From positions 22,051 through 86,050 of IMG/VR virus record IMGVR_UViG_3300037312_001875: a stretch of 64,000 bases of DNA; one strand, 5' to 3'. Within the stretch, counting starts at the first letter, position 1. Every line of letters starts with the position of its first letter. Source of the DNA: a virus. Lineage: Duplodnaviria; Caudoviricetes. Of this stretch, positions 1-64,000 are shown one piece after another. The translations under genes and the position numbers were made by a program. Under the pieces are notes generated by a model, which did no database searches, had not been told where the DNA came from, and worked only from the letters and a program-made list of their open reading frames with translations.

Positions 1-2814
1 ATTACAGCTAGAGGTCTATGGACTTCGAATCGATTAGACGAGCGAGGGCGGTTTATATTCGGAAGTTTGGATGAACGCGGACAAACTGTAGCGGGAACTT
101 CCACTGGAGCTGCGACTAATCCTGTTTTTGGGACAGTATCTCTTAATCCCAATCCTAGTGGATTGACTGTTACTGCCAGTGTTATTAAATTAACCCCTAT
201 GGCAAGCATTGATGGCGGAAGTTTTTTAAACACCCAGTTTACTTCTACTATTGATGGCGGTGCTTACCAAACAACGCAATTTAATTCCGTTAAGGATGGG
301 GGCGTCTTTAGACTGATCGACGGAGGAATATTTAACAATTCCGTTACTACTAACACCATAGATGGAGGTGCCTTTACCGATACAACCGTAAGTAATACGA
401 GGGATGGCGGTGCCTTTACATCTTCACCTTCTCCTTCTAAAGATTCGGATATCAATGGAGGTGATTTTGCAGATCCGCAGGATTCCTCCGTCGATGCTGG
501 TGGTTTCACGGATACTCAAAACTCTTCGATTGATGGCGGTGCCTTTACGGATATTTCTTCGGTTTCGATAGGGGCAAGTTCGACCGTTACTGCAAATGGA
601 AGGTCGATTCTAACATCTTCGGTTACGATTACTGATTTAAGTTCTCTTGTTGTTCAACCAAGTTCGGTTCCTTCTAGTGTTTCCATAAATGCTAATACGC
701 AGGTAACCACTTATGGAGCTGCTATCCAACAATCCTTTGTTTCCATAAGTGCTGGTACAACTATCACATCGATTGGAAACACGATACAAAATTCGTCTAT
801 ATCTATTACGGCATCAGGTTCTCTCGTCTCTCAAGGAAGTTTGGTGGGAACAACAACCAATATTCTTGATGGAGGTTCTTTTAAAAATTATGTCAGCACG
901 AACACCGTCGATGGCGGATCCTTTACCAATACAACCGTAAGTAACACACGAGATGGCGGGGTCTTTACGTCTTTACCTTCTCCTTCTACGGGTTCCGACG
1001 TTGACGGTGGTGACTTTACTAGCCCTAACGACTCCTCAATTGATGGCGGTAATTTTACCAATCAAAATGATTCTGCTATCGATGGTGGTAATTTTGTTGA
1101 TTACACCATTGTAATCAATGGCCGTTCTACTTTGATTGTATCGGGTTCTGTTTCTTCATTAGGGACGATAGATGGAGGGAACTTTGATGATCCGTCATAC
1201 GATACCGTCATCGACGGTGGAAGTCCTGATGACACCGCATATGATTTTATCATTGATGGAGGAACGTTGGACTCTATTTTTATAAGTTCGCTTTCTTCGT
1301 TAAGTGCTAAGGGTGCCGGTGTTTTAACAGGACACGTTTCAATTTCCTCCGTTGGAAATGTCGTTGGAGGTATCGCTTCATCAACCCCTGTTTCCATTGA
1401 GATTGACCCTTTACCATCGAAGGTGTTCGTAACAGGAACTGTAATCAAAAAGGGAACCATTTCTTCTTCCGGAGCAGGTACCGTTGTGGTCAGCGCCGTG
1501 GGTGAATCGGTCGTTAAAACAGTCTTGTCAGGACCGATTGCGATAAATGCATCGAGTTCAACCCAGTCCTATGGAACGATTGATGGACAAGTATCCGCTT
1601 TAATTTTTGGAACTGGATTAGTCATGGCGGGTGGAAACGTCATTTCGTCATCCGCTGTGATCACCAGCAATTCATCCAGTACGGTAACATTGTCCGCAAT
1701 TTGTATGGCATTAGGTAATGTTTCATCTTTCGGAACCGGAGTGGTGACAACAAACGGAAAAATCAAGGCGGTTTCAGATATCATTTCCATTACCTCAACA
1801 AGTGCAGCAACTCCATCGGGAATCTTGATCACAAAAGGTTCTGGCTCCACTTCCGGAATAAGTTCTGTCAGTGCTAATGGAAATGTAATTGCTGGTACCG
1901 GTGCTTCTATCGCGGCGTCAAGTGCGGTCACATCATCTTCTAGATATATTGCATCTGGAACGGCGTTGCCTGCGGGCAAGAGTAACCTTACGACTGAAGA
2001 AGGAACAGTATCTTTATCAGGTCCACTCCCTATTCATGCGTCTAGTGTGTTAACAGCCTCCGCGTTCATAGTTGCTAAAAATACTGTTTCTTGTTCTGGC
2101 AAAGGAAATTTATCTGTTGTAGGCGATAGGGTCGCGATCGCGCCTTCGTTCACTTTTAATGGAAAAAGTAACATAAGCATTTCTCAAATATTGACGAGAC
2201 CGGCCAACGCTTCGGTTTCAAGCAATGGCACCGTAACCGCCATTGGTAGAGTCATAAAGAGCGGAGCGATCGGCGTCAATGCTCAGGGAACGAGTACGAA
2301 TGAAATCAATGGCTTTGTTATCTTAGGCGGAATCGTGAAGTTAACGGATACAAGTAGAGTGGATAGCATTCCAATCGCTGTCCGCCTAAGCGGTTCATCG
2401 TTGAAATCGGGGGCTTCTCTGACCCTATCGTTCAACGGGGTGAGACTGGCACAGGCTTCTTTTGCGGCAACGAGCTCGATTGCTGCCAACGATATCCGAA
2501 TTCGTAGAGAAGGCTCAGCTGTTAATGGTGTTACTTCTGTTGAGATAGAAGCGATCCGAAGGACACTTAATACGGTCTTATTCGGTGGACAAACGGGAGT
2601 GACCGTTAATGGATTTACGACAACCAGAAGCAAAATCCTATTAGACTCTAAATCTTCTTTACGGACCAACGGTGGAAAAACAACTCCGGTTGATGTGGTC
2701 ATCTCTGCTAAAGGCGACGTAAACCTATTCATTGGCGACAAAATTATTGGGGAAGTGAATCTTGAAGGAAATGTCGCTGGCAGTGTGAGTTTTTCGGGGA
2801 TTCTAAAAAATTAA
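1..2814 (+). CDS. Large Ser/Thr/Gly-rich virion fibre/scaffold protein with 16 DGG motifs (5'-truncated by the window edge)
   Basis: Frame is open from base 1 (ITARGLWTS...LDERGQT). Repeated [ILV]DGGx[FY] motifs in the N-half, small-residue beta-type repeats in the C-half. Lies upstream of receptor-binding genes. Confidence 0.7.
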   Translation: MTARGLWTSNRLDERGRFIFGSLDERGQTVAGTSTGAATNPVFGTVSLNPNPSGLTVTASVIKLTPMASIDGGSFLNTQFTSTIDGGAYQTTQFNSVKDGGVFRLIDGGIFNNSVTTNTIDGGAFTDTTVSNTRDGGAFTSSPSPSKDSDINGGDFADPQDSSVDAGGFTDTQNSSIDGGAFTDISSVSIGASSTVTANGRSILTSSVTITDLSSLVVQPSSVPSSVSINANTQVTTYGAAIQQSFVSISAGTTITSIGNTIQNSSISITASGSLVSQGSLVGTTTNILDGGSFKNYVSTNTVDGGSFTNTTVSNTRDGGVFTSLPSPSTGSDVDGGDFTSPNDSSIDGGNFTNQNDSAIDGGNFVDYTIVINGRSTLIVSGSVSSLGTIDGGNFDDPSYDTVIDGGSPDDTAYDFIIDGGTLDSIFISSLSSLSAKGAGVLTGHVSISSVGNVVGGIASSTPVSIEIDPLPSKVFVTGTVIKKGTISSSGAGTVVVSAVGESVVKTVLSGPIAINASSSTQSYGTIDGQVSALIFGTGLVMAGGNVISSSAVITSNSSSTVTLSAICMALGNVSSFGTGVVTTNGKIKAVSDIISITSTSAATPSGILITKGSGSTSGISSVSANGNVIAGTGASIAASSAVTSSSRYIASGTALPAGKSNLTTEEGTVSLSGPLPIHASSVLTASAFIVAKNTVSCSGKGNLSVVGDRVAIAPSFTFNGKSNISISQILTRPANASVSSNGTVTAIGRVIKSGAIGVNAQGTSTNEINGFVILGGIVKLTDTSRVDSIPIAVRLSGSSLKSGASLTLSFNGVRLAQASFAATSSIAANDIRIRREGSAVNGVTSVEIEAIRRTLNTVLFGGQTGVTVNGFTTTRSKILLDSKSSLRTNGGKTTPVDVVISAKGDVNLFIGDKIIGEVNLEGNVAGSVSFSGILKN
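352..1101 (+). repeat. Gap-free 201-bp (67-codon) internal duplication, 352-552 vs 901-1101
   Basis: NTIDGGAFTDTTVSNTRDGGAFTSSPSPS... vs NTVDGGSFTNTTVSNTRDGGVFTSLPSPS...; same length, many synonymous differences. Confidence 0.9.
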
Positions 2815-2817
2815 TAG

Positions 2818-2844
2818 ACGACCTTTCAAAGGTCGTTTTTTTTT
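2818..2844 (+). terminator. Rho-independent terminator
   Basis: ACGACCT-ttcaa-AGGTCGT followed by a T run. Confidence 0.8.
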
Positions 2845-2865
2845 ACCATTATCAATCTTTAAACG

Positions 2866-2900
2866 TGATAGAATAATAATTAATTAGGACTTTCGACCTA
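2866..2900 (+). promoter_or_regulatory. Extended -10 promoter (TGATAGAAT) with TAGG-N8-CCTA operator at 2885-2900
   Basis: TG-A-TAGAAT at 2866-2874; TAGGACTTTCGACCTA directly before TAAGGAGG. Confidence 0.65.
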
Positions 2901-2927
2901 TAAGGAGGAGGTAAAGGAGGGTGCTTT

Positions 2928-3281
2928 ATGACCAAGAAGAACCAGAACTTCTCAATGGTAGCGGGCGATACCATGTTAATCAATATTGGTGTGACCGATT
3001 CTAACGGAACCCCCATTAACTTAACAGGATGTTCCATTACATGGATTGTCAAAAAGACAGTCAAAGCCCCTATCGTTTTGGTGACTAAAACGACGCAGGA
3101 TGATATTGCAATTCGGGATGTCAGAAAAGGACTGTTTGTCGTAAAACTCAACAGCCAAGATACGGCGGGATTTGATGGTCGAATGTATCACGAAGCCAAA
3201 GTAAAAGATGCTTTCGGCGATGTAGCCACGGTTGCCACTGGTTTGATCACCTTCGTTCCGAGCGGAGCGGTGGCAACATGA
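2928..3281 (+). CDS. BppU-N/Ig-like phage structural adaptor protein
   Basis: GDT...INLTGCSITWIVKK and GRMYHEAKVKD...VATGLITF resemble BppU-type Ig-like baseplate/fibre domains; strong RBS. Confidence 0.55.
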   Translation: MTKKNQNFSMVAGDTMLINIGVTDSNGTPINLTGCSITWIVKKTVKAPIVLVTKTTQDDIAIRDVRKGLFVVKLNSQDTAGFDGRMYHEAKVKDAFGDVATVATGLITFVPSGAVAT

Positions 3282-3321
3282 CGAGTCGACAATTACAAGT
3301 TCAATAGATGGAGGGATTCTA

Positions 3322-4362
3322 ATGGATAAAATTTTAGTGCGCAGAGGATTAAAAGGTGATTTGCCTGACCTTGATGAAGGAGAATTCGGATATTGCACAG
3401 ACACTCGTGAAGTTTTTATTGGTACTTCTACTGCTACGAATGTCCCGGTTGGAGGAGCATCAAATTTAGATGGTCTGACTGACGTCGATACGACGACAAC
3501 TGCACCAACCAATGGTCAAGTGTTGAAATATGATTCTGCAACAAGCCTTTGGAAGCCGGGCACGGTGACAGGCGGTGGTGGAGGACCGACTTTAGTAGCT
3601 TCTTACACTCATACGAAGAACAAAGAGGTAGCTGTATCAGCTATTAACTATACAGATGGCACATTCTCTTCTACCGGTCATGGATTGGCTCTTAATGACA
3701 CAGTGACCATTATTCCTAACAAGGATATGGTTAATTCAGGTGTCAACGCTGGTAATGGTGGTAGCTATGTGGTTGGTTATTATCCTACGGGGATTTCCGC
3801 TAGGACTAAGTACTATGTAGTAAATCCACAGACTGACTCATTCCAATTATCGGCTACTTCTGGTGGAGCGGCTATTGTTCCAACGAACCCGAACTCAACC
3901 GTGGACGTAACTAAGTGGCATTTTGAAAGACAGGTGGATTCTACTATCGACTTTGGAACACTTCCAGCGGCGGGTTCGAAATTCCGAATAGTGCTTAGTG
4001 GAAAGGTGTTACGAAGCAACACAGGTCAATTAAACGTATATGCGGGTTCATTGCAATTCCCATATACCAATTTACTTGTGTCCACCAATACTATCATGTC
4101 AGGATTCGGAAATGGCGTTTGGTCTTTAGCTGGTGACATGCACACCTACCGTGAATATGACCTTAATTCTGAGGGGTACTATTACATTCGACAAAGAGGA
4201 GTAGACTACGCTACCAATACTACTTCCGCATACACGGCTACTGTTCGTGATAATACAGGTATTTGTCAAGATTACACATTCTTCAATAAACAAATAACAA
4301 AAATAACGATCATTAACATTGATGCGGCGAATGGTTTAACTGTCCAACTTTATAGCATGTAA
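3322..4362 (+). CDS. Receptor-binding/fibre protein 1 with Mtd_N-like N-terminus
   Basis: KILVRRG...LPDLDEGEFGYCTDTREVFIG; phage fibre repeat LDGLTDVD..TNGQVLKYD..W; beta-rich C-terminal domain. Confidence 0.7.
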   Translation: MDKILVRRGLKGDLPDLDEGEFGYCTDTREVFIGTSTATNVPVGGASNLDGLTDVDTTTTAPTNGQVLKYDSATSLWKPGTVTGGGGGPTLVASYTHTKNKEVAVSAINYTDGTFSSTGHGLALNDTVTIIPNKDMVNSGVNAGNGGSYVVGYYPTGISARTKYYVVNPQTDSFQLSATSGGAAIVPTNPNSTVDVTKWHFERQVDSTIDFGTLPAAGSKFRIVLSGKVLRSNTGQLNVYAGSLQFPYTNLLVSTNTIMSGFGNGVWSLAGDMHTYREYDLNSEGYYYIRQRGVDYATNTTSAYTATVRDNTGICQDYTFFNKQITKITIINIDAANGLTVQLYSM

Positions 4363-4368
4363 TTTATG

Positions 4369-4394
4369 AAGCCAATAGGAGACTGTTGGCTTTT
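4369..4394 (+). terminator. Hairpin/weak terminator between RBP1 and RBP2
   Basis: AAGCCAATAG-gaga-CTGTTGGCTT plus a short T tail. Confidence 0.5.
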
Positions 4395-4409
4395 AAAGGA
4401 GGGTAAAAA

Positions 4410-6377
4410 ATGGCACCCAAAATTCAAATCAGAAGAGGGTTAAGTTCTAGTTTGCCGATCAATTTAGCAGAAGGTGAATTTGGCTTTACTACAGATTCAA
4501 AGGAACTTTATATTGGTTCAACCGGAGGGAATGTTAAGTTAGCGAAATATTCGGATTTAAGCTCGATTTCTGGTGGAAGTGTTATTGAGACTTATGAAAC
4601 GGAAGCGGTAGGAGAATTATTCTATCCGCCTGGCAACTACAACGCATGGTGTCCGAGCAATTTACAGTGGGATAAAACAAGAGGGGTCTTTGCGGTTCTG
4701 ATTAATGCTGCTGATGCCCATGTATTCACTAAGATAGACCAATACTTCTGTACAATTAATCCTGACACGCTTATTTCCACGAAACCTGTTCTTGTTAGTC
4801 CGAAAGATACTAGTGGGAATGCTGTTGCATGGGACACTCAAACATCTTCTAATAATTTTATGATACTAAATGATGGAACATATGTATTTTATAGAAGATT
4901 AGGTGGAGTTTATCAAAGAATAACCTCGACAGACGGTGGTGTCACTTGGGTTAATCAAGGACCTATTACTTTTACACCAGGTGGTATTATCACTACTTCC
5001 TCCAATATTTGGGGCATCCAAAAACTATCTAGTGGAAGATTAATTATTGGATGGGGAGCTCAAGCGGAGGTTCGAGGAAAAATTTCATGGTCAGATAATG
5101 GGATAGATTGGAATGTTGTTAATATCGGTTGGAATACAATAAGTCCAACACCTACAGCAGCAGAGCCTCATATTATTGAAGTGAAACCTGGTCAGTTAGT
5201 AAGTTTGGCGAGGATGACAAGCGCGGGTGCTACGGGTGGATTATCCCCTGAACCTGCCTTAATATCTTTCTCTAATGATAATGGTGCCTCTTGGACACCT
5301 TATGTAAAATCTTCATCAATTACTGACATGAATGCATCTGGGGCTACAGCGTTTGTTCATGATGGTATGGTTGAAGTGTTCGTAGCTTCAAGATTCTATG
5401 GTAGTACAAGCAATGTAAACACAGGTGAAACTGGTGCGATCTATCATTATACCGCAACATTAGATAATGCATTAGCGGACAAATTCACCTTAAAAAATGT
5501 GAGTGTATTTGCAAATGCGGTAGATAGCGTGGACTTCCATTCTCCTTGTGTGGCCATTGACAGTAAAAAAAGACTTCTTCTTATGTATATGGATCAAACG
5601 CATTATACCGTTACAACGGCAGAAGTGAACTATTTATTTGTAAGAGGTGGAAGGACATCTGTACCTAAATTAAATGCTGATGGAAAAAATGCGCCTCTAT
5701 TTGGATATAGCGGGAAATATATTGAATCACTAGTTTCAAATTTAAAAACAGAAATTGCTACTTTGCAAAACAAAGTATCCTTAATTAGCGGAGTAACAAA
5801 TCCTGTTCCTGCTCCCAAAGGTACTTTAATTTGGACTAAAAAATATAATACTCAGCTTGAAAACAAATATGTATATGATTCTAGTAATGAATTTTCAGGT
5901 AGAGTGCAATGGGCATCACAAGCAACTCCTTCTTACAATAATATTGAAACAGATGCAAATGGTATTAAATATCATAGTACGGGTACATCCGGAACAATTC
6001 TTATTCCTGTAACAAAGCCAAATTTTTCTATTCAATATACAGGCACAATTGGAAATGAATCGATATGGTCACCGACTGCAGCTGGTATTATCAATGGAGT
6101 AGCGTATGGAGCTATCTTTGTGGCAAAATATGGTGTTACTAAAAATATATATCATGAATTTAGATTTGAAAATTGGAATGGCAAAATGAAAGTATTCATC
6201 GATAATATTGAAATGCCTACTGTCGTAAGTACAAACTTTGATTCTAATTCATCTAATATGTACAGTAATACTTGGAGCCAAGCCCAAACTTTAGGTTATG
6301 TTGCAGGTAATACTTATGCGGTTGCCAGCATATCGTCTGGAAAAATCTATGACCTCAAATTTGGTGAATGGGATTAA
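4410..6377 (+). CDS. Receptor-binding protein 2: Mtd_N-like N-terminus plus sialidase-like (BNR/Asp-box) beta-propeller
   Basis: KIQIRRG..LPINLAEGEFGFTTDSKELYIG; Asp-boxes STDGGVTW, SDNGIDW, SNDNGASW; YNAW motif reminiscent of phage endosialidases. Confidence 0.75.
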   Translation: MAPKIQIRRGLSSSLPINLAEGEFGFTTDSKELYIGSTGGNVKLAKYSDLSSISGGSVIETYETEAVGELFYPPGNYNAWCPSNLQWDKTRGVFAVLINAADAHVFTKIDQYFCTINPDTLISTKPVLVSPKDTSGNAVAWDTQTSSNNFMILNDGTYVFYRRLGGVYQRITSTDGGVTWVNQGPITFTPGGIITTSSNIWGIQKLSSGRLIIGWGAQAEVRGKISWSDNGIDWNVVNIGWNTISPTPTAAEPHIIEVKPGQLVSLARMTSAGATGGLSPEPALISFSNDNGASWTPYVKSSSITDMNASGATAFVHDGMVEVFVASRFYGSTSNVNTGETGAIYHYTATLDNALADKFTLKNVSVFANAVDSVDFHSPCVAIDSKKRLLLMYMDQTHYTVTTAEVNYLFVRGGRTSVPKLNADGKNAPLFGYSGKYIESLVSNLKTEIATLQNKVSLISGVTNPVPAPKGTLIWTKKYNTQLENKYVYDSSNEFSGRVQWASQATPSYNNIETDANGIKYHSTGTSGTILIPVTKPNFSIQYTGTIGNESIWSPTAAGIINGVAYGAIFVAKYGVTKNIYHEFRFENWNGKMKVFIDNIEMPTVVSTNFDSNSSNMYSNTWSQAQTLGYVAGNTYAVASISSGKIYDLKFGEWD

Positions 6378-6384
6378 TTTTTAG

Positions 6385-6411
6385 AAAGCCAGCATCACTG
6401 CTGGCTTTTTT
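6385..6411 (+). terminator. Rho-independent terminator
   Basis: AAAGCCAGCA-tcac-TGCTGGCTTT plus T run. Confidence 0.85.
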
Positions 6412-6436
6412 ATTTTCAGCAATCTTTCTGAAAGTT

Positions 6437-6467
6437 TGATAGAATTCTTTATAGGTATAAAGTCCTA
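6437..6467 (+). promoter_or_regulatory. Extended -10 promoter (TGATAGAAT) with TAGG-N8-CCTA operator at 6452-6467
   Basis: Same architecture as 2866-2900: TGATAGAAT, then TAGGTATAAAGTCCTA, then TAAGGAGG. Confidence 0.7.
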
Positions 6468-6481
6468 TAAGGAGGGGAAAT

Positions 6482-8899
6482 ATGACTCAAAAAATACAAT
6501 TTAAGCGAGGGCAACAAAACGAACTACCCACTTTAGCAATTGGAGAACCTGCCTTTACTTTAGATACGAAAAAAATGTTTGTCGGATCCTCTGGTGGAAA
6601 TATAGAATTGGCAAAAAGTTCGGTTGTCCACAATATCTCTTATGTTGTGGACCTAGATCGATGGGGGATTACGCAAGGTTCCTTTGGAAAACCTCCTTAT
6701 ACAACAGACGAATGGGCGGTAGCTTATAACAATATTCAAGGATTGAATGCCGCTTTGGTGTTTGCGAAGGATAATGGCTATAATCGAGTGATTCTTCCAA
6801 AAGGAACATATAGTTTCTGTTACACAAACCCAACTGGCGGACCAAGACCAGTCGATATGAAGTCAATCCCCATTCAGTTATTCAGCAATCAAACATTAGA
6901 CTTAAATGGTTCAACCTTTGAAGTTATGTATGATTCCATTAACAAGAACCCATACGATTTATCACCAGATACCACAGAGCCATGGAGGTTATCAGGTAAC
7001 CTTATTAGTTTGGATGAATGTATTAATTCTCATGTAACCAACGGAAAGATCATTGGAGACATCCCCAACAGAAGTTTCTCTGATGCAGGAACTGGTTTTG
7101 AGTCGGAAAAGGGGATGGAGCAAACAAGGGGAATTGGAATTAATAATGGAGCGAAAAACTGCTCTGTTTCCTTTATTGACATCTCTATGTTTATGGGTGA
7201 CGCAATCCGTATCGGAAACACCCCTACTCAAACAACTAACTGGAACGTCAGTGGATGGGGTAACAACACATGTAATCCTGGTTACATCAATAATGATGGG
7301 ACCATTAATGCCTCTACGAGTGGAGCTTATCTCTCTCCAGAATATACCATTATTCAAGGAGAACATAAGGTTATTCAGTTGCGTACGAATGGAGGATACA
7401 CACGTATCCCTGCTATCAAAGGTTTTTTCTTCGAGTTTGTATTCTTGGATAGCAGTAAAGTAGTGGTAGCAAGAAAGAAAGCTACTTACTTACAATCGGT
7501 TACTGTCCCTTATAATGCTGCATATCTACGTATGCAGTTCACAGGACAAGATGTTGGTCTAACTACTTTTAAACCCGATTATGCGATTACTAAAGTGCAA
7601 GCAGCAAATATCCATATCCATCACTGCGATATCCACGATAACCACCGTGGAGGAATAAGTGGTGGAGCTGACGATACGCTGATCGAATGGAACCGTATTT
7701 ATCATAATGGTTTAGATTCCAGTATCGGAGTGCCTTTATTCCCTGATACAACTCGTTACTGTATCAACTTTGAGGATAGTTATTGTAATAAGGTAACGAT
7801 CCGTAACAATCTGATGTTTTCCGGATTCAATGGATTGCTATTGTCAGTCTACAATATCAATGTTACTGGGAACATTATGTACAATTTCTCTTCTGGCGTT
7901 CTTATATATAACAATGCTAGAACGGTTGTAAGAGATAATTTGTTCATTGATGCGGCTTCCATTGGATTGATGGATAATGTAGGTTTCCAACGAAGGGAAA
8001 TTGACTTCGAACATAACTGGGTATTAGGCGGAAGTATGAGTGTAGACACTACCTCATATCCTTCAACGAGTGTTCAGATTAGAAATAACCGTTTGACGCC
8101 GGACTCCATTTCTCTTACAGGAGCCGTTTTATTCACAGGAAATAAATTAGACTCAACGACTGGGGATAAGAATACAGCGACTCAGTGGACTATTCGAGCT
8201 ACAAGATGCACGAACAACGATTTTAACAATTGTGCTGTACAGATTGATAAATATGATGATTCTAGCGTGTTCTCGGATAACCGCTTCAACTCTGTTGTGA
8301 TCCGTCCGAGCAAATGGACGAATGAGATTGATTGGAGACGTACAAGATTCTATAACAGCTTTATCGATTGGTTGTATTTCTATGACAAGACAAAGAATGT
8401 CACAACCACTTTTACGGACTGTACGTTCCAAGATACCACATTCGATACAGGTCATGGATTCATCAACGATGCGACGAACGGAAACCTTACCGTATCAGTG
8501 CGATTCAAACGTTGTGAATTTAACATGACCAACGCGATTGCATCTACTGTCATGATTACCTTAAATGATAACGTGGCAAGCTCATCTTACCCAGCCGGAG
8601 TAGCGCAACGTCAATACAAAGCTGTATTCAAAGACTGTGAATTCAACAATACTTCGGATTCTCCTGTCCGTTATATTGCGAGTACGTCGAATAGTGGCTC
8701 TCAACCTAAGAACATGCTTTTAGAGCGATGCTCAATTGATACCGCTAGATTCAAGCTGTTCGGAGATTATGCGAACAACAGTGCAACCATGAGGGATACC
8801 GATTTCTTAAATGGAAGCACTCCGATTACCATGACGAATGCTGCAGTGACTACAGTTAAACAAGTTGAGTCTAGCTGGAACGGTTCGACTTGGATATAG
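6482..8899 (+). CDS. Receptor-binding protein 3: Mtd_N-like N-terminus plus pectate-lyase-like right-handed beta-helix (putative depolymerase)
   Basis: KIQFKRG..LPTLAIGEPAFTLDTKKMFVG; VILPKGTY, NQTLDLNGS, GDAIRIG, repeated I/V-x-I-x-x-N-x-I beta-helix rungs. Confidence 0.75.
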   Translation: MTQKIQFKRGQQNELPTLAIGEPAFTLDTKKMFVGSSGGNIELAKSSVVHNISYVVDLDRWGITQGSFGKPPYTTDEWAVAYNNIQGLNAALVFAKDNGYNRVILPKGTYSFCYTNPTGGPRPVDMKSIPIQLFSNQTLDLNGSTFEVMYDSINKNPYDLSPDTTEPWRLSGNLISLDECINSHVTNGKIIGDIPNRSFSDAGTGFESEKGMEQTRGIGINNGAKNCSVSFIDISMFMGDAIRIGNTPTQTTNWNVSGWGNNTCNPGYINNDGTINASTSGAYLSPEYTIIQGEHKVIQLRTNGGYTRIPAIKGFFFEFVFLDSSKVVVARKKATYLQSVTVPYNAAYLRMQFTGQDVGLTTFKPDYAITKVQAANIHIHHCDIHDNHRGGISGGADDTLIEWNRIYHNGLDSSIGVPLFPDTTRYCINFEDSYCNKVTIRNNLMFSGFNGLLLSVYNINVTGNIMYNFSSGVLIYNNARTVVRDNLFIDAASIGLMDNVGFQRREIDFEHNWVLGGSMSVDTTSYPSTSVQIRNNRLTPDSISLTGAVLFTGNKLDSTTGDKNTATQWTIRATRCTNNDFNNCAVQIDKYDDSSVFSDNRFNSVVIRPSKWTNEIDWRRTRFYNSFIDWLYFYDKTKNVTTTFTDCTFQDTTFDTGHGFINDATNGNLTVSVRFKRCEFNMTNAIASTVMITLNDNVASSSYPAGVAQRQYKAVFKDCEFNNTSDSPVRYIASTSNSGSQPKNMLLERCSIDTARFKLFGDYANNSATMRDTDFLNGSTPITMTNAAVTTVKQVESSWNGSTWI

Positions 8900-8914
8900 G
8901 AACAAAAAAACGGA

Positions 8915-8951
8915 AAAAGGACTCCTTGTGTTTCTACAAGGAGTCCTTTTT
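8915..8951 (+). terminator. Rho-independent terminator
   Basis: AAAAGGACTCCTTGT / ACAAGGAGTCCTTTT perfect inverted repeat. Confidence 0.85.
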
Positions 8952-9033
8952 GTTGAGCTGTTACATCTAGGGTACTCCAATTATAGCATGAATTCGAGAT
9001 AAAAAGTATTGAAAGATTAAGATTTGATTAAAA

Positions 9034-9070
9034 TTGTAAATACAAGGTGACAACTGATACAATAGTCCTA
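9034..9070 (+). promoter_or_regulatory. SigA-like promoter TTGTAA-18-TACAAT (extended -10) with AGTCCTA half-operator
   Basis: TTGTAA 9034-9039, TG-A-TACAAT 9055-9063, AGTCCTA 9064-9070. Confidence 0.55.
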
Positions 9071-9103
9071 GTTTATTTTTATTAAAATGGAGGTTATCAA
9101 TCT

Positions 9104-9376
9104 ATGAAAAATACCGTCACTCAAGAGCAAATTGACCGCCTGATCGAGGATGCGAAAGTCGATATACAAACCGCTTTTGGAAAAACCACGATTGTTTCGG
9201 TTCAATTGAAGAATGGATTTGTGTTTGTGGAGTCCAGCTCCTGCGTAGATCCTGCCAATTACAACGAGTCCATGGGCGCAGAGATTTGTATGAACCGCAT
9301 CAAAAACAAGCTTTGGGAACTGGAAGGCTATCTGCTCCAAGAAACCATTTATCGTAATTCTTTAATCGAACAATAA
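9104..9376 (+). CDS. Phage Gp49/Gp66-family protein
   Basis: TTIVSVQLKNGFVFVESSSCVDPANYNESMG...KNKLWELEGYLLQE is the characteristic family pattern. Confidence 0.8.
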   Translation: MKNTVTQEQIDRLIEDAKVDIQTAFGKTTIVSVQLKNGFVFVESSSCVDPANYNESMGAEICMNRIKNKLWELEGYLLQETIYRNSLIEQ

Positions 9377-9381
9377 AGGCA

Positions 9382-9413
9382 AAAAGGTCCCGTGTTTCCG
9401 CACGGGACCTTTT
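9382..9413 (+). terminator. Rho-independent terminator
   Basis: AAAAGGTCCCGTG / CACGGGACCTTTT. Confidence 0.8.
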
Positions 9414-9541
9414 CTAAAGACAACTAGATAGCATAGTACGATTATACTACGTAATCGCGTCTTTTTGAATTGTCCCTTCGTTTTTATTTTCCTTTTGGCT
9501 ATAATAAAGCTATTCGCTTTTATTTGAAAGGAGAAATAAAA

Positions 9542-9913
9542 TTGTTACGGCTGTTTAAAGAAAAACGGTATCGTCCTCTAGGCATTCTCTTACTGTGCCT
9601 GTTTGCTTATTTGATTGTAGCTGCAGTTGGCATGATTTCCATTTTCACAGGGCAATACGGCACGATGAAACCGATTATGGAATGGTTCGGCATGATTGTA
9701 AATTTGTATTGCCTTGTTTTCTGCATTTTAAACTGGAGGATAGCTCACAAAGAATCCATCCAGAGAGAACAAGAATGGCAAAAGCGTTACAGTGAATTAG
9801 GAATCAAATATGAGCCGCAAATCGATTACCTGAAATCCCGCCGTCAGTACGGATGGATGTGGACGCTTGCGATTGCAGTCAATTTGTTTTGTTTTAGCAC
9901 TTACTTTTGGTAA
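9542..9913 (+). CDS. Small membrane protein (about 3 TM segments)
   Basis: AAAGGAG RBS before TTG at 9542; three hydrophobic stretches; terminator-like hairpin at 9909-9946. Confidence 0.6.
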   Translation: MLRLFKEKRYRPLGILLLCLFAYLIVAAVGMISIFTGQYGTMKPIMEWFGMIVNLYCLVFCILNWRIAHKESIQREQEWQKRYSELGIKYEPQIDYLKSRRQYGWMWTLAIAVNLFCFSTYFW

Positions 9914-9944
9914 GCAGTTAGCCTTATGGCTGGCTTACCATTTT

Positions 9945-11171
9945 TTATCCTATCTGTTCTAACATCTTATCTATTTCAGCTTTCTTTTCCTCAATTTTTT
10001 CTTTTTCCTCTATCAGTTTATTAACTGTTTCAAGATTTTGCGGAAAAGATTTGTTTGCAGGATGTTTACGCATTAAAGATTTCAGGCGCTCTTGCTGTCT
10101 TTTTAATTCAGATAACGTCAATTCCTCGAAATTCTTCGTTTCAGGGCTATCCTGTTTTATTTCTTCTTTATCAAACCAATCTGGAAGCAATTCAGTTCGT
10201 ATAGGTTTACCATTCCTCTTTTGCTTATCAGGAATATTGTTAAACTCTGTACGATTCCTCTTTAGCCAATTATTCATAACAGCTCCGAAGGTTTTAGGTC
10301 TTTCCGACATCTGATCCAATAAGCAAGCTAACACATAATCGTATTCAGACACCCAGTACGTTTCCTTAACGGCATTAAAATGTTTTTCAATGTCTGACAC
10401 ATTAATTTTATATTGAGTTAATCTATCTATCCTATCCAGCAATGTATCCTTCACTACATCATTTAAAGAAGAATTATTGATTGATAGATTAATAAAATTA
10501 TTTGATTCGTTATTAAAAGAATTTGAAACATTATTAGATATATTTGATACATTATTGGGTTTTGAATTTGAAACGGTGACCGTTTTATTTTTGAAACCCT
10601 CTACCGTTTTATTTTTGAAACCCTCTACCGTTTTATTTTTGAAACGGTACTTCTTATTAGACTTAACCAATTTAAGTTCTTTCTTTTTAGGTTCGACTGC
10701 ATCGACTTTGCGTGGTCTTCCCCCTGTTTTACCCAGCTCCTTAGAAACAGATTCATAATCTTGATCCCAATCCCTAAGTTTTTCTAATCCCTGGTATTTC
10801 CTGACGATTTCATGAAACGGATATTCATAAACAATGATATTTTTAGGCTTCGTTGTTTTCCGTTCGCTTTCCTCGTATTCTACAATGTCAATTAATCCAA
10901 ATTCCCATAAAGGCTTGATTAATCGATAGAATTTACTTTTCGATATCTCTAATGTCTTTTTATAAATATTTTCAAAGCTCCTCGGAACACGATCATATTC
11001 TCTATCTTCGTCGTTGCGATCCACCCAAGTGTGAAACTTTAACCAGAGACAGAATGTTTCGTAACCTAATTTTTCAATCCAGTCATCACAAACTATATAA
11101 GTCAAATGGGGTAAGCTTAATTCTTCCCTTTTTTTCTTCCCTTTACCTACTGGTGAATTCTTTTTGGGCAT
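9945..11171 (-). CDS. Replication initiator protein (phage/plasmid Rep, winged-HTH N-terminus)
   Basis: GGAGG RBS before ATG 11171 (MPKKNSP); HTH-like ISKSKFYRLIKPLWEFGLI; central iteron-encoded FKNKTVEG repeats and an Asn-rich tract typical of initiators carrying their own origin. Confidence 0.75.
   Translation of the reverse strand: MPKKNSPVGKGKKKREELSLPHLTYIVCDDWIEKLGYETFCLWLKFHTWVDRNDEDREYDRVPRSFENIYKKTLEISKSKFYRLIKPLWEFGLIDIVEYEESERKTTKPKNIIVYEYPFHEIVRKYQGLEKLRDWDQDYESVSKELGKTGGRPRKVDAVEPKKKELKLVKSNKKYRFKNKTVEGFKNKTVEGFKNKTVTVSNSKPNNVSNISNNVSNSFNNESNNFINLSINNSSLNDVVKDTLLDRIDRLTQYKINVSDIEKHFNAVKETYWVSEYDYVLACLLDQMSERPKTFGAVMNNWLKRNRTEFNNIPDKQKRNGKPIRTELLPDWFDKEEIKQDSPETKNFEELTLSELKRQQERLKSLMRKHPANKSFPQNLETVNKLIEEKEKIEEKKAEIDKMLEQIG
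10567..10648. repeat. Iterons inside rep (putative replication origin)
   Basis: 24-bp ACCGTTTTATTTTTGAAACCCTCT at 10579-10602 and 10603-10626, a partial third copy at 10627-10645, AAACGGT/ACCGTTT inverted ends, and an AT-rich stretch at about 10440-10560. Confidence 0.8.
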
Positions 11172-11232
11172 AATAAAAACCTCCGATTTCCACCCGCCCA
11201 AAAAAAGACAATAGGAAAATAGAGGTTTGTTC

Positions 11233-11261
11233 TTCACATTTTTAAAATCGTATGTTAAAAT
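11233..11261 (+). promoter_or_regulatory. SigA promoter TTCACA-17-TAAAAT with TG extension, firing antisense into the region upstream of rep
   Basis: TTCACA 11233-11238, TG 11253-11254, TAAAAT 11256-11261. Confidence 0.7.
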
Positions 11262-11267
11262 TGATTT

Positions 11268-11368
11268 AACATACATGAAGAAACAAACCCCGTCTCTGCA
11301 AGTTTTTTTCGAAATCGTGGCCTAGGAAACCTCATTCGAATAAAACTTTTATGGCGGGTTTTTTTTAT
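11268..11368 (+). ncRNA. Predicted ~100-nt antisense copy-control RNA
   Basis: Follows the promoter; forms a long hairpin (11301-11313 pairs with 11335-11347 at 12/13; 11285-11294 with 11353-11361) ending in a U-tract; no ORF. Confidence 0.55.
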
Positions 11369-11387
11369 TTTATTTACAATTACATAG

Positions 11388-11396
11388 TTATCCACA
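11388..11396 (+). promoter_or_regulatory. DnaA box
   Basis: Perfect TTATCCACA. Confidence 0.7.
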
Positions 11397-11485
11397 ATAC
11401 GACAATTACAGACAACGTTTTCTATTTTTATATTTGTCTGTCTATTTCTTAACTACTATTATACAAGCATAATATGAAATAATAA

Positions 11486-11501
11486 TAGGACTAGAATCCT
11501 A
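11486..11501. promoter_or_regulatory. TAGG-N8-CCTA operator upstream of rep
   Basis: TAGGACTAGAATCCTA; a minus-strand TATAAT lies at 11458-11463. Confidence 0.6.
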
Positions 11502-11587
11502 TCTTTTGAACAACCTTTCGACAAAGATGTGTCGAACATGTATGTAACACACAAAAAAGTCGTCCATTTGCATGCACGACAATACCG

Positions 11588-11627
11588 TTATCCACAGATA
11601 TAAATAACTAAATAAAAGTTATCCACA
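11588..11627 (+). promoter_or_regulatory. Two DnaA boxes (11588-11596, 11619-11627)
   Basis: Two perfect TTATCCACA copies in the same orientation. Confidence 0.7.
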
Positions 11628-11699
11628 TCTGGATATCAGCTCGTCGTTAAATCCATGTTACAACAATAAGAAAATATTGGCAAGACCTAAAAATAAACC

Positions 11700-11728
11700 T
11701 TGCACAAAATATGAAGCTCTGTTAGTCT
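11700..11728 (+). promoter_or_regulatory. SigA-like promoter TTGCAC-17-TAGTCT with TG extension
   Basis: TTGCAC 11700-11705, TG 11720-11721, TAGTCT 11723-11728. Confidence 0.5.
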
Positions 11729-11734
11729 AATCTT

Positions 11735-11820
11735 GTGCCGATGGCACATAAATTAATAATATATCTGTCTCGTCGTTGAGCAGGGAAAAACACCGGAGCC
11801 ATAGGCCCCGGTGTTTTTCT
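11735..11820 (+). ncRNA. Predicted ~85-nt small RNA
   Basis: Between the promoter and a strong terminator; three hairpins (GTGCC/GGCAC, CTGTCTC/GAGCAG, terminator); no ORF. Confidence 0.4.
11785..11819. terminator. Bidirectional terminator
   Basis: GAAAAACACCGG ... CCGGTGTTTTTC. Confidence 0.85.
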
Positions 11821-11822
11821 GT

Positions 11823-12323
11823 TTACAATTGTTTTACATCATTCTGGTGGGTAATGTAATTAAAGACTTCATCGTCAGTTGTTCCAATAAATCCATCAAG
11901 ATTGATGGGTTCTCCCTCTTTATCATACCGACAAACAATCCAGTTTTTATCTCCATCCCAATTGTAAGTCGCTAAGTACCATCCTTCATCCTTCGTGCTG
12001 ATCTCACAAGCAGAATTCATACCACCAGTTTGAGCCATAGCCGCATCGATTCCAGCTTCTTTAAAGCGAAGCATTAAATTATGTTCGGCTGCTACGCAAT
12101 CATCTACTTGAATCTTTTGACTGCAATCGTCACAGAGAGTAACTTGATAACCTTTTGCCAATTCTTTTTCAGTAGTGACTTTATTCCACTCTTCTTCGCT
12201 TAATGTCTCATCACAAAATTTACCTGTTTTATAATCATAACCTCTGTTTTTGAATGTTGGTCCATGGCATTCATAACAAACTACTTTTGCCCATGGAGTC
12301 CAAATACCTGGTTTAATGTTCAT
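11823..12323 (-). CDS. Hypothetical phage protein with two CxxC pairs (possible Zn-binding)
   Basis: CYEC and CDDC; RBS overlaps the stop of the upstream gene. Confidence 0.7.
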   Translation of the reverse strand: MNIKPGIWTPWAKVVCYECHGPTFKNRGYDYKTGKFCDETLSEEEWNKVTTEKELAKGYQVTLCDDCSQKIQVDDCVAAEHNLMLRFKEAGIDAAMAQTGGMNSACEISTKDEGWYLATYNWDGDKNWIVCRYDKEGEPINLDGFIGTTDDEVFNYITHQNDVKQL

Positions 12324-12329
12324 TTTCTA

Positions 12330-12938
12330 TTACCTCTTTGCTAGTGACTTTAATTTTTCTTCGGCTTCTTTTCGAGTAGGAAAAACTCTTGATAAGCTTG
12401 GTGCCTTTAATGTGAAATATTCACCTTTGGCATCATGACCTACAATATAAGCGTGGTAGTTTGTTTTTGTTCCTTTGCCGAAAACTACAGGAATAATTTC
12501 TCCGCTATTTACAAAGTAACCAGTATCTCCTTCGTACCATTCATCCATTCCTTTTAATTGTTTACCTTCGATGAAGTCATCGACTGGAGTTGAAGGATCT
12601 GCTTTTTGATAAAAACCAATAGTTCCTTGATAATTTCTGTGCCCTTGAACGACTGCGTGAATTGGGTACTTGTTTCCAGGTTTGTAAGCTGTAATGATTG
12701 CCTTTTCTCCTTTTTCGTTTAGGATTAGGCGACCAGGTTTAATATCCTCAGCTGAAAGAGCGGTTCCATTAACGATGGATGTACGATGTTTTGGGATTTC
12801 TACCTTCACCATCTTTTGAAATTCCTTTTTGGCTAACTCAACAAGTTCTTGATCCGAAATTCCCTTAACGACGGATAAATTAATGGTGACTGGATCTACG
12901 TGGAAAATGACTGATTTGTTTTCTTTTTTTGCTGGCAT
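12330..12938 (-). CDS. Hypothetical phage early protein
   Basis: 202 aa, AAAGGAG RBS, preceded by the repeated leader cassette. Confidence 0.7.
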   Translation of the reverse strand: MPAKKENKSVIFHVDPVTINLSVVKGISDQELVELAKKEFQKMVKVEIPKHRTSIVNGTALSAEDIKPGRLILNEKGEKAIITAYKPGNKYPIHAVVQGHRNYQGTIGFYQKADPSTPVDDFIEGKQLKGMDEWYEGDTGYFVNSGEIIPVVFGKGTKTNYHAYIVGHDAKGEYFTLKAPSLSRVFPTRKEAEEKLKSLAKR

Positions 12939-12954
12939 AATAAAACATCTCCTT

Positions 12955-13022
12955 TAATAATTATGAAAATAGAAAAAGAGACAATTTTCTAATCGTCTCC
13001 TTTGCTACTTTTCTTATAACAC
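12955..13022 (-). repeat. Early-gene leader cassette, copy 1
   Basis: Minus strand: GTGTTATAAGAA..AAAGGAGAC-loop-GTCTCTTT-TTCTATTTTCATAATTA-RBS. Confidence 0.8.
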
Positions 13023-13225
13023 TACGCCCTTTCGGGCGCATATTTTAGTTTTGGTCTGCCATCTGTATAGCTCATGCTTTCTACACGTCCTCCAATGGTT
13101 TCTAAATAAGTTACCAATTTATCTAAGAAATGAAGTAGAGTTTCTTGATTTTCGATTTTACCTTCGTGGGCCATTTCGCAATAAAGGTTATCTGCCTGTG
13201 TTGTTAATTCATCTAATAAATTCAT
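13022..13225 (-). CDS. Hypothetical phage protein
   Basis: 67 aa with AGGAGG RBS. Confidence 0.65.
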   Translation of the reverse strand: MNLLDELTTQADNLYCEMAHEGKIENQETLLHFLDKLVTYLETIGGRVESMSYTDGRPKLKYAPERA

Positions 13226-13280
13226 AATTACATCCTCCTATAATTTCATAATTACAAAACTAGAAAATTAATAAATTATG

Positions 13281-13481
13281 TCATCCGAATTTCTTCTGTA
13301 CCAAATAACGGCCATCTCCAAAATCCTTTTCTATTTCACAAGGGAGTACAATAATTTGTTTTCCTTTGAACTTATATTGTTCAGGATTATATCCAATGGC
13401 TGGGCGAACATCCATAAATGCATTTCGTTCTACTGGGGTGAATAATAATACTCCATTGTAATTTTTATCTGTGATTTTCAT
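13281..13481 (-). CDS. Hypothetical phage protein
   Basis: GGAGG RBS before ATG 13481 (MKITDKN). Confidence 0.65.
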   Translation of the reverse strand: MKITDKNYNGVLLFTPVERNAFMDVRPAIGYNPEQYKFKGKQIIVLPCEIEKDFGDGRYLVQKKFG

Positions 13482-13602
13482 AATAAGCAACCTCCATATC
13501 CATTATTGTTATCAATGACCGGGGGTCCGTGGAATAGGGAGTGCGTGCCATGATTTCGCACGCATCCCCATCACATACCGACAACAACACAAGTTCACTC
13601 AT
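13465..13602 (-). CDS. Small hypothetical protein (45 aa, absent from ORF track)
   Basis: MSELVLLSVCDGDACEIMARTPY...; AAGGGGAG RBS; overlaps both neighbours. Confidence 0.5.
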   Translation of the reverse strand: MSELVLLSVCDGDACEIMARTPYSTDPRSLITIMDMEVAYYENHR

Positions 13603-13768
13603 GTGATCTAGGCTCTCCCCTTAAATATCCTTTTGCTAGGGCAATGAGTAAATCAATTTCTTCTAATTTAATGCGACCACGCTTATAGTTGATTATGATT
13701 TTATCGAGTTCTGAGTTTAATTTTTCTCGAGCAATCTCCTGTTTAGTTTTAACAACTGTTTCGTTCAT
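13595..13768 (-). CDS. Small hypothetical protein (57 aa, absent from ORF track)
   Basis: MNETVVKTKQEIAREKLNSELDK...; AAGGAGG RBS; ATGA overlap with the upstream stop. Confidence 0.6.
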   Translation of the reverse strand: MNETVVKTKQEIAREKLNSELDKIIINYKRGRIKLEEIDLLIALAKGYLRGEPRSHE

Positions 13769-13971
13769 GCGTAAACCCTCCTTCTATTTTTGACTGGAAT
13801 CAATGATGCACGAATGGATTCTCGTACAGCTGATTCTTTTACAACACGGGGACCATCATAGTAATTACCGATAAATTGGCCATTCACATAACGGTAATGA
13901 CGGAATCCAGAATTCTTTCCGCTTTTCATTCCTTGAATGTAGCGATCGACGATATTATCTCTAATACTCAT
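13765..13971 (-). CDS. Hypothetical phage protein
   Basis: 68 aa, AAGGGAG RBS, preceded by a leader cassette variant. Confidence 0.6.
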   Translation of the reverse strand: MSIRDNIVDRYIQGMKSGKNSGFRHYRYVNGQFIGNYYDGPRVVKESAVRESIRASLIPVKNRRRVYA

Positions 13972-13993
13972 TTAAAGCACTCCCTTTGTAATT

Positions 13994-14042
13994 TTGTAAT
14001 TATGAAAATAGAAAAAGAGGTGATTATGCAATCTCCTCTTTG
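13994..14042 (-). repeat. Early-gene leader cassette, variant copy
   Basis: Different hairpin (AAAGAGGAGATT/AATCACCTCTTT) but the same TTTTCTATTTTCATAATTACAA tail. Confidence 0.7.
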
Positions 14043-15187
14043 TTTTCATGAAGTTTCTTTAATTGTTCTAAACGTTGCTGGCGTTCTTTCCAGAAAGTTT
14101 CATTACTTGCTTTGATTTCATCCATTTGTTGTTTCTCAAATTTACCTAATCGGGCATTGAAAGGTGGGTTCGTGGTCATAATGTCAAACCCAAGTTCTCG
14201 TGCTTGTGCAGCTACAATTTGTACCTTGAGGTCATATGGAAGCGAATCCCATGATTGAAACATATATTCGTCGTATTCAAAAATTTCACGCTTTCGAAGA
14301 TCATATGGACTCAGGAAAACTTCTATCCATTCGCTTCCATCATCGAAAATGTCTACAGGTGCTTTGTGTTCTCCAAGTAAAGAATTGCCCCAGTAAATAC
14401 GTGTATTGGTTTTAAACTCGAAGTATTTATTGATGGTTAAGGTTTCGGGATCTGCATGCAATCCAATAATAGGTCCTGGAACATACAACAATGAAGGCAT
14501 ATATAGAAAGGCTTGTATGCTTGCAACTTTGACCATTGTCAGACTCAGGTCAGCTCCCACTAAATTAAGTGAACGAGAGGGCAGAACCATTGCACCTGCC
14601 CCAATACAAGGTTCATATTGACTGGAAGTTCTGTCATCATTGTCTGCAAACACCATCATGTTTATGGCTTTGGTGATGTCTATAGGAGTTGGAAAGTAAT
14701 CTAAATGACCACTTTGGCCATGTTCCCCAATGAAATGGGAAAAGTAATCTGCCGGCTCCTTTATAAGAAGACGGATATCAAACGTTTCATATAGAATCTG
14801 CCAAAGACGGTCAGGTATTTTCGGTGCTTTGAACCAAGCAATACCTAAACCATATCCAATCCATTCAATGAATTCCCAAAGTCGGTGTCCTTGGGCATAA
14901 ACCCATTTCATGCAATTCTCTAACATTTTCTCCCCGATACCTCTTCGACTACGGTCCGTAGTTACAACTGTCTCTGGCATTTGATAAGGATCATCCATAT
15001 GTCTTCGGGCATTGATCAGCAGCCATTCATACCATCGTCCTTCAAATTCTGTATCGGCTTTTAAAGCAATTCCACGCATCCAGCCAAATCGTTTTGAGTC
15101 TTCAACGGATTGAGCTGGATCGATCCAAAGAGGATGTTTCTCTAACTCTGATAAACGATACTGAATTCTCTCAGGTAATTGATTCAT
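14024..15187 (-). CDS. Orphan N6-adenine DNA methyltransferase (N-6 methylase family)
   Basis: YFPTP, SAM-binding YEPCIGAGAM and catalytic motif TTNPPF. Confidence 0.75.
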   Translation of the reverse strand: MNQLPERIQYRLSELEKHPLWIDPAQSVEDSKRFGWMRGIALKADTEFEGRWYEWLLINARRHMDDPYQMPETVVTTDRSRRGIGEKMLENCMKWVYAQGHRLWEFIEWIGYGLGIAWFKAPKIPDRLWQILYETFDIRLLIKEPADYFSHFIGEHGQSGHLDYFPTPIDITKAINMMVFADNDDRTSSQYEPCIGAGAMVLPSRSLNLVGADLSLTMVKVASIQAFLYMPSLLYVPGPIIGLHADPETLTINKYFEFKTNTRIYWGNSLLGEHKAPVDIFDDGSEWIEVFLSPYDLRKREIFEYDEYMFQSWDSLPYDLKVQIVAAQARELGFDIMTTNPPFNARLGKFEKQQMDEIKASNETFWKERQQRLEQLKKLHENKEEIA

Positions 15188-15345
15188 TAGATTACCTCCC
15201 GGTCAATTTTATTTTCTAATTCAAATAACTTGATTGTGTACCACTCAACATCTTCGGGTTTCATCGTTCTTGCTGATTTAAGAATGGTTTCAATAAAAGC
15301 GATCATCCTTTTGATTGCTGTGTTTCTTTGATGTATATAATCCAT
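15187..15345 (-). CDS. Small hypothetical protein (52 aa, absent from ORF track)
   Basis: MDYIHQRNTAIKRMIAFIETILK...; AAAGGAG RBS; stop overlaps the methylase ATG. Confidence 0.6.
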   Translation of the reverse strand: MDYIHQRNTAIKRMIAFIETILKSARTMKPEDVEWYTIKLFELENKIDREVI

Positions 15346-15361
15346 TTCTAATTAACTCCTT

Positions 15362-15424
15362 TCATAAATATGAAATTAGAAAAATAACAAAAAATAAAAA
15401 GGCATAGTTTTATAACTATGCCTT
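15362..15424 (-). repeat. Early-gene leader cassette, variant copy
   Basis: Hairpin AAGGCATAGTT/AACTATGCCTT, then TTTTCTAATTTCATATTTATGA, then RBS. Confidence 0.65.
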
Positions 15425-15544
15425 AACTGCTGGTTGCTGAATTCCTTGAGATTCATGTTTCATAATAGTCTTACAGATTTGAATATACCGTTCTGCATTT
15501 TTCTTTCCCACCAATTTAATTAGTTCAGCTTTTCCATTTGTCAT
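15416..15544 (-). CDS. Small hypothetical protein (42 aa, absent from ORF track)
   Basis: MTNGKAELIKLVGKKNAERYIQICK...; AAAGGAG RBS after a leader cassette. Confidence 0.55.
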   Translation of the reverse strand: MTNGKAELIKLVGKKNAERYIQICKTIMKHESQGIQQPAVKA

Positions 15545-15560
15545 GTTGAACACGCTCCTT

Positions 15561-15633
15561 TTGTAATTATGAAAATAGTAAAAGAGACAATTATGTTAAC
15601 TTGTCTCTTTTATCTCCACTGTTCTTATAACAC
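15561..15633 (-). repeat. Early-gene leader cassette, copy 2
   Basis: GTGTTATAAGAA..AAAAGAGACAA-loop-TTGTCTCTTTT-ACTATTTTCATAATTACAA. Confidence 0.8.
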
Positions 15634-15709
15634 GTTTTTTTGATTTTTTGTAAAATTTTCAGACAACTGAAATCGTTTCCATTAGAATAAAAAAAAGGAG
15701 GTATCGGCT

Positions 15710-15811
15710 ATGAAACATTTAGAACTATCTGATCAAGAACCTCAAGAGGAAGAAAAAAGGGAGGAAGAGGATACTTTTGAATATGACTATAATAAGCGAA
15801 TATGGTTTTAA
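15710..15811 (+). CDS. Very acidic 33-aa peptide (absent from ORF track)
   Basis: AAAGGAGG RBS; MKHLELSDQEPQEEEKREEEDTFEYDYNKRIWF; followed by a terminator. Confidence 0.55.
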   Translation: MKHLELSDQEPQEEEKREEEDTFEYDYNKRIWF

Positions 15812-15814
15812 AAT

Positions 15815-15847
15815 AAAAAAAGGTATCCTGCGCAGGATACCTTTTTT
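15815..15847. terminator. Bidirectional terminator
   Basis: AAAAAAAGGTATCCTG-cg-CAGGATACCTTTTTT. Confidence 0.85.
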
Positions 15848-16082
15848 AACTTTCTTTAAACCCTATATCATCGATGGTGTTCAATAACTTTTTTCGGTCA
15901 TTTGGTCGCAAAGTATCAAGAACTTCCACTTCCTTGGCTGCCATGACTTTAATGGCTTCCATCATTTTTTGATGTGTTTTTGGTCCAATTCCAGGGATGC
16001 CATGAATAGCAGTTTCAACTAAATCCCAAGTGTCATTGCATCCTTTAATATACGAACGAAGTAACTTTTCTGACATCCCCAT
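15846..16082 (-). CDS. Hypothetical protein (HhH-like GIPGIGPKT motif)
   Basis: 78 aa downstream of the response regulator; IPGIGPKT resembles a helix-hairpin-helix. Confidence 0.55.
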   Translation of the reverse strand: MGMSEKLLRSYIKGCNDTWDLVETAIHGIPGIGPKTHQKMMEAIKVMAAKEVEVLDTLRPNDRKKLLNTIDDIGFKES

Positions 16083-16094
16083 TTGTAGATCCCC

Positions 16095-16763
16095 TTACTG
16101 TTTAATCGTTACCCAATTTTTTTTGATGGCCAAAAGGACTGCATTAGTGCGATCCTCTACTTTTATCTTTTGGAAAATACTGGTCATATGGTTTTTTACG
16201 GTTTTTTCGCTAATATGCAAATACTCTGCCATAGATCCGTTACTGTGCCCATCGGCTAACAACTGTAACACTTCGCATTCGCGTACAGTTAAAATTTCGA
16301 GTGGGGGATGTGCCTCTAAAGTATCAGCTTGGTTTTTTCCCACTAACGCATCGATGACAAACCCTGTTACCTCTGGGTGTAGATATTGATGTCCTTTAAC
16401 CACTTGTGTAATTGCTCCAATTAATTCAGGAGGAGTTGTTTCTTTTATGATATAACCAGATGCTCCGTTTTTTAATGAGTCGATCACATAAGATTTTTCT
16501 GCATGAACGGAAAGCATCACTACTTTTGTATTTGGATGAAGGGTAACGATTTCCTTGGTTGCTTCAATTCCGTCCATCTCAGGCATATTTACATCCATTA
16601 ACACGATGTCTGGCTTTAATGTATCGACAAGATTTAATGCTTCAATTCCATTTGTTGCAGAACCAACCACTTCAAAAGACGGTTCGTTGTCCAGTATACT
16701 TTTGACTCCTTCTCTAAAAAAAAGATGGTCGTCAACAAGGATGATCCTTGTAATTTTAATCAT
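16095..16763 (-). CDS. degU: DegU-like NarL/LuxR-family response regulator (orphan)
   Basis: DDHLFFREGVKSIL, phospho-acceptor DIVLMDVNMP, YLHPEVT, PLEILTVRECEVLQLLADGHSN, ISEKTVKNH closely follow B. subtilis DegU; no adjacent kinase. Confidence 0.8.
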   Translation of the reverse strand: MIKITRIILVDDHLFFREGVKSILDNEPSFEVVGSATNGIEALNLVDTLKPDIVLMDVNMPEMDGIEATKEIVTLHPNTKVVMLSVHAEKSYVIDSLKNGASGYIIKETTPPELIGAITQVVKGHQYLHPEVTGFVIDALVGKNQADTLEAHPPLEILTVRECEVLQLLADGHSNGSMAEYLHISEKTVKNHMTSIFQKIKVEDRTNAVLLAIKKNWVTIKQ

Positions 16764-16894
16764 GTTTTTTCACCCCGAAATGTAATGTCTCCTCACACTT
16801 ATTCTGTCTATGTTACTTTAGTCCTAAACAAATTGTAGCACCTAGCTCGTTCTTTTACAAGTCGTTTGAAAAAATGATACAATTATGTTTATGT

Positions 16895-16916
16895 TGAATC
16901 ATGTTCCAAATCTTCA
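16895..16916 (+). other. Ter-like RTP binding site (left)
   Basis: TGAATC-ATGTTCCAAATCTTCA; core has 2 mismatches to the B. subtilis TerI core ATGTACCAAATGTTCA as recalled. Confidence 0.6.
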
Positions 16917-17044
16917 TAGATTCATAGGTTGTTCACGCACTATAACAGAGGAAACCCCTTAACGGCTCACGCTTATTGTTAGTAGGGGAAGTCTTGGATA
17001 ACCATATACATAATGGGTAGGAACCAACATAATTTCAAACATAT

Positions 17045-17066
17045 TGAAAATTTGGAACAATGTTCA
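17045..17066 (-). other. Ter-like RTP binding site (right, inverted, next to the rtp RBS)
   Basis: Minus strand TGAACA-TTGTTCCAAATTTTCA; 18/22 identical to the left site. Confidence 0.6.
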
Positions 17067-17079
17067 TAAGGAGGAAATC

Positions 17080-17439
17080 GTGGGAAAGGATAGCGGTTTT
17101 TTAATGAAACAACGAGCCTTCTTAAAACTGTGCTTAATTGGTGAGACAGAGAAGGGGCGCCTTTACGGATTGAGCTTCTGGAAAAAAATACGTGAAGATT
17201 ATGGGGATGCTTGCGAATATCGTCCTACGCATACGGAGATATATAAAGCGCTGCATGATCTAATTGACGATGGAGTTCTCAAACGGGAAAAAAGAGTCAA
17301 AGAGGGAATGAAGTATCAGGAAGTAGTGTACTATGTTTTTCAAGATTACAGCAAAGCCCAGCTTTACAAAAAACAATTGAAGGTGGAGCTGGAACGGAAT
17401 ATTAAAATTCTAAAGAAAGCGTTGAAGGATAATTATTGA
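17080..17439 (+). CDS. rtp: Replication terminator protein
   Basis: GFLMKQRAFLKL, RLYGL, PTHTEIYKALHDLIDDGVLK, QEVVYY, AQLYKKQLKVELER match B. subtilis RTP; AAGGAGG RBS before GTG 17080. Confidence 0.93.
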   Translation: MGKDSGFLMKQRAFLKLCLIGETEKGRLYGLSFWKKIREDYGDACEYRPTHTEIYKALHDLIDDGVLKREKRVKEGMKYQEVVYYVFQDYSKAQLYKKQLKVELERNIKILKKALKDNY

Positions 17440-17472
17440 AAAAAACAGAGGGCAAACGCCCCCTGTTTTTTT
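17439..17472. terminator. Bidirectional terminator
   Basis: AAAAAAACAGAGGG..CCCCCTGTTTTTTT. Confidence 0.8.
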
Positions 17473-17481
17473 ATTATACTG

Positions 17482-17847
17482 TCATCCATCATCCTTCCTT
17501 TTCTCCGTATCTTTTAAATAATCAGTTAATACAGCTACAGCGGACTTTAAGAAACATAATAAAAAATCTTTCATCAGTGATTTGTATTTAGCTGTAAAAA
17601 CCTTTTTATGATTTCCAGCAAAATAAAGTTTGACTTCGCCACCTGAACGGTCAAACCTCATTTCAGCAAAACGAATGGTTTCCTTATCTTTTTCCCCCGA
17701 ATAATCGATAGCAATGTATCCATCATTTTTAAATTTCTCTTTATACTTTCCGTACCATTCTTGAGCGATTGTTACCGCATCTTCATCAGTGTCCCGTAAT
17801 ATGGTCTTCTCCAATGAACCTTTATAGATTAATGAAATGACATACAA
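17482..17847 (-). CDS. Hypothetical phage protein
   Basis: 121 aa, GGGGGAGG RBS before TTG. Confidence 0.6.
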   Translation of the reverse strand: MYVISLIYKGSLEKTILRDTDEDAVTIAQEWYGKYKEKFKNDGYIAIDYSGEKDKETIRFAEMRFDRSGGEVKLYFAGNHKKVFTAKYKSLMKDFLLCFLKSAVAVLTDYLKDTEKRKDDG

Positions 17848-17903
17848 CTATTGACGCCTCCCCCGTACATAAATAAAAAATCAGTTCCACCTCCTTTTTA
17901 GTT

Positions 17904-17971
17904 TTATAATTATGAAATTAGAAAAGGAGACAATATTACAATTGTCTCCTTTACCATTTTCCTTATAACAC
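17904..17971 (-). repeat. Early-gene leader cassette, copy 3
   Basis: GTGTTATAAGGA..AAAGGAGACAAT-tgtaat-ATTGTCTCCTTT-TCTAATTTCATAATTATAA. Confidence 0.8.
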
Positions 17972-18131
17972 TTTCTTAAAATGCGAGCGTTCGATGAAAA
18001 AATATGAATATTTTTATTAACCCAAGAATACAAACAAGTATTTTGTTCATAAGATTTAGAAAAGGGGGTTATTTATCGCAAGAAAATTGTGAATTCAAAA
18101 AATGGAAAATCTATTTTAAGATAGAAAAAAA

Positions 18132-18274
18132 TCATTACTGACTCATTACTCAGTTATTATTCATTCCCGTAAAAACGTTGTCTATCTCGTTACTAAGGTC
18201 ATTACTGAGCTTTCAGTAATTACTCGAAAGGCCAGTAATGAAAAAAAGGTGACCTTCTAGCTCATCAGTAATGA
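18132..18274. repeat. Array of TCATTACTGA-like 10-mers (direct, then inverted)
   Basis: Direct copies at 18132, 18143, 18187 (variant), 18199; inverted copies at 18213, 18232, 18265. Confidence 0.8.
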
Positions 18275-18350
18275 AGTTAAGAATTACTTTCTTGAAAAAG
18301 GAATCAGTTAGAAGGGTCTAAATAAAAATTGTAAAAAGAGGAAGGTTATT

Positions 18351-18995
18351 ATGTATAGAATTACATCCACGTTTCAAGCAAAAGAATCCATCAGAGATTT
18401 TCATCCTCATTCTGGAATTGACTTTGCGCTACCTTTGAATGAGCCGATACGTTCAATCAGAGATGGTGTTGTTGAAAAAATTACTCATTATAAAGGAAAC
18501 ATTGGTAATGGGGTTTTAGTTCGGTGGGATGACGGGAAGGTTTCTATTTACGGTCACATGAATAAGGTTAACGAAAGCCTTCATGTTGGTGATCAGATTC
18601 ATGCCGGAGAACTGCTCGGATTCGCGGGCTCCAGTGGCCATAGTTCGGGCGTACATCTCCATTTTGGCCTCAAAGAAGGAGGAAGATTTATTGATCCTTC
18701 CCCCTACATTAACGATATACAGAGCATGAACATGAAACAATATGTGCAGCAAGCACCTGTAGTTACCCAATTGAAAATGAACTTTATGGAATATATGCAA
18801 ATGCATATGAACGCAGTTAATGATTCATTATCAAACCTAAATCTTCACTTCATCAATTTCTTATCTCAAGCGAAGCTTCATTTAATTTCTTCTTTACTTG
18901 ACAATTCTTTGTTCTTCCAAGTATTCAAGCAAATTTATCAATTCACGGCGACTCATTCCAGTTCGATCTATGACATAATCACTCACATCATCTAA
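18351..18995 (+). CDS. M23-family peptidoglycan endopeptidase
   Basis: HSGIDF (HxxxD), YGHM and HLH zinc motifs. Confidence 0.85.
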   Translation: MYRITSTFQAKESIRDFHPHSGIDFALPLNEPIRSIRDGVVEKITHYKGNIGNGVLVRWDDGKVSIYGHMNKVNESLHVGDQIHAGELLGFAGSSGHSSGVHLHFGLKEGGRFIDPSPYINDIQSMNMKQYVQQAPVVTQLKMNFMEYMQMHMNAVNDSLSNLNLHFINFLSQAKLHLISSLLDNSLFFQVFKQIYQFTATHSSSIYDIITHII

Positions 18996-19052
18996 ACGGT
19001 CTTCCCAAATGGATGTAGTATCAGTTGTGAACCAGCTGCCAAATTGTATCAT
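18894..19052 (-). CDS. Small protein (52 aa) overlapping the 3' end of the M23 gene in antisense
   Basis: GAAGGAG RBS; MIQFGSWFTTDTTSIWEDRLDDVSDYVIDRTGMSRRELINLLEYLEEQRIVK. Confidence 0.5.
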   Translation of the reverse strand: MIQFGSWFTTDTTSIWEDRLDDVSDYVIDRTGMSRRELINLLEYLEEQRIVK

Positions 19053-19073
19053 GTTATCTCAGCTCCTTCTTAA

Positions 19074-19145
19074 TTAATTGTCGTCGTTGTTGCCAATGAT
19101 TTCTTCGATTTTGCTATCGCGATCTTTATTAAGAGTGAACATCAT
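19074..19145 (-). CDS. 23-aa leader peptide
   Basis: AGGAGG RBS; MMFTLNKDRDSKIEEIIGNNDDN; stop lies just before the RBS of the next ORF. Confidence 0.4.
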   Translation of the reverse strand: MMFTLNKDRDSKIEEIIGNNDDN

Positions 19146-19212
19146 TTTTAATGACCTCCTGCTGTGTTGGTTGGTATGAGTATAGTATGGAACTTTTTAA
19201 GGAGTGTTATAC

Positions 19213-19650
19213 ATGTCTAATTACAAAAAAATCACGATTTTTTTAAATGAAAATATTTACAAAGAAATTAACGACATCATTGAGTATCGAAATAAACGTA
19301 TTCAATACGATAAAGAAGATAAAAAAGTATCAAGCATTGAAGAGTTTGTCACAGGCAGTGCGATCCAGGTGCTCAAATGGTTAAAACATGAAGAATCTTT
19401 TGCTGGCATGGATGATTTAGGAAAACCTTACCGACTTGAAAATTCCTTTAAGAAAATCATGACAAAAAAAGGAATGAGAGGTAAGGATCTATCGGAAATA
19501 ACGAATATCCATCACGGTAATATAAGTTCTATCCTGAATAATAAAAACCAACCTTCACTGGATTATTTTCTCCGTATCTGGATAGCTTTGGGTTGCCCTC
19601 CACTTAATGAGTGCCTTCACCGTATTAAAGATGAAGAGGAACAAGAATAA
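19213..19650 (+). CDS. XRE-family helix-turn-helix regulator (possible N-terminal RHH)
   Basis: C-terminal MRGKDLSEITNIHHGNISSILNNKNQPSLDYFLRIWIALG. Confidence 0.8.
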   Translation: MSNYKKITIFLNENIYKEINDIIEYRNKRIQYDKEDKKVSSIEEFVTGSAIQVLKWLKHEESFAGMDDLGKPYRLENSFKKIMTKKGMRGKDLSEITNIHHGNISSILNNKNQPSLDYFLRIWIALGCPPLNECLHRIKDEEEQE

Positions 19651-19740
19651 TTGTGATTTAAAAAAAAAATTTTGAAAGTACAAATTCATTTCTGGGCACA
19701 GTTGCATATAATACAGTAATTGAAAAGGAGGTTTTAGCAT

Positions 19741-19881
19741 ATGATTACAGCTTTAATTGGTATTCAAACCACATGCGTCATCGTAGCGAGCAGCTACGTT
19801 ATTAAACATTTTAGACCGAAAATGGCTAAGTTAAAAGTGCATTCTAAATCCAAAGGATTCAAACATTACAAGTCATTCTAA
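19741..19881 (+). CDS. Small membrane peptide (46 aa)
   Basis: AAAGGAGG RBS; hydrophobic N-terminus and Lys-rich tail. Confidence 0.55.
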   Translation: MITALIGIQTTCVIVASSYVIKHFRPKMAKLKVHSKSKGFKHYKSF

Positions 19882-19907
19882 AAAATCACAAATTGGAGGT
19901 TGCCATT

Positions 19908-20111
19908 ATGACGTTTGTAATCATGACAGCCATAAAGTTGGGAGCGGTGCTAGGAACTGGAATTGCGCTTTCAGCTGCATTTTCTCAATTCCACAGTTAT
20001 GAATGGAAACCAAAGTCAAAGAATAAGAAAGAAAAGGGTGAATCTGATGGTTCTTCGAAAGCAACAAAAGTTGGTGAGGCTTTGCGTCAAAAATCCGGAT
20101 CCGCTAACTAA
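19908..20111 (+). CDS. Small membrane protein (67 aa)
   Basis: GGAGG RBS before ATG 19908; single TM segment, then a basic tail. Confidence 0.6.
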   Translation: MTFVIMTAIKLGAVLGTGIALSAAFSQFHSYEWKPKSKNKKEKGESDGSSKATKVGEALRQKSGSAN

Positions 20112-20613
20112 TTATTGCTATTCCTCTCCCATCTCTATAGATGACGGAACGGTTGGTATTAATTCAATAAATTTTCATATCCCAACATTACTAGAGGAGG
20201 TGAAAAATCTTCCAAGAAAGAAAATAAAGGAATACAAACGAATCATTCAGACATTTCTAACCACGGCAACCAGCTTCATGGCATTACCATTAAAATCAAT
20301 GGCAAACACATTGCCAAGCACAACGGCGTCCACACTACCAACTCATGCCGAAGGGATTCCTCCAGAATTACTGGATCTTCTCTTAAAACTTTTGGTGATT
20401 TCAGTGGGGTCAGCGGTAATATTTGCGGCCATTCTTTTGGTAGCAGCGGGAGTAAAGAGGATGTTGGGAAATCGGAAAGAATCGAGCGAATGGACTGTCG
20501 ATATTCTGAAAGGACTTGTGCAAGTAATGGTAGCCGTACCAGTCGTATTCATGATTTATTACGTGGTAAGTCTTCTCTTCAAGGGGTCAGGATGGTTCAT
20601 CAGTCCTTTCTGA
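20047..20613 (+). CDS. Membrane protein with TrbC/VirB2 pilin-like two-TM C-terminus
   Basis: AAAGGGTG RBS before ATG 20047; signal-like segment ending KSMA, then two hydrophobic helices separated by a short charged loop. Confidence 0.5.
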   Translation: MVLRKQQKLVRLCVKNPDPLTNYCYSSPISIDDGTVGINSINFHIPTLLEEVKNLPRKKIKEYKRIIQTFLTTATSFMALPLKSMANTLPSTTASTLPTHAEGIPPELLDLLLKLLVISVGSAVIFAAILLVAAGVKRMLGNRKESSEWTVDILKGLVQVMVAVPVVFMIYYVVSLLFKGSGWFISPF

Positions 20614-21749
20614 AGAAAATCGCTATACCGTTTACAGCTATAAGTACTGTCAGTCTAACGTCTTTCTTTAAAACAGCTCAGGCTGCAACCTTATCTGATG
20701 TCATTTTTCAAAAAAACGGCGTACTCACTCATGATTTTAGTGGTCAACACAATGGCGGAGGTTTTTCCATTGTAAACACCACAAAAACTGTTTACAACAA
20801 CATCGAATATATCACAGGAAAGATAATCGCATTTTTTGATTGGATTAATAATATACCTGGCTCCTTACCAAAGTACACCGCAGACCTATTCACCAGTGTT
20901 TATCACTTCTTAGCAAAGATCGCGCTACAAACTCCTCTAATCATCTTTGACAATCCATTTATTAAAAACACTTCTCTAACCTTTTCCCTTCTTTCTATCT
21001 CACTAGTCACTTTCTTATTGATATACGAGTCATTCATGAAGATGTTGGGCAAAAAGCATACAGACTTAAAGAAATTCGCAAAACGTTATGCCATTGCCGT
21101 AACAGCTTCGGGATTTGCTCCTTTTGCTTTCAAAGAAGGATTTTCTCTTCTAAATGAACTATCAAATGCCATAATGAAAATCGGCGGCGGAATAGATGGC
21201 GGCAATATAAATGGTTTAATTTCAGGGGAAACCGTAGGATTCTTTGACACCTTGATTATCATCTTGTTTGATTTAACAACGATTGCTCTTTTAATTCCAG
21301 TATGCCTTCAAGCGGGCAGAAGATGGTGGGATTTATTTTGTTTGGCGGCTGTCACTCCACTGGCTCTTTCTTGCTACGTGTTCGATAGGCACCAGCATTA
21401 TTACAAACTTTGGTGGAACAGAGTAAAGTCTTTATCAATGGTCCAGCTGGTATATTCAGTGTTTATCTTAATGATGGGGATCTTCATCTTTGCAACTCAA
21501 TCCATGCAAGGCGGAATTTATACGCTTTTCATCAAACTACTTATAGTCGCAGGAGGGCTTTACAGATTAGCAAATCCACCACGATTTGTTACAAAAATGA
21601 CAGGAGACAAAAAGGACTTATTGGATTCATTCGAGGAAGGAAGAGACGCGTTTAAGTCTACGAAAAAGATACTTCTTTTTAAAGATAAGAAATTCAATCC
21701 AGTAAAAAAGTTCGCTGGAAATTTAGTGAAATGGAAGAATAAGCCATGA
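20592..21749 (+). CDS. Multi-pass membrane protein (VirB6-like topology)
   Basis: AAGGGG RBS before ATG 20592; signal-like AQAA, then six or more hydrophobic segments. Confidence 0.55.
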   Translation: MVHQSFLKKIAIPFTAISTVSLTSFFKTAQAATLSDVIFQKNGVLTHDFSGQHNGGGFSIVNTTKTVYNNIEYITGKIIAFFDWINNIPGSLPKYTADLFTSVYHFLAKIALQTPLIIFDNPFIKNTSLTFSLLSISLVTFLLIYESFMKMLGKKHTDLKKFAKRYAIAVTASGFAPFAFKEGFSLLNELSNAIMKIGGGIDGGNINGLISGETVGFFDTLIIILFDLTTIALLIPVCLQAGRRWWDLFCLAAVTPLALSCYVFDRHQHYYKLWWNRVKSLSMVQLVYSVFILMMGIFIFATQSMQGGIYTLFIKLLIVAGGLYRLANPPRFVTKMTGDKKDLLDSFEEGRDAFKSTKKILLFKDKKFNPVKKFAGNLVKWKNKP

Positions 21750-21883
21750 TATTACTGAAATTAGGTTTGTTAGCTGTACTTGGTAAAAAGTTCTATGGTG
21801 CTCTTATATACGCTCAATTGATACAGCACACAGTCAATTCGATTAAGAAAAAGATTGATAAAAAATTGGAGGTTTCAGCATGA
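21746..21883 (+). CDS. Small peptide (45 aa), hydrophobic N-terminus and basic C-terminus
   Basis: ATGA overlap with the upstream stop; MILLKLGLLAVLGKKFYGALIYAQ... Confidence 0.5.
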   Translation: MILLKLGLLAVLGKKFYGALIYAQLIQHTVNSIKKKIDKKLEVSA

Positions 21884-21999
21884 TGATAGGAACAGCTACG
21901 TTAATTTTAATTCTAAACACCACTATGATTTTGGCTAATACAACAGTTTTATTGGTTAGTGGCGCTAAGATTTTGAAAGAAGTTAGAAAAGAGGATTAA
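21880..21999 (+). CDS. Small membrane peptide (39 aa)
   Basis: GGAGG RBS; MMIGTATLILILNTTMILANTTVLLVSGAKILKEVRKED. Confidence 0.55.
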   Translation: MMIGTATLILILNTTMILANTTVLLVSGAKILKEVRKED

Positions 22000-22002
22000 C
22001 CT

Positions 22003-24273
22003 ATGTCTCTCACACGGATCCGGAATAAAACTCCTATTGCCAATGAGAGAACCAACGTCTATGAAATCGAAGAGTTTAATCACCACTTGCTACATGATAT
22101 CCTTCAATCCAGATTCATTGCGGAAGGTGTTTACGGTTTTGAAAAGTATTCCATTGATAATTACAAAGAAGAATATATGTTTACCCCTTCCTTTGATAAA
22201 AGAGAAGGAGAATGTATCCAGAAGGAATGGAACTTTCAAAATGAGGATATAAAGGAAATCAGTGTTTATGAGTTAGTCTTAACCAAACCGTTATTTATGC
22301 CATTGGACACAAGCGCATTTCTAGACCTGTTTAACCTAATGGATGTCGTACCGAAAGCTTCAGTCTTTACACAGGTATTGTTTTGCAAACGGCAAAAAGA
22401 CTGGAAGGAAACAGCTATATCCCAATACGAAAGCTTTTTGAAAGGTAATGATCGCCCTTTAGAAGGGAAGTTCAGTATAAAGTGGCAGGAAAAAGTTTTA
22501 GGAATGCTGACAAAACTTAATAATTTCACAATTCAACGGGACCGAATTGAGGAAATGGAGCAAAAAATTCTTCAAACCAATTATCGGTTTGAATGCAGAT
22601 TCCTGGTATTTGAACAGAAATACGAAAAACAATTTATTTCTTTTTTAAAAAATGAACTTGTGAAATTACAACTTTTTAATGAATTTAAAATTACGAAGGC
22701 ACGCAATAAAAGGAATCTTCTTAAGCATATTGAAAGCCGGCAATTTCAATTAGATTTAACGAATCAGATTCTCTCAGAAGGTGAAATGTTTAGTGTATTA
22801 TGCGATAAGACATCAGCTGCTATGGTTGAAACAGTCGAACTAGAAATGCCAGTTAAAAGAACCGGAATATCCATTAGTATCGAAGAAGGCGCGGTTATCC
22901 AACAGGCTTCAAGCTTCATGCCTTTGACTACCAATACGACAGTTGAAATTGATGAATCTAAAATAACAGCTATTAATAATGTCTTTAAACGTGTTGGTAT
23001 TGTAGATAAGGCCCTGGAGGTAACAGATATATATCAGGGGGCGAGTCTTTTAAAAGTGCAGATGGAAGTTCCACCTGAGATCACTTATACATCCATCACA
23101 CGGAAGTTAAAGGATATACAAGGAGCAATGGGAAATAAGAATATTTCGATTGAAATTGGAGGTCCTGACACGATAGATGTATTTATTCCTTTAGAAGAAA
23201 GGCGACCAGTTTACTTCAACGACATATTAGAGTCAGAGGAGTTCAAACAATTTAAAGAAGAAAACCTATTGCCGTTTATATTGGGTGAAAATGTGAATGG
23301 CGGATATATATTCGCCTGCTTAACCAAATTAAGACATCTTTTGGTGTCAGGAACAACAGGAAGCGGAAAAAGTGTATTTCTCAACTTAATTATCCTTTGC
23401 TTTATTCTTAGCCTTCCTCCAGAACAACTCATGATTTATCTTATAGATCCGAAGATGGTGGAATTTACACAGTTTAAAGGCTTTCCACAAGTCAAGAGTG
23501 TGATTACGGATATGCGAAAAGCCAATGGTCTTTTGAATTCACTAGTAGAAGAAATGGAAAAACGATATGAGACCTTTTCTAAAACAGGCTGCAAAGACAT
23601 TCAAACTTATAATCTGAAGAATGAACAAAAAATACCTTATATTTTATTCGTAATCGACGAATTGTCTGATTTAATGATGGTAAATAAATCAGTTGAGGAC
23701 GGTATTGTCCGTCTATGTCAAATGGCAAGGGGAGCAGGCATTCATTTAATCCTTGCTACTCAACGTCCATCGGTTGATGTTGTGACAGGTGTAATTAAGG
23801 CAAATATGCCATCACGCATAGCTTTTGCTGTAACCTCAGTTACAGATTCCAGAACAATCCTTGATAAGAGTGGAGCAGAAAAGTTATTAGGGCGTGGAGA
23901 CGGCATTGCCAAGATTGAGGGAAGTAAGAATGAATTTGAACGATTCCAGTCACCTGTATTAACGCTGAATAAGGAAGAGGAGGAAGAAATCATTGATAAG
24001 CTTATTCATCTGTTTGATGGGGTTGTTGTTGAAGACGAAATTCAAGAAGCTAAAGAGGAAGAACCAATTGATCAATTAAAACGCTGTATCGCAAACACTG
24101 GAGAACTTCGAGTAAACGAATTAGCAAGATTAATGGAGCTAGGGAATAACAAAGTGCACGCACTAATGCAAAAATTATTAGAAGAGGAATGGCTGAAGAA
24201 GCCAGGGAGGAGTTACGAAATTAATGTAGATGAAGAAGAATTAAATAAATGGAAGGATGAAAATTATGAGTAA
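22003..24273 (+). CDS. FtsK/SpoIIIE-family DNA translocase ATPase
   Basis: Walker A GTTGSGKS, IDPKMVEF, Walker B VIDELSDL, GIHLILATQRPS, EKLLGRGD; C-terminal winged-helix; no obvious N-terminal TM anchor. Confidence 0.92.
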   Translation: MSLTRIRNKTPIANERTNVYEIEEFNHHLLHDILQSRFIAEGVYGFEKYSIDNYKEEYMFTPSFDKREGECIQKEWNFQNEDIKEISVYELVLTKPLFMPLDTSAFLDLFNLMDVVPKASVFTQVLFCKRQKDWKETAISQYESFLKGNDRPLEGKFSIKWQEKVLGMLTKLNNFTIQRDRIEEMEQKILQTNYRFECRFLVFEQKYEKQFISFLKNELVKLQLFNEFKITKARNKRNLLKHIESRQFQLDLTNQILSEGEMFSVLCDKTSAAMVETVELEMPVKRTGISISIEEGAVIQQASSFMPLTTNTTVEIDESKITAINNVFKRVGIVDKALEVTDIYQGASLLKVQMEVPPEITYTSITRKLKDIQGAMGNKNISIEIGGPDTIDVFIPLEERRPVYFNDILESEEFKQFKEENLLPFILGENVNGGYIFACLTKLRHLLVSGTTGSGKSVFLNLIILCFILSLPPEQLMIYLIDPKMVEFTQFKGFPQVKSVITDMRKANGLLNSLVEEMEKRYETFSKTGCKDIQTYNLKNEQKIPYILFVIDELSDLMMVNKSVEDGIVRLCQMARGAGIHLILATQRPSVDVVTGVIKANMPSRIAFAVTSVTDSRTILDKSGAEKLLGRGDGIAKIEGSKNEFERFQSPVLTLNKEEEEEIIDKLIHLFDGVVVEDEIQEAKEEEPIDQLKRCIANTGELRVNELARLMELGNNKVHALMQKLLEEEWLKKPGRSYEINVDEEELNKWKDENYE

Positions 24274-24279
24274 TGATGC

Positions 24280-24314
24280 AAAGCCCTAGATTAATACTAG
24301 GGCTTTATTTTTTT
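24280..24314 (+). terminator. Rho-independent terminator
   Basis: AAAGCCCTAG / CTAGGGCTTT plus T run. Confidence 0.8.
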
Positions 24315-24379
24315 AAGAAAAGTTCTGACTTTTCGTGCATAATACATATAGGGCTATTTTACTATCAAGAGGTGAGTGG

Positions 24380-25003
24380 ATGAGTCAAGGTGCGAACGCT
24401 CAAACGGTTTTTGATTATCTAAAAGAAAATTACCCTGATGATTGCATCCAGTGGGCAAAAACGGTTGATTGGAAATTAGATAACGAAGTTTCTCTAAAAG
24501 ATATCCAAATGGCTCGGCGACCAGGTGGAGCTAGAGAAATGGATAAGGTGCGGGGTATTGCTCAAACAGTAAAAGACGGAAAGCCAATGGATCCTGTTGT
24601 TTTGGTAAGACTTCCAGACAGAACGATTAAGATTGCAGATGGTTATCATCGTACATTGGGATTCCAACATGCGGGTAAGAAAACAATAAAGGCGTGGATC
24701 GCTACCGTGCCTGATATGAAAGGAGCCTGGGATAAAGAGATGCATGAGAAAAAACTAAACATCGGAAAGAAAGCCTATCAAGAATTTTTGGAGTTTGTTG
24801 GATTTGAGAAAGAAGCTATGGCGCAGATCCCGGAAGCATTGGGCGGCAATATTTTTAATCGCCTTGCTCAAATGGATGACGTAGCAAGCCTTGCTATTAT
24901 CTCACGTAAAAAGCAGCAACAAGCACAACAGGCGGACAATCATGAAAAGGAAGCATCTGAATTAATGGAAAGATTAGAGAAAACCACATTAACATCTTTG
25001 TAA
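24380..25003 (+). CDS. ParB/Srx N-terminal-domain protein
   Basis: MDPVVLV..IADGYHRTLG ParB-N signature; AAGAGGTG RBS before ATG 24380; C-terminal KKA/FEKEA/HEKEA motifs. Confidence 0.7.
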   Translation: MSQGANAQTVFDYLKENYPDDCIQWAKTVDWKLDNEVSLKDIQMARRPGGAREMDKVRGIAQTVKDGKPMDPVVLVRLPDRTIKIADGYHRTLGFQHAGKKTIKAWIATVPDMKGAWDKEMHEKKLNIGKKAYQEFLEFVGFEKEAMAQIPEALGGNIFNRLAQMDDVASLAIISRKKQQQAQQADNHEKEASELMERLEKTTLTSL

Positions 25004-25032
25004 AGTGAGAGTGAATAACTCTCGCTTTTTTT
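25003..25032 (+). terminator. Rho-independent terminator
   Basis: AAGTGAGAGT / ACTCTCGCTT plus T run. Confidence 0.75.
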
Positions 25033-25128
25033 ATAGATAAATAGGACGTTTGGTTCATATGAAATTATGAAATTTCATGATTAAATAAATAGCATAAATA
25101 CTAATTACATCTAGAGGGGATATCAATA

Positions 25129-26307
25129 ATGGCTAAAAAGTATGCAGCAGAGTATCCAGCATTTAATGAAACATACAATATAGATGAAGTAGGAGATATG
25201 CTTAAGAACCAAAAGCATAATCTTGAAATGAACACCTATGCAACCATATCTGGGATCCGAGGAAAGCAATTCGGTAAAGAAATTTTTTCAACTGTGATTA
25301 AATTCAAAGATTTACGTGACTTCATGGAGACATTCAAGGATGTTCAACGGAATCTCATTGTTTCGAAAATGAATAGTGCCAAAAACTATATCCTGTCTGG
25401 TTTAGGAAAGAAAAATCCAATGAGGTTTTTCCCTGCCATAACAGCAACTGCAAGAGGAAACATTTTCTATAGCGAGGAAGATAACCGTTTGGCGATTGAT
25501 ACAAGAACGAGCAAATTAAGTTTGAATGATGGCCAACATCGCTATTTTGCCACAATCGAGGCAATTCGTACCTTACAAGGCAGAATCAATAACTCTAAAG
25601 ACGAAGTGGAGAAGGAAAATTTAAAAGAGCTTTTAAAAGAGCTCAATAACATGGCAATGCCTGTAGTCATTTTTAATAATTTAACCATTGAAGAGGAACG
25701 CCAACTGTTTTCGGACACTAATAACTTGGCACAAAGACCATCCAGAAGTGCTACCATTCGTTTGAACCAAACAGATTTATTTAGCCGCATGTCTAGGGAT
25801 TTAGTAAATTTAAACAAGTATTTTCAACATTATGGCGTTGAAATGGATAAAGCAAGTATCTATGGAAAGGACAATAAGAATACCATTCTTTTAACAACCA
25901 TTTATGCGAGCATTAAAACCTTATTAGGAAGAAAGTTAGACGAAGAAACATATGAGGTTTCTAAAAAGTATTTGAACGATACATTTAATAACATGTATCA
26001 AATGTTGCCTCCAGATCTCAATAATCGTGGGATTTATATTACAGACCAATCTTATGCCATCAAAGGAATTGTGAAGTTCATTGCGGATTATCGAGCAAAA
26101 GATTTTAATGACAAAGTAATTTTTGAAACCATTGGAAAAGTGAATTGGGTAGCAGATATCAATTACTGGAAGCAATATGGAGCGATGACCTCTAAACAAG
26201 GCAAGCTGGTATTTGGCGGAAGCGGCGATCACGGAAGATATGCGGTTTTCCATGCATTAGAGGATAATCTTCCTGATCAACCGAAACAATTGGAATTGAT
26301 TCAATAA
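25129..26307 (+). CDS. DGQHR-domain (DndB-like) protein
   Basis: FFPAITA..LSLNDGQHRYFA..EERQLFSDTNNLAQRPS signature. Confidence 0.85.
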   Translation: MAKKYAAEYPAFNETYNIDEVGDMLKNQKHNLEMNTYATISGIRGKQFGKEIFSTVIKFKDLRDFMETFKDVQRNLIVSKMNSAKNYILSGLGKKNPMRFFPAITATARGNIFYSEEDNRLAIDTRTSKLSLNDGQHRYFATIEAIRTLQGRINNSKDEVEKENLKELLKELNNMAMPVVIFNNLTIEEERQLFSDTNNLAQRPSRSATIRLNQTDLFSRMSRDLVNLNKYFQHYGVEMDKASIYGKDNKNTILLTTIYASIKTLLGRKLDEETYEVSKKYLNDTFNNMYQMLPPDLNNRGIYITDQSYAIKGIVKFIADYRAKDFNDKVIFETIGKVNWVADINYWKQYGAMTSKQGKLVFGGSGDHGRYAVFHALEDNLPDQPKQLELIQ

Positions 26308-26329
26308 ATAGGTACTGGGGGAGCGTAAA

Positions 26330-27196
26330 TTGGGGACTGTTATAACATTCGGACTACAGAAAGGTGGAGTTAGTAAGTCGACTTCAACTGGCATTTTTGC
26401 TCATTTGATGAGTAAAGATGGATATAAAGTTTTAGCAATAGACATGGACTCCCAAGGAAATCTTACAGAACTACTTACTAATGTAGAATCAAATGAATTC
26501 ATAGGTAAATCGGTGCTTGAGGCAATTGTAAGTAGATCAGTAAAGGATTATATCGTTAAGGTAAATGATCATCTTGATGTTTTGCCGGCTAACAATTTTC
26601 TCGCTTTACTACCAAAGTGGTTATACACCTATACTTTGTTTGATAATGAAAAAGTATACTATACAGGTGGAACAACGGAACAATTATATTTAACAATTGA
26701 ACCAATCATTGACCAATATGACTTTATTTTGATTGATACACCTCCATCTTTATCCGAGCAGACGACCAATTCCTTAGTGGCTTCTGATTATGTTATCGTT
26801 CCTTTTGAATCTTCATATTTTTGTCTGCGTGCCATTCCAAACTTTATTGAGTCTGTTGAGCATTCACGAAAGACAAGTAAACGAGATGTACAGATTCTAG
26901 GTGTACTAAGAACATTAAACGATAAGAGGCGAAGTGATTCTAAATTGTTCAATGAGACCATAGCAGACACATATCCTGAACTTGTTTTTAAAACGATTAT
27001 TACAAGGAAAGCATCTACAGGGAGATTACCGTTAAGTGGATTCGATGATAATCAAGAATTAGGAGATGCACTTGAACAGTTTAGAAACGTGTATGTGGAA
27101 ATTAAGGAACGATTAGGATTGGGTCGAGAGGTTCGAAAGGGGAAGATGAAGATTGGCAAAGAAGTTAGACGACTTAAAGGAAAGATTAGCAAATAA
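26330..27196 (+). CDS. parA: ParA/Soj-family partition ATPase
   Basis: QKGGVSKST, AIDMDSQGNLT, ILIDTPPSL, ALVASDYVIVP-like motifs. Confidence 0.92.
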   Translation: MGTVITFGLQKGGVSKSTSTGIFAHLMSKDGYKVLAIDMDSQGNLTELLTNVESNEFIGKSVLEAIVSRSVKDYIVKVNDHLDVLPANNFLALLPKWLYTYTLFDNEKVYYTGGTTEQLYLTIEPIIDQYDFILIDTPPSLSEQTTNSLVASDYVIVPFESSYFCLRAIPNFIESVEHSRKTSKRDVQILGVLRTLNDKRRSDSKLFNETIADTYPELVFKTIITRKASTGRLPLSGFDDNQELGDALEQFRNVYVEIKERLGLGREVRKGKMKIGKEVRRLKGKISK

Positions 27197-27464
27197 AGCA
27201 AAATCAGTTTCTGCTACAGAAGCCCTTAATGGAACTTCTGGAAATTCTCAACCTGAAGCAGAAGAGGTTGAATACGAACGGTATATTCTTAATCTTGATA
27301 GAAAATTAATCGACGCTATCGAGGAGTATGTATTTAATGAAAAGCGCAGCGGAAAAACGTTGTTCGATATAAAAACGGGGCTTCCCAAAAAAATTAATCG
27401 TTCTCTTTGGGCAAGACACGTATTTATTGAAGCATTAAGAAAAGCTGGGATTGAGATAGATTAA
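27153..27464 (+). CDS. Small putative type-Ib partition adaptor (centromere-binding)
   Basis: 103 aa overlapping the parA end; basic flexible N-terminus; C-terminal strand-helix-helix-like pattern. Confidence 0.55.
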   Translation: MAKKLDDLKERLANKAKSVSATEALNGTSGNSQPEAEEVEYERYILNLDRKLIDAIEEYVFNEKRSGKTLFDIKTGLPKKINRSLWARHVFIEALRKAGIEID

Positions 27465-27504
27465 AAAATGGAGGATACATTTATTATGTATCCTCCATTT
27501 TTTT
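27463..27504. terminator. Bidirectional terminator
   Basis: AAAAAATGGAGGATACAT / ATGTATCCTCCATTTTTT. Confidence 0.85.
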
Positions 27505-28305
27505 GATTTTAAAAGGATTTACAACCGGCAGATCGCCGCGGAAAATAAAACCCATTCGTTCCAATTTCCCTTTGATTCCACTGGCTGATTTGTGCTTGTC
27601 TTTTGGTTTGTTTTCGTTTAAGGTATCTACTATAGCATTCAAAGAATAACCTTTATCTAATAATTCTAGGGCGACATCAATTTCCTCTTGGGTATACTTG
27701 ATACACTTGTCTAAACTTAAAGGTCTCGCTTTAATATTTAAATCCCATAGTTTCCGTCTAATGGAATTTTCTGAACGTTTAAGTATGCAAGCCAGTTCCG
27801 GATAGGTGTACTGATAAGAATAAACCATACGGATCAATTGTGATTTCTCTTGATCTGTCCATGGGCGTCGTTCCATATACTTCTTCTTATCGATGGATCT
27901 TTTCTCCTTCACCCAGGAGGGCTCTTTTCCAAGAATAAGATGGTCAACCTTGGCAAAATTAATTAGGTGCTTATGTTCTTCTGCCCAGCGCCAGAAGTCT
28001 TCGTATGAAACTACGTAAATTCGTCTCTTTCGAGAAAAGACTTTTTGTTTCGCTGGGAAATTATATTGGAGAATCCAACTTTTCGTTTTGTTAAACGAGG
28101 AAATGCCGAGTGCGATCATCAGCTGCCTAACTGTAATTCCGTCGAAATGTAATGTTGGGTCTAACAATCCCATTTCCACAGCTTTTCTCCGCACGCCATC
28201 GTACGGTCTATCTAAATGTTTTGAGATGAGGGTAACGCTTTTGGATCCCCAATTGTCCTGGAGATAAAGTTCTTCCTCTGGAGTCCACACTCTATATCTG
28301 CCCAC
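27484..28305 (-). CDS. DNA-binding protein with three Myb/homeodomain-like repeats
   Basis: WTPEEELYL, WTDQEKSQL and YTQEEIDVA, each followed by an HTH-like segment. Confidence 0.7.
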   Translation of the reverse strand: MGRYRVWTPEEELYLQDNWGSKSVTLISKHLDRPYDGVRRKAVEMGLLDPTLHFDGITVRQLMIALGISSFNKTKSWILQYNFPAKQKVFSRKRRIYVVSYEDFWRWAEEHKHLINFAKVDHLILGKEPSWVKEKRSIDKKKYMERRPWTDQEKSQLIRMVYSYQYTYPELACILKRSENSIRRKLWDLNIKARPLSLDKCIKYTQEEIDVALELLDKGYSLNAIVDTLNENKPKDKHKSASGIKGKLERMGFIFRGDLPVVNPFKIKKMEDT

Positions 28306-28363
28306 TTCTTATAAATTCACTCCTTCCCACTGAAATGCATATAGGTCTATTATACAATGAGTA

Positions 28364-28379
28364 AAGGAGTATAGTCCTA
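28364..28379. promoter_or_regulatory. Operator variant AAGGAGTATAGTCCTA
   Basis: AGG-N8-CCTA with a perfect AGTCCTA half-site. Confidence 0.5.
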
Positions 28380-28467
28380 TTTTTCTAAAAACTTATTCCA
28401 GTACTTTATTCCTAAAAATATATAAGCTATAATTCTAATGAATACTTTTCTATCAATCAGAGAAACT

Positions 28468-28496
28468 GAAGTTCCGAACTGCCCATTCGGAACTTC
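28468..28496. repeat. Perfect 11-bp inverted repeat
   Basis: GAAGTTCCGAA-ctgccca-TTCGGAACTTC in a divergent intergenic region, with no U-tract. Confidence 0.8.
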
Positions 28497-28513
28497 TAAT
28501 TTATTGTGATGCT

Positions 28514-28536
28514 TATAATGTAGGATAATTGACCTA
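28514..28536 (+). promoter_or_regulatory. -10 TATAAT immediately followed by TAGG-N8-CCTA operator (28521-28536)
   Basis: TATAAT-G-TAGGATAATTGACCTA. Confidence 0.65.
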
Positions 28537-28556
28537 TTTCATAAAGGATGATTCAG

Positions 28557-28949
28557 ATGGATTATGCAAAATTAGAGTCACGTATGTTTAGATTTTTGGA
28601 GATTACTCAAATTCAAACGAGTTTAAAGGAAGAGAAAAGTAATTTAAAAGAGCAAATTGCGGAGATGCTGCAGGAAGAAGGATTATCCCATCATACCGCT
28701 TTATTTGATGAGAACCATGAATTGAAAGTGACTGTCACGCCAGGAACCAAAAAGGTGTTTGAAAAAGAAAAGATGGCGGATGATTTAGGGGTAACAACAG
28801 CTTCTACCCAGAAGAAAGATTTTTTAATTAATATGACTGAACAAGGTAAACTCACCTTGGATCGGTTTAAACGATATTTTCATCAAGAACCAAATGTAAA
28901 GTTTTCTCTTCGGAAAGTAAAAAAGAAGAAGAAAAAGGTGAAAAAATGA
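28557..28949 (+). CDS. Hypothetical phage protein (coiled-coil N-terminus, Lys-rich tail)
   Basis: First gene of the nucleotide-metabolism operon; start moved to ATG 28557 for RBS spacing. Confidence 0.65.
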   Translation: MDYAKLESRMFRFLEITQIQTSLKEEKSNLKEQIAEMLQEEGLSHHTALFDENHELKVTVTPGTKKVFEKEKMADDLGVTTASTQKKDFLINMTEQGKLTLDRFKRYFHQEPNVKFSLRKVKKKKKKVKK

Positions 28950-29428
28950 TACAGAATCTGTTCCTTATTCAAAAGAATTTAATGAATGAAATAGAAGAAA
29001 AACATCCTGCTCATCCAGAGGAGAACCGTTTTAACAAAAAGTTACTCGCTTGCTTGGTGGAACTTGGCGAGGCAGCTCAGGAGCAGAGGTCGTGGAAATA
29101 TTGGAGCAACGATCGTAAACCTCGGACTAAAAAACTCCTGGAGGAATTGGTTGATGTTCTCCATTTTATATTAGAGTTTGGAATCATTTTAGAGGTTATC
29201 TATTATGCCGAAGAAATCGAACCGCATAAATGTGACACAGTGGAAGAACAGTTTATTGCTTTATACAACCACATTTTATCTACTTCCTTAGACGAAGTGT
29301 TTTATTTAGACCTTTTAAACACTTATGTAGGATTAATTGAAATGGTCGGTTTTACTTGGGATGAAATCGAAAATGCTTATTTTGATAAAGTGAAAGTCAA
29401 TTACGGAAGATTAGAAAACGGTTATTAA
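28946..29428 (+). CDS. dut: Dimeric all-alpha dUTPase
   Basis: LVELGEAAQEQRSWKYWS, LLEELVDVLHF, YFDKVKVNYGR. Confidence 0.85.
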   Translation: MIQNLFLIQKNLMNEIEEKHPAHPEENRFNKKLLACLVELGEAAQEQRSWKYWSNDRKPRTKKLLEELVDVLHFILEFGIILEVIYYAEEIEPHKCDTVEEQFIALYNHILSTSLDEVFYLDLLNTYVGLIEMVGFTWDEIENAYFDKVKVNYGRLENGY

Positions 29429-29447
29429 TGTAAAGGAAGGGAATGAC

Positions 29448-29816
29448 ATGCTTTTAAAGTTGCCCAGAGTATTGCTACATGAAAAAAACTCTCGTCGTAT
29501 CATGTTTGTTCCCTATCCCGCAGAACTCTACGGCGTCTATTTGACACCAGATGAAGGAGTTTGGACACTCAAGGTAGTAGCGGATGAGATTGAACAGTTG
29601 ATTAGGCGATATGCTATTTTATTTCCTGATGTACTGGATGAATTTGAAACTGATACATATACGGGTTATCGGTGTATGGTTCACGATGAAGACACAGGGA
29701 TCACACGACAGATTCTTGAAAGGTTAGGCTATGAACTAGAAGAATCAGAGTTTTCACCTTATAAATTGTATTGGGTTGTTTTAAAAACTAGGGATGAGAA
29801 GAGGAAGAAGAAATGA
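29448..29816 (+). CDS. Hypothetical phage protein
   Basis: 122 aa in operon, with RBS. Confidence 0.65.
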   Translation: MLLKLPRVLLHEKNSRRIMFVPYPAELYGVYLTPDEGVWTLKVVADEIEQLIRRYAILFPDVLDEFETDTYTGYRCMVHDEDTGITRQILERLGYELEESEFSPYKLYWVVLKTRDEKRKKK

Positions 29817-30610
29817 CAATCGAAGTTTTAGAGGATGGTATTTGGTATATCGGTGATACATTTAAACTCAAGATGACAAGATATACTGATCCTGAACGAA
29901 AGAACCTTGCTCGGAATGCGGCTAGATATCTTGGAAAAAAAGATATTGATAACATCCGTAGACCCCTTTCCATTATCCGTAAGTATCACGTGCCAGAGAT
30001 ATTTAGAGGAGAACATGTTGAGTTTGAATTTTATGATGTGAGCAAAGAAGTTTATGACCACATCATCACATATACGACCAGAGATATGAGGGTAGCTGGT
30101 GGCAATCGTGCCTTAACATCCGACAATTACGCATTACCATCTGATAAAGTGAAAGATATAGATAGGGTTGAAAGAGCTGTAATTACTTCAATGGACAGAT
30201 ATCAAAATCTTTTAAGTCATGGTGAAACTCCACAGGTAGCACGTTCCGCTATGCCTGTTGCTGCTAAAATGAATATATTTGTCTATCAGTTTAACTTTCT
30301 AACGCTTGGACAATCAGTATTCAATCAGAGGATATGGGACAATGGTGCTCAGGGGAACACCGTTAAAGTGGTTAAAGGCATGTTTGAACTATGTGCTCAT
30401 ATCGACAAGGAATTATGGGATACCTGGTATGAATACTATGGAACCCCGATGATGCGGTGGAGACAGGCAAGAAAGAAAGCAAAACGTATGACGGTTCACC
30501 AATTATTAAACGAATTACACGAATTAGCGCTCTCTGGAGAAGGAAATCCAGATCAAACGGTGGAAGATTATTTTGTTGAGAAATACGGAGAAATGGAATC
30601 GATGTGGTAG
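29813..30610 (+). CDS. Divergent ThyX (FAD-dependent thymidylate synthase)-like protein
   Basis: FEFYDVSKEVYDH, ETPQVARSAMP and NQR...AQ fit the ThyX layout, but the RHRx7S motif is replaced. Confidence 0.6.
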   Translation: MTIEVLEDGIWYIGDTFKLKMTRYTDPERKNLARNAARYLGKKDIDNIRRPLSIIRKYHVPEIFRGEHVEFEFYDVSKEVYDHIITYTTRDMRVAGGNRALTSDNYALPSDKVKDIDRVERAVITSMDRYQNLLSHGETPQVARSAMPVAAKMNIFVYQFNFLTLGQSVFNQRIWDNGAQGNTVKVVKGMFELCAHIDKELWDTWYEYYGTPMMRWRQARKKAKRMTVHQLLNELHELALSGEGNPDQTVEDYFVEKYGEMESMW

Positions 30611-30623
30611 GAGGTGTTTTAAC

Positions 30624-30782
30624 ATGATGGAAAAGTATGGAGTGGAACAATCCACGTATGAAGTGGTGGTTCCAGTTCCGGGGAAACCGGATGATTTTCA
30701 AGTGATTGGCTCGTATTTAAGTTTAGAGGATGCTACAAAAGTTCAACAAAAAAATCCAAAGTCGATTGTTCGACCTGAATAA
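30624..30782 (+). CDS. Small hypothetical protein
   Basis: AGGAGGTG RBS before ATG 30624. Confidence 0.6.
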   Translation: MMEKYGVEQSTYEVVVPVPGKPDDFQVIGSYLSLEDATKVQQKNPKSIVRPE

Positions 30783-30788
30783 AATAGT

Positions 30789-30812
30789 CCTCCCCTCAAA
30801 GGGGAGGTTTTT
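30789..30812. terminator. Terminator between convergent genes
   Basis: CCTCCCCT-caa-AGGGGAGG-TTTTT. Confidence 0.75.
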
Positions 30813-31221
30813 GTATGTATACCTTTTTATTCGCAAGATAAGCGAATTTGGCATATGTAATACTATTACCGTGTGGGTCGGTAAAATGTTTAGTCGTGTA
30901 AGGATTATAGTTCACTTCCCATTCCATGCCTTGCGGTTGAAGGTCGCTTCCTAAGTAAGTACCTTTCACCCAGGCATGAACTTTTTTTCGTCTTTGCTCA
31001 ATCACTTGTTTCCTTCCGACTTCACTGACATGAAAAACGGCATCTTGCAGGAGTACGTTAGTGGCGTATCCGACTACAAGACCTGTTTTCATATTAACGA
31101 TTGAATATTTACCTTGTTGATGTAAATTGACGTAGCATCGTACTAAGTTCCCTTCTTTAATTGTCCGTCCGTATAGGAAATCCACTAGCTGGCCCTCCTC
31201 AAAAAAATATTGAGGAATCAC
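30796..31221 (-). CDS. Conserved phage hypothetical protein
   Basis: YVNLHQQGKYSI..VSEVGRKQV..RRKKVHAWVKG, a recurrent phage family pattern. Confidence 0.65.
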   Translation of the reverse strand: MIPQYFFEEGQLVDFLYGRTIKEGNLVRCYVNLHQQGKYSIVNMKTGLVVGYATNVLLQDAVFHVSEVGRKQVIEQRRKKVHAWVKGTYLGSDLQPQGMEWEVNYNPYTTKHFTDPHGNSITYAKFAYLANKKVYIQKPPL

Positions 31222-31251
31222 ATCCTGGGGGATTGTGTTTCCTCAATATTC

Positions 31252-31884
31252 TTATAACACCATTTTTGATGAAACAATCCGTTTAATTCGGTCAAATACT
31301 TCATCAATTGAACCGCTGGCATCCACAATTTCAAAACGGTCTTTGAACTTTTTAGCGAGAAAATTATAAGCGTGACGAACTTTAATATGAAAATCCATTG
31401 GAGCTACATCAAATCGATTTTGCTCACGTTGGTTTTGTTTAATTCTTTCTAGAGCAATGACAGGGCTTAAATCCAACAAAAGAGTAAGAATTGGTGTGGT
31501 GTTTTCGACCGCAGCCATGTTTATATCATAAACGGTTTTCCATCCGACACCTTTTGCTACTCCTTGATACACAATAGAAGAATCAAAGAATCTATCGCAG
31601 ATGACAACCTTTTTGGAATGGAGAGCTGGTTGAATCACATTAATAAAATGTTCCCGTCTTGCAGCACCATACAATAGAACTTCGGTCATCGCATCCATTT
31701 CCTTCACTTCTGGATTTAACAGTAAATACCTTATCTTCTCGGCTAATTCAACTCCCCCTGGTTCCCTTGTTGTAACCACCTCGTATCCAAGAGACTCCAA
31801 ATATTCTTTTAATCTTTTAATTTGAACGCTTTTTCCAACTCCCTCTCCACCCTCGATAGTAAGAAAGTATCCATTTTGACTCAT
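31252..31884 (-). CDS. tmk: Thymidylate kinase
   Basis: IEGGEGVGKS P-loop, TREPGG, DRFFDSSIVYQG; GGAGGG RBS before ATG 31884. Confidence 0.92.
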   Translation of the reverse strand: MSQNGYFLTIEGGEGVGKSVQIKRLKEYLESLGYEVVTTREPGGVELAEKIRYLLLNPEVKEMDAMTEVLLYGAARREHFINVIQPALHSKKVVICDRFFDSSIVYQGVAKGVGWKTVYDINMAAVENTTPILTLLLDLSPVIALERIKQNQREQNRFDVAPMDFHIKVRHAYNFLAKKFKDRFEIVDASGSIDEVFDRIKRIVSSKMVL

Positions 31885-32131
31885 AGTAATCCCTCCGGAA
31901 AATCTATATATAGTATTGCATCGTTTGTGCACTCACAATAAATTGTGGTTTTGTGGTAATATGAGGATGGCTCGGATTGTTAACCCCGATCTGAAGTTCC
32001 CCGTTGTTTTAACTTTGGGAAGCAATAGCGCGTGCTTTTGCTTCTCCTTTTTTTGTTTCTATATTTCTATATTACATGATAATGGTATAATGGTCATAGG
32101 ACAAAAAGGAAGAAGAGAGAGGTTTTTCGTC

Positions 32132-32449
32132 ATGGGGTTAACTGGAGAGTGGGTTAAGGGACCGTTTTTGTGTACCACCATTGAGGGTTTTGTTTTGGAA
32201 GTATCGAATGGGTATTGCAAAATTATTGTCAAAAAGATGGACGATGTTGAGGAATACCTGCCACCACGTTTACAAATAGGTTCTGTTCATTACTTGCCTT
32301 TGAGAGTAATAGAAGAGTTTTATATACATTTTAATTTCGACCAACAATCATCGTTGATCGAAACGGCTCAAATGTTGGATGACTATCATTGGGTAGCTGA
32401 GCTGAAAGAGCAATTCTATAATCCGTTTATTAGCAAACAAATTATTTAA
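32132..32449 (+). CDS. Hypothetical protein
   Basis: AGAGGT RBS before ATG 32132; extended -10 TGGTATAAT upstream. Confidence 0.6.
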   Translation: MGLTGEWVKGPFLCTTIEGFVLEVSNGYCKIIVKKMDDVEEYLPPRLQIGSVHYLPLRVIEEFYIHFNFDQQSSLIETAQMLDDYHWVAELKEQFYNPFISKQII

Positions 32450-32464
32450 AAGGGGAATTTATCA

Positions 32465-32914
32465 ATGATGAATCGTGTTGTGCTTGTTGGCCGTTTAACA
32501 AAAGATCCAGATTTGCGTTATACACCAAATGGGGTTCCTGTTGCCACCTTTACTCTAGCGGTCAATCGTCCTTTTGCTGATCAATCCGGTGAGAGGCAGG
32601 CAGACTTTATCAACTGTGTGGTTTGGCGTAAACCAGCGGAGAACGTATCAAATTACCTTAAAAAAGGTTCGCTTTGTGGAGTCGATGGACGAATTCAAAC
32701 AAGGAATTACGAAGGTCAAGATGGTAAACGTGTTTACGTTACAGAAGTTCAAGCAGAAAGCGTACAATTCTTAGAAACAAAGAGTAACAATGGATACCAA
32801 CCACCAATGGAGCCGCCCCCAGAACGTGGCGGCACAAATCAATATAACAAGAATAGTGATCCATTCGCCGGAAGCGGAAATATTGACCTTGGCGAAGATG
32901 ATCATCCATTCTGA
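32465..32914 (+). CDS. ssb: Single-stranded DNA-binding protein
   Basis: [35 protein letters not shown]; acidic tail DDHPF. Confidence 0.95.
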
Positions 32915-32918
32915 TGAC

Positions 32919-32946
32919 AACCCACCGTACAAGCGGTGGGTTTTTT
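32919..32946 (+). terminator. Rho-independent terminator
   Basis: AACCCACCG / CGGTGGGTT plus T run. Confidence 0.85.
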
Positions 32947-32959
32947 GATATATTGATAA

Positions 32960-32980
32960 TAGGTAATTTATCATAGGACT
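32960..32980 (+). promoter_or_regulatory. Overlapping operator sites before the head operon
   Basis: TAGGTAATTTATCATA (one mismatch to TAGG-N8-CCTA) and TAGGACT at 32974-32980. Confidence 0.55.
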
Positions 32981-33000
32981 AAAGAAGGAGGTTGAGGGAA

Positions 33001-35409
33001 ATGTCGTTCGATAAAGTTATCCCTTCAAGGATTTCGGAATACAAAATTTTCAATGTTTCATCGACGGATGAATTAATCAAAGAAGCTAGTGAAATAGATT
33101 TTCCGTCAGGCTTTGTCTATGATCCTGACTTTCTATATATGTGGGTCAGAATCGTGTCCGCGGGAGAGTTTTATGGGCCTAATAAGAACGGAGATTACTT
33201 TCCTGAGAGTGAGCTAGTTTCCTATTGGGAGACTTTTAGAGAAGCTCATCCTTTTAAAAATCATGAGAATAAGAATGTTGAAAATGCCATCGGAAAGATT
33301 ATCGATGTACGTTGGAATTCTCTTATGAAGTGCGTGGAAATCCTGAAAGGGATTGATAAGAAAAGAGCTCCAGAGGTTGCGAGAGGATTTCAAAAAGGCT
33401 ATTTAACTGACGTTTCGATGGGCTGTAAAGTTCCTTACACCGAGTGCAGCGTGTGCGGAAATCGGGCGAGAAAACGGTCAGAGTTCTGCGATCACGTAAG
33501 AAATCATCGTTTGCAATTTTTAGGGAACGGCGAACGAGTTTATGAGGTTAACTATAAACCACGCTTCCATGATTCTAGCACTGTATTAAATGGAGCTGAG
33601 CGTGTCGCAAAAGCGTTCTACATTATTGATACACCTCCGAAAGGTGTAAATGTTTCTTTCAATAAAGTAGCTTCATCAACAGGGGCTACCATTCACTATA
33701 TCCCTGTTTCGGAGGTTGAAATGGATAAAATCGCATCAGTACAAGAAACCATTCACCCGCTTTTAAAAGAAGAAGTATTGGAGAAAAGCGCATCTGCTTC
33801 TCCTATGATGAAAAAAATCGCCGAATTAGAAAAAGAACTGACAGGAAAGATTTTGAATGCAGTTAGTGAATCTAATAGCGGGAAAAATCCCCAAGCAAAA
33901 CCAATGCTGGAAGTAATTAAATTTTTAACGGACAAGCGAATGGATGAAAAATCTCTAAAAAAAATCGCTTTGTCGGTTAAGGAAGTAGCCAAGCAAAATA
34001 ACGTTCCGTTACCAAAAGCATTCAGCACCTTAATTGGCGTGGCTGAATTGTTGGGGATCGAGTTCTTTCCGAGTGAAATCCATACGCTTCTTAGCCACTT
34101 GACGGATGCAGGCTTAAATCGAGATTTGGATTTATCCGCTGGCGGTGAGGAACCTGTTTATCCGAGTGAGTATGCCAATGCGGTCCATAAAGCAGTTGCA
34201 GCCATAGAACCTGCACATGGATTTAACAGTCCATCGAGCCTATTTAGGATTTACGATGATGCTGCTCATAACGTAGGTGGATTAACGGAAAATCCGTTGT
34301 CTTTCCTTTCGTCATACTCAGATGATGACGATATGGATACTAGACCACCGGTTCATGTCATCCGAATCATAAAGAAAACGTTAAGCCCAATCATGGGGCT
34401 TAGAAGTCATCGTCCAGAACATCTGTATCCAAGACTTTCGGTCATCCTGGCTGGGCACAGACCAATCATCGGAAATAGTGATGTTCGTCGAGACTTAGGG
34501 ATTCTTTCTGAACCTTCCAGTGCAGGAGACCTATTAGGAAGGCTGGCATACGGTTTATATCAACAAATGAGACCGGAAATGACGGGAACGCGTTTAATCA
34601 AGTTTGCTGCAGAAGAATTAGATGGGTTGGAGAAAAAGGCATATGAATTTACTCCTCATATCGGTTACGTCAACAATAAACCGAAAATAGGATTGGGTTA
34701 CCGACAATTAGCGATGGGTGCGATTCCTCTGGCTTATGGTGCGAGTGCATTCCAAAAATCGCGCCGGGATCATGGAGGTTATTTGAGCGATGGACAGAAC
34801 TTCGTTGCCGATCATCCAGGCATGATTGCTCTTGGTGCTATTTTTGGCGGAAAACCAATTTCTAGAGCAGTAGTGAAATCCGGTAAAGGTGTTGCTTCTG
34901 CCGTTGGAAAAGGCATTGATGCAGTAAAATCTTCGTTTACCAAACAGGCGGATGAATTTTTATATGAAGAAATGGTAAAGGAAGCTTCGGCCGGTTCCTC
35001 TGGAGACTTCAATGTGTTCCAAGGAAACGAGGTCATGAAGCGCTATATGGATGAAACAGGAGCAAATTCAGAACAAGCGAGTGCGGTAAAGATGGCCACT
35101 CTTTTAACACTGGGAGGAATGGATAAAACGGCATTTGAGATTATGGACCATTACAACATTCCAAACCAAGAAAAAGGAAGATTGCTAAAAATTGCGATGG
35201 TTTACACAGATGAGCAATTGGAAAAGGCAGCCGAGGATTTCACGAACAACTTAATTCTTAGTGCATTCAGCGATACTTCTCCGTTAGCACCGACTTTACC
35301 AGGAAGAGCTATAGATGCTTTGATTTTCAAACAGCTCGGAAAGTTGGCTCAACCTAAACATCCTAATCAACCCCAACCCAATCAGCCGATGAAGGGAGAT
35401 TTAAACTAA
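33001..35409 (+). CDS. Prohead maturation protease (N-terminal) with Zn-finger and long KxA-rich extension
   Basis: GPNKNGDYF..KNHEN..AIGKIID..TDVSMGCKVPYTECSVCGN..FCDHV; first gene of the head operon. Confidence 0.7.
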   Translation: MSFDKVIPSRISEYKIFNVSSTDELIKEASEIDFPSGFVYDPDFLYMWVRIVSAGEFYGPNKNGDYFPESELVSYWETFREAHPFKNHENKNVENAIGKIIDVRWNSLMKCVEILKGIDKKRAPEVARGFQKGYLTDVSMGCKVPYTECSVCGNRARKRSEFCDHVRNHRLQFLGNGERVYEVNYKPRFHDSSTVLNGAERVAKAFYIIDTPPKGVNVSFNKVASSTGATIHYIPVSEVEMDKIASVQETIHPLLKEEVLEKSASASPMMKKIAELEKELTGKILNAVSESNSGKNPQAKPMLEVIKFLTDKRMDEKSLKKIALSVKEVAKQNNVPLPKAFSTLIGVAELLGIEFFPSEIHTLLSHLTDAGLNRDLDLSAGGEEPVYPSEYANAVHKAVAAIEPAHGFNSPSSLFRIYDDAAHNVGGLTENPLSFLSSYSDDDDMDTRPPVHVIRIIKKTLSPIMGLRSHRPEHLYPRLSVILAGHRPIIGNSDVRRDLGILSEPSSAGDLLGRLAYGLYQQMRPEMTGTRLIKFAAEELDGLEKKAYEFTPHIGYVNNKPKIGLGYRQLAMGAIPLAYGASAFQKSRRDHGGYLSDGQNFVADHPGMIALGAIFGGKPISRAVVKSGKGVASAVGKGIDAVKSSFTKQADEFLYEEMVKEASAGSSGDFNVFQGNEVMKRYMDETGANSEQASAVKMATLLTLGGMDKTAFEIMDHYNIPNQEKGRLLKIAMVYTDEQLEKAAEDFTNNLILSAFSDTSPLAPTLPGRAIDALIFKQLGKLAQPKHPNQPQPNQPMKGDLN

Positions 35410-36119
35410 TGATCAATCGATATTCCAATCAGAATCATGCGGTTCATCGAAAAGAAAATGATTTAGAGAAGATCGCCAGTGTTTATGACAAAATGAGCAT
35501 TTCCAATCGTGTAAAAGAGGAGAAGGAATTGTCTTTCTCTTCTCTACATCCTTTTGAATCTGAAGGTGTTCTTTCTATTATGAAAAAACAAGCGTCGGAA
35601 TTAGAAGAGTTAGAGATGGAGAAAAAAGCGAATCCTTTTGAGGTATTCGGAGGGGCAAAACATTATATTTCTTCCAAACTGGGTGTGGGAGATGATATGG
35701 CTCATAACCTTGCTTCTACTGTATTATCGAGAGCTCAAGACCTTTCAAACGTTTACGGCGGCAATGTCAATGATATGGTCACAGGGATTGTCGACAATAT
35801 GGATAAAAATGAAATCCACACTCGCTTAGGTGTGGTTCCAATGAGACCGATGAGTCCGCAAGAGACGGAAGATGCCGTGGAGCAACAACTGATGGCCGCA
35901 TTTCATTTATCTGCGGTAGATGTCGCTCATTACAAAAAAAATGTTATGGATCAGGCTCGTAACTTATCTGTCCTGCACAGACAAAATGAGATATCCGACA
36001 TTGCGGCTGCCATTATCAAAGTGTTAGTAACTCATCAGGACATTACATTGGTCAATAACATTTCATCATCTGCTGCACTTAAAAAAGAAGTTGAAGCGCA
36101 TTTGGCTCAAGGGCAGTAG
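35409..36119 (+). CDS. Putative internal head protein
   Basis: Position in the head operon; LEKIA, KKQA and MEKKA motifs. Confidence 0.55.
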   Translation: MINRYSNQNHAVHRKENDLEKIASVYDKMSISNRVKEEKELSFSSLHPFESEGVLSIMKKQASELEELEMEKKANPFEVFGGAKHYISSKLGVGDDMAHNLASTVLSRAQDLSNVYGGNVNDMVTGIVDNMDKNEIHTRLGVVPMRPMSPQETEDAVEQQLMAAFHLSAVDVAHYKKNVMDQARNLSVLHRQNEISDIAAAIIKVLVTHQDITLVNNISSSAALKKEVEAHLAQGQ

Positions 36120-36131
36120 GAGGGAACCGTC

Positions 36132-37340
36132 ATGGAAGAACAACGATTATTTGGTGATAAGCCTTTTATGGAAAAAGAGGCGTTGGAACTGAACCCTAGA
36201 GCCATCATAGGTGCGCTTAAAGGGGCAGGAAATCTGTTTAGAAGAACACCTAGAGAACCACAAGCAGGGGGAATGGGGAAATTCGTTCATAACGCAGGTG
36301 AATCTACCGTTAATCCTGAAAATGTGAGAATGTTCGATGAAGCAGAAGTGCAAGAAAGGGCGAGGAAAGAAAGTTTAAAGTCCGGAACGGGAAGCTTCGT
36401 TAGCGATGCTTTATTGGGAATCACCAAAAGAGTAGTGCCTAAAACAAAGGAACCGATTGAAAATTTTGTTGGCAAGGCAAAAGAAACGATTGAGGGATGG
36501 GATACAGCAGCTGGGAAAGTGCTATCAGGAAAAAACCCTGATTCTTTAAGGGGAAAATTATTCTCTTCTAAAGTGGGCCGACAAGTGGGAGAAATCACAG
36601 AAGATGGTTCGACAGATCCATTAATGAGGGAAGGAAGAAGACCGTCTTTGATTGCGCCTATCGAAAATACGGTAAAGGTAACGACGCCATTTTTGGCTAC
36701 CGCTTATGTTGCGGATAAGTTATATCCACCGAACAAACAACAAGAAAGCACCCTTCCCCCATACGAGGATAATTTGCAGAAGACATCTTATTTCGATGAG
36801 TCTTTCATGGAACAAATGGATAAAATCGCTTCCATGCAGAAGATTGCGGAATTGGAAGAATGCCTTAACCATGCTGAAACTGAGTTGGAAAAAGTGGCAA
36901 TGGAAAAGACAGCGGTGGAAAAAAGACTCGAAAACACCATAAGGGAAAAAGAATCGTTAGAAAAACGAGCAAGCCTAGCGGAAGAAAATCTACTGGAAAA
37001 AGTTGCGGAGTTCGAGGAACTTCGGTTAAGGACGATTGCGAAAGAACGCTCTAAGGTGGCTGTCGAACTAGCAGAACAGTTGTTAGAAGCTGGGATTGTC
37101 AAGCAAGCTCATTTAAATGATACAATCGACAATCTTATGGAGTGCGACGAAGGTACTATAAATATGTATTCTAATATGGTTAAAGAAGGAAAAAGACAGG
37201 ACGAAAGTCTTGAAAGTTTAGCATTTTTAAGCGAATATAAGAGTAATGATAAACTAGTCTCGAACTCTGATGGGACTTCTGTACTATCTAAAAGAGGTCA
37301 AACTATAGGGGAAGCGGCTAGGGATCTCAACAAACGATAA
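36132..37340 (+). CDS. Putative scaffolding/internal head protein
   Basis: Long C-terminal coiled coil; many EKxA motifs; lies upstream of the capsid genes. Confidence 0.6.
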   Translation: MEEQRLFGDKPFMEKEALELNPRAIIGALKGAGNLFRRTPREPQAGGMGKFVHNAGESTVNPENVRMFDEAEVQERARKESLKSGTGSFVSDALLGITKRVVPKTKEPIENFVGKAKETIEGWDTAAGKVLSGKNPDSLRGKLFSSKVGRQVGEITEDGSTDPLMREGRRPSLIAPIENTVKVTTPFLATAYVADKLYPPNKQQESTLPPYEDNLQKTSYFDESFMEQMDKIASMQKIAELEECLNHAETELEKVAMEKTAVEKRLENTIREKESLEKRASLAEENLLEKVAEFEELRLRTIAKERSKVAVELAEQLLEAGIVKQAHLNDTIDNLMECDEGTINMYSNMVKEGKRQDESLESLAFLSEYKSNDKLVSNSDGTSVLSKRGQTIGEAARDLNKR

Positions 37341-37361
37341 ATGACAAGGAGGAATAGACCG

Positions 37362-37805
37362 ATGGCTCTAGCGCAAACAAATTATTTCCAAAATGCTCAC
37401 AGACTCGATCGCCCAATTGCCGCTGCTGTTACAAACATTCAACCAGGACAGTTGTTCCAATTAAACGCAAACGGTGAATTCGAAGTAGCTGATGGTACTA
37501 AAAAAGCGTATCCAACACTTAACTCTCGTTTTCCAGGGCAAGGGTTAGGACGTCAAGGTGAAAGATTAGAAGGACGCGACGATGTAAGCCGTTCTGGACG
37601 TATCGCGGTTCTTAAAGGGAACTTTGAAATCGGTACTGACCAATACGATAAGACAAAAACATTCGCTTATGGCGCTCCAGTAGTACCAGGTGCAGGAGGA
37701 AAAGTAATTCCTTTTGTTGAGGGTACTCACAAAGTACAAAACATTGTAGGTCATGTAACCCATGTTCCGACTGACGCTAGCGATATGATCCGCTACGAAG
37801 GTTAA
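37362..37805 (+). CDS. Capsid decoration/cement protein
   Basis: Gly-rich beta protein (VADG, GRIAVLKGNFEIGTDQYD) directly before the MCP; AAGGAGG RBS. Confidence 0.65.
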   Translation: MALAQTNYFQNAHRLDRPIAAAVTNIQPGQLFQLNANGEFEVADGTKKAYPTLNSRFPGQGLGRQGERLEGRDDVSRSGRIAVLKGNFEIGTDQYDKTKTFAYGAPVVPGAGGKVIPFVEGTHKVQNIVGHVTHVPTDASDMIRYEG

Positions 37806-37835
37806 TAGATAAAAAGGGAAAAGGAGGAATATACA

Positions 37836-38753
37836 ATGCCAATGTCAACACCACGTATGAACGGTGAACTTCGTGAAGAAGAGTTAGAGCTTCGCGAACT
37901 TCTATCATCTCCAACCGGTTTTGAACGCTATGCGTCAGAAAAAATGCCGGAATTTATTCAAGTTGTACGAGATTACGAGGGCTTTGTCCGTGACGTTCTT
38001 ATGGTCACTGAAGTTACTCCCGAAGACCTTGTTCGTGTAGACGAAGAAGTATTTGTCGTTTACTCGAAAGACGTTGATGCAACAGCATCCGTTATCGCTC
38101 GTTACGGCGAAGCGCCTACTCTAATGGTTAAGGGTACTACCGTGAAGGTAACCTTCTTCCCGGTTACAACTCCACGCTTAACTATTACTCAGTGGGATCT
38201 CGACACTCAACCATACGATTTAATGCGTCGTACTCAAGAGAAGGCGGGCCAAGAGCTTTCTAAGTTAGAAGACAGAACTTTCTTAGATGCAATTGACGGC
38301 CTAATCGAATCTCCTGAAGCTGGTGGTAAGCAGCAAGTTACTCAAACTGAAACTGCTATCACTAAAGCTGGTATGTTAGCAATCAAGCAAATTTTCAGCC
38401 GTAACAACGTTGCGTTCTCATCTTATCTAATGCACCCAGCTACTTATGATAGCTTCCTATTATGGGGCGAGGCTGAATTAGATCAATTCACCCAACGCAC
38501 TGTCTTGGAAACTGGCCAGCTGCCTACGATTTGGGGTGGCTTGAAGATGATCACAGGTATGATGATTCCTGAAAACTACGTTTATGGTCTTGCTCCGAAG
38601 GAGATTCTAGGTCGTATGCCAATCCTTCGTGATGTGACGATTGACGTACAACGAATCCCTCAGACACAGGATAAGGAATTGTTGGCTTACGAGTACATCG
38701 GCATGTACATTCACAGCCATTTAGCGGTTTCTCGACTTGAACTTGCATCCTAA
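37836..38753 (+). CDS. Major capsid protein (HK97 fold)
   Basis: 305 aa; ELSKLEDRTFLDAI, YLMHPATY, MIPENYVYGL, YEYIGMYI patterns; followed by a strong terminator. Confidence 0.8.
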   Translation: MPMSTPRMNGELREEELELRELLSSPTGFERYASEKMPEFIQVVRDYEGFVRDVLMVTEVTPEDLVRVDEEVFVVYSKDVDATASVIARYGEAPTLMVKGTTVKVTFFPVTTPRLTITQWDLDTQPYDLMRRTQEKAGQELSKLEDRTFLDAIDGLIESPEAGGKQQVTQTETAITKAGMLAIKQIFSRNNVAFSSYLMHPATYDSFLLWGEAELDQFTQRTVLETGQLPTIWGGLKMITGMMIPENYVYGLAPKEILGRMPILRDVTIDVQRIPQTQDKELLAYEYIGMYIHSHLAVSRLELAS

Positions 38754-38807
38754 TAAAATATCATTCTAGTCCGCCGCCATTTGACTGGTACTAACGGCGG
38801 GTCAACC

Positions 38808-38840
38808 AAACGAGGCGGAACCTAATCCGCCTCGTTTTTT
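38808..38840 (+). terminator. Rho-independent terminator after the capsid gene
   Basis: AAACGAGGCGGA / TCCGCCTCGTTT plus T run. Confidence 0.85.
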
Positions 38841-38867
38841 AGTTAATAGAAAAGGAGAAGATTAATC

Positions 38868-39188
38868 ATGGCAAAAGACCTATGTTCATTAGTCATTGTG
38901 AATTTAAAAAACATTACGAGGATTGTCGGTAATAACATTGTTCCTGCAAAAGGCAGTACGTTAGTTCATTTTAGAGATTTAAACCAATTGAAGTTGGCTC
39001 TTAAATTGCAAGAGAATAATAGAATCGTGATTCAGTCAGAAATCCCTGCTGATCTCTTAGCAAAAGTTGATCCTGTCTTTTCTATGCAACAAGCGGTTGA
39101 GCCTGTTGTAGAAGAAACGCCGGTGGAAGAAGTACCAGTAGAAGAAGAAGTGAAACCGAAAAAGCCACGTACAAAGAAAAATCAATAA
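38868..39188 (+). CDS. Hypothetical head-associated protein
   Basis: 106 aa with an acidic Pro/Glu tail and basic C-terminus. Confidence 0.6.
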   Translation: MAKDLCSLVIVNLKNITRIVGNNIVPAKGSTLVHFRDLNQLKLALKLQENNRIVIQSEIPADLLAKVDPVFSMQQAVEPVVEETPVEEVPVEEEVKPKKPRTKKNQ

Positions 39189-39212
39189 GCAATAGAAGTG
39201 AGGTGTGTGGTG

Positions 39213-39662
39213 ATGGCTGTAACAACGGAACCGATGATCACCTATGTGAGACGATTCAGAGGGAAAATTCTGGACACCGACCCCATGTTAAATACGTTAA
39301 ACGATAGCAAATTAGAATTTACGGACGACCAAATTGCTGGGTGGATTGAAGAGGCTTGGTACTACATAAACGAATCTGCCCCTCCCACCCGATATAGCTT
39401 AGAACAGTTTCCAAGGACCGCCCTCCTTTTGGATGGCGCCATGATGATGATGATGGAGGCAAGAGGGCTATTGCATTTAAGAAACCAGATCAGTTACAGC
39501 GATGCTGGTTTTAGTGTAAACATGGACGATAAATCTGGAATGTATGCTCAATGGATGTCGAATAAAGCGAGTTTGTTTTTATCAGAACTCAAAGCCTTTA
39601 AAAGATCACGTCCTCCTGGGTTCATTGGAGTGGCTAGTCCTCTATCGTGGTGGCGTGTATGA
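39213..39662 (+). CDS. Head-tail adaptor (neck 1)
   Basis: Position; helical protein with ISYSDAGFSVN, typical of adaptors. Confidence 0.6.
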   Translation: MAVTTEPMITYVRRFRGKILDTDPMLNTLNDSKLEFTDDQIAGWIEEAWYYINESAPPTRYSLEQFPRTALLLDGAMMMMMEARGLLHLRNQISYSDAGFSVNMDDKSGMYAQWMSNKASLFLSELKAFKRSRPPGFIGVASPLSWWRV

Positions 39663-40402
39663 AAATATATGTTACCTCTTTAACCGAACTGTACATTGAA
39701 TGGTCTATTCAGGGAGAAGAATTTGAACTCTCAAGGTCGACCTCTCCTGATAGCGAATTTGAGCCTGTTGCCATCCATCACCCTCAACCATTTTTTGTGG
39801 ATTACGACGTTAATCTATTTGATGAAAATGTCCGATATTACTACAAAGTGACAGGGTTTATTGATGGAAAAAAGGTAGCAGAAGATGGTCCGGGAACACT
39901 AGAGTACAACTCTCGTGACAATGTGGCCAATAAAGTGATTCATGAATCCAAAGTCGTCCTTCGGATGATGAACAACCCGCCCGTTTACTTTTTGTTGAAG
40001 CGGAGAGTCGGCTATTCTTGCTCGGAATGTTGGAATCCTATCACGAAAAGAGTCAGTTATGCGAACTGTCCGGTTTGTAATGGAACGGGAATCATGGATG
40101 GATATCATGCTCCCATCCCATCAAGGGTATCTCAAGATGTATCACAACTGACAATGGCATCTGGGGAGATGGATAGTGATCGAGTGAGTTTATCACCCAT
40201 TCGGGCATGGACGACCAATACGCCTTTACTATATCCAGAGGACATATTAGTCGATGTATTGAACCAAAGGTACAAAATCATGAATGTCGCTCGAAGAACC
40301 CGCTCGAATTCGGTCATCCGTCAAATCATTGACTTGGCACCTTTGGATAAGGGTCATCCTTGTTATCAGGTGGAAGTGGATAGGACGGTGAAACCTGTAT
40401 GA
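39659..40402 (+). CDS. Neck/head-closure protein with Zn-finger
   Basis: CSECW..CPVCNGTG; follows the adaptor. Confidence 0.6.
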   Translation: MKIYVTSLTELYIEWSIQGEEFELSRSTSPDSEFEPVAIHHPQPFFVDYDVNLFDENVRYYYKVTGFIDGKKVAEDGPGTLEYNSRDNVANKVIHESKVVLRMMNNPPVYFLLKRRVGYSCSECWNPITKRVSYANCPVCNGTGIMDGYHAPIPSRVSQDVSQLTMASGEMDSDRVSLSPIRAWTTNTPLLYPEDILVDVLNQRYKIMNVARRTRSNSVIRQIIDLAPLDKGHPCYQVEVDRTVKPV

Positions 40403-41052
40403 GTGAGCGAACAATTTTCCCGGATTTAAAGTTATTTAAAAAGACCGTAACCGAACATTTCTTATTGTCATTGCAAGAGATTTATAGGATTCATCCGGTC
40501 TACCCCTATACCGATGACGAGTCTCCATATACCTCGATTCATATTAGTCCAACATACGCCAATATCACCTATGATAGCCTGCGCCCTCAGCTATTAGTGA
40601 AAGTGGGTCAGTATGATATGGCGTTACAAGATACACTTGGTAACAACTTATATGAAGAGATTAGAAATGATGACGATGTAATTGGGGGTTATCGCTCCCT
40701 TAAAAATCTATCGACGATGGTTACAGTTATGGTTCGAGCATTTGCGGAAGAGGAATCTTCGGATATTGCGGACGAATTAGCGGTTTTAGGTGTGTATGCA
40801 GCTCACCATATGTTTGCGCAAATGGGGCTGAATATCAGAGGCTCCTCTGTCTCTGAAACGGTTAAAGTGGACAATCAAAATGATTACTTTCAGACCAACG
40901 TTAATTTTCAAGTGGATGTTCCTTGGCAATTCACAACCGTTAATCGTTCGGGAGCTACTAATCCGGACTGGGAAACGACCATTCCAGAAGATTTTATAGG
41001 CGTGTATCGTATGCCGGGTGTGTATGTGCATCCTAAAAAACTAGTAAAATAG
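40399..41052 (+). CDS. Tail terminator/completion protein
   Basis: Position before the sheath gene; ATGA overlap. Confidence 0.55.
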   Translation: MSERTIFPDLKLFKKTVTEHFLLSLQEIYRIHPVYPYTDDESPYTSIHISPTYANITYDSLRPQLLVKVGQYDMALQDTLGNNLYEEIRNDDDVIGGYRSLKNLSTMVTVMVRAFAEEESSDIADELAVLGVYAAHHMFAQMGLNIRGSSVSETVKVDNQNDYFQTNVNFQVDVPWQFTTVNRSGATNPDWETTIPEDFIGVYRMPGVYVHPKKLVK

Positions 41053-41094
41053 TCTTATAAAAACAAGGTAATTGCATCTTTCATTTGGTGCATA

Positions 41095-41116
41095 AGTCCT
41101 ATAAAAGCTATAAAAT
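41095..41116 (+). promoter_or_regulatory. AGTCCTA half-operator followed by TAAAAT before the sheath gene
   Basis: AGTCCTA-N9-TAAAAT, the same spacing as at 63047-63068. Confidence 0.45.
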
Positions 41117-41149
41117 TAGATTAATAGTTGATTAAAGGAGGGAAAACGG

Positions 41150-42622
41150 ATGGCAAACAGTTATCGTGCACCGGGTGTGGACGTATTAATCGAGCGTCAA
41201 CAACTGGAGCAAAAGAGTACGGAAACAGCCTTTTTGCCTGTATATATTGGAACGGGTATTACTTCACGCGTTCGTAATATCAAAAAAACAGATGTTGAAG
41301 CTGATGTATCAGCTTTTCCAGTCGTCACGCTTACTTTTGAATTAACAGGTGATATAAACACTGATTTGTTCGAGGACACGAAATTTACTTTAGGCCAAGT
41401 CGTGGTATCTAGAGCGAGTGGCGGCGGTTCCGCTGTGGCATTAGAACCTTCGTCAGGGTATTCCGTTGAAAAGGATATTTCTTTTTCTGAAAGCGAAGGC
41501 GCTGCGACCTATGTGTTAAAAATCCTCGATGGTTCATTGTCAGCCGCTGATACGGCTTACGAACTAAATATTACAGCTGAAAATTCAGATGATGATTTCC
41601 AATTAAGATTAGTGGGTTCTGAAGATCGTTTCTTCTCGCAAGATCTATTTGGTCCAGTCATCCTTGAGGAGAATGGCAAGCAATTCTTTAATGATATTGC
41701 TATTGCTGTCGAGATTGCTTTCCGCATGAATGTTCCGAGCTTCTTCTACTTAGAAGTTCCTCGAAACTATGGGGAATTGCCAACAAAGGATGATTACTCT
41801 ACCGCCATTGAACAGGCTTATTACTACAACGATGCTTATCGGTTGGTCCCTTTAACCTTTGACCCAGAGGTGGCTAGTGCGTTAAACGGCTTTGTATCTG
41901 GTGTAAGTAACCCACTCGATAGGCGCGAAACGGTAGGATTCATTTCCTATGATCCAACCAACATCACTAAAATGAGTGATATTAATGAATTGGTTCAAAA
42001 AGTTGGCGGACTATCTACCTCTATTGACAACAAACGTATTTGTAATGTGTTTGGCGGAAGTTCTGTGGAGCTAACGATTAGTGGTGTTAGATACGAATTG
42101 CCACAATATTTCTTAGCGGCAGCGGTAGCTTCATTGGATGCAGTCGTAGGGCAGGTTGACCCTCTTTCATTAAGAGAAATTACCGTTTTCGATAAAATCA
42201 ATGGACCTCGATTCCGCCCGCGTGACTGGGATAAGTTGGCTCAAAAAGGGGTCTTCATCATCAAGAAAGACAATGATGGATCACCTGCGCAAATTCGCCA
42301 CCAACTTACTACTGCTATATCCAATGATGCAGCAGATCAAGAATATAGCGTAGTTAAAAATTTCGATGTGGTAACGAAGAAAATCCGAGACCGTTTTAAA
42401 CCATATGCCGGACAATACAATATCGAAGTTGGATATATTGAGAGATTGGAAGGTACGATGGCAACCGTCCGTCAGGAAATTATTGAAAACAAATTGGCTC
42501 GCAGTCTAACGGTTTTAACACCTTGGACAGTCAGTAATTCAGATGGACGAAATCTAGTCACTCGTTTGCAAATGGAACCGGTGTTCCCGGCCAATCATTT
42601 GGATGTTTACCTAGTAATTTAA
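41150..42622 (+). CDS. Contractile tail sheath protein
   Basis: N-terminal YRAPGVDV; C-terminal GVFII..IRHQLTT..EYSVVKNFD..PVFPANHLDV sheath pattern. Confidence 0.85.
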   Translation: MANSYRAPGVDVLIERQQLEQKSTETAFLPVYIGTGITSRVRNIKKTDVEADVSAFPVVTLTFELTGDINTDLFEDTKFTLGQVVVSRASGGGSAVALEPSSGYSVEKDISFSESEGAATYVLKILDGSLSAADTAYELNITAENSDDDFQLRLVGSEDRFFSQDLFGPVILEENGKQFFNDIAIAVEIAFRMNVPSFFYLEVPRNYGELPTKDDYSTAIEQAYYYNDAYRLVPLTFDPEVASALNGFVSGVSNPLDRRETVGFISYDPTNITKMSDINELVQKVGGLSTSIDNKRICNVFGGSSVELTISGVRYELPQYFLAAAVASLDAVVGQVDPLSLREITVFDKINGPRFRPRDWDKLAQKGVFIIKKDNDGSPAQIRHQLTTAISNDAADQEYSVVKNFDVVTKKIRDRFKPYAGQYNIEVGYIERLEGTMATVRQEIIENKLARSLTVLTPWTVSNSDGRNLVTRLQMEPVFPANHLDVYLVI

Positions 42623-42638
42623 AAGGGGGGGAGTATAA

Positions 42639-43214
42639 ATGGCTGAAACTATCACTGTCCCAAAATGGGACTATCATGACAAGAATATTCAGGGATCTAT
42701 CGCACAGAAGGATTTTACTCGTGCAGACAGGGTAATCATCTTCACTGCCCCTACGCCAATCCCGGGAGCTGCCAATGAAACGATGAAACCAATTGGTTTA
42801 ATTCAGGGCATGACTCACCAAGAACAAAAGCAATTGCAAATGTTCTTTGAGCTAGGTTCAGACAACGCTATGATTATTCCTGGATTAACGCAAGGTCAAA
42901 TCAGTTTGCAACGGATACTTTTGAACGGTGTGAACTTTATCAACGCCATCTATCACGGAGTGAATCTAAAGGAATTACGAGATGACCAGATTCTTAGATC
43001 CATTCGGGATATCAACGTGCCTTTTGACTTATTAATCGCTAAGTACGCCGTTAACGATAAGAACGCCTCTTCAACCGCAGTGGAAAGTACGCTGTTCCGC
43101 GGTTGTCAGTTAAGCTCCAGAAGTGAGTCCATCACGGCTGGAGGTGTGGTTGTAATGGAAAACGTGTCGTTACAATACGCATCGATTCCAAAAGTGACAT
43201 ATAAATTAAGCTAA
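42639..43214 (+). CDS. Tail tube protein
   Basis: Follows the sheath; IGLIQGM..LQMFFELGS..GQISLQR..VVMENVSLQY tube pattern. Confidence 0.8.
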   Translation: MAETITVPKWDYHDKNIQGSIAQKDFTRADRVIIFTAPTPIPGAANETMKPIGLIQGMTHQEQKQLQMFFELGSDNAMIIPGLTQGQISLQRILLNGVNFINAIYHGVNLKELRDDQILRSIRDINVPFDLLIAKYAVNDKNASSTAVESTLFRGCQLSSRSESITAGGVVVMENVSLQYASIPKVTYKLS

Positions 43215-43215
43215 G

Positions 43216-43244
43216 AAAAAAGGGAGAGCAATCTCTCTTTTTTT
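43216..43244 (+). terminator. Rho-independent terminator
   Basis: AAAAAAGGGAGAG-caat-CTCTCTTTTTT. Confidence 0.8.
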
Positions 43245-43255
43245 ATTTTTTGTTT

Positions 43256-43282
43256 TATAATGATACTAGGACTATTTTACTA
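43256..43282 (+). promoter_or_regulatory. -10 TATAAT followed by a TAGGACT operator half-site
   Basis: TATAAT 43256-43261; TAGGACTATTTTACTA 43267-43282. Confidence 0.55.
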
Positions 43283-43310
43283 GATTAGATTAGATAAGGG
43301 GTTGGGGTTT

Positions 43311-43739
43311 GTGAGTTTAGTACGAGACGCGATTCTTTCAGTGGCAAGAGAAGGGGAAATCACCCACAAGTTTACAATTAGAGATTTAAACTTTGTTTTG
43401 AAAGGGTTAAATACGGAAGAAGCCTTCCTAGCGGACTCAATGGTGGATACCGCCTTATTGAAAGAGAAATACGGAGCAACTAATTTAATTACGCTTAACG
43501 ATACGATTCAAAAGTACAGAACAATTGCAATGGTAGTGTTAGCAACCAAGACCATTAACGGGCAGTCGCCAATTGATTACAGCTTACCATTGGAACAACA
43601 GTTCAAACAGCGTATGGAATTAAGAGATGAACTAATGGCATTGGATTCTGCGATGATTGACCAAATCATCCGCGAATATAACCAACTTAATTTAAAGCAA
43701 GTAAAGTTTTATGAAAAAATAGACGAAAACTTGGACTAG
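43311..43739 (+). CDS. Tail assembly chaperone (gpG-like)
   Basis: Between tube and tape measure; GTG 43311 fits the AAGGGG RBS. Confidence 0.65.
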   Translation: MSLVRDAILSVAREGEITHKFTIRDLNFVLKGLNTEEAFLADSMVDTALLKEKYGATNLITLNDTIQKYRTIAMVVLATKTINGQSPIDYSLPLEQQFKQRMELRDELMALDSAMIDQIIREYNQLNLKQVKFYEKIDENLD

Positions 43740-43762
43740 TACTGGACGACCCAATATTCCGA

Positions 43763-44197
43763 ATGAGGGCGAAGGTGGCCAGCCGAGCAGGAGGTCACGT
43801 CTTCGAAGAAAAGTTCCTTCGTTTGGAAGGATTACAGTTAAACATTGCTTACCGACAGGCGTTAAAGGAAGAAAAGGAACAAGCGGATTTAATTGGTGCC
43901 ATCCACAAAAATTGGGCTGATCGAATTGATGATTCTGTGAGGGTTTTAATGATGTTCAGCAACCCTACTCTCTACAAAGCGTGGGAAGATATGAAGGAGC
44001 TGGATAAACATGAAGCGGAGTTGAAGCCGGAGGAGTTCCCAGAAGTGTGGGAAGAACTAATGCAATTCATACCGCAGGAAGTAGTCATAGAAGATATCAA
44101 GGAAGACCCGCTTGCCCATTTACCAGTAAATGCCGCATTAGAAGACTTTCTTACAGGGTTCGTGCCATACAAGAAACAAGTGAAAGAGGGTGACTGA
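43763..44197 (+). CDS. Tail assembly chaperone, second ORF (gpT-like; possibly a -1 frameshift fusion)
   Basis: In the -1 frame, open from 43715; no clear RBS before ATG 43763. Confidence 0.6.
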   Translation: MRAKVASRAGGHVFEEKFLRLEGLQLNIAYRQALKEEKEQADLIGAIHKNWADRIDDSVRVLMMFSNPTLYKAWEDMKELDKHEAELKPEEFPEVWEELMQFIPQEVVIEDIKEDPLAHLPVNAALEDFLTGFVPYKKQVKEGD

Positions 44198-44198
44198 G

Positions 44199-47189
44199 AT
44201 GGAAATGAATGACCAAATATTGAACCATATAATGAATGTTCAAACTCAATTGTTACAACAGATGATTAAAATGGAACAGGATCGGAATAGTACAATCTCC
44301 CAACCTGCCACCACAATCTCGCCAGATACGGGTTCTTTCGGTACTCCATTGCCTAGTTCGATTGCCAGCCCAGTCACACCACCGCCTGTACAACATATGT
44401 CACAGCCCGGAACGCCTTTTATGTCAGTCAATGATCCAACTCGATATGGGACATACGCTGCGCCCAATCAGGGTTACTGGAGTCGTCAGAATCAAGCGGC
44501 ACAATCAGGGTTTAGGAATTTTATCGGTGGAACGATTGATGAAATGAAAAATTTTGATCCCATGGGCCAATCCAGAGAAGCGACAGAACAATATTTTGCT
44601 CGACAATCAAGAGGGATGCAGGAACAAACCGTCAATATACTCGGAGGAGCCATCCACGGAGCTGCCTCCGTAGGAAGTTTTTTCGTTCCAGGAGGATTGG
44701 CCGCTTCACTAGCTGTTGGTGGGGCTGTTGCTGGGGGAGTCGGTTTAGCGACGAATGCCATGGTGAACGGGGCAAAAACGTCACTTGATTATCAAGAACT
44801 CTTGCAGAACAACAGTTATAAATTTATCAATGCGTTTGAGTCTACCTCCGATTTGGGCGGCACTGGGTTCGGCTTAAACGATAGACAAGAAATATCAGGG
44901 TTTTTGAGAGATTTATCAACGGATAAGTATCTTGATGACAATGAGATGATGAAAATCTTGGATGGGGCCGCAAGTAATAATTTGCTAAAGTCTGTCTCTG
45001 ATGTAAAGAGTTTTAAAAAGAAGTTTACGGAAATCGTAGATACGGTCAAAGCGATTGCAGTTACCATGAACGAGAGCGTGGAGGAAGCCACGAAGTTTAT
45101 GGGTGAGATGGAAAGGATGGGCATTTCCAACAAGGATATGAGTTATCTTGCCTCTCAATCCAAGGTTACAAGTTCCTTTATGGGAATCAGTTCTAATGAA
45201 GGGGCACAAATGATGCTTAATACCACGAACCAAGTGGTACAGGGAACAGCGTTAAATTCAAAAAATATTGCAGAAAGTACAAATGAAACTGGTTTTATTA
45301 TCAGCCGAATAGCGGAAGGTCCTTTACGGCAATACATCAAAAATAATGGCGGGGAAGGCAATGTGACTTCTCAAGTCGAACAGCTCACGAGAAATTACGT
45401 GACACAGGGGGCAGGGCTAACATCTTTACTCGGATACTTCGGTTCTGGTTTTCAATACAACGAGAAAACCAGAGAATTCGAAGTCAATGAAAAAGAAATG
45501 AATCGTCTGTTGAACGGTAACATGTCAAGATCACAAATGCAACAAGCAAGCGATTCATATATGAATTCGTTATCGGATGACGAAAGGTACCGATTGCTCC
45601 AATCAGCTTCAACTGTGTTCAATAATTATGCGGACACTGAAACGATGGCACGGTTTATGCAACGAAATGTACAGATGCTGCAACAAGAGACGCCGATGGA
45701 TGAACAAACTGCTTTAACGAATCTAGGTATGGCACAAGATTTGGAACAAGCTAAATTGTTGGAAGAATATATCAACAATGCCACTGATCCAAACATATTG
45801 AAAGCCTATAAATCACAAGCATTGAAGAATGAGCAGGATTCCAAAGTGATTAGCGAAAGCCCGGGGTTCTCGAAGAGACTGAAATTTTGGTGGCAAAGGG
45901 TTTTTGAGAATCCATTAGGGGATAAAGGGCAGGCAGTTTCGGACTTCACTGGAGACTTGATGCAAGATTACCAAAAAATCCTGACAGGCATTGACGATAC
46001 AAGTACGCTTGGCGGTGACGCTTCGCTAGAAAAGTTTGACCAAAAAGGATTAGAGAAAGTCCTTAAAAATAGCAAAGATTTAATGGATTACGGTATTACA
46101 AAACCGGGAGAGGCAGACTTGATTAATCAGGATTTGGATGAATCTACATTTAGTTCTTTGATGAGCCAAGTTCAGAAAGGAAAGATAAGTGCCTCTGATT
46201 TAGACAAGGCTCTGAAGAACAATAAAGGCTGGATGTCTAAGTGGAGAGCAAGCATGCTGAAATCGGAAGCGAAGGGTACCTACGATGACATGGGGTTACT
46301 CGGGGATATCAGTTATGGCATACAAAGAGGTATTTTATGGGCGTCAGATAAAATAGTAGGCAATCAAGATGATTTTATGGAAGGTGTGGAGGATACAGCC
46401 AAAAGCACTTTCGACGATTTTAAAGATCAGGAAAAAGGTTTGAATCAGCAGCTCAATAGGTTAGTCCTAGATGGAGGTTTGGACCCGGATAAAGTAGACC
46501 AAATCGAGAAAGCCATCAAAAAAGGGGACATGGATAAGGTTCGCTCCTATACGAATAATCGGGAAGCCATTAATTTGGCGGACAAGTTTAACTCGTTAGG
46601 AGAGAAAGAAAATCAATTCGAAAGATTGACACGCTATACCACATCGATGACGCAAGCAGGGAGCCAGTTAGCCGGAGTCTTTCAGGCGAGTGGGGCGTTT
46701 GATGAAGAGGAAATCGATAGCATGTTTGGAAGTCTAAGGAGACGTTCCAAAAAAATAAGAGATAAAATCAAAGAAGGCGATATGTCTGCATCAGGCATGG
46801 CTCAATTTGACTCCGATACGATGGCTAAGTTTGACAAGATGTTTGATAACTTGCCTGATTCGGATTTAAGGAAATTAGCCCATTACCTGAATGAAAAATA
46901 CGACGCTGGTTTAAATGAGAAAAATGTAAATGCAGATAAACTGCAAGAATTCCTCTTAAATACCGTTGTCCGAGACCAACACATCACAGAACCTAACAAG
47001 GGTTCCGGTAAAGCGGAAAGTAAAACAGATGAGGTCGCAAGCGCCGCCACCAAAGCGGCTGAAGAACATCAACAGGCGTTTTATTCGTTCTTAAATACTT
47101 ATAAACAAGAAACTCAAATGATGAAGGATGCTGTTGAGGGAAGGCCAATTAGAAATACAAAAAGCTCAAGTCTAAGCTATACCGGTTAA
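44199..47189 (+). CDS. Tape measure protein
   Basis: About 996 aa, mostly helical, Gly/Ala-rich hydrophobic segment near the N-terminus; follows the chaperones. Confidence 0.8.
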   Translation: MEMNDQILNHIMNVQTQLLQQMIKMEQDRNSTISQPATTISPDTGSFGTPLPSSIASPVTPPPVQHMSQPGTPFMSVNDPTRYGTYAAPNQGYWSRQNQAAQSGFRNFIGGTIDEMKNFDPMGQSREATEQYFARQSRGMQEQTVNILGGAIHGAASVGSFFVPGGLAASLAVGGAVAGGVGLATNAMVNGAKTSLDYQELLQNNSYKFINAFESTSDLGGTGFGLNDRQEISGFLRDLSTDKYLDDNEMMKILDGAASNNLLKSVSDVKSFKKKFTEIVDTVKAIAVTMNESVEEATKFMGEMERMGISNKDMSYLASQSKVTSSFMGISSNEGAQMMLNTTNQVVQGTALNSKNIAESTNETGFIISRIAEGPLRQYIKNNGGEGNVTSQVEQLTRNYVTQGAGLTSLLGYFGSGFQYNEKTREFEVNEKEMNRLLNGNMSRSQMQQASDSYMNSLSDDERYRLLQSASTVFNNYADTETMARFMQRNVQMLQQETPMDEQTALTNLGMAQDLEQAKLLEEYINNATDPNILKAYKSQALKNEQDSKVISESPGFSKRLKFWWQRVFENPLGDKGQAVSDFTGDLMQDYQKILTGIDDTSTLGGDASLEKFDQKGLEKVLKNSKDLMDYGITKPGEADLINQDLDESTFSSLMSQVQKGKISASDLDKALKNNKGWMSKWRASMLKSEAKGTYDDMGLLGDISYGIQRGILWASDKIVGNQDDFMEGVEDTAKSTFDDFKDQEKGLNQQLNRLVLDGGLDPDKVDQIEKAIKKGDMDKVRSYTNNREAINLADKFNSLGEKENQFERLTRYTTSMTQAGSQLAGVFQASGAFDEEEIDSMFGSLRRRSKKIRDKIKEGDMSASGMAQFDSDTMAKFDKMFDNLPDSDLRKLAHYLNEKYDAGLNEKNVNADKLQEFLLNTVVRDQHITEPNKGSGKAESKTDEVASAATKAAEEHQQAFYSFLNTYKQETQMMKDAVEGRPIRNTKSSSLSYTG

Positions 47190-47200
47190 CCGGTTCGAGT

Positions 47201-47232
47201 ATAGGAACGAGATCATACTCGTTCCTATTTTT
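47201..47232 (+). terminator. Rho-independent terminator
   Basis: ATAGGAACGAG / CTCGTTCCTAT plus T run. Confidence 0.8.
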
Positions 47233-47257
47233 CTAGAGAAAACAGGGGGTGACACAG

Positions 47258-47554
47258 ATGGCATTAGCGGATCGCAAGTCTTATCAGAAAATGAAACTTA
47301 ACGAATTAAATACTTATGATGTCGAAAGGACATTACGGGAGAATATTTATCAGCTGGAACAAGAAGATATTCGAATTCAAAAGTTGGTGGAATCGATGGT
47401 AGAAGAAGACATACCGATATCCATTATCTTGGATTGGATTCGGCAAATCGAAGATAACGCCGGAGAAATTGCCTATCTCAACTCCGTCCTGCAATTGAAT
47501 GTGGGGAGCTATGACTTTACCAGCAACCCAATTTTTAAGAGAGGAGCGAAATAA
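47258..47554 (+). CDS. Hypothetical tail/baseplate protein
   Basis: AGGGGGTG RBS before ATG 47258. Confidence 0.6.
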   Translation: MALADRKSYQKMKLNELNTYDVERTLRENIYQLEQEDIRIQKLVESMVEEDIPISIILDWIRQIEDNAGEIAYLNSVLQLNVGSYDFTSNPIFKRGAK

Positions 47555-47556
47555 TC

Positions 47557-48810
47557 ATGATTATATATGAAGTGAATCCGGGCGACTTGCTCGGGGTATT
47601 GGCGGTGAAATTCAAAACCACGATTCAAATCCTAATGAATGATAATCCGATTATACCTCCTGACCAATCTCTAAAAACAGGATGGAAGTTGACCATTTAT
47701 GAGCCTTTAGAGAATGCGCAGCGGTTTGCTGATGCCGCGTATAAACAAGTAGAGGATGCTCATGCATTAAGAACATCCATCGAAACCAACGAATACTTGC
47801 TTGGCACGGATTACACTCCGGTCACTTATAAAAACAGAACGGTAAGTCAAGGGCAAATCGGATATTTAAAAACGCTTAAAGAAACCCCGCTTTTAGAATT
47901 GCAAGCCAATGGATATGTCAAAACAATTCGACAGGTTGGGGAAGGTGAATTGTTAAAAGTGTATGGTGTAGCCATACAAAATGAGGATTCCATGTTTGTT
48001 GTAGATGCCTATCGATGGGTAACTAGTGACCCGGAAGTGGTTATATACGAAGAAATCCCCAAAGCGATATTGGAAGGAAAATATCGTTTAGCGAACTATA
48101 CAACTGCTTATTCTGCAGACAATGGGAAAATGTCTGCTTTGAATAGTAGCGATAAATTAACCGCTGCCCAAAGCAATCTATTAACACCTCAAACTTGGAT
48201 TGGTTCAGGAACACCGGTACCGCAAGAGGCACGAAAAACAGCGGTTAGCTCTTTTCCAACTTTTAAACATCCGGGATACAAACGTCCTGTCATGCAATTG
48301 AAGAATGCAAAGGGAGAAACAACAAACATCGAATTACGGGTATTAGGGTTCAATGCCAGCTATCAAAATAACGTACAGGCGAATATGACAAACGCAGGAT
48401 GGATGATTAATGTTCGTGCCTCCAATTTATCCACTTTAACCATAAGTGGAATCTTATTGGAGACGAAGGGTACCAACGAATTCGATAGTTTCATGGATAG
48501 GTATTACAAATATCTGACTGCCACGAAAACAGATGATTATTATTCAATGGGAATCTCTACTTTATTTTATAAACAAACGCAATACCAAGGAGTCGTGGTT
48601 GGGTTTTCCTATTCTGACCAAGAGGTGGATACCTTTCATCGAAAATATACGATGCAGATGCTCGTATTGAAGGAAAAACGATTAAGTAGTTCGGAAATAA
48701 GCGCCATTAAAACCGTTGTTTCCAGAAGAAACTTATCAGAAGCTGAATTTAGAAGCGACTTAGGGGCTATGCTGGCGAACAGCATCACAGGAACCTACTA
48801 TGATATTTAA
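47557..48810 (+). CDS. LysM-containing tail tube initiator/baseplate protein
   Basis: N-terminal YEVNPGDLLGVLAVKFKTTIQILMNDNP LysM-like domain; tube-like C-terminal domain. Confidence 0.65.
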   Translation: MIIYEVNPGDLLGVLAVKFKTTIQILMNDNPIIPPDQSLKTGWKLTIYEPLENAQRFADAAYKQVEDAHALRTSIETNEYLLGTDYTPVTYKNRTVSQGQIGYLKTLKETPLLELQANGYVKTIRQVGEGELLKVYGVAIQNEDSMFVVDAYRWVTSDPEVVIYEEIPKAILEGKYRLANYTTAYSADNGKMSALNSSDKLTAAQSNLLTPQTWIGSGTPVPQEARKTAVSSFPTFKHPGYKRPVMQLKNAKGETTNIELRVLGFNASYQNNVQANMTNAGWMINVRASNLSTLTISGILLETKGTNEFDSFMDRYYKYLTATKTDDYYSMGISTLFYKQTQYQGVVVGFSYSDQEVDTFHRKYTMQMLVLKEKRLSSSEISAIKTVVSRRNLSEAEFRSDLGAMLANSITGTYYDI

Positions 48811-48824
48811 TGAGGTGCACGTTT

Positions 48825-51800
48825 ATGAAGATATTACAATCGAGCGATTATCGTATTTATATAGATGATGTAAGAGTAGATCCCTATGTTAAGACTTGGA
48901 CGGCAGCCTGTGGGTTGCGGGCAAGTGATGCTTCAGCGACGATTACCCTATACCGGACGAAAAAACTGGAGCAATGGAAAGGGTATCTAGCCCAAGTTCG
49001 TATTTTTACGAGAAATGTATTCTCAGGTAAATTCGGTATTGTTTTTGAAGGGGAAATCGTAAATCGAAATTGGGGAGACCAACGTTATGACGTGGGAGAA
49101 ATTGTCTTCACATGCAAAGGGTTTTACCACTGGCTAGACATTCCCATCCCCCTACTAATTGGGGAAGATGATACTTATAGCTTTGTTAAGAGGTTCCAGT
49201 TTGAAGCCCAAAACATGGATGTTGAAGGGATAAGAAAATTTTGGTTAAGCCGCGAAGATCAGTTGATGAAGGATTTAACGTTGGAACAAATCATCTCACA
49301 ACTATTTGAATTGATTAATTCAGGTTATTACAACTACGATGATTCCACTTTTTCTTGGACGAAGCTTGGAGACCGATTCAAGGTAATGGGGGATATCATT
49401 ACGGAGTTCCGATCAGCCGGATATTTAGATGCATTTACATGGACACGTTCCACTCAAATTGATTCATTTTATGTGTATCTGAATGAGATTTTGACACAAA
49501 TGATGTTTGAGTTTTATCAAGATAGAGATGGAGCCATTCGTATCAAGAACCCTTCGTGGAAGGACAACATCTTGAAAGCGCATATTATCGATGAATCGGT
49601 GATTCAAAATGTTTCTGGATTTAACGACTGGTCAAACGAACCGACACGGGTACTTGTAATCGGCGGTGAGTCAGATGTTACAAAATACTCATCTAAGCAG
49701 GTAGGGTCAGATGGGATTCTAACGATACCAATGGGCTTATATATTGGTAAGCCAGGCGAGGGAGAGTATTTTTCTCAAAACGTTGAATTGCTGCTAAAAG
49801 CAACGGGTGACGACACGGATTATTCTGATCCTGCTCCAAGTTCTGACGGTACGGTTCAGCTTTCATGGAAAGCAGATCCAAAAAAAGCGAGTGCAGTAGG
49901 CAGAGGAGCTGGTTATGGTGGAATGATGTACTACGTGGAGGCTGCCTACAATGACGTAAAGGATCGTTTTGGGAAAACCAATTTCATGGGTGGTTATGCC
50001 AATAGAAACGTAGTAGGTGGGAGTTCAAAGTCCATGCATGCATTTGGACGAGCCTTTGATATCGGTTCGACATCAGCAATAATGAGTAAAATTGCGGAGT
50101 ATGCGAAAGGATTCCCTAACGTCCAATATGTGATTTACAACAGAAGGATATGCGGTCCAGGTGGTGGGGAATGGAGAACATACAACGGGGCGAATCCTCA
50201 CACTGATCATGTTCACGTCGATTTCTTGCCTGTGGATGGACCAAGCAGTAAAACGTCGACTGGTGGCGGCAAGGAAGATTCCGGAACATCTGGTACAGGA
50301 AATCTAGCTAACTATATGAACCAAGATTTATTGAAACCAGCAAAGATTCCTTCGGCGGAAACGATTAATAAAATTATTAAACATGGTGTAGATTTACGCG
50401 GAGGAAAATCCAAGTTACTTAACCAAGGAGCGGCTTTTGTCCAAGCGGCGAATGAGTCGGGAATGAATCCGTTGTTTATGTTGGCTTTGGCAGGATGGGA
50501 ATCAGGATGGGGAACAAACACCATTTCGAAGACTAAAAATAACTTTTTTAGTATTGGAGCTATTGATTCGAACCCGACCGGAGGAGCTTACAGATATGAC
50601 ACACCTGCAAGCGCGATTGTATCGGCTGCTAAATGGATACGTAAAAACTGGTACGACAGGGGACAAACAACGATTTGGAAGATGAATCACAGCAAAAGCG
50701 GAACACACAATTGGGCGAGTGATAACAATTGGGTGAATGGAGTAGCTGGGGTATGGAAGGGATTTGGCAATGTTGCAAATGATGGAACGAGTATATCAAC
50801 GACATCTCCAACGTCAAGTACAACCTCGACTTCAACGAGCCCAAATGCGGCTGTAGGGGGTGTTAGCATTACCACTCGGTATGCTCCAACTACGCCAACT
50901 GCATTGCGGCCATCACAGGTAACCCCGAAGGCCATTCCAGTTGATTATCATTCATTTAATGTGGATATCGTGAAGTACCCCATTCCAACGGTGGCAAATA
51001 CGTATAGAACCAGTATTACAGGTCGAACAAACGGCGTGAATGGAAACTTGATTTGTTTCATTATTGAAACCGCTTCGTCATGGAGGGAAAAGTATAAGTC
51101 TAATAAGCATTATGGACTGATGGGAATCCCGAAGAACTACATTGATTTAGTATTGGGAGGTAAAACTTCAAAAATGTATGTCCCTGAAGATAATATCTTC
51201 CACGGTACGAAACAATTTCAGAATGGATATGTTCGCTATAGCAACAAGGTAACATTTGGATTAGCTTCTCTTTATTTGGGAGACATATCCTTACTTGAAG
51301 GGCCAATAAAGAGTGCGGGAGTAGAAGACTTTTCAAAGGTACGAAACTATCTGGGCGCAGATGTTGTGAAATTTGTAGATACGGTGATTAATAACTTCTG
51401 TAAATTTTTTGGAGGAACTTATATTAAAGGGGATCCGCATTTTACCATAGCTCCAGACAAACCGGGTGGAAGCAATGCGGATGATCCGGTACCAGGAGAA
51501 TATGAATCTAGCTATAAACCCATCATGAGTGATGAAGAACGGTTATACAAAGTCAATCTAAAGATATCCGAGCAATTGCTCATACGATACGACAGCGCAG
51601 CTATGCCAGCCAACGCTATGGGGGCAGATGAATTAGTCCAACGCTATGCTAAATACATGATGCAATTGTACCGTGCAGAGTCACATGGTGTGGCTGTTTC
51701 TTTGTCCACTTGTATGCCGTTCATCCGACCTGGCTGGAATGCGTGGTTAGAACCGACACGAAGGAATGTCGTGTTTTATGTAACGGGTGTGACTCACCAA

Positions 51801-52241
51801 GGTTCTTATGGAACCGGCGCATTCAGTACGGTCACCGGGGGATTTGTCAGAGACCCGGGAACTTATGATGACATTGAAGATAATATTTTTGTTGGACAAA
51901 CCAAAGTAACGGCTGCGGACTTCGGGGAAGTGATTAAAAAGAGTGAAATGAATGATTTAAAGAAACAACTGAGTGCCCTCCATAATCAATCCGACGAGGT
52001 AATAGGAGATGCGAGAAAAATCCCTACACTTAGTAAAATGTACAGTTCGGCAGTCGGCAGTGTAACAGACTTTACTACCATGTGGAATAACGAATTTACG
52101 TCGAGCGAGATTGATACGAAGATCAAAACTTTGTATAAATCAGCTCCAAATGTAGTAAAGACCAGAAGTAGTACTTTCAAAAGCATCATCGACGATGCCG
52201 CTGCTTTTTACAAAAAAGTGTTGTTAAGCACTACGTACTAG
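48825..52241 (+). CDS. Baseplate hub with inserted peptidoglycan hydrolase domains
   Basis: Split hub N/C regions flank an M15-like peptidase (SMHAFGRAFDI..HTDHVHV), a GH73 glucosaminidase (LAGWESGWG..NNFFSIGA) and an SLT-like domain (GLMGI..PEDNI). Confidence 0.75.
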   Translation: MKILQSSDYRIYIDDVRVDPYVKTWTAACGLRASDASATITLYRTKKLEQWKGYLAQVRIFTRNVFSGKFGIVFEGEIVNRNWGDQRYDVGEIVFTCKGFYHWLDIPIPLLIGEDDTYSFVKRFQFEAQNMDVEGIRKFWLSREDQLMKDLTLEQIISQLFELINSGYYNYDDSTFSWTKLGDRFKVMGDIITEFRSAGYLDAFTWTRSTQIDSFYVYLNEILTQMMFEFYQDRDGAIRIKNPSWKDNILKAHIIDESVIQNVSGFNDWSNEPTRVLVIGGESDVTKYSSKQVGSDGILTIPMGLYIGKPGEGEYFSQNVELLLKATGDDTDYSDPAPSSDGTVQLSWKADPKKASAVGRGAGYGGMMYYVEAAYNDVKDRFGKTNFMGGYANRNVVGGSSKSMHAFGRAFDIGSTSAIMSKIAEYAKGFPNVQYVIYNRRICGPGGGEWRTYNGANPHTDHVHVDFLPVDGPSSKTSTGGGKEDSGTSGTGNLANYMNQDLLKPAKIPSAETINKIIKHGVDLRGGKSKLLNQGAAFVQAANESGMNPLFMLALAGWESGWGTNTISKTKNNFFSIGAIDSNPTGGAYRYDTPASAIVSAAKWIRKNWYDRGQTTIWKMNHSKSGTHNWASDNNWVNGVAGVWKGFGNVANDGTSISTTSPTSSTTSTSTSPNAAVGGVSITTRYAPTTPTALRPSQVTPKAIPVDYHSFNVDIVKYPIPTVANTYRTSITGRTNGVNGNLICFIIETASSWREKYKSNKHYGLMGIPKNYIDLVLGGKTSKMYVPEDNIFHGTKQFQNGYVRYSNKVTFGLASLYLGDISLLEGPIKSAGVEDFSKVRNYLGADVVKFVDTVINNFCKFFGGTYIKGDPHFTIAPDKPGGSNADDPVPGEYESSYKPIMSDEERLYKVNLKISEQLLIRYDSAAMPANAMGADELVQRYAKYMMQLYRAESHGVAVSLSTCMPFIRPGWNAWLEPTRRNVVFYVTGVTHQGSYGTGAFSTVTGGFVRDPGTYDDIEDNIFVGQTKVTAADFGEVIKKSEMNDLKKQLSALHNQSDEVIGDARKIPTLSKMYSSAVGSVTDFTTMWNNEFTSSEIDTKIKTLYKSAPNVVKTRSSTFKSIIDDAAAFYKKVLLSTTY

Positions 52242-52257
52242 AAAGGTTTGATGTCGC

Positions 52258-53319
52258 ATGAAAAATTCCTATTATTCTTCAACTATCCAACAATTCCATG
52301 CGGGTAAAGATTCGGTCATGGAGATGGCGAAAATCTTAGATTTCAATTCTGAGCGATTGGTCGCACGCGTGTATACGTTGAATTCGAAGCAATACAAAGA
52401 TGATGTCCCGGTCTTTTTCCCGAGTATGTATATGAATACGGGCATCATCACACCGCCGGTTATCAACTCGACTTCCCTTTTATTCTGGGGGCCCGACCGA
52501 CAGCCTTTTTTGTTGCCCATTCAATTGACTGTACCTAATTCCTATGTGGAAGAAGGAATAACAAGGCTTTCGGCGTCTCCTAGTTTTATCGATAAACTAT
52601 TAAGTTTGAAAAATGTACAAGGTGGAGAAGTACTGTTTCGGTCATTGGGAAATTCTTATTTATTTTTAAAAAACTTAGGGGATGTGGAGTTTGGTACTTC
52701 TAGGCTCCACCGCATCAACCTTACATCAGCGGATGGGGCGTTCCATTCAACAACTGATAGAATACGTGCGGAAATCCCTAACAGCAGTTTCTATTTTGGT
52801 CCAGCATCCACCGATAGTTACGAAGACCTTCGTACTCATTTTCATTTAGAAATTGGAGAGACATCCAACAATTCTAGTGAACTATCAGAAACAGATAATG
52901 AAAAATTATTGGATCAACTCATGAATGACCAGTTGGATAACATAGAACTCGGTGAGCCTTCGCCGAAAATTGTGGATATACAGATGGGGCATGTGTTTGA
53001 CGAGACGGGTAGTACGGTACAGGATGAGGTGGACGGAACTGAATTATTTTCTAAGCAAACAATGAAAAAGGATTCCGTGGAAACCATTGAACAACTGTCC
53101 AAGGGTGGCAGGAAATTGTTCAAAACAACAGATGGAACGAGAACCACTACTGTAGACCTGTCTCCAAATGAAGCATCTCTTAGTGTGGAACGAATTGTTA
53201 ATGGGACGACACATTCCTCTAAAGTTGGAATTGATAAGGATGGAAATATTGTTTGCAGTAAAGATGGAGTCACGTATGATCTCTGGCAAGTCTTAAATTG
53301 GTTTTATGAGGAAAGGTAG
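52258..53319 (+). CDS. Baseplate spike / gpV-like protein
   Basis: N-terminal OB-like segment and beta-rich C-terminus; follows the hub. Confidence 0.55.
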   Translation: MKNSYYSSTIQQFHAGKDSVMEMAKILDFNSERLVARVYTLNSKQYKDDVPVFFPSMYMNTGIITPPVINSTSLLFWGPDRQPFLLPIQLTVPNSYVEEGITRLSASPSFIDKLLSLKNVQGGEVLFRSLGNSYLFLKNLGDVEFGTSRLHRINLTSADGAFHSTTDRIRAEIPNSSFYFGPASTDSYEDLRTHFHLEIGETSNNSSELSETDNEKLLDQLMNDQLDNIELGEPSPKIVDIQMGHVFDETGSTVQDEVDGTELFSKQTMKKDSVETIEQLSKGGRKLFKTTDGTRTTTVDLSPNEASLSVERIVNGTTHSSKVGIDKDGNIVCSKDGVTYDLWQVLNWFYEER

Positions 53320-53325
53320 GTGTGA

Positions 53326-53877
53326 ATGTTGGTTATCGATTTAAATCTATTTACACAGACCATTGCGGTGTTGAAAGAGAATAGTATTGACGATATCAAA
53401 GCTTCACTCGTATCCCTTGATATGCAGGAGCAAATAGCTCAGGATAAATACGATCAAGCGCTAAAGGAATTGAGAAGGCTGCTGATTCTGTTTAAAAAAT
53501 ACGAAAGCCAAATCAATACTCAGAAACAGATTGTCACGGACGAAAAAATACAACCATTGGTTCCGCTCATCAAACAACAGCAAGAAGCTGCGGTTTTTAC
53601 CAGTGTTAGAACGGCAACTGTCACGGAAGTAATAAACGCAAAAAAAGAATTAGACAGCATGGATGCTTCTGTAGAGGAAATGAAATTACGATTATTTTTC
53701 CAAGCAAGAGAAGCGAAACTCGCTTCCAATAACTTAGCAAAGATAGAATCTCAATGTTTCATCTTGGAAACTGCGATCGACATTGTGGAGCGATTTAATA
53801 TAAACGGGTTTAGTATGCAAGAAATATCAGACTATGAAATTCCAAAATACTTTGAACTGTATCGAAAAGGCGGGTGA
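53326..53877 (+). CDS. Hypothetical coiled-coil baseplate-region protein
   Basis: 183 aa, helical, in operon. Confidence 0.55.
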   Translation: MLVIDLNLFTQTIAVLKENSIDDIKASLVSLDMQEQIAQDKYDQALKELRRLLILFKKYESQINTQKQIVTDEKIQPLVPLIKQQQEAAVFTSVRTATVTEVINAKKELDSMDASVEEMKLRLFFQAREAKLASNNLAKIESQCFILETAIDIVERFNINGFSMQEISDYEIPKYFELYRKGG

Positions 53878-54758
53878 TGGGAATGGATAACTTTTCTTAT
53901 TTTCATTTATGTGACCATCAAATCAAAAAGGCTCAAAACAAAGGCGAGGTTGGTACCTTCTCTATTGAAAGCAATGATGAACAAATCCAGATTCTGACTA
54001 ATGGGGCAGCCATCATAAAGATTCAGGAAGTCCGTGTACTTGCATACGACGAGGTAGTGGAGATTGTGGAGGCTTACTATGACAATCTTGAGAGCGAGCA
54101 AACATACGACGACAAGGACCCCGGAGAAGTCTATTATGACGACAAAAAGCAGTTCCTTGTAGATTTTTCTAAGTATTTTCAAGAAGGGAAAACAATATCC
54201 GACCCATTGCCAGATACCTTTTACGCTCCTATTTTGCATAATCGAATCCAGTGGAATGTAAAGCCACCCAAGAAGTATCAAGTGACCGCAGAAGTAAGAT
54301 TTTCGAATGCTGGATACCAAATATATCGGGCGGCAGATTGCCCGGTTTGCGGCGGCTTGGGATGGTTTGTTGATATACTAAATAAAAATGGGCAATTCCA
54401 ACAGCCTACCGGTATTGCGAAAGTGGCGCAACGAGTGGTAAAGGATTTTCTTACGGAGCTGGGAACGTCAGTTTTTGATGATGCGTATGGAACGACCATC
54501 AAGAGAGATGCCATGGATTATGTGGCTGATGATGAATCGTTGTTTAATCAGATTAGAATTTCCGTTTCTAATGTTGAAGATGGTTACCTCGATGACCAAC
54601 AAAATGTTATTAGGGACCTAAGTTCAGATGAGATTTTACAATCCTTAATGGTGGAAGATGTTTACCGTTCCACTCAGAACCCCACTTTGGTGATTGTTCG
54701 TTTAAAGATTGAGACGGTAGACGAATCAAAGACTTTCCAGTTGGGATTTGGTTTATAA
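53874..54758 (+). CDS. Baseplate wedge protein (gp25/W-like C-terminus)
   Basis: CPVCGGLGW, then KVAQRVVKDFLTELG..YGT pattern; precedes the J-like gene. Confidence 0.65.
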   Translation: MMGMDNFSYFHLCDHQIKKAQNKGEVGTFSIESNDEQIQILTNGAAIIKIQEVRVLAYDEVVEIVEAYYDNLESEQTYDDKDPGEVYYDDKKQFLVDFSKYFQEGKTISDPLPDTFYAPILHNRIQWNVKPPKKYQVTAEVRFSNAGYQIYRAADCPVCGGLGWFVDILNKNGQFQQPTGIAKVAQRVVKDFLTELGTSVFDDAYGTTIKRDAMDYVADDESLFNQIRISVSNVEDGYLDDQQNVIRDLSSDEILQSLMVEDVYRSTQNPTLVIVRLKIETVDESKTFQLGFGL

Positions 54759-54773
54759 AAAGGAGGTAATGAT

Positions 54774-56804
54774 ATGGCGATCAATGATTTGTCAGTGAAA
54801 GAACAAGTGGTTCTTAACTATATGGAAGAACTACTGCGGGTTCAGTTCCCAAATCTTGACCTTAGTGAACATGGTGCATTTATGGAGACCTTTGGGTTAC
54901 CTCATATAAAGTTGCTAACACCTTTAATGGACGCGGCGGACAGAATCAAATTAACTCAAAGCCTTGATAATGCAGAAGATATGACTGAGGAAGAAATGGA
55001 TCGATTGGCGGCAGGATATTTTTTCTACCGGCAAGCAGGAGAATATGCCACAGGCTATGTCACGATGACATTTGATGACATTCCCGCAAATGGAACCATT
55101 CAAATACCTGCTGGCACAGAGGTTCAGAGCAAGCAAGGCCTATACTTTAAAAGTATTAGTACCGTTGTTCTCAATATTAATGACTTATCAAGTTATTACA
55201 ATCCTGATGAGTTCATTTACCAGATCCCTGTTCTGTTTGAATCCGAAAATCCAGGAGCAGATTACAACGTGGAATCAGGGGAGATTACAACTGTTATCAC
55301 GCCTTTAAATCATCTTACAGGTGTTTCCAATGACGCCGCCTTTAAAGGGGGGAAAGCTAAGGAGACCAACACAGAACTGGCTGACCGTATCCAGGAAACA
55401 GCCGGAACACCAAATTTAGGCGTAGAAAGAGGATGGGTGGCTTTTGCTAAACAGTTTCCAGAAGTGTTGGATGTCATTGTGGCAGGATTCGGGCACCCAC
55501 TTATGAAGAGAGATGTTATTGGCACTCTCCCGGCAGATAGAATCATTTCAACTCTTTCCCCCGACGTGCATTGGGGAGGTAAAGTCGACTTGCATCTCAG
55601 AGGGAAGAAACTGACGGAAGTAACTGAAACCTTAACGATTGAGAAGAATGCAAGCGAGGAGCTTTTTGTTCCGTTATCTAACCATCCAACTCACGACATT
55701 TTGGAGATAACATTTACCTCATCCAGATACACGGATCCCAAACTAGATCCATCTTTCTTTCAGGTAAAGGACTTTCTCTTAATGAAGGACGAAGATACGG
55801 AAACGATGGGGACGGTCAATGAATCATCCTGGGCGATTATTATTGATGACCGCCTCCTGGTAAACGATACCGTAACGGTCCGATACCGTTACAATCAGTT
55901 GTTTGAAGATATTAACGCCGCCTTATACACAGAGGATAATCGTCCTCCAGCAAGTGACGTACTGCTAAAAGAAGCCATTAAAAAAACCGTGCAGGGTGCA
56001 GCTATTCTTAAATTGGAGTCCTATACAGGTATTCAAGAAAAAGACAAGAGTGTGATAAGGCAGCGTCTATACAATTGGATTGATGAATTGAAGATGGGTT
56101 CGGAACTGCAAACCTCCGATTTTACGGAACCTATCTATGATTTTGGCAGTGATAGCATCGATTCGAAAGTCGATTACATCAGTTTGCCTACTCAATTCAT
56201 GGTAACAGATTACGATAATAAATATCTTTATTATTGCATGAATCAAGAAAAAAGAGATTTCCTTGATGAAATCATGGCAAATTCCACTTACTTTACCGAA
56301 TGGATTCCTTATTTCAGGGATAACGTCACGGTGTATGACTTTTTTGATGTCATGCATTTGTTAACTGTTCAAAATGTAGAAAAGGATGCATGGAAAACTT
56401 TGTCATATAAGGATCACGAATGGGGTAAAAAAGTGTACTTCTTCGGCTTAGCCAAAACCATGTTGGCCTATGTCAATTCCATTCAGCGGATGTCCCCTTC
56501 TAAATGGGTGGCTAAAGAAAATGCGTATTATGAACTTGGCAACTTAAGCATCTACGAGGATGTCACTTATACCGATACGGAACTGCAAAACCTAATTGAA
56601 CTGTTTGAGTCCATCTCCAATCCGAATGTGGACAACGATGATGATTATGTGACGGATAATATCCTCCACTTAACAATTTATTGCTGCACCATACTATATG
56701 TCATCACGACTGATAACGTAGGCGGATTAACGACTAAAGACTTCTTTAGTTGGTTATCCGAACTTTCTAAAGGTACGCCAATAGATTACGAGGTTCAGAA
56801 TTAA
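54774..56804 (+). CDS. Baseplate J-like wedge protein
   Basis: ATGYVT..IPAGTEV..GADYNVESGEI..GGKAKETNTELADRI, J-family motifs. Confidence 0.85.
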   Translation: MAINDLSVKEQVVLNYMEELLRVQFPNLDLSEHGAFMETFGLPHIKLLTPLMDAADRIKLTQSLDNAEDMTEEEMDRLAAGYFFYRQAGEYATGYVTMTFDDIPANGTIQIPAGTEVQSKQGLYFKSISTVVLNINDLSSYYNPDEFIYQIPVLFESENPGADYNVESGEITTVITPLNHLTGVSNDAAFKGGKAKETNTELADRIQETAGTPNLGVERGWVAFAKQFPEVLDVIVAGFGHPLMKRDVIGTLPADRIISTLSPDVHWGGKVDLHLRGKKLTEVTETLTIEKNASEELFVPLSNHPTHDILEITFTSSRYTDPKLDPSFFQVKDFLLMKDEDTETMGTVNESSWAIIIDDRLLVNDTVTVRYRYNQLFEDINAALYTEDNRPPASDVLLKEAIKKTVQGAAILKLESYTGIQEKDKSVIRQRLYNWIDELKMGSELQTSDFTEPIYDFGSDSIDSKVDYISLPTQFMVTDYDNKYLYYCMNQEKRDFLDEIMANSTYFTEWIPYFRDNVTVYDFFDVMHLLTVQNVEKDAWKTLSYKDHEWGKKVYFFGLAKTMLAYVNSIQRMSPSKWVAKENAYYELGNLSIYEDVTYTDTELQNLIELFESISNPNVDNDDDYVTDNILHLTIYCCTILYVITTDNVGGLTTKDFFSWLSELSKGTPIDYEVQN

Positions 56805-56819
56805 AAAGGAGGTGCACAG

Positions 56820-58406
56820 ATGTTAAGCAAGGAACAATCTGAGAACCTATTATATAGTCTTCCCAGTTTTTATCGCGATTTTCTTCCGGTGGATAATTCT
56901 CTCTTAAAACTTTATGACGTGTATGCCAAAACCATTGACTATGCGTGGAATGTTTACCGGGAAACAGAGGATGGTCAATTTATATCAACGACAAGAACCG
57001 TCAGCACTATCCCCTATTTTAAGGTCGATATAGAAGATGCTTTTTATAGTGTTCAGACAGCTGAGATCCTTTCTGGGATGAACTTCGAAGATCAAGTGGC
57101 ATACATGGATAAAAATAATCTCTATGCTTCTTTCAGTTTTTCTCAAAAGAATCAAACGGATGACCCTATCGTATACAGTATGAGGTTGATGATTAGTTTC
57201 ACTGATACGGTACCGCTAAAAATGTTTACCGATTATTTCATTCGTAACAATCGCTTGTATTTATTGCCGAGCTTTGTTCAATCCAACAAACAAGTCCTTC
57301 GTTATCTGCATGCGTTTGATATGAAAATAAACGACTATACATTGGAAAAGAATTTCGGCAGTCGGTTTCAATTAAAACCGGGTTCTCTCTTAACCCGCTT
57401 TGAATACCGCGATGTATTGGAAGCCTATATTCGAGCCTTCCAAGGAAATCTAACCATTCGAGCGTTAAAAGAGAGTATCCGACTGGCGACCAAATGGGAT
57501 ACCTTTTCGATTGAAGATATGAAAAGCCCATCAATTTCAGAGGCTAAATTGCAGTTATATAAAGACTGGACAATATCACCGTTGAAATTTTTGGTGACTT
57601 TGCCTGAAGAGTTGATTCCAGAAAAAGCAAAAACCAATATCGTGCGGACATTATTGAATGAGATCAAGGAATCCCAGACGGATTATATGTTGTTTTATGA
57701 TGTTCTTCGTTTGGATGAAATGCCGATTATGATGAAGAAAAAGCCGATTTATCATGTGAATCGAACGGACCCCATTAGGAATAAGGAAACATCAAAAGTC
57801 AGTAAGTTGACCTTAAAAGTTCACGACAATCCATTCGACTTATTCGGTACGTATGATACGACCTTTTTTTATAACCAAACCTTGGATTATGATGCGGAAC
57901 CGAAGCCTGAGATTGTGGGTATCCAACAACATAGTGCGAACTGGGATGAAACACAAGGCGATGACCAAGTAGCAGTTAAATTCTATTCTTTAATGATTCC
58001 TAGGAACTTTCATGCCAACAAAGACTTATCGGCTGAAACGATTACGTTCTCCGTTAATTCAAACCAAGATACAACAACCTCCTTCGAATTATATGGTGCA
58101 TTAAGAATCGATGGAACGTATAGATTGATAGAATCTGTTGCGAATAATAAACAACAAGGAACAATTTCCTTCCTACATAATGCAATAGGAAGCGGAAACT
58201 TGTATTATAAAAGTAGGTCGAAAGACCTATCGAAAGTGTCACTTTTCACTTTGCCTATCTACATTGGCGATCAATCGATGATCCCTATGTTTGATGAGGA
58301 CGACATCATTCACGAGGATTACTTGTTGGAAGAGGCGTATGTTGTAGACACTAGTTTAGGAATGCAATCGTTAATCGCTTATTTACTTGATATAACAGCT
58401 TATTAA
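56820..58406 (+). CDS. Baseplate wedge / tail protein I-like
   Basis: LLYSLPSFYRDF start; follows J. Confidence 0.6.
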   Translation: MLSKEQSENLLYSLPSFYRDFLPVDNSLLKLYDVYAKTIDYAWNVYRETEDGQFISTTRTVSTIPYFKVDIEDAFYSVQTAEILSGMNFEDQVAYMDKNNLYASFSFSQKNQTDDPIVYSMRLMISFTDTVPLKMFTDYFIRNNRLYLLPSFVQSNKQVLRYLHAFDMKINDYTLEKNFGSRFQLKPGSLLTRFEYRDVLEAYIRAFQGNLTIRALKESIRLATKWDTFSIEDMKSPSISEAKLQLYKDWTISPLKFLVTLPEELIPEKAKTNIVRTLLNEIKESQTDYMLFYDVLRLDEMPIMMKKKPIYHVNRTDPIRNKETSKVSKLTLKVHDNPFDLFGTYDTTFFYNQTLDYDAEPKPEIVGIQQHSANWDETQGDDQVAVKFYSLMIPRNFHANKDLSAETITFSVNSNQDTTTSFELYGALRIDGTYRLIESVANNKQQGTISFLHNAIGSGNLYYKSRSKDLSKVSLFTLPIYIGDQSMIPMFDEDDIIHEDYLLEEAYVVDTSLGMQSLIAYLLDITAY

Positions 58407-58424
58407 ACGTAGGGAGGGACAAAC

Positions 58425-58979
58425 ATGGCTCAATTTCCATTGACGGACTTACTCACAGGGATCAGAAGACTGTTTGTAGGTGTACAAGGGAAGGCAACAG
58501 ACGGTTCATATAAAGATATAAATGTCACCGATAATGGGGAAGTCAAAACCGTATTGAGTGCAAGTAACCAAGTAATTGGGCGGACCGTTTTGTCAGATGG
58601 AACCAATTCTGTTTCTTTGACTTCTAACGGAAGTGTAAAGACATTACCTGTAAATGGTTCTGGGACTGAAATATTCAGTACCACGAATCCGGCGAAAGTC
58701 TTTGTAACGGGGGCCACGACCTTTAAAGGAGCAAAACAATCAGTCTCCACGGCCGGAACTAAAGTGCAACTTCCGAGCTATGCCTGTACGAAGGTGACGA
58801 TTGTGGCACTAAAAGACAACACTGGTTCCATCTTTATCGGTGGTTCTGATGTAACACAAAGTGTATTCGGAGCTGAACTGGAAGCGAAAGATGCCGTCAC
58901 CATTGAAGTATCAAATACGAATTTAATCTACCTGACATCCAGTGTATCTGGTGAAGGAATTTCTTATTTCGCCGTTTAA
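58425..58979 (+). CDS. Phage structural protein
   Basis: Beta-rich; VTIVALKDNTGSIFIGG..IYL pattern seen in virion proteins. Confidence 0.55.
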   Translation: MAQFPLTDLLTGIRRLFVGVQGKATDGSYKDINVTDNGEVKTVLSASNQVIGRTVLSDGTNSVSLTSNGSVKTLPVNGSGTEIFSTTNPAKVFVTGATTFKGAKQSVSTAGTKVQLPSYACTKVTIVALKDNTGSIFIGGSDVTQSVFGAELEAKDAVTIEVSNTNLIYLTSSVSGEGISYFAV

Positions 58980-59001
58980 TCCAAGGAGAGGGGAAAAGCA
59001 C

Positions 59002-59553
59002 ATGCAAAAACAGGAATACATGGATGGTTTTTCTGGTATCGGGACGGTCACCGTTCGACCATTTAAGATTGAAAAAGATGGCACACGCACTTATTTTTCT
59101 GTAACAAAAAACAATTTGATTGTTGAAGCAGGGAGAGCGGCTTTGCTTGATTTGCTGGTAGGAGCAAAAAAGAAAAAGCTCAAATACATTCGCTGGGGAA
59201 AAGGGGGAGCAAAGGCATTTCCTGACGGTGATCCACTCAGTCCGATACCAGTTGATGACAAGGATACAGATGTTGTCACCAAATTACTAGACAAACCATT
59301 AAGTGCTTACACTCGTGTAACACCTACCCAAATTGATTATACGGAGACTCTGATTTGTGATGAAGTTGATTCTGATGTCAACGAAGCTGCTATGTTGTTT
59401 GAGGAAGAAACTACTTTGGAGAGATCCATTTTCGCTCGTATCACTTTCCCGACCGTCAGATTGCAAATCGTTCAAGGTACAGGAATTGAAATTAAATGGA
59501 CCTTCAATTTTACAAAAGCGGATGAGGTTCCAGCTTCAGTCACCACTATTTAA
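59002..59553 (+). CDS. Baseplate/tail-fibre attachment protein
   Basis: KNNLIVEAG..RWGKGG..NEAAML..FARITFP pattern; RBS before ATG 59002. Confidence 0.65.
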   Translation: MQKQEYMDGFSGIGTVTVRPFKIEKDGTRTYFSVTKNNLIVEAGRAALLDLLVGAKKKKLKYIRWGKGGAKAFPDGDPLSPIPVDDKDTDVVTKLLDKPLSAYTRVTPTQIDYTETLICDEVDSDVNEAAMLFEEETTLERSIFARITFPTVRLQIVQGTGIEIKWTFNFTKADEVPASVTTI

Positions 59554-59576
59554 TTGTAAGGAGAGGTGAAAAATAG

Positions 59577-60956
59577 ATGACACAATATGTGGATATTGAG
59601 TTTAGGGAACGAGTAACGTCCGCCCCTTTAAATAAAAGATTTAAAGATATTACTGGCCCTGCTATTCTAAGTGGATTCCGGTTGGATTTAGGAAGTGTAG
59701 ACTTCTCTATTAGTCTTAAAAAAGGTGACTATAGCAGCAGTGTCGCCATACATCCTAGTGGAGTCAGAATCGAGGAAGACCGAGACTTACTGGATGTAGT
59801 GGACATTGAGCCCAATGATTTAAATGAAGGAAATCCAAGGGTGGATTCGATTTATCTCGTATATAGCTTCGGAACGGAAGGAATTCCGGCATCTTATGTG
59901 GTCGTACATGGAATAGGAGGCGAAGATACACCATCTCCTAATCCTAACCCAAATACTCACTTACTCTTAGGATATATCAATGTTCCTCCTAATGGAGTGG
60001 CACCTAAAGTTACTGACTTAACTTCTGTGAATATTGGGATCAATACCCTTGAGGTTGCAAATAGTGCAACATTCAGGGGAGGTGCTACCTTTAAGGATAA
60101 AGTAGTATTTGAAAAGTCGGTCGTGTTTCTTGATGGAACAGATGGAGTGGAAGACCCGAATGGTTCGTTTTTTGAGCAATTGTCCTATCCTATCGTTGCA
60201 ACGGCAGGGCAGCAAACGTTCACCGTCCCTAAAGGATACGCACCAAAGACAAATAGTTTGAAAGTATACAAGGATTGGGTTATCCAACCTCCGAGTGTGT
60301 ATGATGAAAATTCATCGACAACTTTCCGTTTCTTAGATCCGTTAAAGGGCGGAGAGAAAATCTGGTTCGAATGGGCGCGTAACATCTCCTTATACAAACC
60401 AGAAGATCATAATCACGATACTTTGTATTACCGGAAGAACGAAGTGAATAATAGAAGCCTTCATTATTCCACAGATTTTTTTGCAGGACCTATCGGCCGT
60501 GTGATCAATCATTATTTTGGCACATTGGATTATATCGTCTTGCCTCCTGTGACCACGGACAAAGCCGCCGATGTGGGAGAAGTAACCGTCCAAAAACAAG
60601 AGGATTCCATAGTTGTGTACAATACAGGAACGTATAGAGGGAAATTCGACATTTCCTACTATCTAAAAAATTCCTTTCAATACACACCGAATAATGAGGA
60701 CATTGGGATGTTTGATATCACATCCACTGATTTGGATGCGAACAATAACAACTGGAAAGCCGTTAGTTATAAACGTTCGGACGGAACCCTCTATCTTAAA
60801 ACAACCCTTGAAAATTACGACGCTAGAGGATACTATCGTCGGATAAAAATTGATTATTATAACACAACGGGGACAACGGTTATTGATACGAAAAGATATG
60901 CCTTAGATTATAACGACAAAGGCATAATCTATCAAAAAACTCTTATTCCAGGATAA
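59577..60956 (+). CDS. Tail fibre (proximal) protein
   Basis: RVDSIYL..LLLGYINVP, ATAGQQTFTV..LKVYKD, HNHDTLYY fibre-type motifs. Confidence 0.65.
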   Translation: MTQYVDIEFRERVTSAPLNKRFKDITGPAILSGFRLDLGSVDFSISLKKGDYSSSVAIHPSGVRIEEDRDLLDVVDIEPNDLNEGNPRVDSIYLVYSFGTEGIPASYVVVHGIGGEDTPSPNPNPNTHLLLGYINVPPNGVAPKVTDLTSVNIGINTLEVANSATFRGGATFKDKVVFEKSVVFLDGTDGVEDPNGSFFEQLSYPIVATAGQQTFTVPKGYAPKTNSLKVYKDWVIQPPSVYDENSSTTFRFLDPLKGGEKIWFEWARNISLYKPEDHNHDTLYYRKNEVNNRSLHYSTDFFAGPIGRVINHYFGTLDYIVLPPVTTDKAADVGEVTVQKQEDSIVVYNTGTYRGKFDISYYLKNSFQYTPNNEDIGMFDITSTDLDANNNNWKAVSYKRSDGTLYLKTTLENYDARGYYRRIKIDYYNTTGTTVIDTKRYALDYNDKGIIYQKTLIPG

Positions 60957-60960
60957 ATGA

Positions 60961-60993
60961 AATAGGACGGGATTCGCCATCCTGTCCTATTTT
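60961..60993 (+). terminator. Rho-independent terminator
   Basis: AATAGGACGGGAT / ATCCTGTCCTATT plus T run. Confidence 0.75.
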
Positions 60994-61020
60994 CAAATAT
61001 AAACAAAGGAGTGAAATGAT

Positions 61021-61503
61021 ATGGCAGCACCATTAACTATAGAACAAATGATTATGAATCATAACATTGGCGTGAATATTTCCGATGCAGATTCGTTAGA
61101 GGGTCATAAAGCATCAGAATTCTCCTTGGTGGGACATAAACATAGCGCTTCGGATATTAATTCGGGAACGATGGGAACAGCCTATTTACCTTCGGCTTCT
61201 ACCACGGCAAAAGGGATTGTACAGTTGTCCTCCAATACGGATAGTACGGATGCGACAACCGCAGCAACCCCTTATGCAGTAAATCAAGTCAAAGCATTAG
61301 CGCAGGGAAAAGCGGATGCCGTTCACAAACATGCCGCCGCCGATATTAATGCGGGAACCTTTCCAGGGCGGATGGTGGCTCTTAGTGAGGATACAGCTGG
61401 GGTCCCATTCATCCGCAATATCATTGTTTCCACCATTCCACCTACCTCCTCTGTTGGAAAAGATGGCGATCTGTACTTTATCTATAAAGACGTTATAATC
61501 TAA
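61021..61503 (+). CDS. Tail fibre repeat protein
   Basis: ADSLEGHKASEF, HKHSASDI twice, ASTTAKGIVQLSS..AATPYAV phage fibre repeats. Confidence 0.75.
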   Translation: MAAPLTIEQMIMNHNIGVNISDADSLEGHKASEFSLVGHKHSASDINSGTMGTAYLPSASTTAKGIVQLSSNTDSTDATTAATPYAVNQVKALAQGKADAVHKHAAADINAGTFPGRMVALSEDTAGVPFIRNIIVSTIPPTSSVGKDGDLYFIYKDVII

Positions 61504-61523
61504 GGCTCGGAGGTGAGAAAACC

Positions 61524-63044
61524 GTGACTGGTTATATAAAGGTAAATGGCGTTCAAAAAGAAATCATTGGTGCTTATTTTAAAAAAAATGGCGTTTGGAA
61601 ACAAGGAATGGTGATGTCTAATAAGGTCAATGGGGTGTGGAAGGATGTATGGACAAGCGCCTATGATACACCAACAGGTTTAACCTATCCGACTACAGCT
61701 CAACGTGGCAGTTCGTTTACATGGACAGCTACTGCGGTTTCGGGTTCGGCTTATGAACTCCAAGCGAAATTAGGAAGCGGCACTTGGGGTGCTTCTCAAT
61801 TTTTCACAAACAATAGCAATTCTTATACGGTCACAACGGATGTGACGATTAATTCATTACAGCTAAGAGTGAGAACCGTTGATCCGACTGATCATTCCAA
61901 ACCGAGCGATTGGGTGACAGGTGCAGTAACAAGTTTAACGCCACAAAAACTTGCTACACCTACAGGTTTCACCGTTCCTACCAGCATTACGAGAGGTCAA
62001 AAGATTCATCTTTCGTGGAATGGTCTAGCTGGAGTATCGTATGCTGTTGAGGTTTACTATAAAAACAGTGCGGGTACGGCGACTCTTGCGACACAACTTG
62101 GAGTCATGACACTTGCAGCAAACGGAACCACCGGCATTGATTATACAGTCGTTACCGATACATCAAAAGTAAAAATCTATTTTAAATTGAAGGGTTCGAA
62201 AACGGGATATTCCGATAGCGACTATGTAACATCATCTGAAGTTACATTGACTGCGCAAAAACTTGGAGCCGTTACTACAATGAATGTTCCAACTCCTGTA
62301 AAAGGCGCAACCATCACCATCACTTGGGGATCAGTTACGAGTGCTGAATCGTATCAACTGGAAGTTATTTATGATAATCAAACATCGTTTACGCGAATTT
62401 ATACAGGCGGCACTCGTTCATTTAATTACACCCTGCCTAAAGACAAAGGTTATGTTCAATTCAGAGTGAGAGCAACCGCTACTAACTATGCGGTCGGAGA
62501 TTGGCATTATGCCTGGAATAATGGCGAGATTGGTGTTAAAATCCAAGACCCACCACTTAAAAACAAGACATGGACAGCGACGTGGACAGGGAACTGGAGA
62601 CCAAACTTCGGTGGCCAATGGAACAACGAGAATAATTATGTGTACCAAGGTAAGTGGACAGATTCGGGTGGTACATGGGGGAACTACAAAGGGATGGCGA
62701 TATTCAATTATCAGGACATCCAAAACACTTTGGAGGGTAAAGATATTGAAAAGGTTCAACTTTATTTTTACCGGGTGAATGCAGGTGGTTACGTGGCAGG
62801 TCAAGCGATAACCCTCTATACTCACAACTACTCCTCTCATCCTGATGGGGAACCTTCCTATTGGTTTGTTCAGGGACCGTTCAGTTCTTTTGCGCGGGGA
62901 GAAGGGAAATGGATTACAGTTGATAATTCGGTAGCAGAGAGACTTCGAGATGGAACAGCCAAAGGGATCGGTCTTTACCGTTCCGATGGGGCAGGGTACT
63001 TGTTCATGTCGACGAATGTCCAGCTATACGTTGAATATAGGTAA
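61524..63044 (+). CDS. Distal tail fibre protein with three Fn3-like repeats
   Basis: Repeated P..L..PT....G....(F/L)(T/S)W..V.G..Y.(L/V)(Q/E) units; aromatic-rich C-terminal domain. Confidence 0.7.
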   Translation: MTGYIKVNGVQKEIIGAYFKKNGVWKQGMVMSNKVNGVWKDVWTSAYDTPTGLTYPTTAQRGSSFTWTATAVSGSAYELQAKLGSGTWGASQFFTNNSNSYTVTTDVTINSLQLRVRTVDPTDHSKPSDWVTGAVTSLTPQKLATPTGFTVPTSITRGQKIHLSWNGLAGVSYAVEVYYKNSAGTATLATQLGVMTLAANGTTGIDYTVVTDTSKVKIYFKLKGSKTGYSDSDYVTSSEVTLTAQKLGAVTTMNVPTPVKGATITITWGSVTSAESYQLEVIYDNQTSFTRIYTGGTRSFNYTLPKDKGYVQFRVRATATNYAVGDWHYAWNNGEIGVKIQDPPLKNKTWTATWTGNWRPNFGGQWNNENNYVYQGKWTDSGGTWGNYKGMAIFNYQDIQNTLEGKDIEKVQLYFYRVNAGGYVAGQAITLYTHNYSSHPDGEPSYWFVQGPFSSFARGEGKWITVDNSVAERLRDGTAKGIGLYRSDGAGYLFMSTNVQLYVEYR

Positions 63045-63068
63045 TTAGTCCTACTAATATGATAAAAT
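63038..63068 (+). promoter_or_regulatory. TAGG-N8-CCTA operator (63038-63053) upstream of the extended -10 TGATAAAAT of the lysis genes
   Basis: TAGGTAATTAGTCCTA, then TG-A-TAAAAT 63060-63068. Confidence 0.65.
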
Positions 63069-63096
63069 AAAAGTAACAAATAAGGGAGGGATATTT

Positions 63097-63819
63097 ATGT
63101 TTAAGATTTCATTGAGCGCAGGCCACGGTTTAGGTACGCCCGGAAAACGCTCACCTGATGGTATGCATGAGTGGGAATTTAATGGTGCCGTTGTTACGAA
63201 AATGGTTCAATTGTTTTCCCAATACAAGGATGTAGCTGTGAAACGATTGGACAATCCAACTGGTGCGACAGACATTCCATTGAAGGATCGTGCTGCCGCC
63301 TCTGATGCCTTCGGAGCAAACTTCCATCTGGATGTTCACGCCAATGCCTCCGGTTCCACCTGGAACGATGCAAATGGCATTGAAACCTTCTGTTATAAAA
63401 TGCAGGGTGTAGGCTATGAAGTGGCTAAGAAACTTCAAAAAGCTTTAATCGACGCGACAGGACTTAAGGATCGTGGCGTGAAAGATGGAGAAGATCTATA
63501 CATGATCAATCATCCGAAAGCGCCAGCTGCCTTAGTGGAATGCGGATTCATGACCAATCAAAAGGAAGCGGCCCTTTTAAAATCAGACGATTATCGTACG
63601 AAAGTAGCAAACGCATTGGTAAGTGCATTTGCCTCTCACTTTGGATTGGTGAAGGTACAGCCTGCTCCAACTCCTGTCACTCCAGCAAAACCGACTCCTT
63701 CTGTAACTGGAAAGTTGTACAAGGTGCAAGTTGGGGCATTTAGCAAGAAGGAAAATGCAGATGCCTTAATTAAAGACTTAGCTGTAAAAGGCTTTAAGGG
63801 TGCAGTCATTTATGAATAA
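63097..63819 (+). CDS. Endolysin: Amidase_3 N-acetylmuramoyl-L-alanine amidase plus SPOR domain
   Basis: SAGHG, EWEFN, DVHANA, ALVECGFMTN; C-terminal LYKVQVGAFSKKENADAL. Confidence 0.92.
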   Translation: MFKISLSAGHGLGTPGKRSPDGMHEWEFNGAVVTKMVQLFSQYKDVAVKRLDNPTGATDIPLKDRAAASDAFGANFHLDVHANASGSTWNDANGIETFCYKMQGVGYEVAKKLQKALIDATGLKDRGVKDGEDLYMINHPKAPAALVECGFMTNQKEAALLKSDDYRTKVANALVSAFASHFGLVKVQPAPTPVTPAKPTPSVTGKLYKVQVGAFSKKENADALIKDLAVKGFKGAVIYE

Positions 63820-64000
63820 TCAAAACCGTTGGAAATCCTATATATTATGGGCTGCCGTTGCCGCGTTAGTTGGCGATGCTCTCATTGATTTGGGGTTATT
63901 AGGGGATTTAAATAAGTTTAATAGTTACGTAGATAAGGTGTTTTATATCTTGATGTTGTTAGGGATTGTCAATAACCCAACAAATAAAACAGGATTATGA
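63812..64000 (+). CDS. Holin
   Basis: NRWKSYILWAAVAAL..LLGIVNNPT, two hydrophobic helices; overlaps the lysin stop. Confidence 0.75.
   Translation: MNNQNRWKSYILWAAVAALVGDALIDLGLLGDLNKFNSYVDKVFYILMLLGIVNNPTNKTGL

What the first reader, a model, noticed from the sequence alone, without database searches (positions are those of the whole stretch)
1..8899. Possible plug-and-socket receptor display system: a DGG-repeat scaffold plus three Mtd_N-headed proteins
Seen: the first ORF carries 16 exact DGG motifs ([ILVRK]DGGx, mostly followed by F/Y; about nt 205-1266) plus two variants (NGG, DAGG), spaced roughly 12-15 aa apart in clusters within Ser/Thr-rich sequence. After a BppU-like adaptor, three consecutive genes share a ~45-aa N-terminus, KIxx[RK]RGx4LPx1-2LxxGEx[GA][FY]xxD[TS][KR][EK]x[FY][IV]G, and nothing else. 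Established: this N-terminus matches the Mtd_N domain (Bordetella phage Mtd N-terminal family), which attaches receptor-binding trimers to virions. Inference: each DGG peptide is a docking epitope for an Mtd_N trimer. The scaffold would then display many interchangeable receptor-binding/depolymerase heads, in addition to the conventional fibres at 59-63 kb. I know of no described multi-socket scaffold of this kind in a Bacillus myophage.
Basis: partly seen in the sequence, partly recalled or inferred. Interest (0 to 1): 0.82.

Follow-up and report, generated by a model that had tools for sequence, protein, structure and literature searches.

The report
Multi-socket scaffold for phage fibre heads

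Summary
There are 16 DGG motifs plus NGG and DAGG variants, against 0.8 expected by chance. Three consecutive genes carry Pfam Mtd_N heads.

- **Synteny, DGG side:** in about 200 unrelated IMG/VR loci, proteins ending in DGGxF repeats are followed at once by an Mtd_N-headed gene in 12-13 of 19 unique cases. For other ORFs of the same loci the rate is 1-2% (p about 1e-18).
- **Synteny, head side:** the reverse test also holds, including in cultured Bacillus and cyanophage genomes.
- **Predicted complex:** one window head in three copies plus three DGG repeats scored 0.77, against a best control of 0.03. Each motif lies on the N-terminal strand of a different subunit.

The stoichiometry needs correcting. 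Three motifs serve one trimer. The 18 motifs fall into six equally spaced triplets, so there are six sockets, not 16-18.

The contig is a fragment of a relative of Bacillus phage G. In the 116 kb held it has five Mtd_N heads and only this one DGGxF-array protein. A Gp80-family gene lies upstream, so a rope-and-dimer fibre like that of podophage GP4 is possible for the non-DGG repeats, but my sequence test did not support it.

Nothing here is experimental. This scan has already noted the same tail-to-cap pairing on other DNA, in giant viruses and Saccharibacteria. No paper or solved structure describing it was found.

The parts
1..2814 (+). Scaffold gene (939 aa; true ATG at window -5): N-terminal anchor, two DGGxF arrays, Ser/Thr/Gly-rich beta-strand repeats
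   Evidence: ORF and start. No Pfam or PHROG family. Only one true relative among 1.8 billion representatives, P0007.
1..126 (+). Conserved N-terminal module (about 44 aa, with two LDERG motifs), probable anchor to the virion
   Evidence: 66% identical to the N-termini of P0006 and P0009. In the podophage contig L009 it is fused, through other repeats, to a homologue of the next gene's Ig-like domain.
208..546 (+). DGGxF array 1: triplets T1-T3 (nine motifs, including the NGG and DAGG variants)
   Evidence: gaps 14,14 | 8 | 14,14 | 17 | 13,13.
865..1269 (+). DGGxF array 2: triplets T4-T6 (nine motifs)
   Evidence: gaps 14,14 | 17 | 13,13 | 30 | 14,14. T4-T5 is a duplicate of T2-T3.
991..1110 (+). 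Triplet T5, the 40-aa segment modelled with three copies of an Mtd_N head
   Evidence: ipSAE 0.77 in three runs, best control 0.03. Motif residues 5-7, 18-20 and 31-33 each contact residues 4-9 of a different head copy.
553..864 (+). Ser/Thr-rich repeats of about 20 aa between the arrays
   Evidence: Period 20 in the autocorrelation. Short strand pairs in a low-confidence model.
1297..2811 (+). C-terminal 500 aa of Ser/Thr/Gly-rich repeats of about 20 aa; function open (shaft, or rope for Gp80-like dimers)
   Evidence: Period 20-21 and 40-41. No sequence likeness to candidate rope proteins.
2816..2838 (+). Terminator-like hairpin just after the scaffold gene
2928..3281 (+). 117-aa Ig-like protein (BppU_N-like, sub-threshold); counterpart of the C-terminal domain of P0009
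   Evidence: phrog_1084, E 1e-12; 30% identity over 80 aa to the C-terminus of P0009.
3322..4362 (+). Mtd_N-headed protein 1 (346 aa); body of unknown function with tail-fibre-like segments
4410..6377 (+). Mtd_N-headed protein 2 (655 aa) with a BNR/sialidase-like propeller; its head was the one modelled
6383..6410 (+). Terminator-like hairpin after head protein 2
6482..8899 (+). Mtd_N-headed protein 3 (805 aa), a beta-helix tailspike
   Evidence: (phrog_2234 tail spike, E 2.5e-35).
8914..8951 (.). Palindromic terminator-like hairpin closing the cassette

Best explanation
The 939-aa protein is a linear docking scaffold. Its 18 DGGxF motifs form six triplets. Each triplet wraps once around the N-terminal cap (Mtd_N) of one trimeric fibre or enzyme, with one motif lying against the first beta-strand (K-I-Q-I-R-R-G type) of each subunit. 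The phage fragment encodes five Mtd_N-headed proteins: a sialidase-like propeller, a beta-helix tailspike, a 346-aa protein of unknown body, a metallophosphoesterase and a carbohydrate-binding-type fibre. It encodes only this one DGGxF-array protein, so one scaffold chain could carry up to six heads of mixed kinds. The conserved 44-aa N-terminus probably fixes the scaffold to the particle.

What is shown: the motifs, their triplet spacing, the Mtd_N heads, and the statistical tail-to-head synteny in other phages.

What is predicted: the interface.

What is inferred: the stoichiometry of six sockets, mixed occupancy, and attachment to the virion.
For: 1. **Motif excess and triplet order.** There are 16 DGG against 0.8 expected. 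All five irregular gaps fall exactly at every third position, which is 1 of 6188 possible placements.

2. **Synteny from the DGG side, IMG/VR.** Unique ORFs that end in DGGxF repeats have an Mtd_N start 0-70 nt downstream in 12/19 cases with the strict model, against 15/1547 control ORFs of the same loci (p 2e-18). With the iterated model the counts are 13/19 against 28/1547. Three further cases are divergent or truncated heads. Nine of ten such heads pass Pfam's Mtd_N cut-off.

3. **Synteny from the head side.**
- Both loci found by head sequence alone (L215, L216) show chains of proteins that each end in DGGxF and are followed by a head.
- Bacillus phages Grass and SIOphi, phage f2b1 (host recorded as Staphylococcus aureus) and cyanophage S-B05 are positive.
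- 24 of 47 unique ORFs upstream of a divergent head class carry the motif. Among all 580 unique ORFs of at least 150 aa in those loci, 33 carry it, which leaves about 2% once the upstream ORFs are set aside.

4. **Closest relative.** The only true relative of the arrays, P0007, ends in six DGGxF motifs and is followed 15 nt later by an Mtd_N tailspike.

5. **A natural adaptor.** L040 encodes a 73-aa protein that is an Mtd_N head plus two DGGxF motifs, as expected of a plug-and-socket adaptor.

6. **Predicted complex.** Score 0.77 in three runs, best of three controls 0.03. That mark was reached by 58 of 80 solved complexes and 2 of 110 mismatched pairs. The runs share at least 92% of their contacts and the partner's pLDDT is at least 80. 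My own alignments were used and the job is unlike the calibration. The contacts fall on the most conserved head positions, I5, R9 and G10.

7. **Not from memory.** No solved chain matches the head or triplet profiles. Fold matches are isolated Mtd and HylP crystals without a bound tail.

8. **Partner count in this genome.** The 116 kb held has five heads and one DGGxF-array protein.
Against: - There is no experiment, and the scaffold is not shown to be in the virion.
- The complex used my own alignments and three copies, unlike the calibration set.
- Only one head and one triplet were modelled.
- Here the arrays are internal, and a small gene lies between the scaffold and the first head, unlike the canonical tail-then-head adjacency.
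- Tails with two motifs are the commonest elsewhere, which fits three-per-trimer only if the bearer is itself an oligomer.
- Several Mtd_N proteins have no DGGxF neighbour: BPP-1 Mtd, Mater gp169, Eldridge gp083 and phage G gp352.
- Heads after internal arrays in tail-hub-like proteins are a divergent class that Pfam mostly does not call Mtd_N. With the strict model only 7/73 of these are positive.
- The contig is about 29% of a genome, so other partners may exist.
- The AlphaFold2 monomer was uninformative (pLDDT 34).
Confidence: 0.65

Rival explanations
1. The protein is a rope for a chain-like fibre, as in podophages GP4 and A1002. Dimers of the Gp80-family protein encoded two genes upstream would dock along its repeats by beta-sheet augmentation. 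This may hold for the 20-aa repeats in addition to the DGG sockets, or instead of them.
For: - A 134-aa protein at genome 37010-37414 matches Pfam Gp80 (E 3.5e-46) and PDB 8JOU chain a (E 2e-13).
- Such dimers are strung on rope proteins with 5 to 11 sites (PMC13730344).
- In NK-7 and Lietuvens the gene next to, or just after, the gp80 homologue has periodic Gly/Ala-rich repeats.
- The scaffold has about 30 units of roughly 20 aa.
Against: - A repeat model trained on the scaffold finds nothing in the NK-7, Lietuvens or P0009 repeats: 0 bits, the same as shuffles. BLASTP finds nothing either.
- The NK-7 candidate rope matches no solved chain.
- The podophage contig L009 has the anchor module and the 280-aa neighbour but no Gp80 gene in the 21 kb read.
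Confidence: 0.25
2. The DGGxF repeats are a self-contained structural element, such as turns of a trimeric beta-spiral or solenoid shaft or calcium-binding turns. On this view they lie next to Mtd_N genes only because both belong to fibre modules.
For: - A period of 13-14 aa with a Gly-Gly turn and flanking hydrophobic residues resembles fibre shaft repeats (own knowledge of adenovirus and reovirus triple beta-spirals).
- Internal arrays sit inside tail-hub-like proteins that often lack a canonical Mtd_N neighbour.
Against: - The enrichment was measured against other ORFs of the same loci, 1-2%.
- The motif sits at the very C-terminus, often as a single copy, directly before the head gene. That is odd for a shaft repeat.
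- The predicted interface is specific and fails with the control partners.
Confidence: 0.12
3. Tail and head are two halves of an ancestrally single fibre protein split at a domain boundary. The adjacency would then reflect that history rather than a reusable connector, and the 18-motif array would be a runaway duplication with no display function.
For: - Gaps of 0-70 nt, and sometimes overlaps, between the tail's stop and the head's start.
- Recent segmental duplication inside the arrays.
Against: - The pairing joins many unrelated upstream proteins, including baseplate proteins, small proteins, FN3 proteins and fibres, to many unrelated bodies.
- Natural head-plus-tail adaptors and daisy chains exist.
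- Split halves would still have to bind each other.
Confidence: 0.08

Closest known systems
Mtd_N cap of Bordetella phage BPP-1 Mtd and of streptococcal phage hyaluronidases HylP (Pfam PF18454; PDB 1YU0, 2C3F, 6X3M)
   Same: The same N-terminal domain by Pfam, above the cut-off, and by fold: Foldseek probability 0.92-0.99 and TM about 0.5. It caps a trimeric receptor-binding or depolymerase protein.
   Different: What the cap binds has not been described, as far as I could find. BPP-1's upstream fibre Bbp9 has no DGGxF motif and ends in ...DLGGIA.
Chain-like fibres of podophages GP4, VP1 and A1002 (rope protein plus gp80-like dimers; PMC13730344; Zheng 2023, J Mol Biol 435:168258, cited there)
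   Same: One extended polypeptide offers many tandem docking sites (5 to 11) for separately encoded fibre subunits. A Gp80-family gene lies in the same cassette here.
   Different: Here the plug is a trimeric Mtd_N cap and the socket is a triplet of DGGxF motifs. The heads are large enzymes of different kinds. The host phage is a phage-G-like giant, not a podophage. No sequence likeness to the candidate ropes was found.
Branched tailspike assemblies (CBA120 TSP1-4, G7C gp63.1/gp66, K1-5/SP6 adaptor, PhiK64-1) - from my own knowledge
   Same: Several different depolymerases are mounted on one particle through N-terminal anchor domains.
   Different: Those systems use folded adaptor domains, such as T4 gp10-like ones, with one site each. 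None was found here by Pfam. Here a short linear motif repeated in tandem does the job.
Herelleviridae baseplate protein (TmpF-like) followed by the so-called 'minor head protein' (Bacillus phages Grass, SIOphi; phage f2b1)
   Same: Two DGGxF-type motifs near the end of the baseplate protein, followed directly by an Mtd_N-headed gene. The heads are the closest cultured relatives of the window's heads.
   Different: Two motifs on a folded baseplate protein (residues 2-421 match PDB 9EUF), against 18 motifs on a dedicated scaffold here.
BppU adaptor of lactococcal phage baseplates (Pfam PF10651)
   Same: The small gene after the scaffold has a weak BppU_N-like match.
   Different: The score is below the Pfam cut-off, and no PDB match was found.

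Membership tests
Mtd_N (Pfam PF18454) | Match to the family model above the gathering score | tested here: met
   28.5, 31.2 and 27.7 bits against a cut-off of 26.3 for the three proteins. The internal copy in the 1081-aa protein scores 27.1.
Mtd_N (Pfam PF18454) | Fold of the Mtd/HylP N-terminal cap | tested here: met
   The head model has pLDDT 81. The best PDB fold matches are 2C3F, 2YVV, 1YU1 and 6X3M, with probability 0.92-0.99 and TM about 0.5. E-values are only 0.02-0.3 because the domain is small.
Mtd_N (Pfam PF18454) | Forms a trimer | tested here: inconclusive
   It was modelled as three copies, with a pLDDT of 85-86 for the heads. A trimer was imposed, not tested against other states.
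DGGxF tail / Mtd_N cap connector (undescribed; noted earlier by this scan) | DGGxF motifs on a protein encoded next to an Mtd_N-headed gene | tested here: met
   Generality shown.
DGGxF tail / Mtd_N cap connector (undescribed; noted earlier by this scan) | Motif and cap bind each other | tested here: inconclusive
   The prediction passes, 0.77 against a best control of 0.03. There is no measurement.
GP4/A1002-type chain-like fibre | Gp80-family fibre subunit encoded | tested here: met
   PF23140, E 3.5e-46. PDB 8JOU chain a, E 2e-13.
GP4/A1002-type chain-like fibre | Adjacent rope protein related to known ropes | tested here: not met
   No likeness by BLASTP or by a repeat model tested against shuffles. 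The periodic repeats alike only by eye.
GP4/A1002-type chain-like fibre | Dimers dock on the rope by beta-sheet augmentation | not tested
BppU_N (Pfam PF10651) | Match above the gathering score | tested here: not met
   21.8 bits against a cut-off of 23.1.
Bacillus phage G lineage (Donellivirus-like) | Shared large structural genes in the same order | tested here: met
   The 1081-aa and 2057-aa proteins are 65% and 59% identical to gp352 and gp353, and are adjacent in both genomes. CheckV completeness of 29% for 116 kb fits a giant genome.

The most novel reading that the evidence does not exclude
DGGxF and the Mtd_N cap form a general, portable connector code for viral fibres. One cap trimer is clasped by three motifs, supplied either by three chains of a trimer (one C-terminal motif each) or by three tandem motifs of one chain. 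Phages use the code to daisy-chain and to multiplex receptor-binding proteins. This scaffold is the extreme case, with six sockets in a row on one polypeptide carrying mixed enzymes.
Probability: 0.5. Interest if true: 0.85.

Novelty: new variant of a known kind. Interest (0 to 1): 0.78.

Why it matters
How modular receptor-binding proteins are fastened to phage particles is known for only a few adaptor domains. A short linear motif that clasps a very widespread fibre cap would have four consequences.

- It would explain how many phages, including cultured Bacillus phages and cyanophages, mount and exchange fibres.
- It would correct misleading annotations. Many Mtd_N-headed proteins of Bacillus phages are labelled 'minor head protein'.
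- It would let fibre partners be predicted from sequence alone.
- It would give a simple handle for swapping or multiplexing heads in laboratory phages.

The six-socket array shows that the connector can be used in series, like the rope of chain-like podophage fibres but with a different plug.

Tried and rejected
- **Homologue searches for the scaffold.** Word-index searches found nothing, both whole-protein and with array 2 alone. tblastn against phages found nothing, nor did IMG/VR relatives. The exhaustive search gave four hits, of which P0008 is a spurious eukaryotic repeat protein.
- **Megablast of the region against phages.** No match.
- **PDB by sequence.** Nothing for the scaffold, the Ig-like protein, a tail-hub-like DGG protein or the NK-7 candidate rope.
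- **AlphaFold2 of the whole scaffold without an alignment.** Mean pLDDT 34, unusable.
- **ESM Atlas.** Only borderline viral hypothetical clusters for the C-terminal half, and nothing for the 280-aa neighbour.
- **Head-side sampling.** A degenerate head pattern found no match, for reasons I could not establish.
- **Rope reading.** The test by a repeat model was negative.
- **Phage G.** Scanned for tandem DGGxF and found none.
- **Paper searches.** Nothing relevant for Mtd_N attachment or a DGG motif.
- **Low-complexity artefact.** I considered and rejected this. The motifs are in one frame, regularly spaced and conserved in P0007.
Full report
**Setting.** The window is bases 38676-102675 of a 116,043-bp IMG/VR virus record rated about 29% complete. 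Two large genes just upstream of the finding are 65% and 59% identical to gp352 and gp353 of Bacillus phage G, and lie in the same order. The closest relatives of the window's fibre heads are in Bacillus phages. The contig is therefore most likely a fragment of a phage-G-like giant Bacillus phage. Phage G itself has neither this cassette after gp353 nor any tandem DGGxF array.

**The observation.** The first ORF begins at an ATG 6 nt before the window, behind a strong ribosome-binding site, and encodes 939 residues.
- It contains 16 DGG, against 0.8 expected and a maximum of 5 in 2000 shuffles. There are two variants as well, all between nt 208 and 1269.
- The gaps between successive motifs are 14,14 | 8 | 14,14 | 17 | 13,13 | 112 | 14,14 | 17 | 13,13 | 30 | 14,14.
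- Every irregular gap falls at each third position. The 18 motifs are therefore six triplets with equal inner spacing.
- The three genes at 3322-4362, 4410-6377 and 6482-8899 each start with a Pfam Mtd_N domain above the gathering score. Apart from that they differ: an unknown body, a BNR/sialidase-like propeller and a beta-helix tailspike.
- The small gene between scaffold and heads matches BppU_N only below the cut-off.
- Terminator-like hairpins follow the scaffold gene, the second head gene and the third.

- A fourth Mtd_N lies inside the 1081-aa metallophosphoesterase upstream.
- A fifth heads a 297-aa protein just beyond the window's end.
- In the 116 kb held, only the scaffold has a DGGxF array.
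- Two genes upstream lies a 134-aa member of Pfam Gp80, the fibre subunit of podophage GP4.

**Relatives of the scaffold.** It has almost none. The informative hits are these.
- P0007 is a metagenomic protein with FN3 domains that ends in six DGGxF motifs. It is followed 15 nt later by an Mtd_N-headed tailspike.
- P0009 comes from a podophage contig. It joins the scaffold's 44-aa N-terminus, other repeats and a homologue of the Ig-like protein in one chain. It is preceded by a homologue of the 280-aa gene that precedes the scaffold here.
- The N-terminal module and the Ig-like domain therefore look like the two ends of one unit whose middle is free to vary.

**Test of co-occurrence, DGG side.** I scanned IMG/VR for two DGGxF motifs 13 or 14 residues apart.
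- Among unique ORFs that end in such repeats and have sequence downstream, 12 of 19 have an Mtd_N start within 0-70 nt on the same strand. This used a model built only from the window's own heads. The rate for other ORFs of at least 150 aa in the same loci is 15 of 1547 (p 2e-18).
- With an iterated model the counts are 13/19 against 28/1547.
- Three of the apparent negatives are divergent or truncated heads, and two are low-complexity artefacts.
- Nine of ten of these downstream heads pass Pfam's own cut-off.
- A second class has three to five motifs inside tail-hub-like proteins. It is followed by a divergent 'MAIQxRRG' head that Pfam mostly does not call. For this class the strict count is only 7/73 and the iterated count 41/73. 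I treat it as suggestive only.

**Test of co-occurrence, head side.**
- The two IMG/VR loci found from the head sequence alone both show chains of proteins that each end in a single DGGxF and are followed by a head.
- Among cultured phages picked by head similarity, Grass, SIOphi and f2b1 have two motifs near the end of the TmpF-like baseplate protein directly before the head gene. In cyanophage S-B05, two small proteins and the fibre itself all end in DGGxF.
- Mater gp169, Eldridge gp083, phage G gp352 and BPP-1 Mtd have no such neighbour.
- For the divergent head class, 24 of 47 unique upstream ORFs carry the motif. Among all 580 unique ORFs of at least 150 aa in those loci, 33 carry it, which leaves about 2% once the upstream ORFs are set aside.
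- A 73-aa protein in L040 is simply a head plus two motifs, as an adaptor would be.

**Predicted complex.** I modelled three copies of the 62-aa head of the second protein (alignment of 40 heads) with triplet T5 (40 aa, alignment of 10 triplets).
- The score was 0.77 in all three runs, and the best of three controls was 0.03.
- That mark was reached by 58 of 80 solved complexes and 2 of 110 mismatched pairs.
- The runs agree in at least 92% of their contacts, and the partner's pLDDT is at least 80.
- My own alignments were used and the job differs from the calibration, so the counts hold only roughly.
- Each motif (partner residues 5-7, 18-20 and 31-33) touches residues 4-9 of a different head copy, with residue 5 of the neighbouring copy also close. 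These are the most conserved head positions.
- The model supports binding; it does not show it.
- It is unlikely to be recalled from a solved complex. No PDB chain matches either profile. The fold matches of the head model are isolated Mtd, HylP and collagen XV/XVIII trimerisation domains.

**Reading.** Three motifs per trimer agrees with the independent triplet spacing. It also explains how single C-terminal motifs on trimeric fibres could do the same job. I therefore read the scaffold as six sockets in series for Mtd_N-capped trimers. Which head sits where, whether occupancy is mixed, and where the scaffold is anchored all remain inference.

**The other repeats.** About 30 units of roughly 20 aa fill the rest of the protein. 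Because a Gp80-family gene is in the cassette, and such dimers ride on rope proteins in GP4 and A1002, these repeats could be a rope. A repeat model and BLASTP find no likeness to candidate ropes. I could not model that complex, and the AlphaFold2 monomer is unusable. I keep this as a secondary possibility that does not exclude the main one.

**Prior knowledge.** I found no paper on a DGG motif in phage fibres or on what Mtd_N binds. After my own tests I looked up this scan's earlier notes. Other agents have reported the same tail-to-cap pairing in giant viruses, a Saccharibacteria cassette and other DNA. Those are unchecked AI notes and not independent evidence, but they mean the connector is not new to this scan. 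What is new here is the serial, six-triplet array in a giant Bacillus phage relative.

Noticed in passing
genome 37010-37414 (window -1665 to -1261; L002:17010-17414): A 134-aa Gp80-family protein, the fibre I subunit of podophage GP4 (Pfam E 3.5e-46; PDB 8JOU E 2e-13), in a giant myophage-like genome. PHROGs labels this family 'head protein'. It has homologues in 158 phage records, including mycobacteriophages and Ralstonia phages.
   Followed up: partly
genome 27284-36714 (L002:7284-16714): Two large genes are 65% and 59% identical to Bacillus phage G gp352 and gp353, so the contig is a fragment of a phage-G-like giant phage. The 2057-aa protein has CotH kinase, LRR and DUF285 domains. The 1081-aa protein has an internal Mtd_N followed by a purple-acid-phosphatase-type metallophosphoesterase.
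   Followed up: partly
L040:10169-10387 (-), IMG/VR contig of 174 kb: A 73-aa protein made only of an Mtd_N head (63 bits) and two C-terminal DGGxF motifs, followed by further Mtd_N-headed genes. It looks like a natural plug-to-socket adaptor.
   Followed up: partly
L009:9178-10933 (podophage contig): A homologue of the 280-aa gene (36% identity) is followed by P0009. P0009 fuses the scaffold's N-terminal 44 aa, different repeats of about 21 aa, and a homologue of the window's 117-aa Ig-like protein. In this window that unit is split into two genes and greatly expanded.
   Followed up: partly
L212:6452-9032 (Bacillus phage Grass), L217 (SIOphi), L221 (f2b1): The Herelleviridae 'minor head protein' or 'minor capsid protein' annotations sit on Mtd_N-headed genes directly after a TmpF-like baseplate protein. 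They are more likely baseplate-attached fibres than head proteins.
   Followed up: partly
model m26add3d4b820 (head of window 4410-4595): The head fold also resembles the trimerisation domains of human collagens XV and XVIII (PDB 3HON, 3N3F, 9BNB; TM about 0.5-0.6 on the target).
   Followed up: no
genome 21174-22316 (L002:1174-2316): An Alp7A/ParM-like actin homologue (PF22128, E 8e-31), as used for segregating plasmids or phage DNA.
   Followed up: no
genome 22396-26873 (L002:2396-6873): Two further pectate-lyase-type beta-helix proteins, one on the opposite strand (phrog_2234, E 3e-92). Neither has an Mtd_N head, so not all spikes of this phage would use the DGG scaffold.
   Followed up: no
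IMG/VR loci L101-L209 (many from sample 3300045988): A large family of tail-hub-like proteins carries three DGGxF motifs at residues about 225-260. The motifs lie between a conserved W-Y-D and an H-H-I-Y...T-D-D-V-V-I-T-G block. The next gene usually starts with M-A-I-Q-x-R-R-G.
   Followed up: partly

Follow-up and report, generated by a model that had tools for sequence, protein, structure and literature searches.

A predicted antisense RNA and two-state rep leader for copy-number control in a Bacillus cereus-group phage-plasmid

Antisense control of rep in known plasmids and in the present replicon

In the IncI-alpha, IncB and IncFII plasmids, the antisense RNAs (Inc RNA, RNAI and CopA) meet their targets by kissing of hexanucleotide loops, the antisense loop reading CGCCAA and the target loop UUGGCG, in a setting that uses a leader peptide and an activator pseudoknot. 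IncK primers show CCCGCCAAAG (PMC10724649). The plasmid pT181 is small, replicates by the rolling-circle mode and has a Rep_trans initiator. In its attenuator (Novick et al., 1989), a stem that holds the RBS stands directly in front of the start codon and looks like an intrinsic terminator; a pre-emptor competes for the stem's 5′ arm, which the antisense RNA sets free (PMC5703833). In the Inc18 plasmids pIP501 and pAMbeta1, which are Gram-positive theta plasmids, the antisense RNAIII causes a terminator to form in the long leader of rep (PMC5703833). The system closest to the one described here is RNAI (RNA1) of the Staphylococcus RepA_N plasmids pSK41, pSK1 and pSA564 (Kwong et al., 2006, 2008; Guimaraes et al., 2021, PMC8129170), in which the logic of three elements, GG-UP, CC-MID and GG-DW, has been proven by mutation (PMC8129170; PMC5703833). 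In the pSA564 type, the RNA1 promoter lies inside the ON stem, and the OFF stem serves both as an RBS trap and as a terminator (PMC8129170).

Here we describe a rep leader within a window of 64,000 nucleotides of viral DNA (Caudoviricetes; positions 22,051 to 86,050 of IMG/VR record IMGVR_UViG_3300037312_001875). Sequence comparison and modelling make it probable that this region is a countertranscript-type copy-number control cassette, consisting of an antisense RNA and a two-state rep leader, both RNAs being predicted. The case for it is built on the sequence elements and how they are conserved, on compensatory changes, on strand asymmetry and on predicted folds. The features, with the roles proposed for them, are as follows.

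9945-11171, minus strand: rep gene, 408 aa, ATG at 11171
11177-11191, minus strand: element E, GGAAAUCGGAGGUUU, 3′ arm of the OFF hairpin, holding the SD GGAGG (11184-11180)
11192-11198, minus strand: element D, GGCGGGU, ON partner of A, within the loop region of the OFF hairpin
11214-11236, minus strand: element C, UGAAGAACAAACCUCUAUUUUCC, central switch arm (anti-SD)
11233-11261, plus strand: putative antisense promoter, TTCACA (11233-11238), 17-nt spacer, TGtTAAAAT ending at 11261
11268 to about 11366, plus strand: predicted antisense RNA of about 97 nt, consisting of a 5′ tail, a single long hairpin and a U-run, both ends predicted
11276-11291, minus strand: element B, GGGGUUUGUUUCUUCA, pre-emptor (anti-anti-SD) and 3′ basal arm of the target hairpin
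11327-11334, minus strand: UGAGGUUU, upstream element of an earlier, sequence-only reading, in the apical part of the target hairpin, specific to the window
11353-11359, minus strand: element A, ACCCGCC, 5′ arm of the base of the target hairpin and ON partner of D
11367-11394, minus strand: candidate rep promoter, TGGATA, 16 nt, TAAAAT, a consensus match only

The closest precedent is the pSK41/pSA564 design, rather than the IncI/B plasmids named in the sequence-only reading. As in that design, a 5′UTR of about 200 nt has a predicted countertranscript promoter inside it, a central CC element would pair with an upstream GG (ON) or with the GG of the SD (OFF), the antisense promoter is enclosed by the ON stem, an RBS-trapping OFF stem is followed by poly-U, and the antisense terminator hairpin would double as the kissing hairpin. 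A GGCCAA, GACCAA or CGCCAA loop resembling the CGCCAA loop of pSA564 RNA1 is present in the antisense hairpin of the other four types of this cassette, and their target loops read UUGGCC, UUGGUC or UUGGCG, as in the IncI-alpha/IncB/IncFII family; in contrast, the window's antisense hairpin has no kissing loop of the CGCCAA type, its apical region reading GUGGCCUAGGAAACCUCA. Unlike pSK41 and pSA564, the present replicon is a phage-plasmid, its host belongs to the Bacillus cereus group, its Rep has no Pfam RepA_N match, its antisense RNA is one long hairpin instead of two stem-loops, and an additional clamp, A:D, makes the ON fold a closed three-way junction. The arrangement also recalls the pT181 attenuator, although the initiator here is of the theta-type winged-helix kind, and Inc18, except that the Inc18 attenuator lies upstream of the SD and is accompanied by the CopR repressor, whereas here the SD is inside the OFF stem. 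In contrast to the IncI-alpha/IncB/IncFII systems, no conserved leader ORF with an SD was found across the related leaders, whose frames differ by indels, and control by a leader peptide was rejected on this ground.

Compensatory changes among related leaders

Every motif that had been picked out from the sequence was found again where it had been placed: AAACCTCA at 11327-11334, AGAGGTTT at 11221-11228, AAACCTCC (the SD when read on the minus strand) at 11177-11184, the rep ATG at 11171-11169, ACCCGCC at 11192-11198 and GGCGGGT at 11353-11359. AAACCTC occurs 16 times in the 64 kb (both strands), three copies falling within 160 bp at the rep leader, and two of the seven copies of ACCCGCC lie here within 170 bp, inverted relative to each other; this clustering is well above chance.

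In a blastn search, 31 plasmids and 7 Bacillus phages shared positions 11162-11247, with conservation of about 82%, whereas rep coding DNA was not conserved. The leader set comprises 45 sequences of five types: 43 unique leaders came from pattern scans, and two further types (L098 and L100) from a genus-wide search, while a Marinifilum match (L005) and about 35 metagenome or viral matches that failed an SD and terminator filter were left out as probable chance matches. Native duplexes were compared with cross-haplotype controls. The native A:D duplex averages −16.3 versus −13.6 kcal/mol for cross-haplotype pairs, B:C −18.0 versus −15.3 and C:E −17.2 versus −15.1, with none of 2000 permutations as good in any of the three cases, in tests that ignore phylogeny and draw on about five types plus subtypes as independent lineages. 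The A/D arms read CCCGCC/GGCGGG, CCCCGGC/GCCGGGG, CCCCAGC/GCUGGGG, CCCCGAC/GUCGGGG, CCCCAGUCA/UGAUUGGGG or CUACCAC/GUGGUGG, and the C:E arms show compensation of AAACC/GGUUU versus AAUCC/GGAUU. The long-range pairing of ACCCGCC with GGCGGGT proposed from the window is therefore real: it is A:D, and it covaries across leaders. In a MAFFT alignment, 11 pairs of the ON structure have changed on both sides, the covariation score of this structure is above that of 500 of 500 shuffles and of all slid controls, and C:E pairs in 87% of cells; the alignment shifts the clades against one another by one column in B, C and A, which lowers the pair counts, and for this reason we relied on the per-sequence duplex tests. 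A small ACCC/GGGU hairpin in the OFF loop of clades I and II is missing from the window and was not taken into the core model.

Which upstream element does the central arm pair with? The sequence-only reading gave a middle element two possible partners, an upstream element and the SD. The alternation itself is supported, the central CCUC pairing with a GAGG-like upstream element or with the SD, but the upstream partner is B. In the version proposed earlier, UGAGGUUU (11334-11327) is the anti-anti-SD, and antisense binding to it frees AAACCUCU to occlude the SD. The window does have a 7-nt complementarity, GAGGUUU/AAACCUC, and its duplex of apical region with CCUC is the best of the family (−9.0 kcal/mol). 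The motif is, however, unconserved, the other types having AAGGUU, AUAGGUU or AUGGUU there; it shows no covariation, the native pairs being no better than mismatched ones (−4.1 versus −4.95 kcal/mol, with 1978 of 2000 permutations as good), and the window's B:C duplex prevails in every fold. A switch built on this motif is very improbable. The test by covariation in homologous replicons, suggested with the earlier reading, thus came out in favour of A:D, B:C and C:E and against UGAGGUUU.

Could these inverted repeats instead act as DNA, as repressor operators, origin structures or DnaA-linked elements? DnaA boxes lie directly upstream of the leader, the promoter is flanked by the B/C repeat, and B:C has no net strand asymmetry across the family (14 versus 13). 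Yet the sequences change while complementarity persists, which is not how operators evolve, and the elements keep a fixed placement relative to the SD and AUG. G·U pairs, moreover, favour the mRNA strand, A:D being stronger there in 28 of 33 haplotypes and C:E in 18 of 21, and in the window itself the B:C duplex reaches −22.5 kcal/mol on the mRNA strand versus −15.7 on the other. We regard a role purely as DNA as hardly credible.

The predicted antisense RNA and the two leader states

The plus-strand promoter claimed in the sequence-only reading (TTCACA-17-TGnTAAAAT) is found at 11233-11261 and scores 10/12 plus the extended −10 TG. Its −10 falls in a short palindrome (11250-11259 / 11265-11274), which makes up the upper end of the ON helix, and its −35 box is the complement of the 5′ part of C. 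The long-hairpin RNA predicted downstream of it is retained in outline: plus-strand 11268-11364 folds as a single long hairpin ending in a T-run (−21.7 kcal/mol), its basal stem pairing CCCGUC (11289-11294) with GGCGGG (11353-11358). What does not hold is the clean loop that was to present the motif, as AAACCUCA is on the 3′ side of the hairpin's poorly structured apical part. Rfam covariance models run across 9000-14000 gave chance-level matches only (E up to 5). No close relative of the window's antisense segment (11268-11372) was found among plasmids, phages and 71 genus genomes, matches being confined to the SD-to-promoter part, so that covariation is assessed between types and not within the window's own.

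It might be supposed that the leader switch is real and is set by a protein, by temperature or by the ribosome, the promoter match being fortuitous. A promoter scan of the region gave 6 sites versus 6.0 in shuffles, and the window's hairpin is by itself only modestly unusual (z = −1.7; 15 of 200 shuffles equally stable). Against this, the layout of −35, 17-nt spacer and extended −10 is kept in all five cassette types with differing hexamers, the −10 regions elsewhere being TGcTATCAT, TGaTACTAT, TGcTATAAT and TGcTACTAT. In the alignment fold, 5 of 14 consensus pairs of the hairpin show changes on both sides. The A:B basal stem with its T-run is stronger on the antisense strand than on the mRNA strand in 29 of 29 haplotypes, as expected if it is the antisense terminator and deliberately weak in the mRNA. 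An identical layout gives the proven RNA1 in pSA564 (PMC8129170). A switch without the antisense RNA is improbable.

Where the rep mRNA begins matters for the model of an antisense RNA acting on a two-state leader. A and D covary, which implies a start beyond about 11360, much as had been assumed before. The candidate promoter at 11367-11394, the −35 of which overlaps a DnaA box, would set the start at about 11360, just 5′ of element A; alternative candidates are at 11510-11482 and, as a TATAAT, at 11468-11463.

The proposed course of events is as follows. In the ON state, the minus-strand rep mRNA would start upstream of about 11360, and its first 90 nt or so would form the target hairpin, A pairing with B. 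When C emerges, B would leave A for the much stronger B:C helix, which spans 11291-11214 and contains the antisense −35, the −10 and the palindrome 11250-11274. A would then clamp D, leaving the SD free so that Rep can be made. In the OFF state, the plus-strand promoter, acting constitutively, would give the antisense RNA, fully complementary to the leader from A through B. Binding to the nascent leader, it would sequester A and B, so that C pairs with E and the SD is buried in a hairpin followed by a U-run; translation would be blocked and transcription probably terminated just before the AUG. As the level of antisense RNA would track gene dosage, Rep synthesis would drop as copy number climbs. 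All this supposes that both RNAs are made and bind each other, and that the OFF hairpin acts on translation, transcription or both.

Folding of the leaders is consistent with this course. In nascent RNA ending before E, the CCUC of C pairs with B in all 45 leaders and A pairs with D in 44 of 45, the window included in both; when the target is blocked, the SD is fully paired in 45 of 45. On average the two states are nearly iso-energetic (mean difference +0.36 kcal/mol). For the window's full leader, the equilibrium fold without antisense RNA favours OFF by about 5 kcal/mol (−58.8 versus −53.6), so that ON must be kinetically trapped or the energies are off; the switch is visible in the window only in the nascent-RNA fold, and the equilibrium fold alone does not show one. 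When 30 nt of coding sequence are added, the SD and AUG become enclosed, whichever the state, by a helix peculiar to the window (11209-11196 with 11168-11157).

The OFF hairpin of the window (C:E; minus strand, 11238-11172) has a predicted energy of −22.6 kcal/mol (z = −4.0; 0 of 200 shuffles as stable), and its stem is followed by UUUUUAUU, the U-rich tract occupying 11179-11172; after E the sequence reads UUAUU and then AUG. This terminator-like U-run behind the SD hairpin had been missed in the earlier note.

Hairpin and U-run together look like an intrinsic terminator as well as an SD trap. The same antisense mechanism might accordingly operate with the OFF hairpin purely as a transcription attenuator, as in pT181, occlusion of the SD being irrelevant. 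Between 5 and 7 U follow the hairpin directly in 45 of 45 leaders, and the RBS-containing stem of pT181 is mainly a terminator (PMC5703833). The geometry of the OFF stem, with an irregular long interior of about 30 nt between the arms and A-U terminal pairs, is however atypical for strong terminators; a like design in pSK41 has been reported to be translational, without attenuation (PMC5703833), and that of pSA564 is described as working at both levels (PMC8129170). Pure attenuation is a serious candidate, if on the unlikely side.

Taken as a whole, the earlier interpretation is partly supported, right in kind and wrong on one element: a countertranscript with an alternative-pairing leader is what conservation and compensatory changes across five cassette types point to.

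The initiators and the reading as an exchangeable module

The rep product is a winged-helix-type initiator with an N-terminal type common to other B. cereus-group plasmids; its full-length identity to the Rep of a 54-kb B. thuringiensis plasmid is 35%, and tblastn found matches in 60 plasmids. Pfam and NCBIfam searches of Rep gave no match, and the ORFs upstream of the leader gave no informative Pfam match. Some relatives sharing the cassette carry RepA_N and DnaB_2, and the C-terminal part of Rep is also found in relatives with a DnaB_2 domain. Leaders are 90-98% identical, whereas the first 200 nt of rep are 58-64% identical, which indicates that control unit and initiator have been inherited independently of each other. 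Most likely, then, a mechanism known in staphylococcal plasmids is present here as a cassette common to many B. cereus-group elements with unrelated replication proteins.

A literature search, of incomplete coverage so that novelty is not proven, found nothing specific on this cassette in Bacillus and no description of a pSK41-like system in B. cereus-group phage-plasmids, of a 5′-end clamp helix such as A:D, or of a cassette fused, precisely at the start codon, to 11 or more types of initiator. A further-reaching reading, to which we give slightly less than an even chance, is that a unit of about 300 bp (promoter, leader and antisense gene) is an exchangeable incompatibility module that recombines, exactly at the start codon of rep, with 11 or more different initiator N-domains. 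The specificity type of the window would then be the only one of its kind so far, its kissing region differing from the others, and the A:D clamp, as a novel element of the design, would set the kinetic window in which the antisense RNA can act.

Copy control governs plasmid burden, stability and incompatibility. A 2017 review regarded pSK41-like RNA control as apparently absent from RepA_N plasmids outside staphylococci (PMC5703833), and a 2021 paper speculated that such control may be universal for the family (PMC8129170). The cassette would represent the same logic in phage-plasmids and plasmids of the B. cereus group, including relatives of phiS58, Waukesha92, BMBtp3 and TP21-T. If the module reading is true, co-resident phage-plasmids and plasmids of this group could swap control specificity while leaving initiator and origin untouched. 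The cassette types would offer a testable basis for which elements can coexist in a cell, as well as natural specificity variants for work on antisense kinetics.

Proposed competing helices in the rep leader

An antisense-driven ON/OFF switch ahead of rep is, in our judgment, the probable reading of this locus. In the proposed ON fold of the mRNA leader, element A pairs with D and B with C, leaving the Shine-Dalgarno sequence (SD) free; in the OFF fold, which may act on translation, on transcription or on both, A pairs with B and C with the SD-containing element E.

Elements of the rep leader in the window, in mRNA order, and the rep gene
11359-11353, minus strand: element A, ACCCGCC
between A and B, minus strand: apical part of the target hairpin, containing the loop motif at 11334-11327
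11291-11276, minus strand: element B, GGGGUUUGUUUCUUCA
between B and C, minus strand: complement of the antisense promoter, with a small palindrome inside
11236-11214, minus strand: element C, UGAAGAACAAACCUCUAUUUUCC
11198-11192, minus strand: element D, GGCGGGU
11191-11177, minus strand: element E, GGAAAUCGGAGGUUU, with the SD within
11176-11169, minus strand: U-rich tract (UUAUU), then AUG
ATG at 11171, minus strand: rep ORF of 408 aa, SD GGAGG at 11184-11180

For every helix, each distinct haplotype was scored for duplex energy with its own partner and with partners from other haplotypes, using 2000 permutations; as these ignore phylogeny, the effective independent lineages number about five types plus subtypes. 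Native partners were superior for A:D (−16.3 vs. −13.6 kcal/mol), B:C (−18.0 vs. −15.3 kcal/mol) and C:E (−17.2 vs. −15.1 kcal/mol), with 0/2000 permutations as good in each case. The sequence-only reading had located all its motifs correctly, and they cluster here much more densely than in the window at large. Its long-range ACCCGCC/GGCGGGT pairing is A:D, which covaries. It had also proposed the loop motif at 11334-11327 as an anti-anti-SD; since the native pairing of the apical region with the CCUC core is no better than the cross pairing (−4.1 vs. −4.95 kcal/mol; 1978/2000 permutations as good), this element is without covariation, and the window's own duplex (−9.0 kcal/mol) is an outlier. 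The observation is confirmed and its interpretation partly supported: the principle of an antisense/anti-SD switch and the long-range pairing stand, the anti-anti-SD element was wrong, and the possible terminator aspect of the OFF hairpin had been missed.

The variants of A:D are CCCGCC/GGCGGG (window), CCCCGGC/GCCGGGG, CCCCAGC/GCUGGGG, CCCCGAC/GUCGGGG, CCCCGACA/UGUCGGGG, and, in two loci of other cassette types, CCCCAGUCA/UGAUUGGGG (L098) and CUACCAC/GUGGUGG (L100). B:C is kept as a 15-20 bp helix into the −35 box despite differing sequence (UCUUCA/UGAAGA in the window, UUCACAU/AUGUGAA, UUACGU/ACGUAA; also GUA/UAC vs. GUU/AAC and GUG/CAC), and C:E varies as AAACC/GGUUU vs. AAUCC/GGAUU and UAG/CUG vs. 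UAA/UUG. In a MAFFT alignment, the ON structure is 75% paired, with 11 pairs changed on both sides and a covariation score above all 500 shuffles and all slid versions, and C:E is 87% paired; clades that are one column out of register depress these figures, and the proportion of paired cells is biased by a structure string taken from one member, L008.

Could the helices act at the DNA level? G·U pairs stabilize a helix on one strand only, and the resulting asymmetry counts against such a role: A:D is stronger on the mRNA strand in 28 of 33 haplotypes and C:E in 18 of 21. For the A:B basal stem, all 29 haplotypes favor the opposite strand (−11.3 vs. −7.3 kcal/mol), which fits a putative terminator of the plus-strand RNA, deliberately weak in the mRNA. 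This weakness would let C capture B and D capture A.

In minimum-energy folds of transcripts ending just before E, CCUC pairs with B in all 43 leaders and A:D forms in 42, the window included; both also form in L098 and L100. When bound antisense RNA was mimicked by holding A through B unpaired, the SD was fully paired in 43/43 and again in L098 and L100. Of the 43 full leaders folded without this constraint, 29 leave the SD open, and the mean ON-OFF difference is only +0.36 kcal/mol. The window leader lies at the OFF-favored end (OFF −58.8 vs. ON −53.6), so that its ON state would need kinetic trapping; its OFF hairpin alone has −22.6 kcal/mol (z = −4.0). With coding sequence added, a window-specific 12-bp helix, 11209-11196 with 11168-11157 (UCUUUUUUUGGGC with GCCCAAAAAGA), wraps the SD and start codon in both predicted states of the full-length mRNA; it is not conserved among relatives.

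The predicted antisense RNA and the cassette family

The plus-strand promoter recognized in the sequence-only reading has a score of 10/12 and an extended −10 TG. All five types have retained it, spacing and extended −10 unchanged, although the hexamers differ (TAAAAT, TATCAT, TACTAT, TATAAT). In support of the predicted antisense hairpin, 5 of 14 consensus pairs are changed on both sides. The apical loop contains GGCCAA, GACCAA or CGCCAA in four of five types (L100 has the target loop UUGGCC), and the window's apical region lacks such a motif. No conserved ORF exists across the leaders compared.

By blastn, only 11162-11247, with the rep start codon at one end and the −35 box at the other, is conserved (~82%) with plasmids and phages, namely 31 plasmids and seven phages (phiS58, Waukesha92, BMBtp3, TP21-T and CUBc25 among them), whose rep genes show no DNA-level alignment with that of the window. 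Three matched loci share one order: ATG/SD; a CCCCGNC-like motif; TAGAGG(A/T)TTG; −35, 17 nt and TGn-10; a long hairpin; GGGG and then a T-run. When genome, viral and metagenome contigs were scanned for the pattern, 43 unique leaders emerged, grouping into a phiS58-like clade I, a pBFI_5-like clade II and a singleton, the window's own; the L098 and L100 types came in addition from 71 searched genomes of the genus. For the antisense segment of the window itself, plasmids, phages and these 71 genomes yielded no close relative.

Part of the window's C-D spacer, UUUCCUAUUGUCUUUUUU, also occurs in several genomes of the genus (L096, L102, L103, L104, L111), directly downstream of a TATAAT box; Rfam scans of L096, L102 and L111 at the gathering threshold gave nothing but tRNAs, at other places in L096 and L111. 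The leaders on plasmids with more distant Rep homologs (L030-L033; pHT77, Geobacillus pLW1071, Sutcliffiella, Peribacillus) are non-homologous but follow the same theme, each with a countertranscript-like terminator hairpin and an anti-SD hairpin or attenuator upstream of the SD; exact CGCCAA occurs in the short terminator hairpins of two, from Sutcliffiella and Peribacillus. On B. cereus NW6 plasmid unnamed2, a divergent Hfq gene (L002, 3523-3789) lies ~170 bp upstream of the presumably antisense-controlled rep leader.

The rep gene and its surroundings

The window's Rep, encoded in a 116-kb virus record, has no match in Pfam or NCBIfam. Over its N-terminal 140 residues it matches replication proteins from 60 plasmids, of Bacillus, Geobacillus, Peribacillus and other hosts, and along its whole length it shares 35% identity with the Rep carried by a 54-kb plasmid of B. 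thuringiensis. The ORF reaches 443 aa across the leader from an in-frame ATG at 11276, and the phiS58 record annotates Rep from a comparable start (L001, 2618); judging from the RNA-type conservation, and from an SD and ATG that are themselves conserved, these extended starts are likely annotation artefacts.

In RepA_N-type replicons, iterons or the origin usually lie within the initiator gene. The window's rep contains perfect 24-bp direct repeats (10579-10645, 2.8 copies, encoding FKNKTVEG repeats) and 21-bp repeats (10481-10556, 3.6 copies, 74% matches), candidate iterons or a candidate origin. Upstream of the leader there are three TTATCCACA DnaA boxes (11388-11396, ~11588, ~11619), and a candidate rep promoter (11394-11367) has its −35 overlapping the first of them; in several relatives of clade I, an inverted pair of DnaA boxes is found at a similar distance upstream.

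Known systems, modularity and compatibility

Exactly the same ON/OFF logic is found in the staphylococcal RepA_N plasmids pSK41, pSK1 and pSA564, where GG-UP/CC-MID/GG-DW pairing has been proven by mutation, the RNA1 promoter lies inside the ON stem, the OFF stem is an RBS trap and putative terminator, and the RNA1 terminator hairpin carries a CGCCAA kissing loop (PMC8129170; PMC5703833). pT181 shares the design of a pre-emptor and a terminator with RBS. A 2017 review considered such control absent outside staphylococci (PMC5703833). In the literature covered, we found no description of the cassette in Bacillus cereus-group phage-plasmids, the A:D clamp, a single-hairpin antisense RNA, start-codon-precise shuffling with many initiators or the window's divergent specificity type.

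The cassette is followed by genes of 11 N-terminal types, including RepA_N, HTH_36, Phage_rep_O, DnaD_N and several without a Pfam match, and most have a related C-terminal part. Both clades are found with five N-types, and the N-type of the window accompanies cassettes of clade I, of clade II and the window's own. Where the same cassette precedes different Reps, identity falls from 90-98% in the leader to 58-64% over the gene's first 200 nt, which places the junction at the start codon. Two IMG genomes each have two coexisting elements on viral contigs of the same host, one of clade I and the other of clade II (L013 with L041; L015 with L044), which is consistent with cassette type deciding compatibility.

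Follow-up and report, generated by a model that had tools for sequence, protein, structure and literature searches.

What does a phage genome do with an FtsK-type ATPase encoded beside membrane proteins that resemble parts of a type IV secretion system (T4SS)? The question is raised by the window, a stretch of 64,000 nucleotides (positions 22,051 to 86,050 of the IMG/VR virus record IMGVR_UViG_3300037312_001875), in which a preliminary description had seen a minimal conjugation-like module that might carry the element from cell to cell, or into a forespore or daughter cell, as a second route besides virions.

A conserved cassette with defined ends

Positions 18132-24306 of the window, on the plus strand, are occupied by a single co-oriented cassette that runs from an iteron array through an M23 peptidase, an XRE-like protein, a DUF7394 mini-protein, a VirB2/TrbC-like protein, a VirB6/TrbL-like protein, two tiny hydrophobic peptides and an FtsK-like ATPase to a terminator. 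The features named in the preliminary description were all recovered in place on this strand: the co-oriented M23 peptidase, the XRE regulator, a protein with a signal and two transmembrane helices, a multi-pass membrane protein, a complete FtsK ATPase with a C-terminal wHTH domain and no anchor, and the one terminator at which the cluster ends. This last element is an intrinsic terminator-like hairpin with a T-run (24280..24306, plus strand) that closes the cassette 7 nt past the stop of the ATPase gene, and a terminator is annotated at the equivalent place in phage Grass. The description had also held that the window contains no VirB4 and no relaxase, and neither was found among the window ORFs scanned. 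The DUF7394 mini-protein, the two tiny hydrophobic ORFs and the iteron array had not been mentioned there.

The cassette is a conserved, uncharacterised module. Its gene order is identical in all 20 independent loci examined, a sample drawn from Bastillevirinae phages, metagenome contigs bearing SPbeta genes, genome contigs and plasmids, and because this order recurs in every one of them the clustering is far beyond chance. The first gene (18351..18995, plus strand) encodes a 214-aa M23 (LytM-type) metallopeptidase that is recognized by Pfam PF01551 with an E of 1.3e-23 and, at 83.4 bits against a cut-off of 28.7, classed as a LytM-domain protein. Its translation holds intact HxxxD and HxH zinc-ligand motifs and a C-terminal extension of ~90 aa; hydropathy revealed no signal peptide and no transmembrane segment, hence no export signal. 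The protein aligns over its full length with phrog_7767 (E 7.7e-45) and has syntenic homologues in 129 phage records, and 5 of the 20 loci have a cassette without this gene (Bcp1, TsarBomba, Deep Blue, the Niallia plasmid and pBFR_2). The second gene (19204..19650, plus strand) encodes a 148-aa XRE/Cro-type HTH protein (Pfam HTH_26/HTH_3) that is 44% identical to a Niallia plasmid homologue at the same position and has counterparts at the equivalent position in loci L011 and L013-L019. The cassette includes this gene in cellular, plasmid and metagenome loci; Bastillevirinae lack it.

T4SS-like membrane proteins and a chimeric ATPase

The interval up to the ATPase gene is filled with small and channel-like membrane proteins, all encoded on the plus strand. 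A 46-aa ORF of uncertain status (19741..19881), with one hydrophobic helix, a basic tail and a strong RBS before it, is followed by the DUF7394 mini-protein (19893..20111), which has 72 aa, one N-terminal transmembrane helix and a charged tail. Pfam PF24126 matches the latter with an E of 1.2e-5, just below the gathering score, and its Bcp1 orthologue with an E of 3e-11; the alignment of this family comprises 12 orthologues. The next protein (20074..20613 within ORF 19963-20613, the start codon being uncertain; 179 aa as called, P0100) combines a conserved cytoplasmic leader of ~45 aa, a signal-like helix ending in A-x-A, and two transmembrane helices with a basic loop between them, and its topology and A-x-A site are common to 31 relatives. 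No Pfam match was obtained for the window protein, and its resemblance to VirB2/TrbC comes through one Niallia orthologue (alignment E 5e-14), which is the sole relative to pass the threshold of Pfam TrbC (PF04956; 31.0 bits against a gathering score of 27.9) and is named TrbC/VirB2 family by PGAP.

The largest membrane protein of the cassette (20592..21749; 385 aa) has 5-6 transmembrane helices and a signal-like N-terminus, and its ORF opens at 20490, with 20592 as the probable start. It corresponds to phrog_3750 (E 1e-70) and has no direct Pfam match. Three independent lines, weak to moderate in strength, make it resemble a divergent VirB6/TrbL protein. Among 37 relatives, Pfam TrbL_4 is present in five (best E 9e-10) and TrbL in two, and a protein 45% identical to it bears the NCBI name 'TrbL family'. 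A PDB profile search returned TrwI with an E of 0.42. A structural model of moderate confidence (pLDDT 63.5) retrieved TrwI/VirB6 as all of the top eight Foldseek hits (E 0.047), and VIA gave a Z of 8.0 to DotA and of 9.3 over 211 residues to TrwI, the latter lying within the range that helical proteins can reach by chance. The earlier likening of these membrane proteins to T4SS parts is in line with these comparisons, for the VirB2/TrbC-like protein only through the Niallia orthologue. Two tiny hydrophobic peptides complete the series, one of 45 aa (21746..21883) that is conserved in loci L018, L019 and L014, and one of 39 aa (21880..21999) with a LILN-T-M motif and a GGAGG 8 nt upstream, which is the orthologue of the 36-42-aa ORF preceding ftsK in Bastillevirinae.

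The last gene (22003..24273, plus strand) encodes a 756-aa ATPase that Pfam, PDB profile searches and fold comparison describe as a chimera of a VirB4-NTD-like domain (residues ~10-275), a linker, an FtsK alpha/beta dsDNA motor (~318-650) and a MarR/IclR-type wHTH (~690-750). Pfam PF01580 matches the protein with an E of 8.7e-43, GSGKS and DE (Walker A/B) are invariant, the ATQRP motif is conserved, and FtsK_alpha, which reaches an E of 0.01 in the window protein, is present in 21 of 34 relatives. As judged by profile comparison, the motor is much closer to true FtsK (2iuu, E 8e-91 for residues 335-650) than to a conjugative coupling protein (6o1w, 'DNA translocase coupling protein', E 8e-36). 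Hydropathy shows no hydrophobic segment, and so no N-terminal transmembrane domain, before the Walker A region; for Ftsk_gamma there is no PF09397 match, and no gamma-domain structure was found by sequence. At the C-terminus, Pfam identifies MarR in 18, HTH_IclR in 16 and TrmB in 11 of the 34 relatives.

The N-terminal 270 residues are predicted to fold like the N-terminal domain of VirB4. Residues 10-275 are modeled as a soluble alpha/beta fold with a pLDDT of ~90 (82.5 for the N-domain model overall), which VIA superimposes on residues 37-397 of TrwK/VirB4 over 214 residues (Z 12.4, rmsd 3.3 A), followed by a chain of the ESX-3 complex at Z 9.3 and the remainder at 6.2 or below; VirB4 makes up the nine best non-redundant Foldseek rows. 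In the R388 T4SS this domain attaches VirB4 to VirB3, VirB6 and VirB8; VirB3 wraps the VirB4 NTD and the base of VirB6 contacts both (PMC9259494). A soluble N-domain predicted to fold similarly (TM 0.59-0.62 by query) occurs in the DUF8128 (PF26449) ATPases of Patescibacteria and Bacillota, where it shares a chain with a P-loop ATPase of the T4SS or HerA type; the ATPase of these proteins is of the TraG/TrwB type and not, as in the cassette, of the FtsK type. PF26449 gave no Pfam match in any of the 34 ATPase relatives, the link being one of predicted structure only, and no mention of the DUF8128 domain was found in the literature searched.

The iteron array and the relation to known DNA translocases

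The cassette is headed by an iteron array (18132..18275) of at least six copies of TCATTACTGA-like units, three direct and then three inverted, which is the sole such cluster in the 116-kb record and a candidate loading or operator site. A repeat array lies directly upstream of the first cassette gene in 19 of the 20 loci, and the array belongs to the cassette rather than to its neighbors, because one and the same unit class is found behind partition systems unrelated to each other and occurs, in the window, without any partition genes. Across 19 loci with three to four unit classes, and with no formal correction for phylogeny, the repeat unit changes together with the recognition helix of the wHTH: the second position is Asn in all 12 loci with a TAC-containing unit and Thr, Gly or Ala in all seven with a TTCC unit, a split that cuts across phylogeny. 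From this covariation we infer that the C-terminal wHTH of the ATPase reads the repeats in front of the operon that encodes it. The array could instead be bound by the XRE protein or a host factor and hence be a mere operator; in Bastillevirinae the arrays are kept and the XRE gene is absent.

With the TraB/clt system of Streptomyces the cassette shares a lone motor of the FtsK type that ends in a wHTH, the lack of a relaxase, and an array of short repeats close to the motor gene that is the likely cis site. Streptomyces TraB has its own N-terminal transmembrane anchor and is accompanied by small membrane proteins (Spd). In contrast, the cassette ATPase is soluble, with the VirB4-NTD-like domain in place of the anchor, its partners are VirB6/VirB2-like rather than Spd, and it resides in Bacillaceae, where its carriers are mostly lytic phages. 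The parallel with TraB drawn in the preliminary description extends to the architecture of motor and wHTH but not to the family itself, as the NCBIfam TraB model (NF041214) scores 63.1 bits against a cut-off of 800. With FtsK, SpoIIIE and SftA the ATPase shares the alpha/beta motor (E 8e-91) and the conserved Walker A/B and ATQRP motifs, and SpoIIIE pumps DNA through the sporulation septum; unlike these proteins, it has neither the N-terminal transmembrane segments nor Ftsk_gamma, its wHTH is of the MarR/IclR/TrmB type and its N-terminal fold is VirB4-like. Whereas KOPS and SRS sites are dispersed and polar, the putative recognition sites of the cassette are clustered in one array.

The likeness to T4SSs, including the monoderm Tcp and ICEBs1 systems, comprises the VirB6/TrbL-like and VirB2/TrbC-like proteins, a docking domain like the VirB4 NTD, a hydrolase of the cell wall that corresponds in function to VirB1, CwlT or TcpG, and an FtsK-related ATPase as in TcpA-type coupling proteins. 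However, the cassette has neither the defining VirB4 ATPase domain nor a VirB8/TcpC-like protein, no relaxase or oriT lies inside it in any of the 20 loci, and its hydrolase, of the M23 type, has no membrane anchor. In archaea, the Ced and Ted systems move DNA without a relaxase by means of a minimal set of a VirB2-like protein, a VirB6-like protein and one ATPase (PMC9905601). The cassette has a comparable minimal set, the likeness being one of architecture only; the Ced/Ted ATPase is VirB4/HerA-like throughout, and Ced imports chromosomal DNA for repair.

Carriers and possible roles of the cassette

The cassette is syntenic in ~160 Bastillevirinae phage records and is also found in metagenome contigs with SPbeta genes, genome contigs and large Bacillaceae plasmids, the carrier plasmids being typed as non-mobilizable; the hosts that are named are Bacillaceae. 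The VirB6-like gene occurs in 160 phage records, 158 of them Bacillus phages, and most of the more than 150 Bacillus phages that carry the cassette are lytic. Among spounaviruses, only the Bastille-like group has the FtsK pham, and Bastillevirinae are treated as strictly virulent (PMC4528723); their cassette carriers have no T4SS. Partition genes of the ParM/Alp or TubRZ type precede the cassette in 17 of the 20 loci, and in B. cereus-group phages it lies behind sigF/sigG-like sigma genes. The 116-kb record itself harbors, outside the window and 18-31 kb before its start, a separate and complete Tcp/ICEBs1-type T4SS whose genes are unrelated to the cassette and encode a VirB4-like AAA_10 protein, TcpC, TcpE, Replic_Relax, a 968-aa membrane P-loop protein and an SLT+NlpC/P60 hydrolase. 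The Replic_Relax protein, a relaxase candidate, lies within this cluster ~40 kb from the cassette, and the Tcp-type system is a more obvious conjugative route for the record than the cassette. In the genome of Bacillus sp. T33-2 the cassette is present and no AAA_10 match above cut-off was found.

The reading that we favor, at a probability of roughly 0.45, is that the cassette encodes a self-sufficient, T4SS-derived machine for DNA translocation through a membrane, which moves the dsDNA of the element across a septum and possibly into the forespore. By homology and fold, its motor is a hexameric FtsK-type dsDNA pump in which the VirB4-NTD-fold domain has taken the place of the lost transmembrane anchor; the upstream genes supply the VirB6/TrbL-like and VirB2/TrbC-like proteins, up to four mini-membrane peptides and usually the M23 peptidase. 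Recognition of the array by the wHTH, as the covariation indicates, may address the pump to the element's own DNA in the manner of TraB and clt. From the genomic context, the complex would assemble at the septal membrane, with the M23 enzyme opening the septal peptidoglycan, and pump a dsDNA copy of the phage or plasmid across, the likeliest destination being the forespore or the just-divided sister compartment, so that the cassette would act as the last segregation step after the adjoining ParM/Alp/TubZ/ParA system. Such delivery to forespore or daughter cell appears to fit the wider evidence better than a second route besides virions, because the named hosts are Bacillaceae only and the cassette adjoins partition genes and phage genes for sporulation-type sigma factors. 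The link to endospore formers could simply reflect carrier phylogeny, and what a lytic phage would gain from the device is not obvious, except where entrapment in spores is of consequence.

The same parts list would also serve relaxase-independent, TraB-like dsDNA conjugation between separate or chain-neighbor cells and hence a spread independent of virions. We regard this as improbable, despite the TraB-like motor with its C-terminal wHTH and nearby repeat array, a peptidoglycan hydrolase and pilin-like protein that suit the crossing of a full cell wall, the carriage of the cassette by large plasmids and the example of relaxase-free transfer by the minimal T4SS set of Ced/Ted. The ~160 Bastillevirinae carriers belong to a group described as strictly virulent (PMC4528723) and kill the donor within one cycle, the plasmids are typed as non-mobilizable, a full Tcp-type T4SS, relaxase candidate included, is already present in the record, the cassette contains no surface adhesin or aggregation gene, and the constant adjacency of partition genes points to intracellular segregation. 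Classical cell-to-cell conjugation is thus the less likely use, and the proposed second route besides virions is at odds with the virulent phages, the plasmid typing and the T4SS of the record. The conjugation-like character claimed earlier persists in the T4SS-like and TraB-like parts but not as a minimal system special to a phage-plasmid, given the ~160 Bastillevirinae records and the plasmids.

It is likewise doubtful that no membrane is crossed at all and that the ATPase is a tethered, iteron-specific DNA motor or partition accessory, which clears, orients or decatenates DNA at closing septa like SftA and FtsK, or resolves multimers, with the membrane proteins as anchor only and the array equally well an autoregulatory operator. 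Four to six dedicated membrane proteins that resemble T4SS channels, and a wall hydrolase, far exceed the needs of an anchor, no recombinase is conserved in the cassette, and the other known instances of a VirB4-NTD-like domain belong to secretion machines; the closeness of the motor to genuine FtsK, the near-constant partition genes, the array in the promoter region of the operon and the XRE-type regulator of the non-phage loci would nevertheless accord with such a role. Type VII protein secretion also runs on ATPases of the FtsK/SpoIIIE type, EccC and EssC are among the ATPase matches, the second-best fold of the N-domain is an ESX-3 chain, and PHROGs places the ATPase in the category 'moron, auxiliary metabolic gene and host takeover', all of which would suit a device for protein secretion or host takeover, or for superinfection exclusion by intercepting incoming DNA. 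That the cassette serves such an end, and not the transport of the element's DNA, nonetheless seems very unlikely: its best ATPase matches are dsDNA translocases, it has a single ATPase domain with a DNA-binding wHTH in 756 aa against 1147-1392 aa for the matched EccC and EssC chains, the element itself carries the cognate repeats in its DNA, no WXG100-like substrate gene is present in the cassette, and PADLOC returned for it no system-level match to a defence system, only generic FtsK-domain matches to SspH.

The record is a linear fragment, estimated to be 29% complete, for which ParA, RTP and Alp7A make a phage-plasmid nature plausible, and its major head protein is only distantly like that of phage G.

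Composition and distribution of the cassette

The genes named in the preliminary description between 18351 and 24273 were all confirmed on the plus strand: an intact M23 peptidase without an export signal, starting at 18351; an XRE-type HTH protein; a small protein, here termed VirB2-like, that has a leader and two transmembrane helices; a signal-bearing multi-pass protein with 5-6 transmembrane helices, here termed VirB6-like; and a 756-aa FtsK-like ATPase (22003-24273) that has no hydrophobic anchor. A hairpin with a T-run directly after the cassette genes (24280-24306) bears out the single terminator first noted at this point. Missing from that first parts list were a TCATTACTGA-like repeat array (18132-18275), a 72-aa DUF7394 protein (19893-20111) and two tiny hydrophobic ORFs (21746-21883 and 21880-21999). 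The start of the VirB2-like gene overlaps the 3' end of the DUF7394 gene (20074-20111), and the VirB6-like gene, in its long ORF, shares 124 nt with the VirB2-like gene (20490-20613), as annotated in phage Bcp1, with the start codons of both genes taken as candidate positions.

By tblastn, full-length matches to the ATPase (~35% identity) occur in 160 phage records. The multi-pass protein is found in 160 records, 158 of them Bacillus phages; such carrier numbers represent matches in phage records together with the loci examined, not an unbiased census. Those listed phage records for which taxonomy was checked belong to the Bastillevirinae subfamily of the Herelleviridae, and the Bastille-like group is treated as strictly virulent (PMC4528723). 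Nine phages (Bcp1, Grass, Shbh1, Goe8, TsarBomba, Deep Blue, SIOphi, Bp8p-T and Eldridge) share the order ParM-like protein, small protein, M23 peptidase where present, DUF7394, a protein of ~180 aa, a membrane protein of ~350 aa, a peptide of ~38 aa, FtsK and, where annotated, a terminator. The same order with an added XRE gene occurs on a Niallia plasmid and on B. cereus pBFR_2, both typed as non-mobilizable, on genome contigs of Shouchella clausii, Bacillus sp. T33-2, B. infantis, Metabacillus arenae and Fictibacillus nanhaiensis, and on soil metagenome contigs of 135 kb, 137 kb and 1.02 Mb. SPbeta genes (yonJ/yonK) are carried by two of these three soil contigs and by the T33-2 contig. The earlier label of a minimal conjugation-like module is fair for the parts, but with carriers among phage records, plasmids and contigs the set is not special to this element: the cassette is a conserved module rather than a local accident.

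A cytomotive partition pair, either ParM/ALP with an adaptor or TubR with TubZ, lies directly upstream of the cassette in 17 of 20 independent loci. The neighbours in the window differ, with an RTP gene upstream and ParB_N-like, DGQHR/DndB-like and ParA genes downstream. The replication terminator protein homologue (17044-17439; Pfam RTP, E 1.4e-41) occupies the place where relatives have the ParM/Alp or TubZ pair. Three genes occupy 24335-27196, directly 3' of the cassette. The first product (222 aa) is weakly similar to ParB_N/parB_part, the second (392 aa) is DGQHR/DndB-like (TIGR03187, E 6e-24) and the third is a ParA ATPase. Instead of modifying DNA, the DndB-like protein may bind the centromere as the partner of ParA. 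Elsewhere the flanks vary by group. In the B. cereus-group phages Bcp1, TsarBomba and Deep Blue (L002, L021 and L022), the cassette immediately follows phage sigma-factor genes and ParM, M23 is absent, and a small minus-strand ORF sits between the array and DUF7394. In the genome-contig loci L011, L013, L015, L016 and L017, PhoH-PIN, HU and sigma-factor genes lie upstream, and a small HTH gene and a RecD2-like helicase (~730-745 aa) lie 3' of ftsK, a position at which the window has no RecD2-like helicase.

Domain make-up of the ATPase and the membrane proteins

Residues 335-650 of the ATPase match FtsK crystal structures with an E of 8e-91 in a profile search of PDB sequences, and far poorer matches were obtained to PDB 6o1w, a 'DNA translocase coupling protein' (E 8e-36), and to type VII EccC ATPases. 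The C-terminus is a winged helix (wHTH) of the MarR/IclR/TrmB type and not the FtsK gamma domain; a search of PDB sequences with the C-terminal 107 residues returned neither FtsK gamma nor another wHTH structure. The N-terminal 340 residues yielded a confident model (pLDDT 82.5, pTM 0.73). Compared with 48,161 representative chains, this model matched the N-terminal domain of TrwK/VirB4 best (Z 12.4 over 214 residues at an rmsd of 3.3 A, chain residues 37-397); a chain of the ESX-3 complex came next at Z 9.3, and all others scored Z <=6.2. With Foldseek, the nine best non-redundant matches are VirB4, and predicted structures in the ESM Atlas independently tie this N-domain to DUF8128, a domain found ahead of coupling-protein-like ATPases and for which a search of the open-access literature returned no paper. 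In the R388 machine, VirB3 wraps the VirB4 N-terminal domain (residues 15-400) and the base of VirB6 contacts both VirB3 and VirB4 (PMC9259494). Because a VirB4-like N-domain precedes an FtsK-type motor and a wHTH, the protein introduced as an anchor-less FtsK is a chimera that joins a putative T4SS docking domain to a dsDNA pump and a winged helix. PADLOC recognized no defence system here, returning generic FtsK-domain matches to SspH and mad8, and DndB for the neighbouring gene.

The multi-pass protein belongs to phrog_3750, a family of unknown function, and several lines of evidence bear on its ancestry. Among 37 relatives, five match Pfam TrbL_4 (best E 9e-10) and two match TrbL; a protein of 45% identity bears the NCBI name 'TrbL family', and in one phage record the protein is annotated as TrbL. 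A profile search of PDB sequences placed TrwI/VirB6 second (E 0.42). AlphaFold gave a model of moderate quality (pLDDT 63.5), and in line with the VirB6-like character first ascribed to the protein, the model's best eight Foldseek matches among 350,542 chains are all TrwI/VirB6 (E 0.047). In a search independent of Foldseek, TrwI came out on top (Z 9.3 over 211 aligned residues), with the Legionella DotA protochannel next (Z 8.0). Combined, these lines, none decisive singly, make a relationship to VirB6/TrbL likely.

The VirB2-like protein aligns with its plasmid and phage counterparts at E values of 5e-14 to 7e-19. Throughout the family, a conserved leader on the cytoplasmic side is followed by a signal-like helix that ends in A-x-A and by two transmembrane helices with a basic loop between them, a predicted layout that is the VirB2/TrbC design. 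The sequence link of this small protein to VirB2/TrbC is nevertheless weak, since the Niallia member alone passes the Pfam TrbC threshold. Searches of Pfam, NCBIfam and PHROGs with the window's own VirB2-like and VirB6-like proteins gave no direct TrbC or TrbL match, and the VirB2-like family profile found only chance-level matches in the PDB. A predicted complex of the FtsK N-domain with the VirB6-like and VirB2-like chains scored 0.00, which is uninformative either way.

A candidate DNA address and the proposed transport role

Immediately ahead of the first cassette gene, 19 of the 20 loci have an intergenic region with 4-10 copies of a 7-10-bp unit, arranged as a block of direct copies and then inverted ones; pBFR_2, in which the layout is ambiguous, is the exception. 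The unit is TTACTGA in the window and in loci L014, L018 and L019; TTACC(C/G), with close variants, in L013, L015, L016, L017, Bcp1, Deep Blue, Eldridge and Niallia; TTTCC(C/G) in Grass, SIOphi, Bp8p-T, Shbh1, Goe8 and L011; and AATTCCC in TsarBomba. A single unit class stands behind TubRZ at one locus and behind Alp at another, the window has no comparable partition pair, and its unit forms no second cluster anywhere in the 116-kb record. Because a unit class is shared across unlike partition systems and the record holds no other cluster, the array is assigned on these sequence patterns to the cassette and not to the partition genes. The candidate role of a centromere for the adjoining partition system was rejected, as the same class stands beside unrelated TubRZ, Alp and ParM genes and the window lacks an adjacent pair. 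The repeats upstream of the record's Alp7A gene are different from those of the cassette array.

The recognition helix of the ATPase wHTH covaries with the unit, reading N-K-V/I-H-A-L with TTACTGA, N-I/V-V/L-S-D/E/Q-L with TTACC in six standard loci, and T-A/T/S-x-M/V with TTTCC. Asparagine occupies the second helix position in all 12 loci with a TAC-containing unit and in none of the seven TTCC loci, and Bastillevirinae fall on both sides of this split despite motor domains that are 61-68% identical to one another. Since the Bastillevirinae have no XRE gene, the ATPase's own wHTH is the best candidate reader of the array. TraB and clt of Streptomyces plasmids follow the same address logic, which the pairing of array and wHTH here resembles, as judged from 19 loci without phylogenetic correction.

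Homology and fold show the cassette parts to be those of a membrane complex with likely T4SS ancestry, energized by a dsDNA pump. The FtsK homologue supplies the motor in a conserved operon that can comprise as many as nine genes and combines T4SS-like membrane parts with a putative docking domain of VirB4 type and a candidate cognate DNA address. Among known DNA-translocation systems, we class the cassette as a T4SS/FtsK hybrid of the TraB type. In the mechanism we propose, the pump would load at the array on the element's own DNA, use its VirB4-like domain to dock on the VirB6-like and small membrane proteins, and drive dsDNA through a membrane, while the M23 enzyme would open the wall. The reading we prefer, at a probability of 0.45 for the mechanism as a whole, is DNA transport across a septum into the forespore or sister compartment. 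It is favoured because all carriers with a named host infect or derive from Bacillaceae genera and because the cassette comes after partition genes and, in B. cereus-group phages, after sigF/sigG-like sigma factor genes; such evidence on destination (host range, partition genes, sigma factors) is circumstantial. Phage sigma factors of the sigF/sigG-like kind are reported to alter host dormancy (bioRxiv 10.1101/2021.11.12.468384). That the forespore specifically is the destination is a more doubtful proposition, and we advance only tentatively the full picture of an element-encoded 'injector' of large Bacillaceae phages and plasmids, in which a T4SS-derived channel and an iteron-addressed FtsK pump would actively carry a copy of the genome across the sporulation septum and into the forespore. 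On that picture, the trapping of lytic phages in spores would be a strategy that is encoded and not an accident.

Other roles for the same parts were weighed against septal transport. Cell-to-cell conjugation in the style of TraB would use the same kind of address site and pump, and is unlikely in a set whose carriers include plasmids typed as non-mobilizable and phages of a virulent group. A purely cytoplasmic role in segregation or regulation would suit the adjacent partition genes, and we consider it improbable beside membrane parts of T4SS ancestry; a role unrelated to DNA, set against an FtsK-type motor and a candidate address site, seems very unlikely.

For more than ten years, the FtsK/SpoIIIE homologue of Bastille-like phages has been treated as a curiosity 'possibly related to sporulation' (PMC3601020, PMC4197329, PMC4528723). 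Public records annotate the cassette genes one by one, and the FtsK homologue has drawn repeated comment; our searches of the open-access literature found no account of that homologue's partners or domain make-up, no paper on the cassette, the VirB4-like domain or the arrays, and none joining Bacillus phage, TrbL and FtsK. Placed in this operon, the homologue moves from a vague annotation to a specific proposed mechanism that is testable in B. subtilis with existing phages. If DNA does cross the septum, the cassette would be a new hybrid of the two great families of bacterial DNA translocation machines, and could explain how phage and low-copy plasmid genomes arrive in spores; it would also have a bearing on the biocontrol of spore-formers by such phages.

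The record and its separate Tcp-type secretion system

The window corresponds to bases 38676-102675 of a linear IMG/VR virus record of 116,043 bp, estimated to be 29% complete. The structural genes of the record are of myovirus type (baseplate wedge, tail lysin, major head protein), the major head protein being only distantly like that of Bacillus phage G, and the nearest protein relatives are from Neobacillus drentensis and Bacillus spp. A megablast search of phage and plasmid collections with the cassette and 24 kb of structural genes gave no matches, and comparisons were informative at the protein level only; an exact look-up of the P0082 product found no identical gene on record. Near-identical DNA is present in at least 11 metagenome runs from soil and rhizosphere, and the sequencing runs listed for this DNA include no RNA run.

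The cassette is not the element's sole candidate for transfer. Pfam searches identified a complete monoderm T4SS of the Tcp/ICEBs1 type on the minus strand at record bases 7997-20515 (L007 and L010, parts of the same record), 18-31 kb before the window start. It comprises an SLT+NlpC/P60 hydrolase, a 598-aa protein whose family is unknown, a VirB4-like AAA_10 ATPase (E 6e-61), TcpE, TcpC, a Replic_Relax protein and a 968-aa membrane P-loop protein. A full conjugation system on a tailed-phage record would be notable, provided that the assembly is sound. Support for the integrity of the 116-kb record comes from a single assembly and from short-contig tiling by other samples, in which the contigs over the T4SS-to-fibre stretch are short and of low depth, none spanning it whole. 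That the cassette duplicates this system was rejected, as comparisons of the VirB6-like profile with the 598-aa protein and of the cassette ATPase with the 968-aa P-loop protein revealed nothing shared beyond Walker A, and the two gene sets are, as far as their sequences indicate, unrelated. Bacillus sp. T33-2 has the cassette and no AAA_10 match above threshold, and the cassette therefore appears independent of such a system.

An Alp7A-type actin-like partition ATPase is encoded at record bases 21174-22316 (L010:6174-7316; Pfam Alp7A_like_C, E 8e-31), with TGTATACA-type palindromes upstream; together with the ParA of the window, it gives the record two classes of partition ATPase. On the minus strand at window positions 16095-16763 lies a response regulator of DegU-like type, with a receiver domain and a GerE/LuxR HTH. 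Finally, three consecutive genes at window positions 3322-8899 encode proteins of 346, 655 and 805 aa with an Mtd_N-type N-terminal domain, one of them also BNR-repeat-like, and these are probably alternative receptor-binding proteins.
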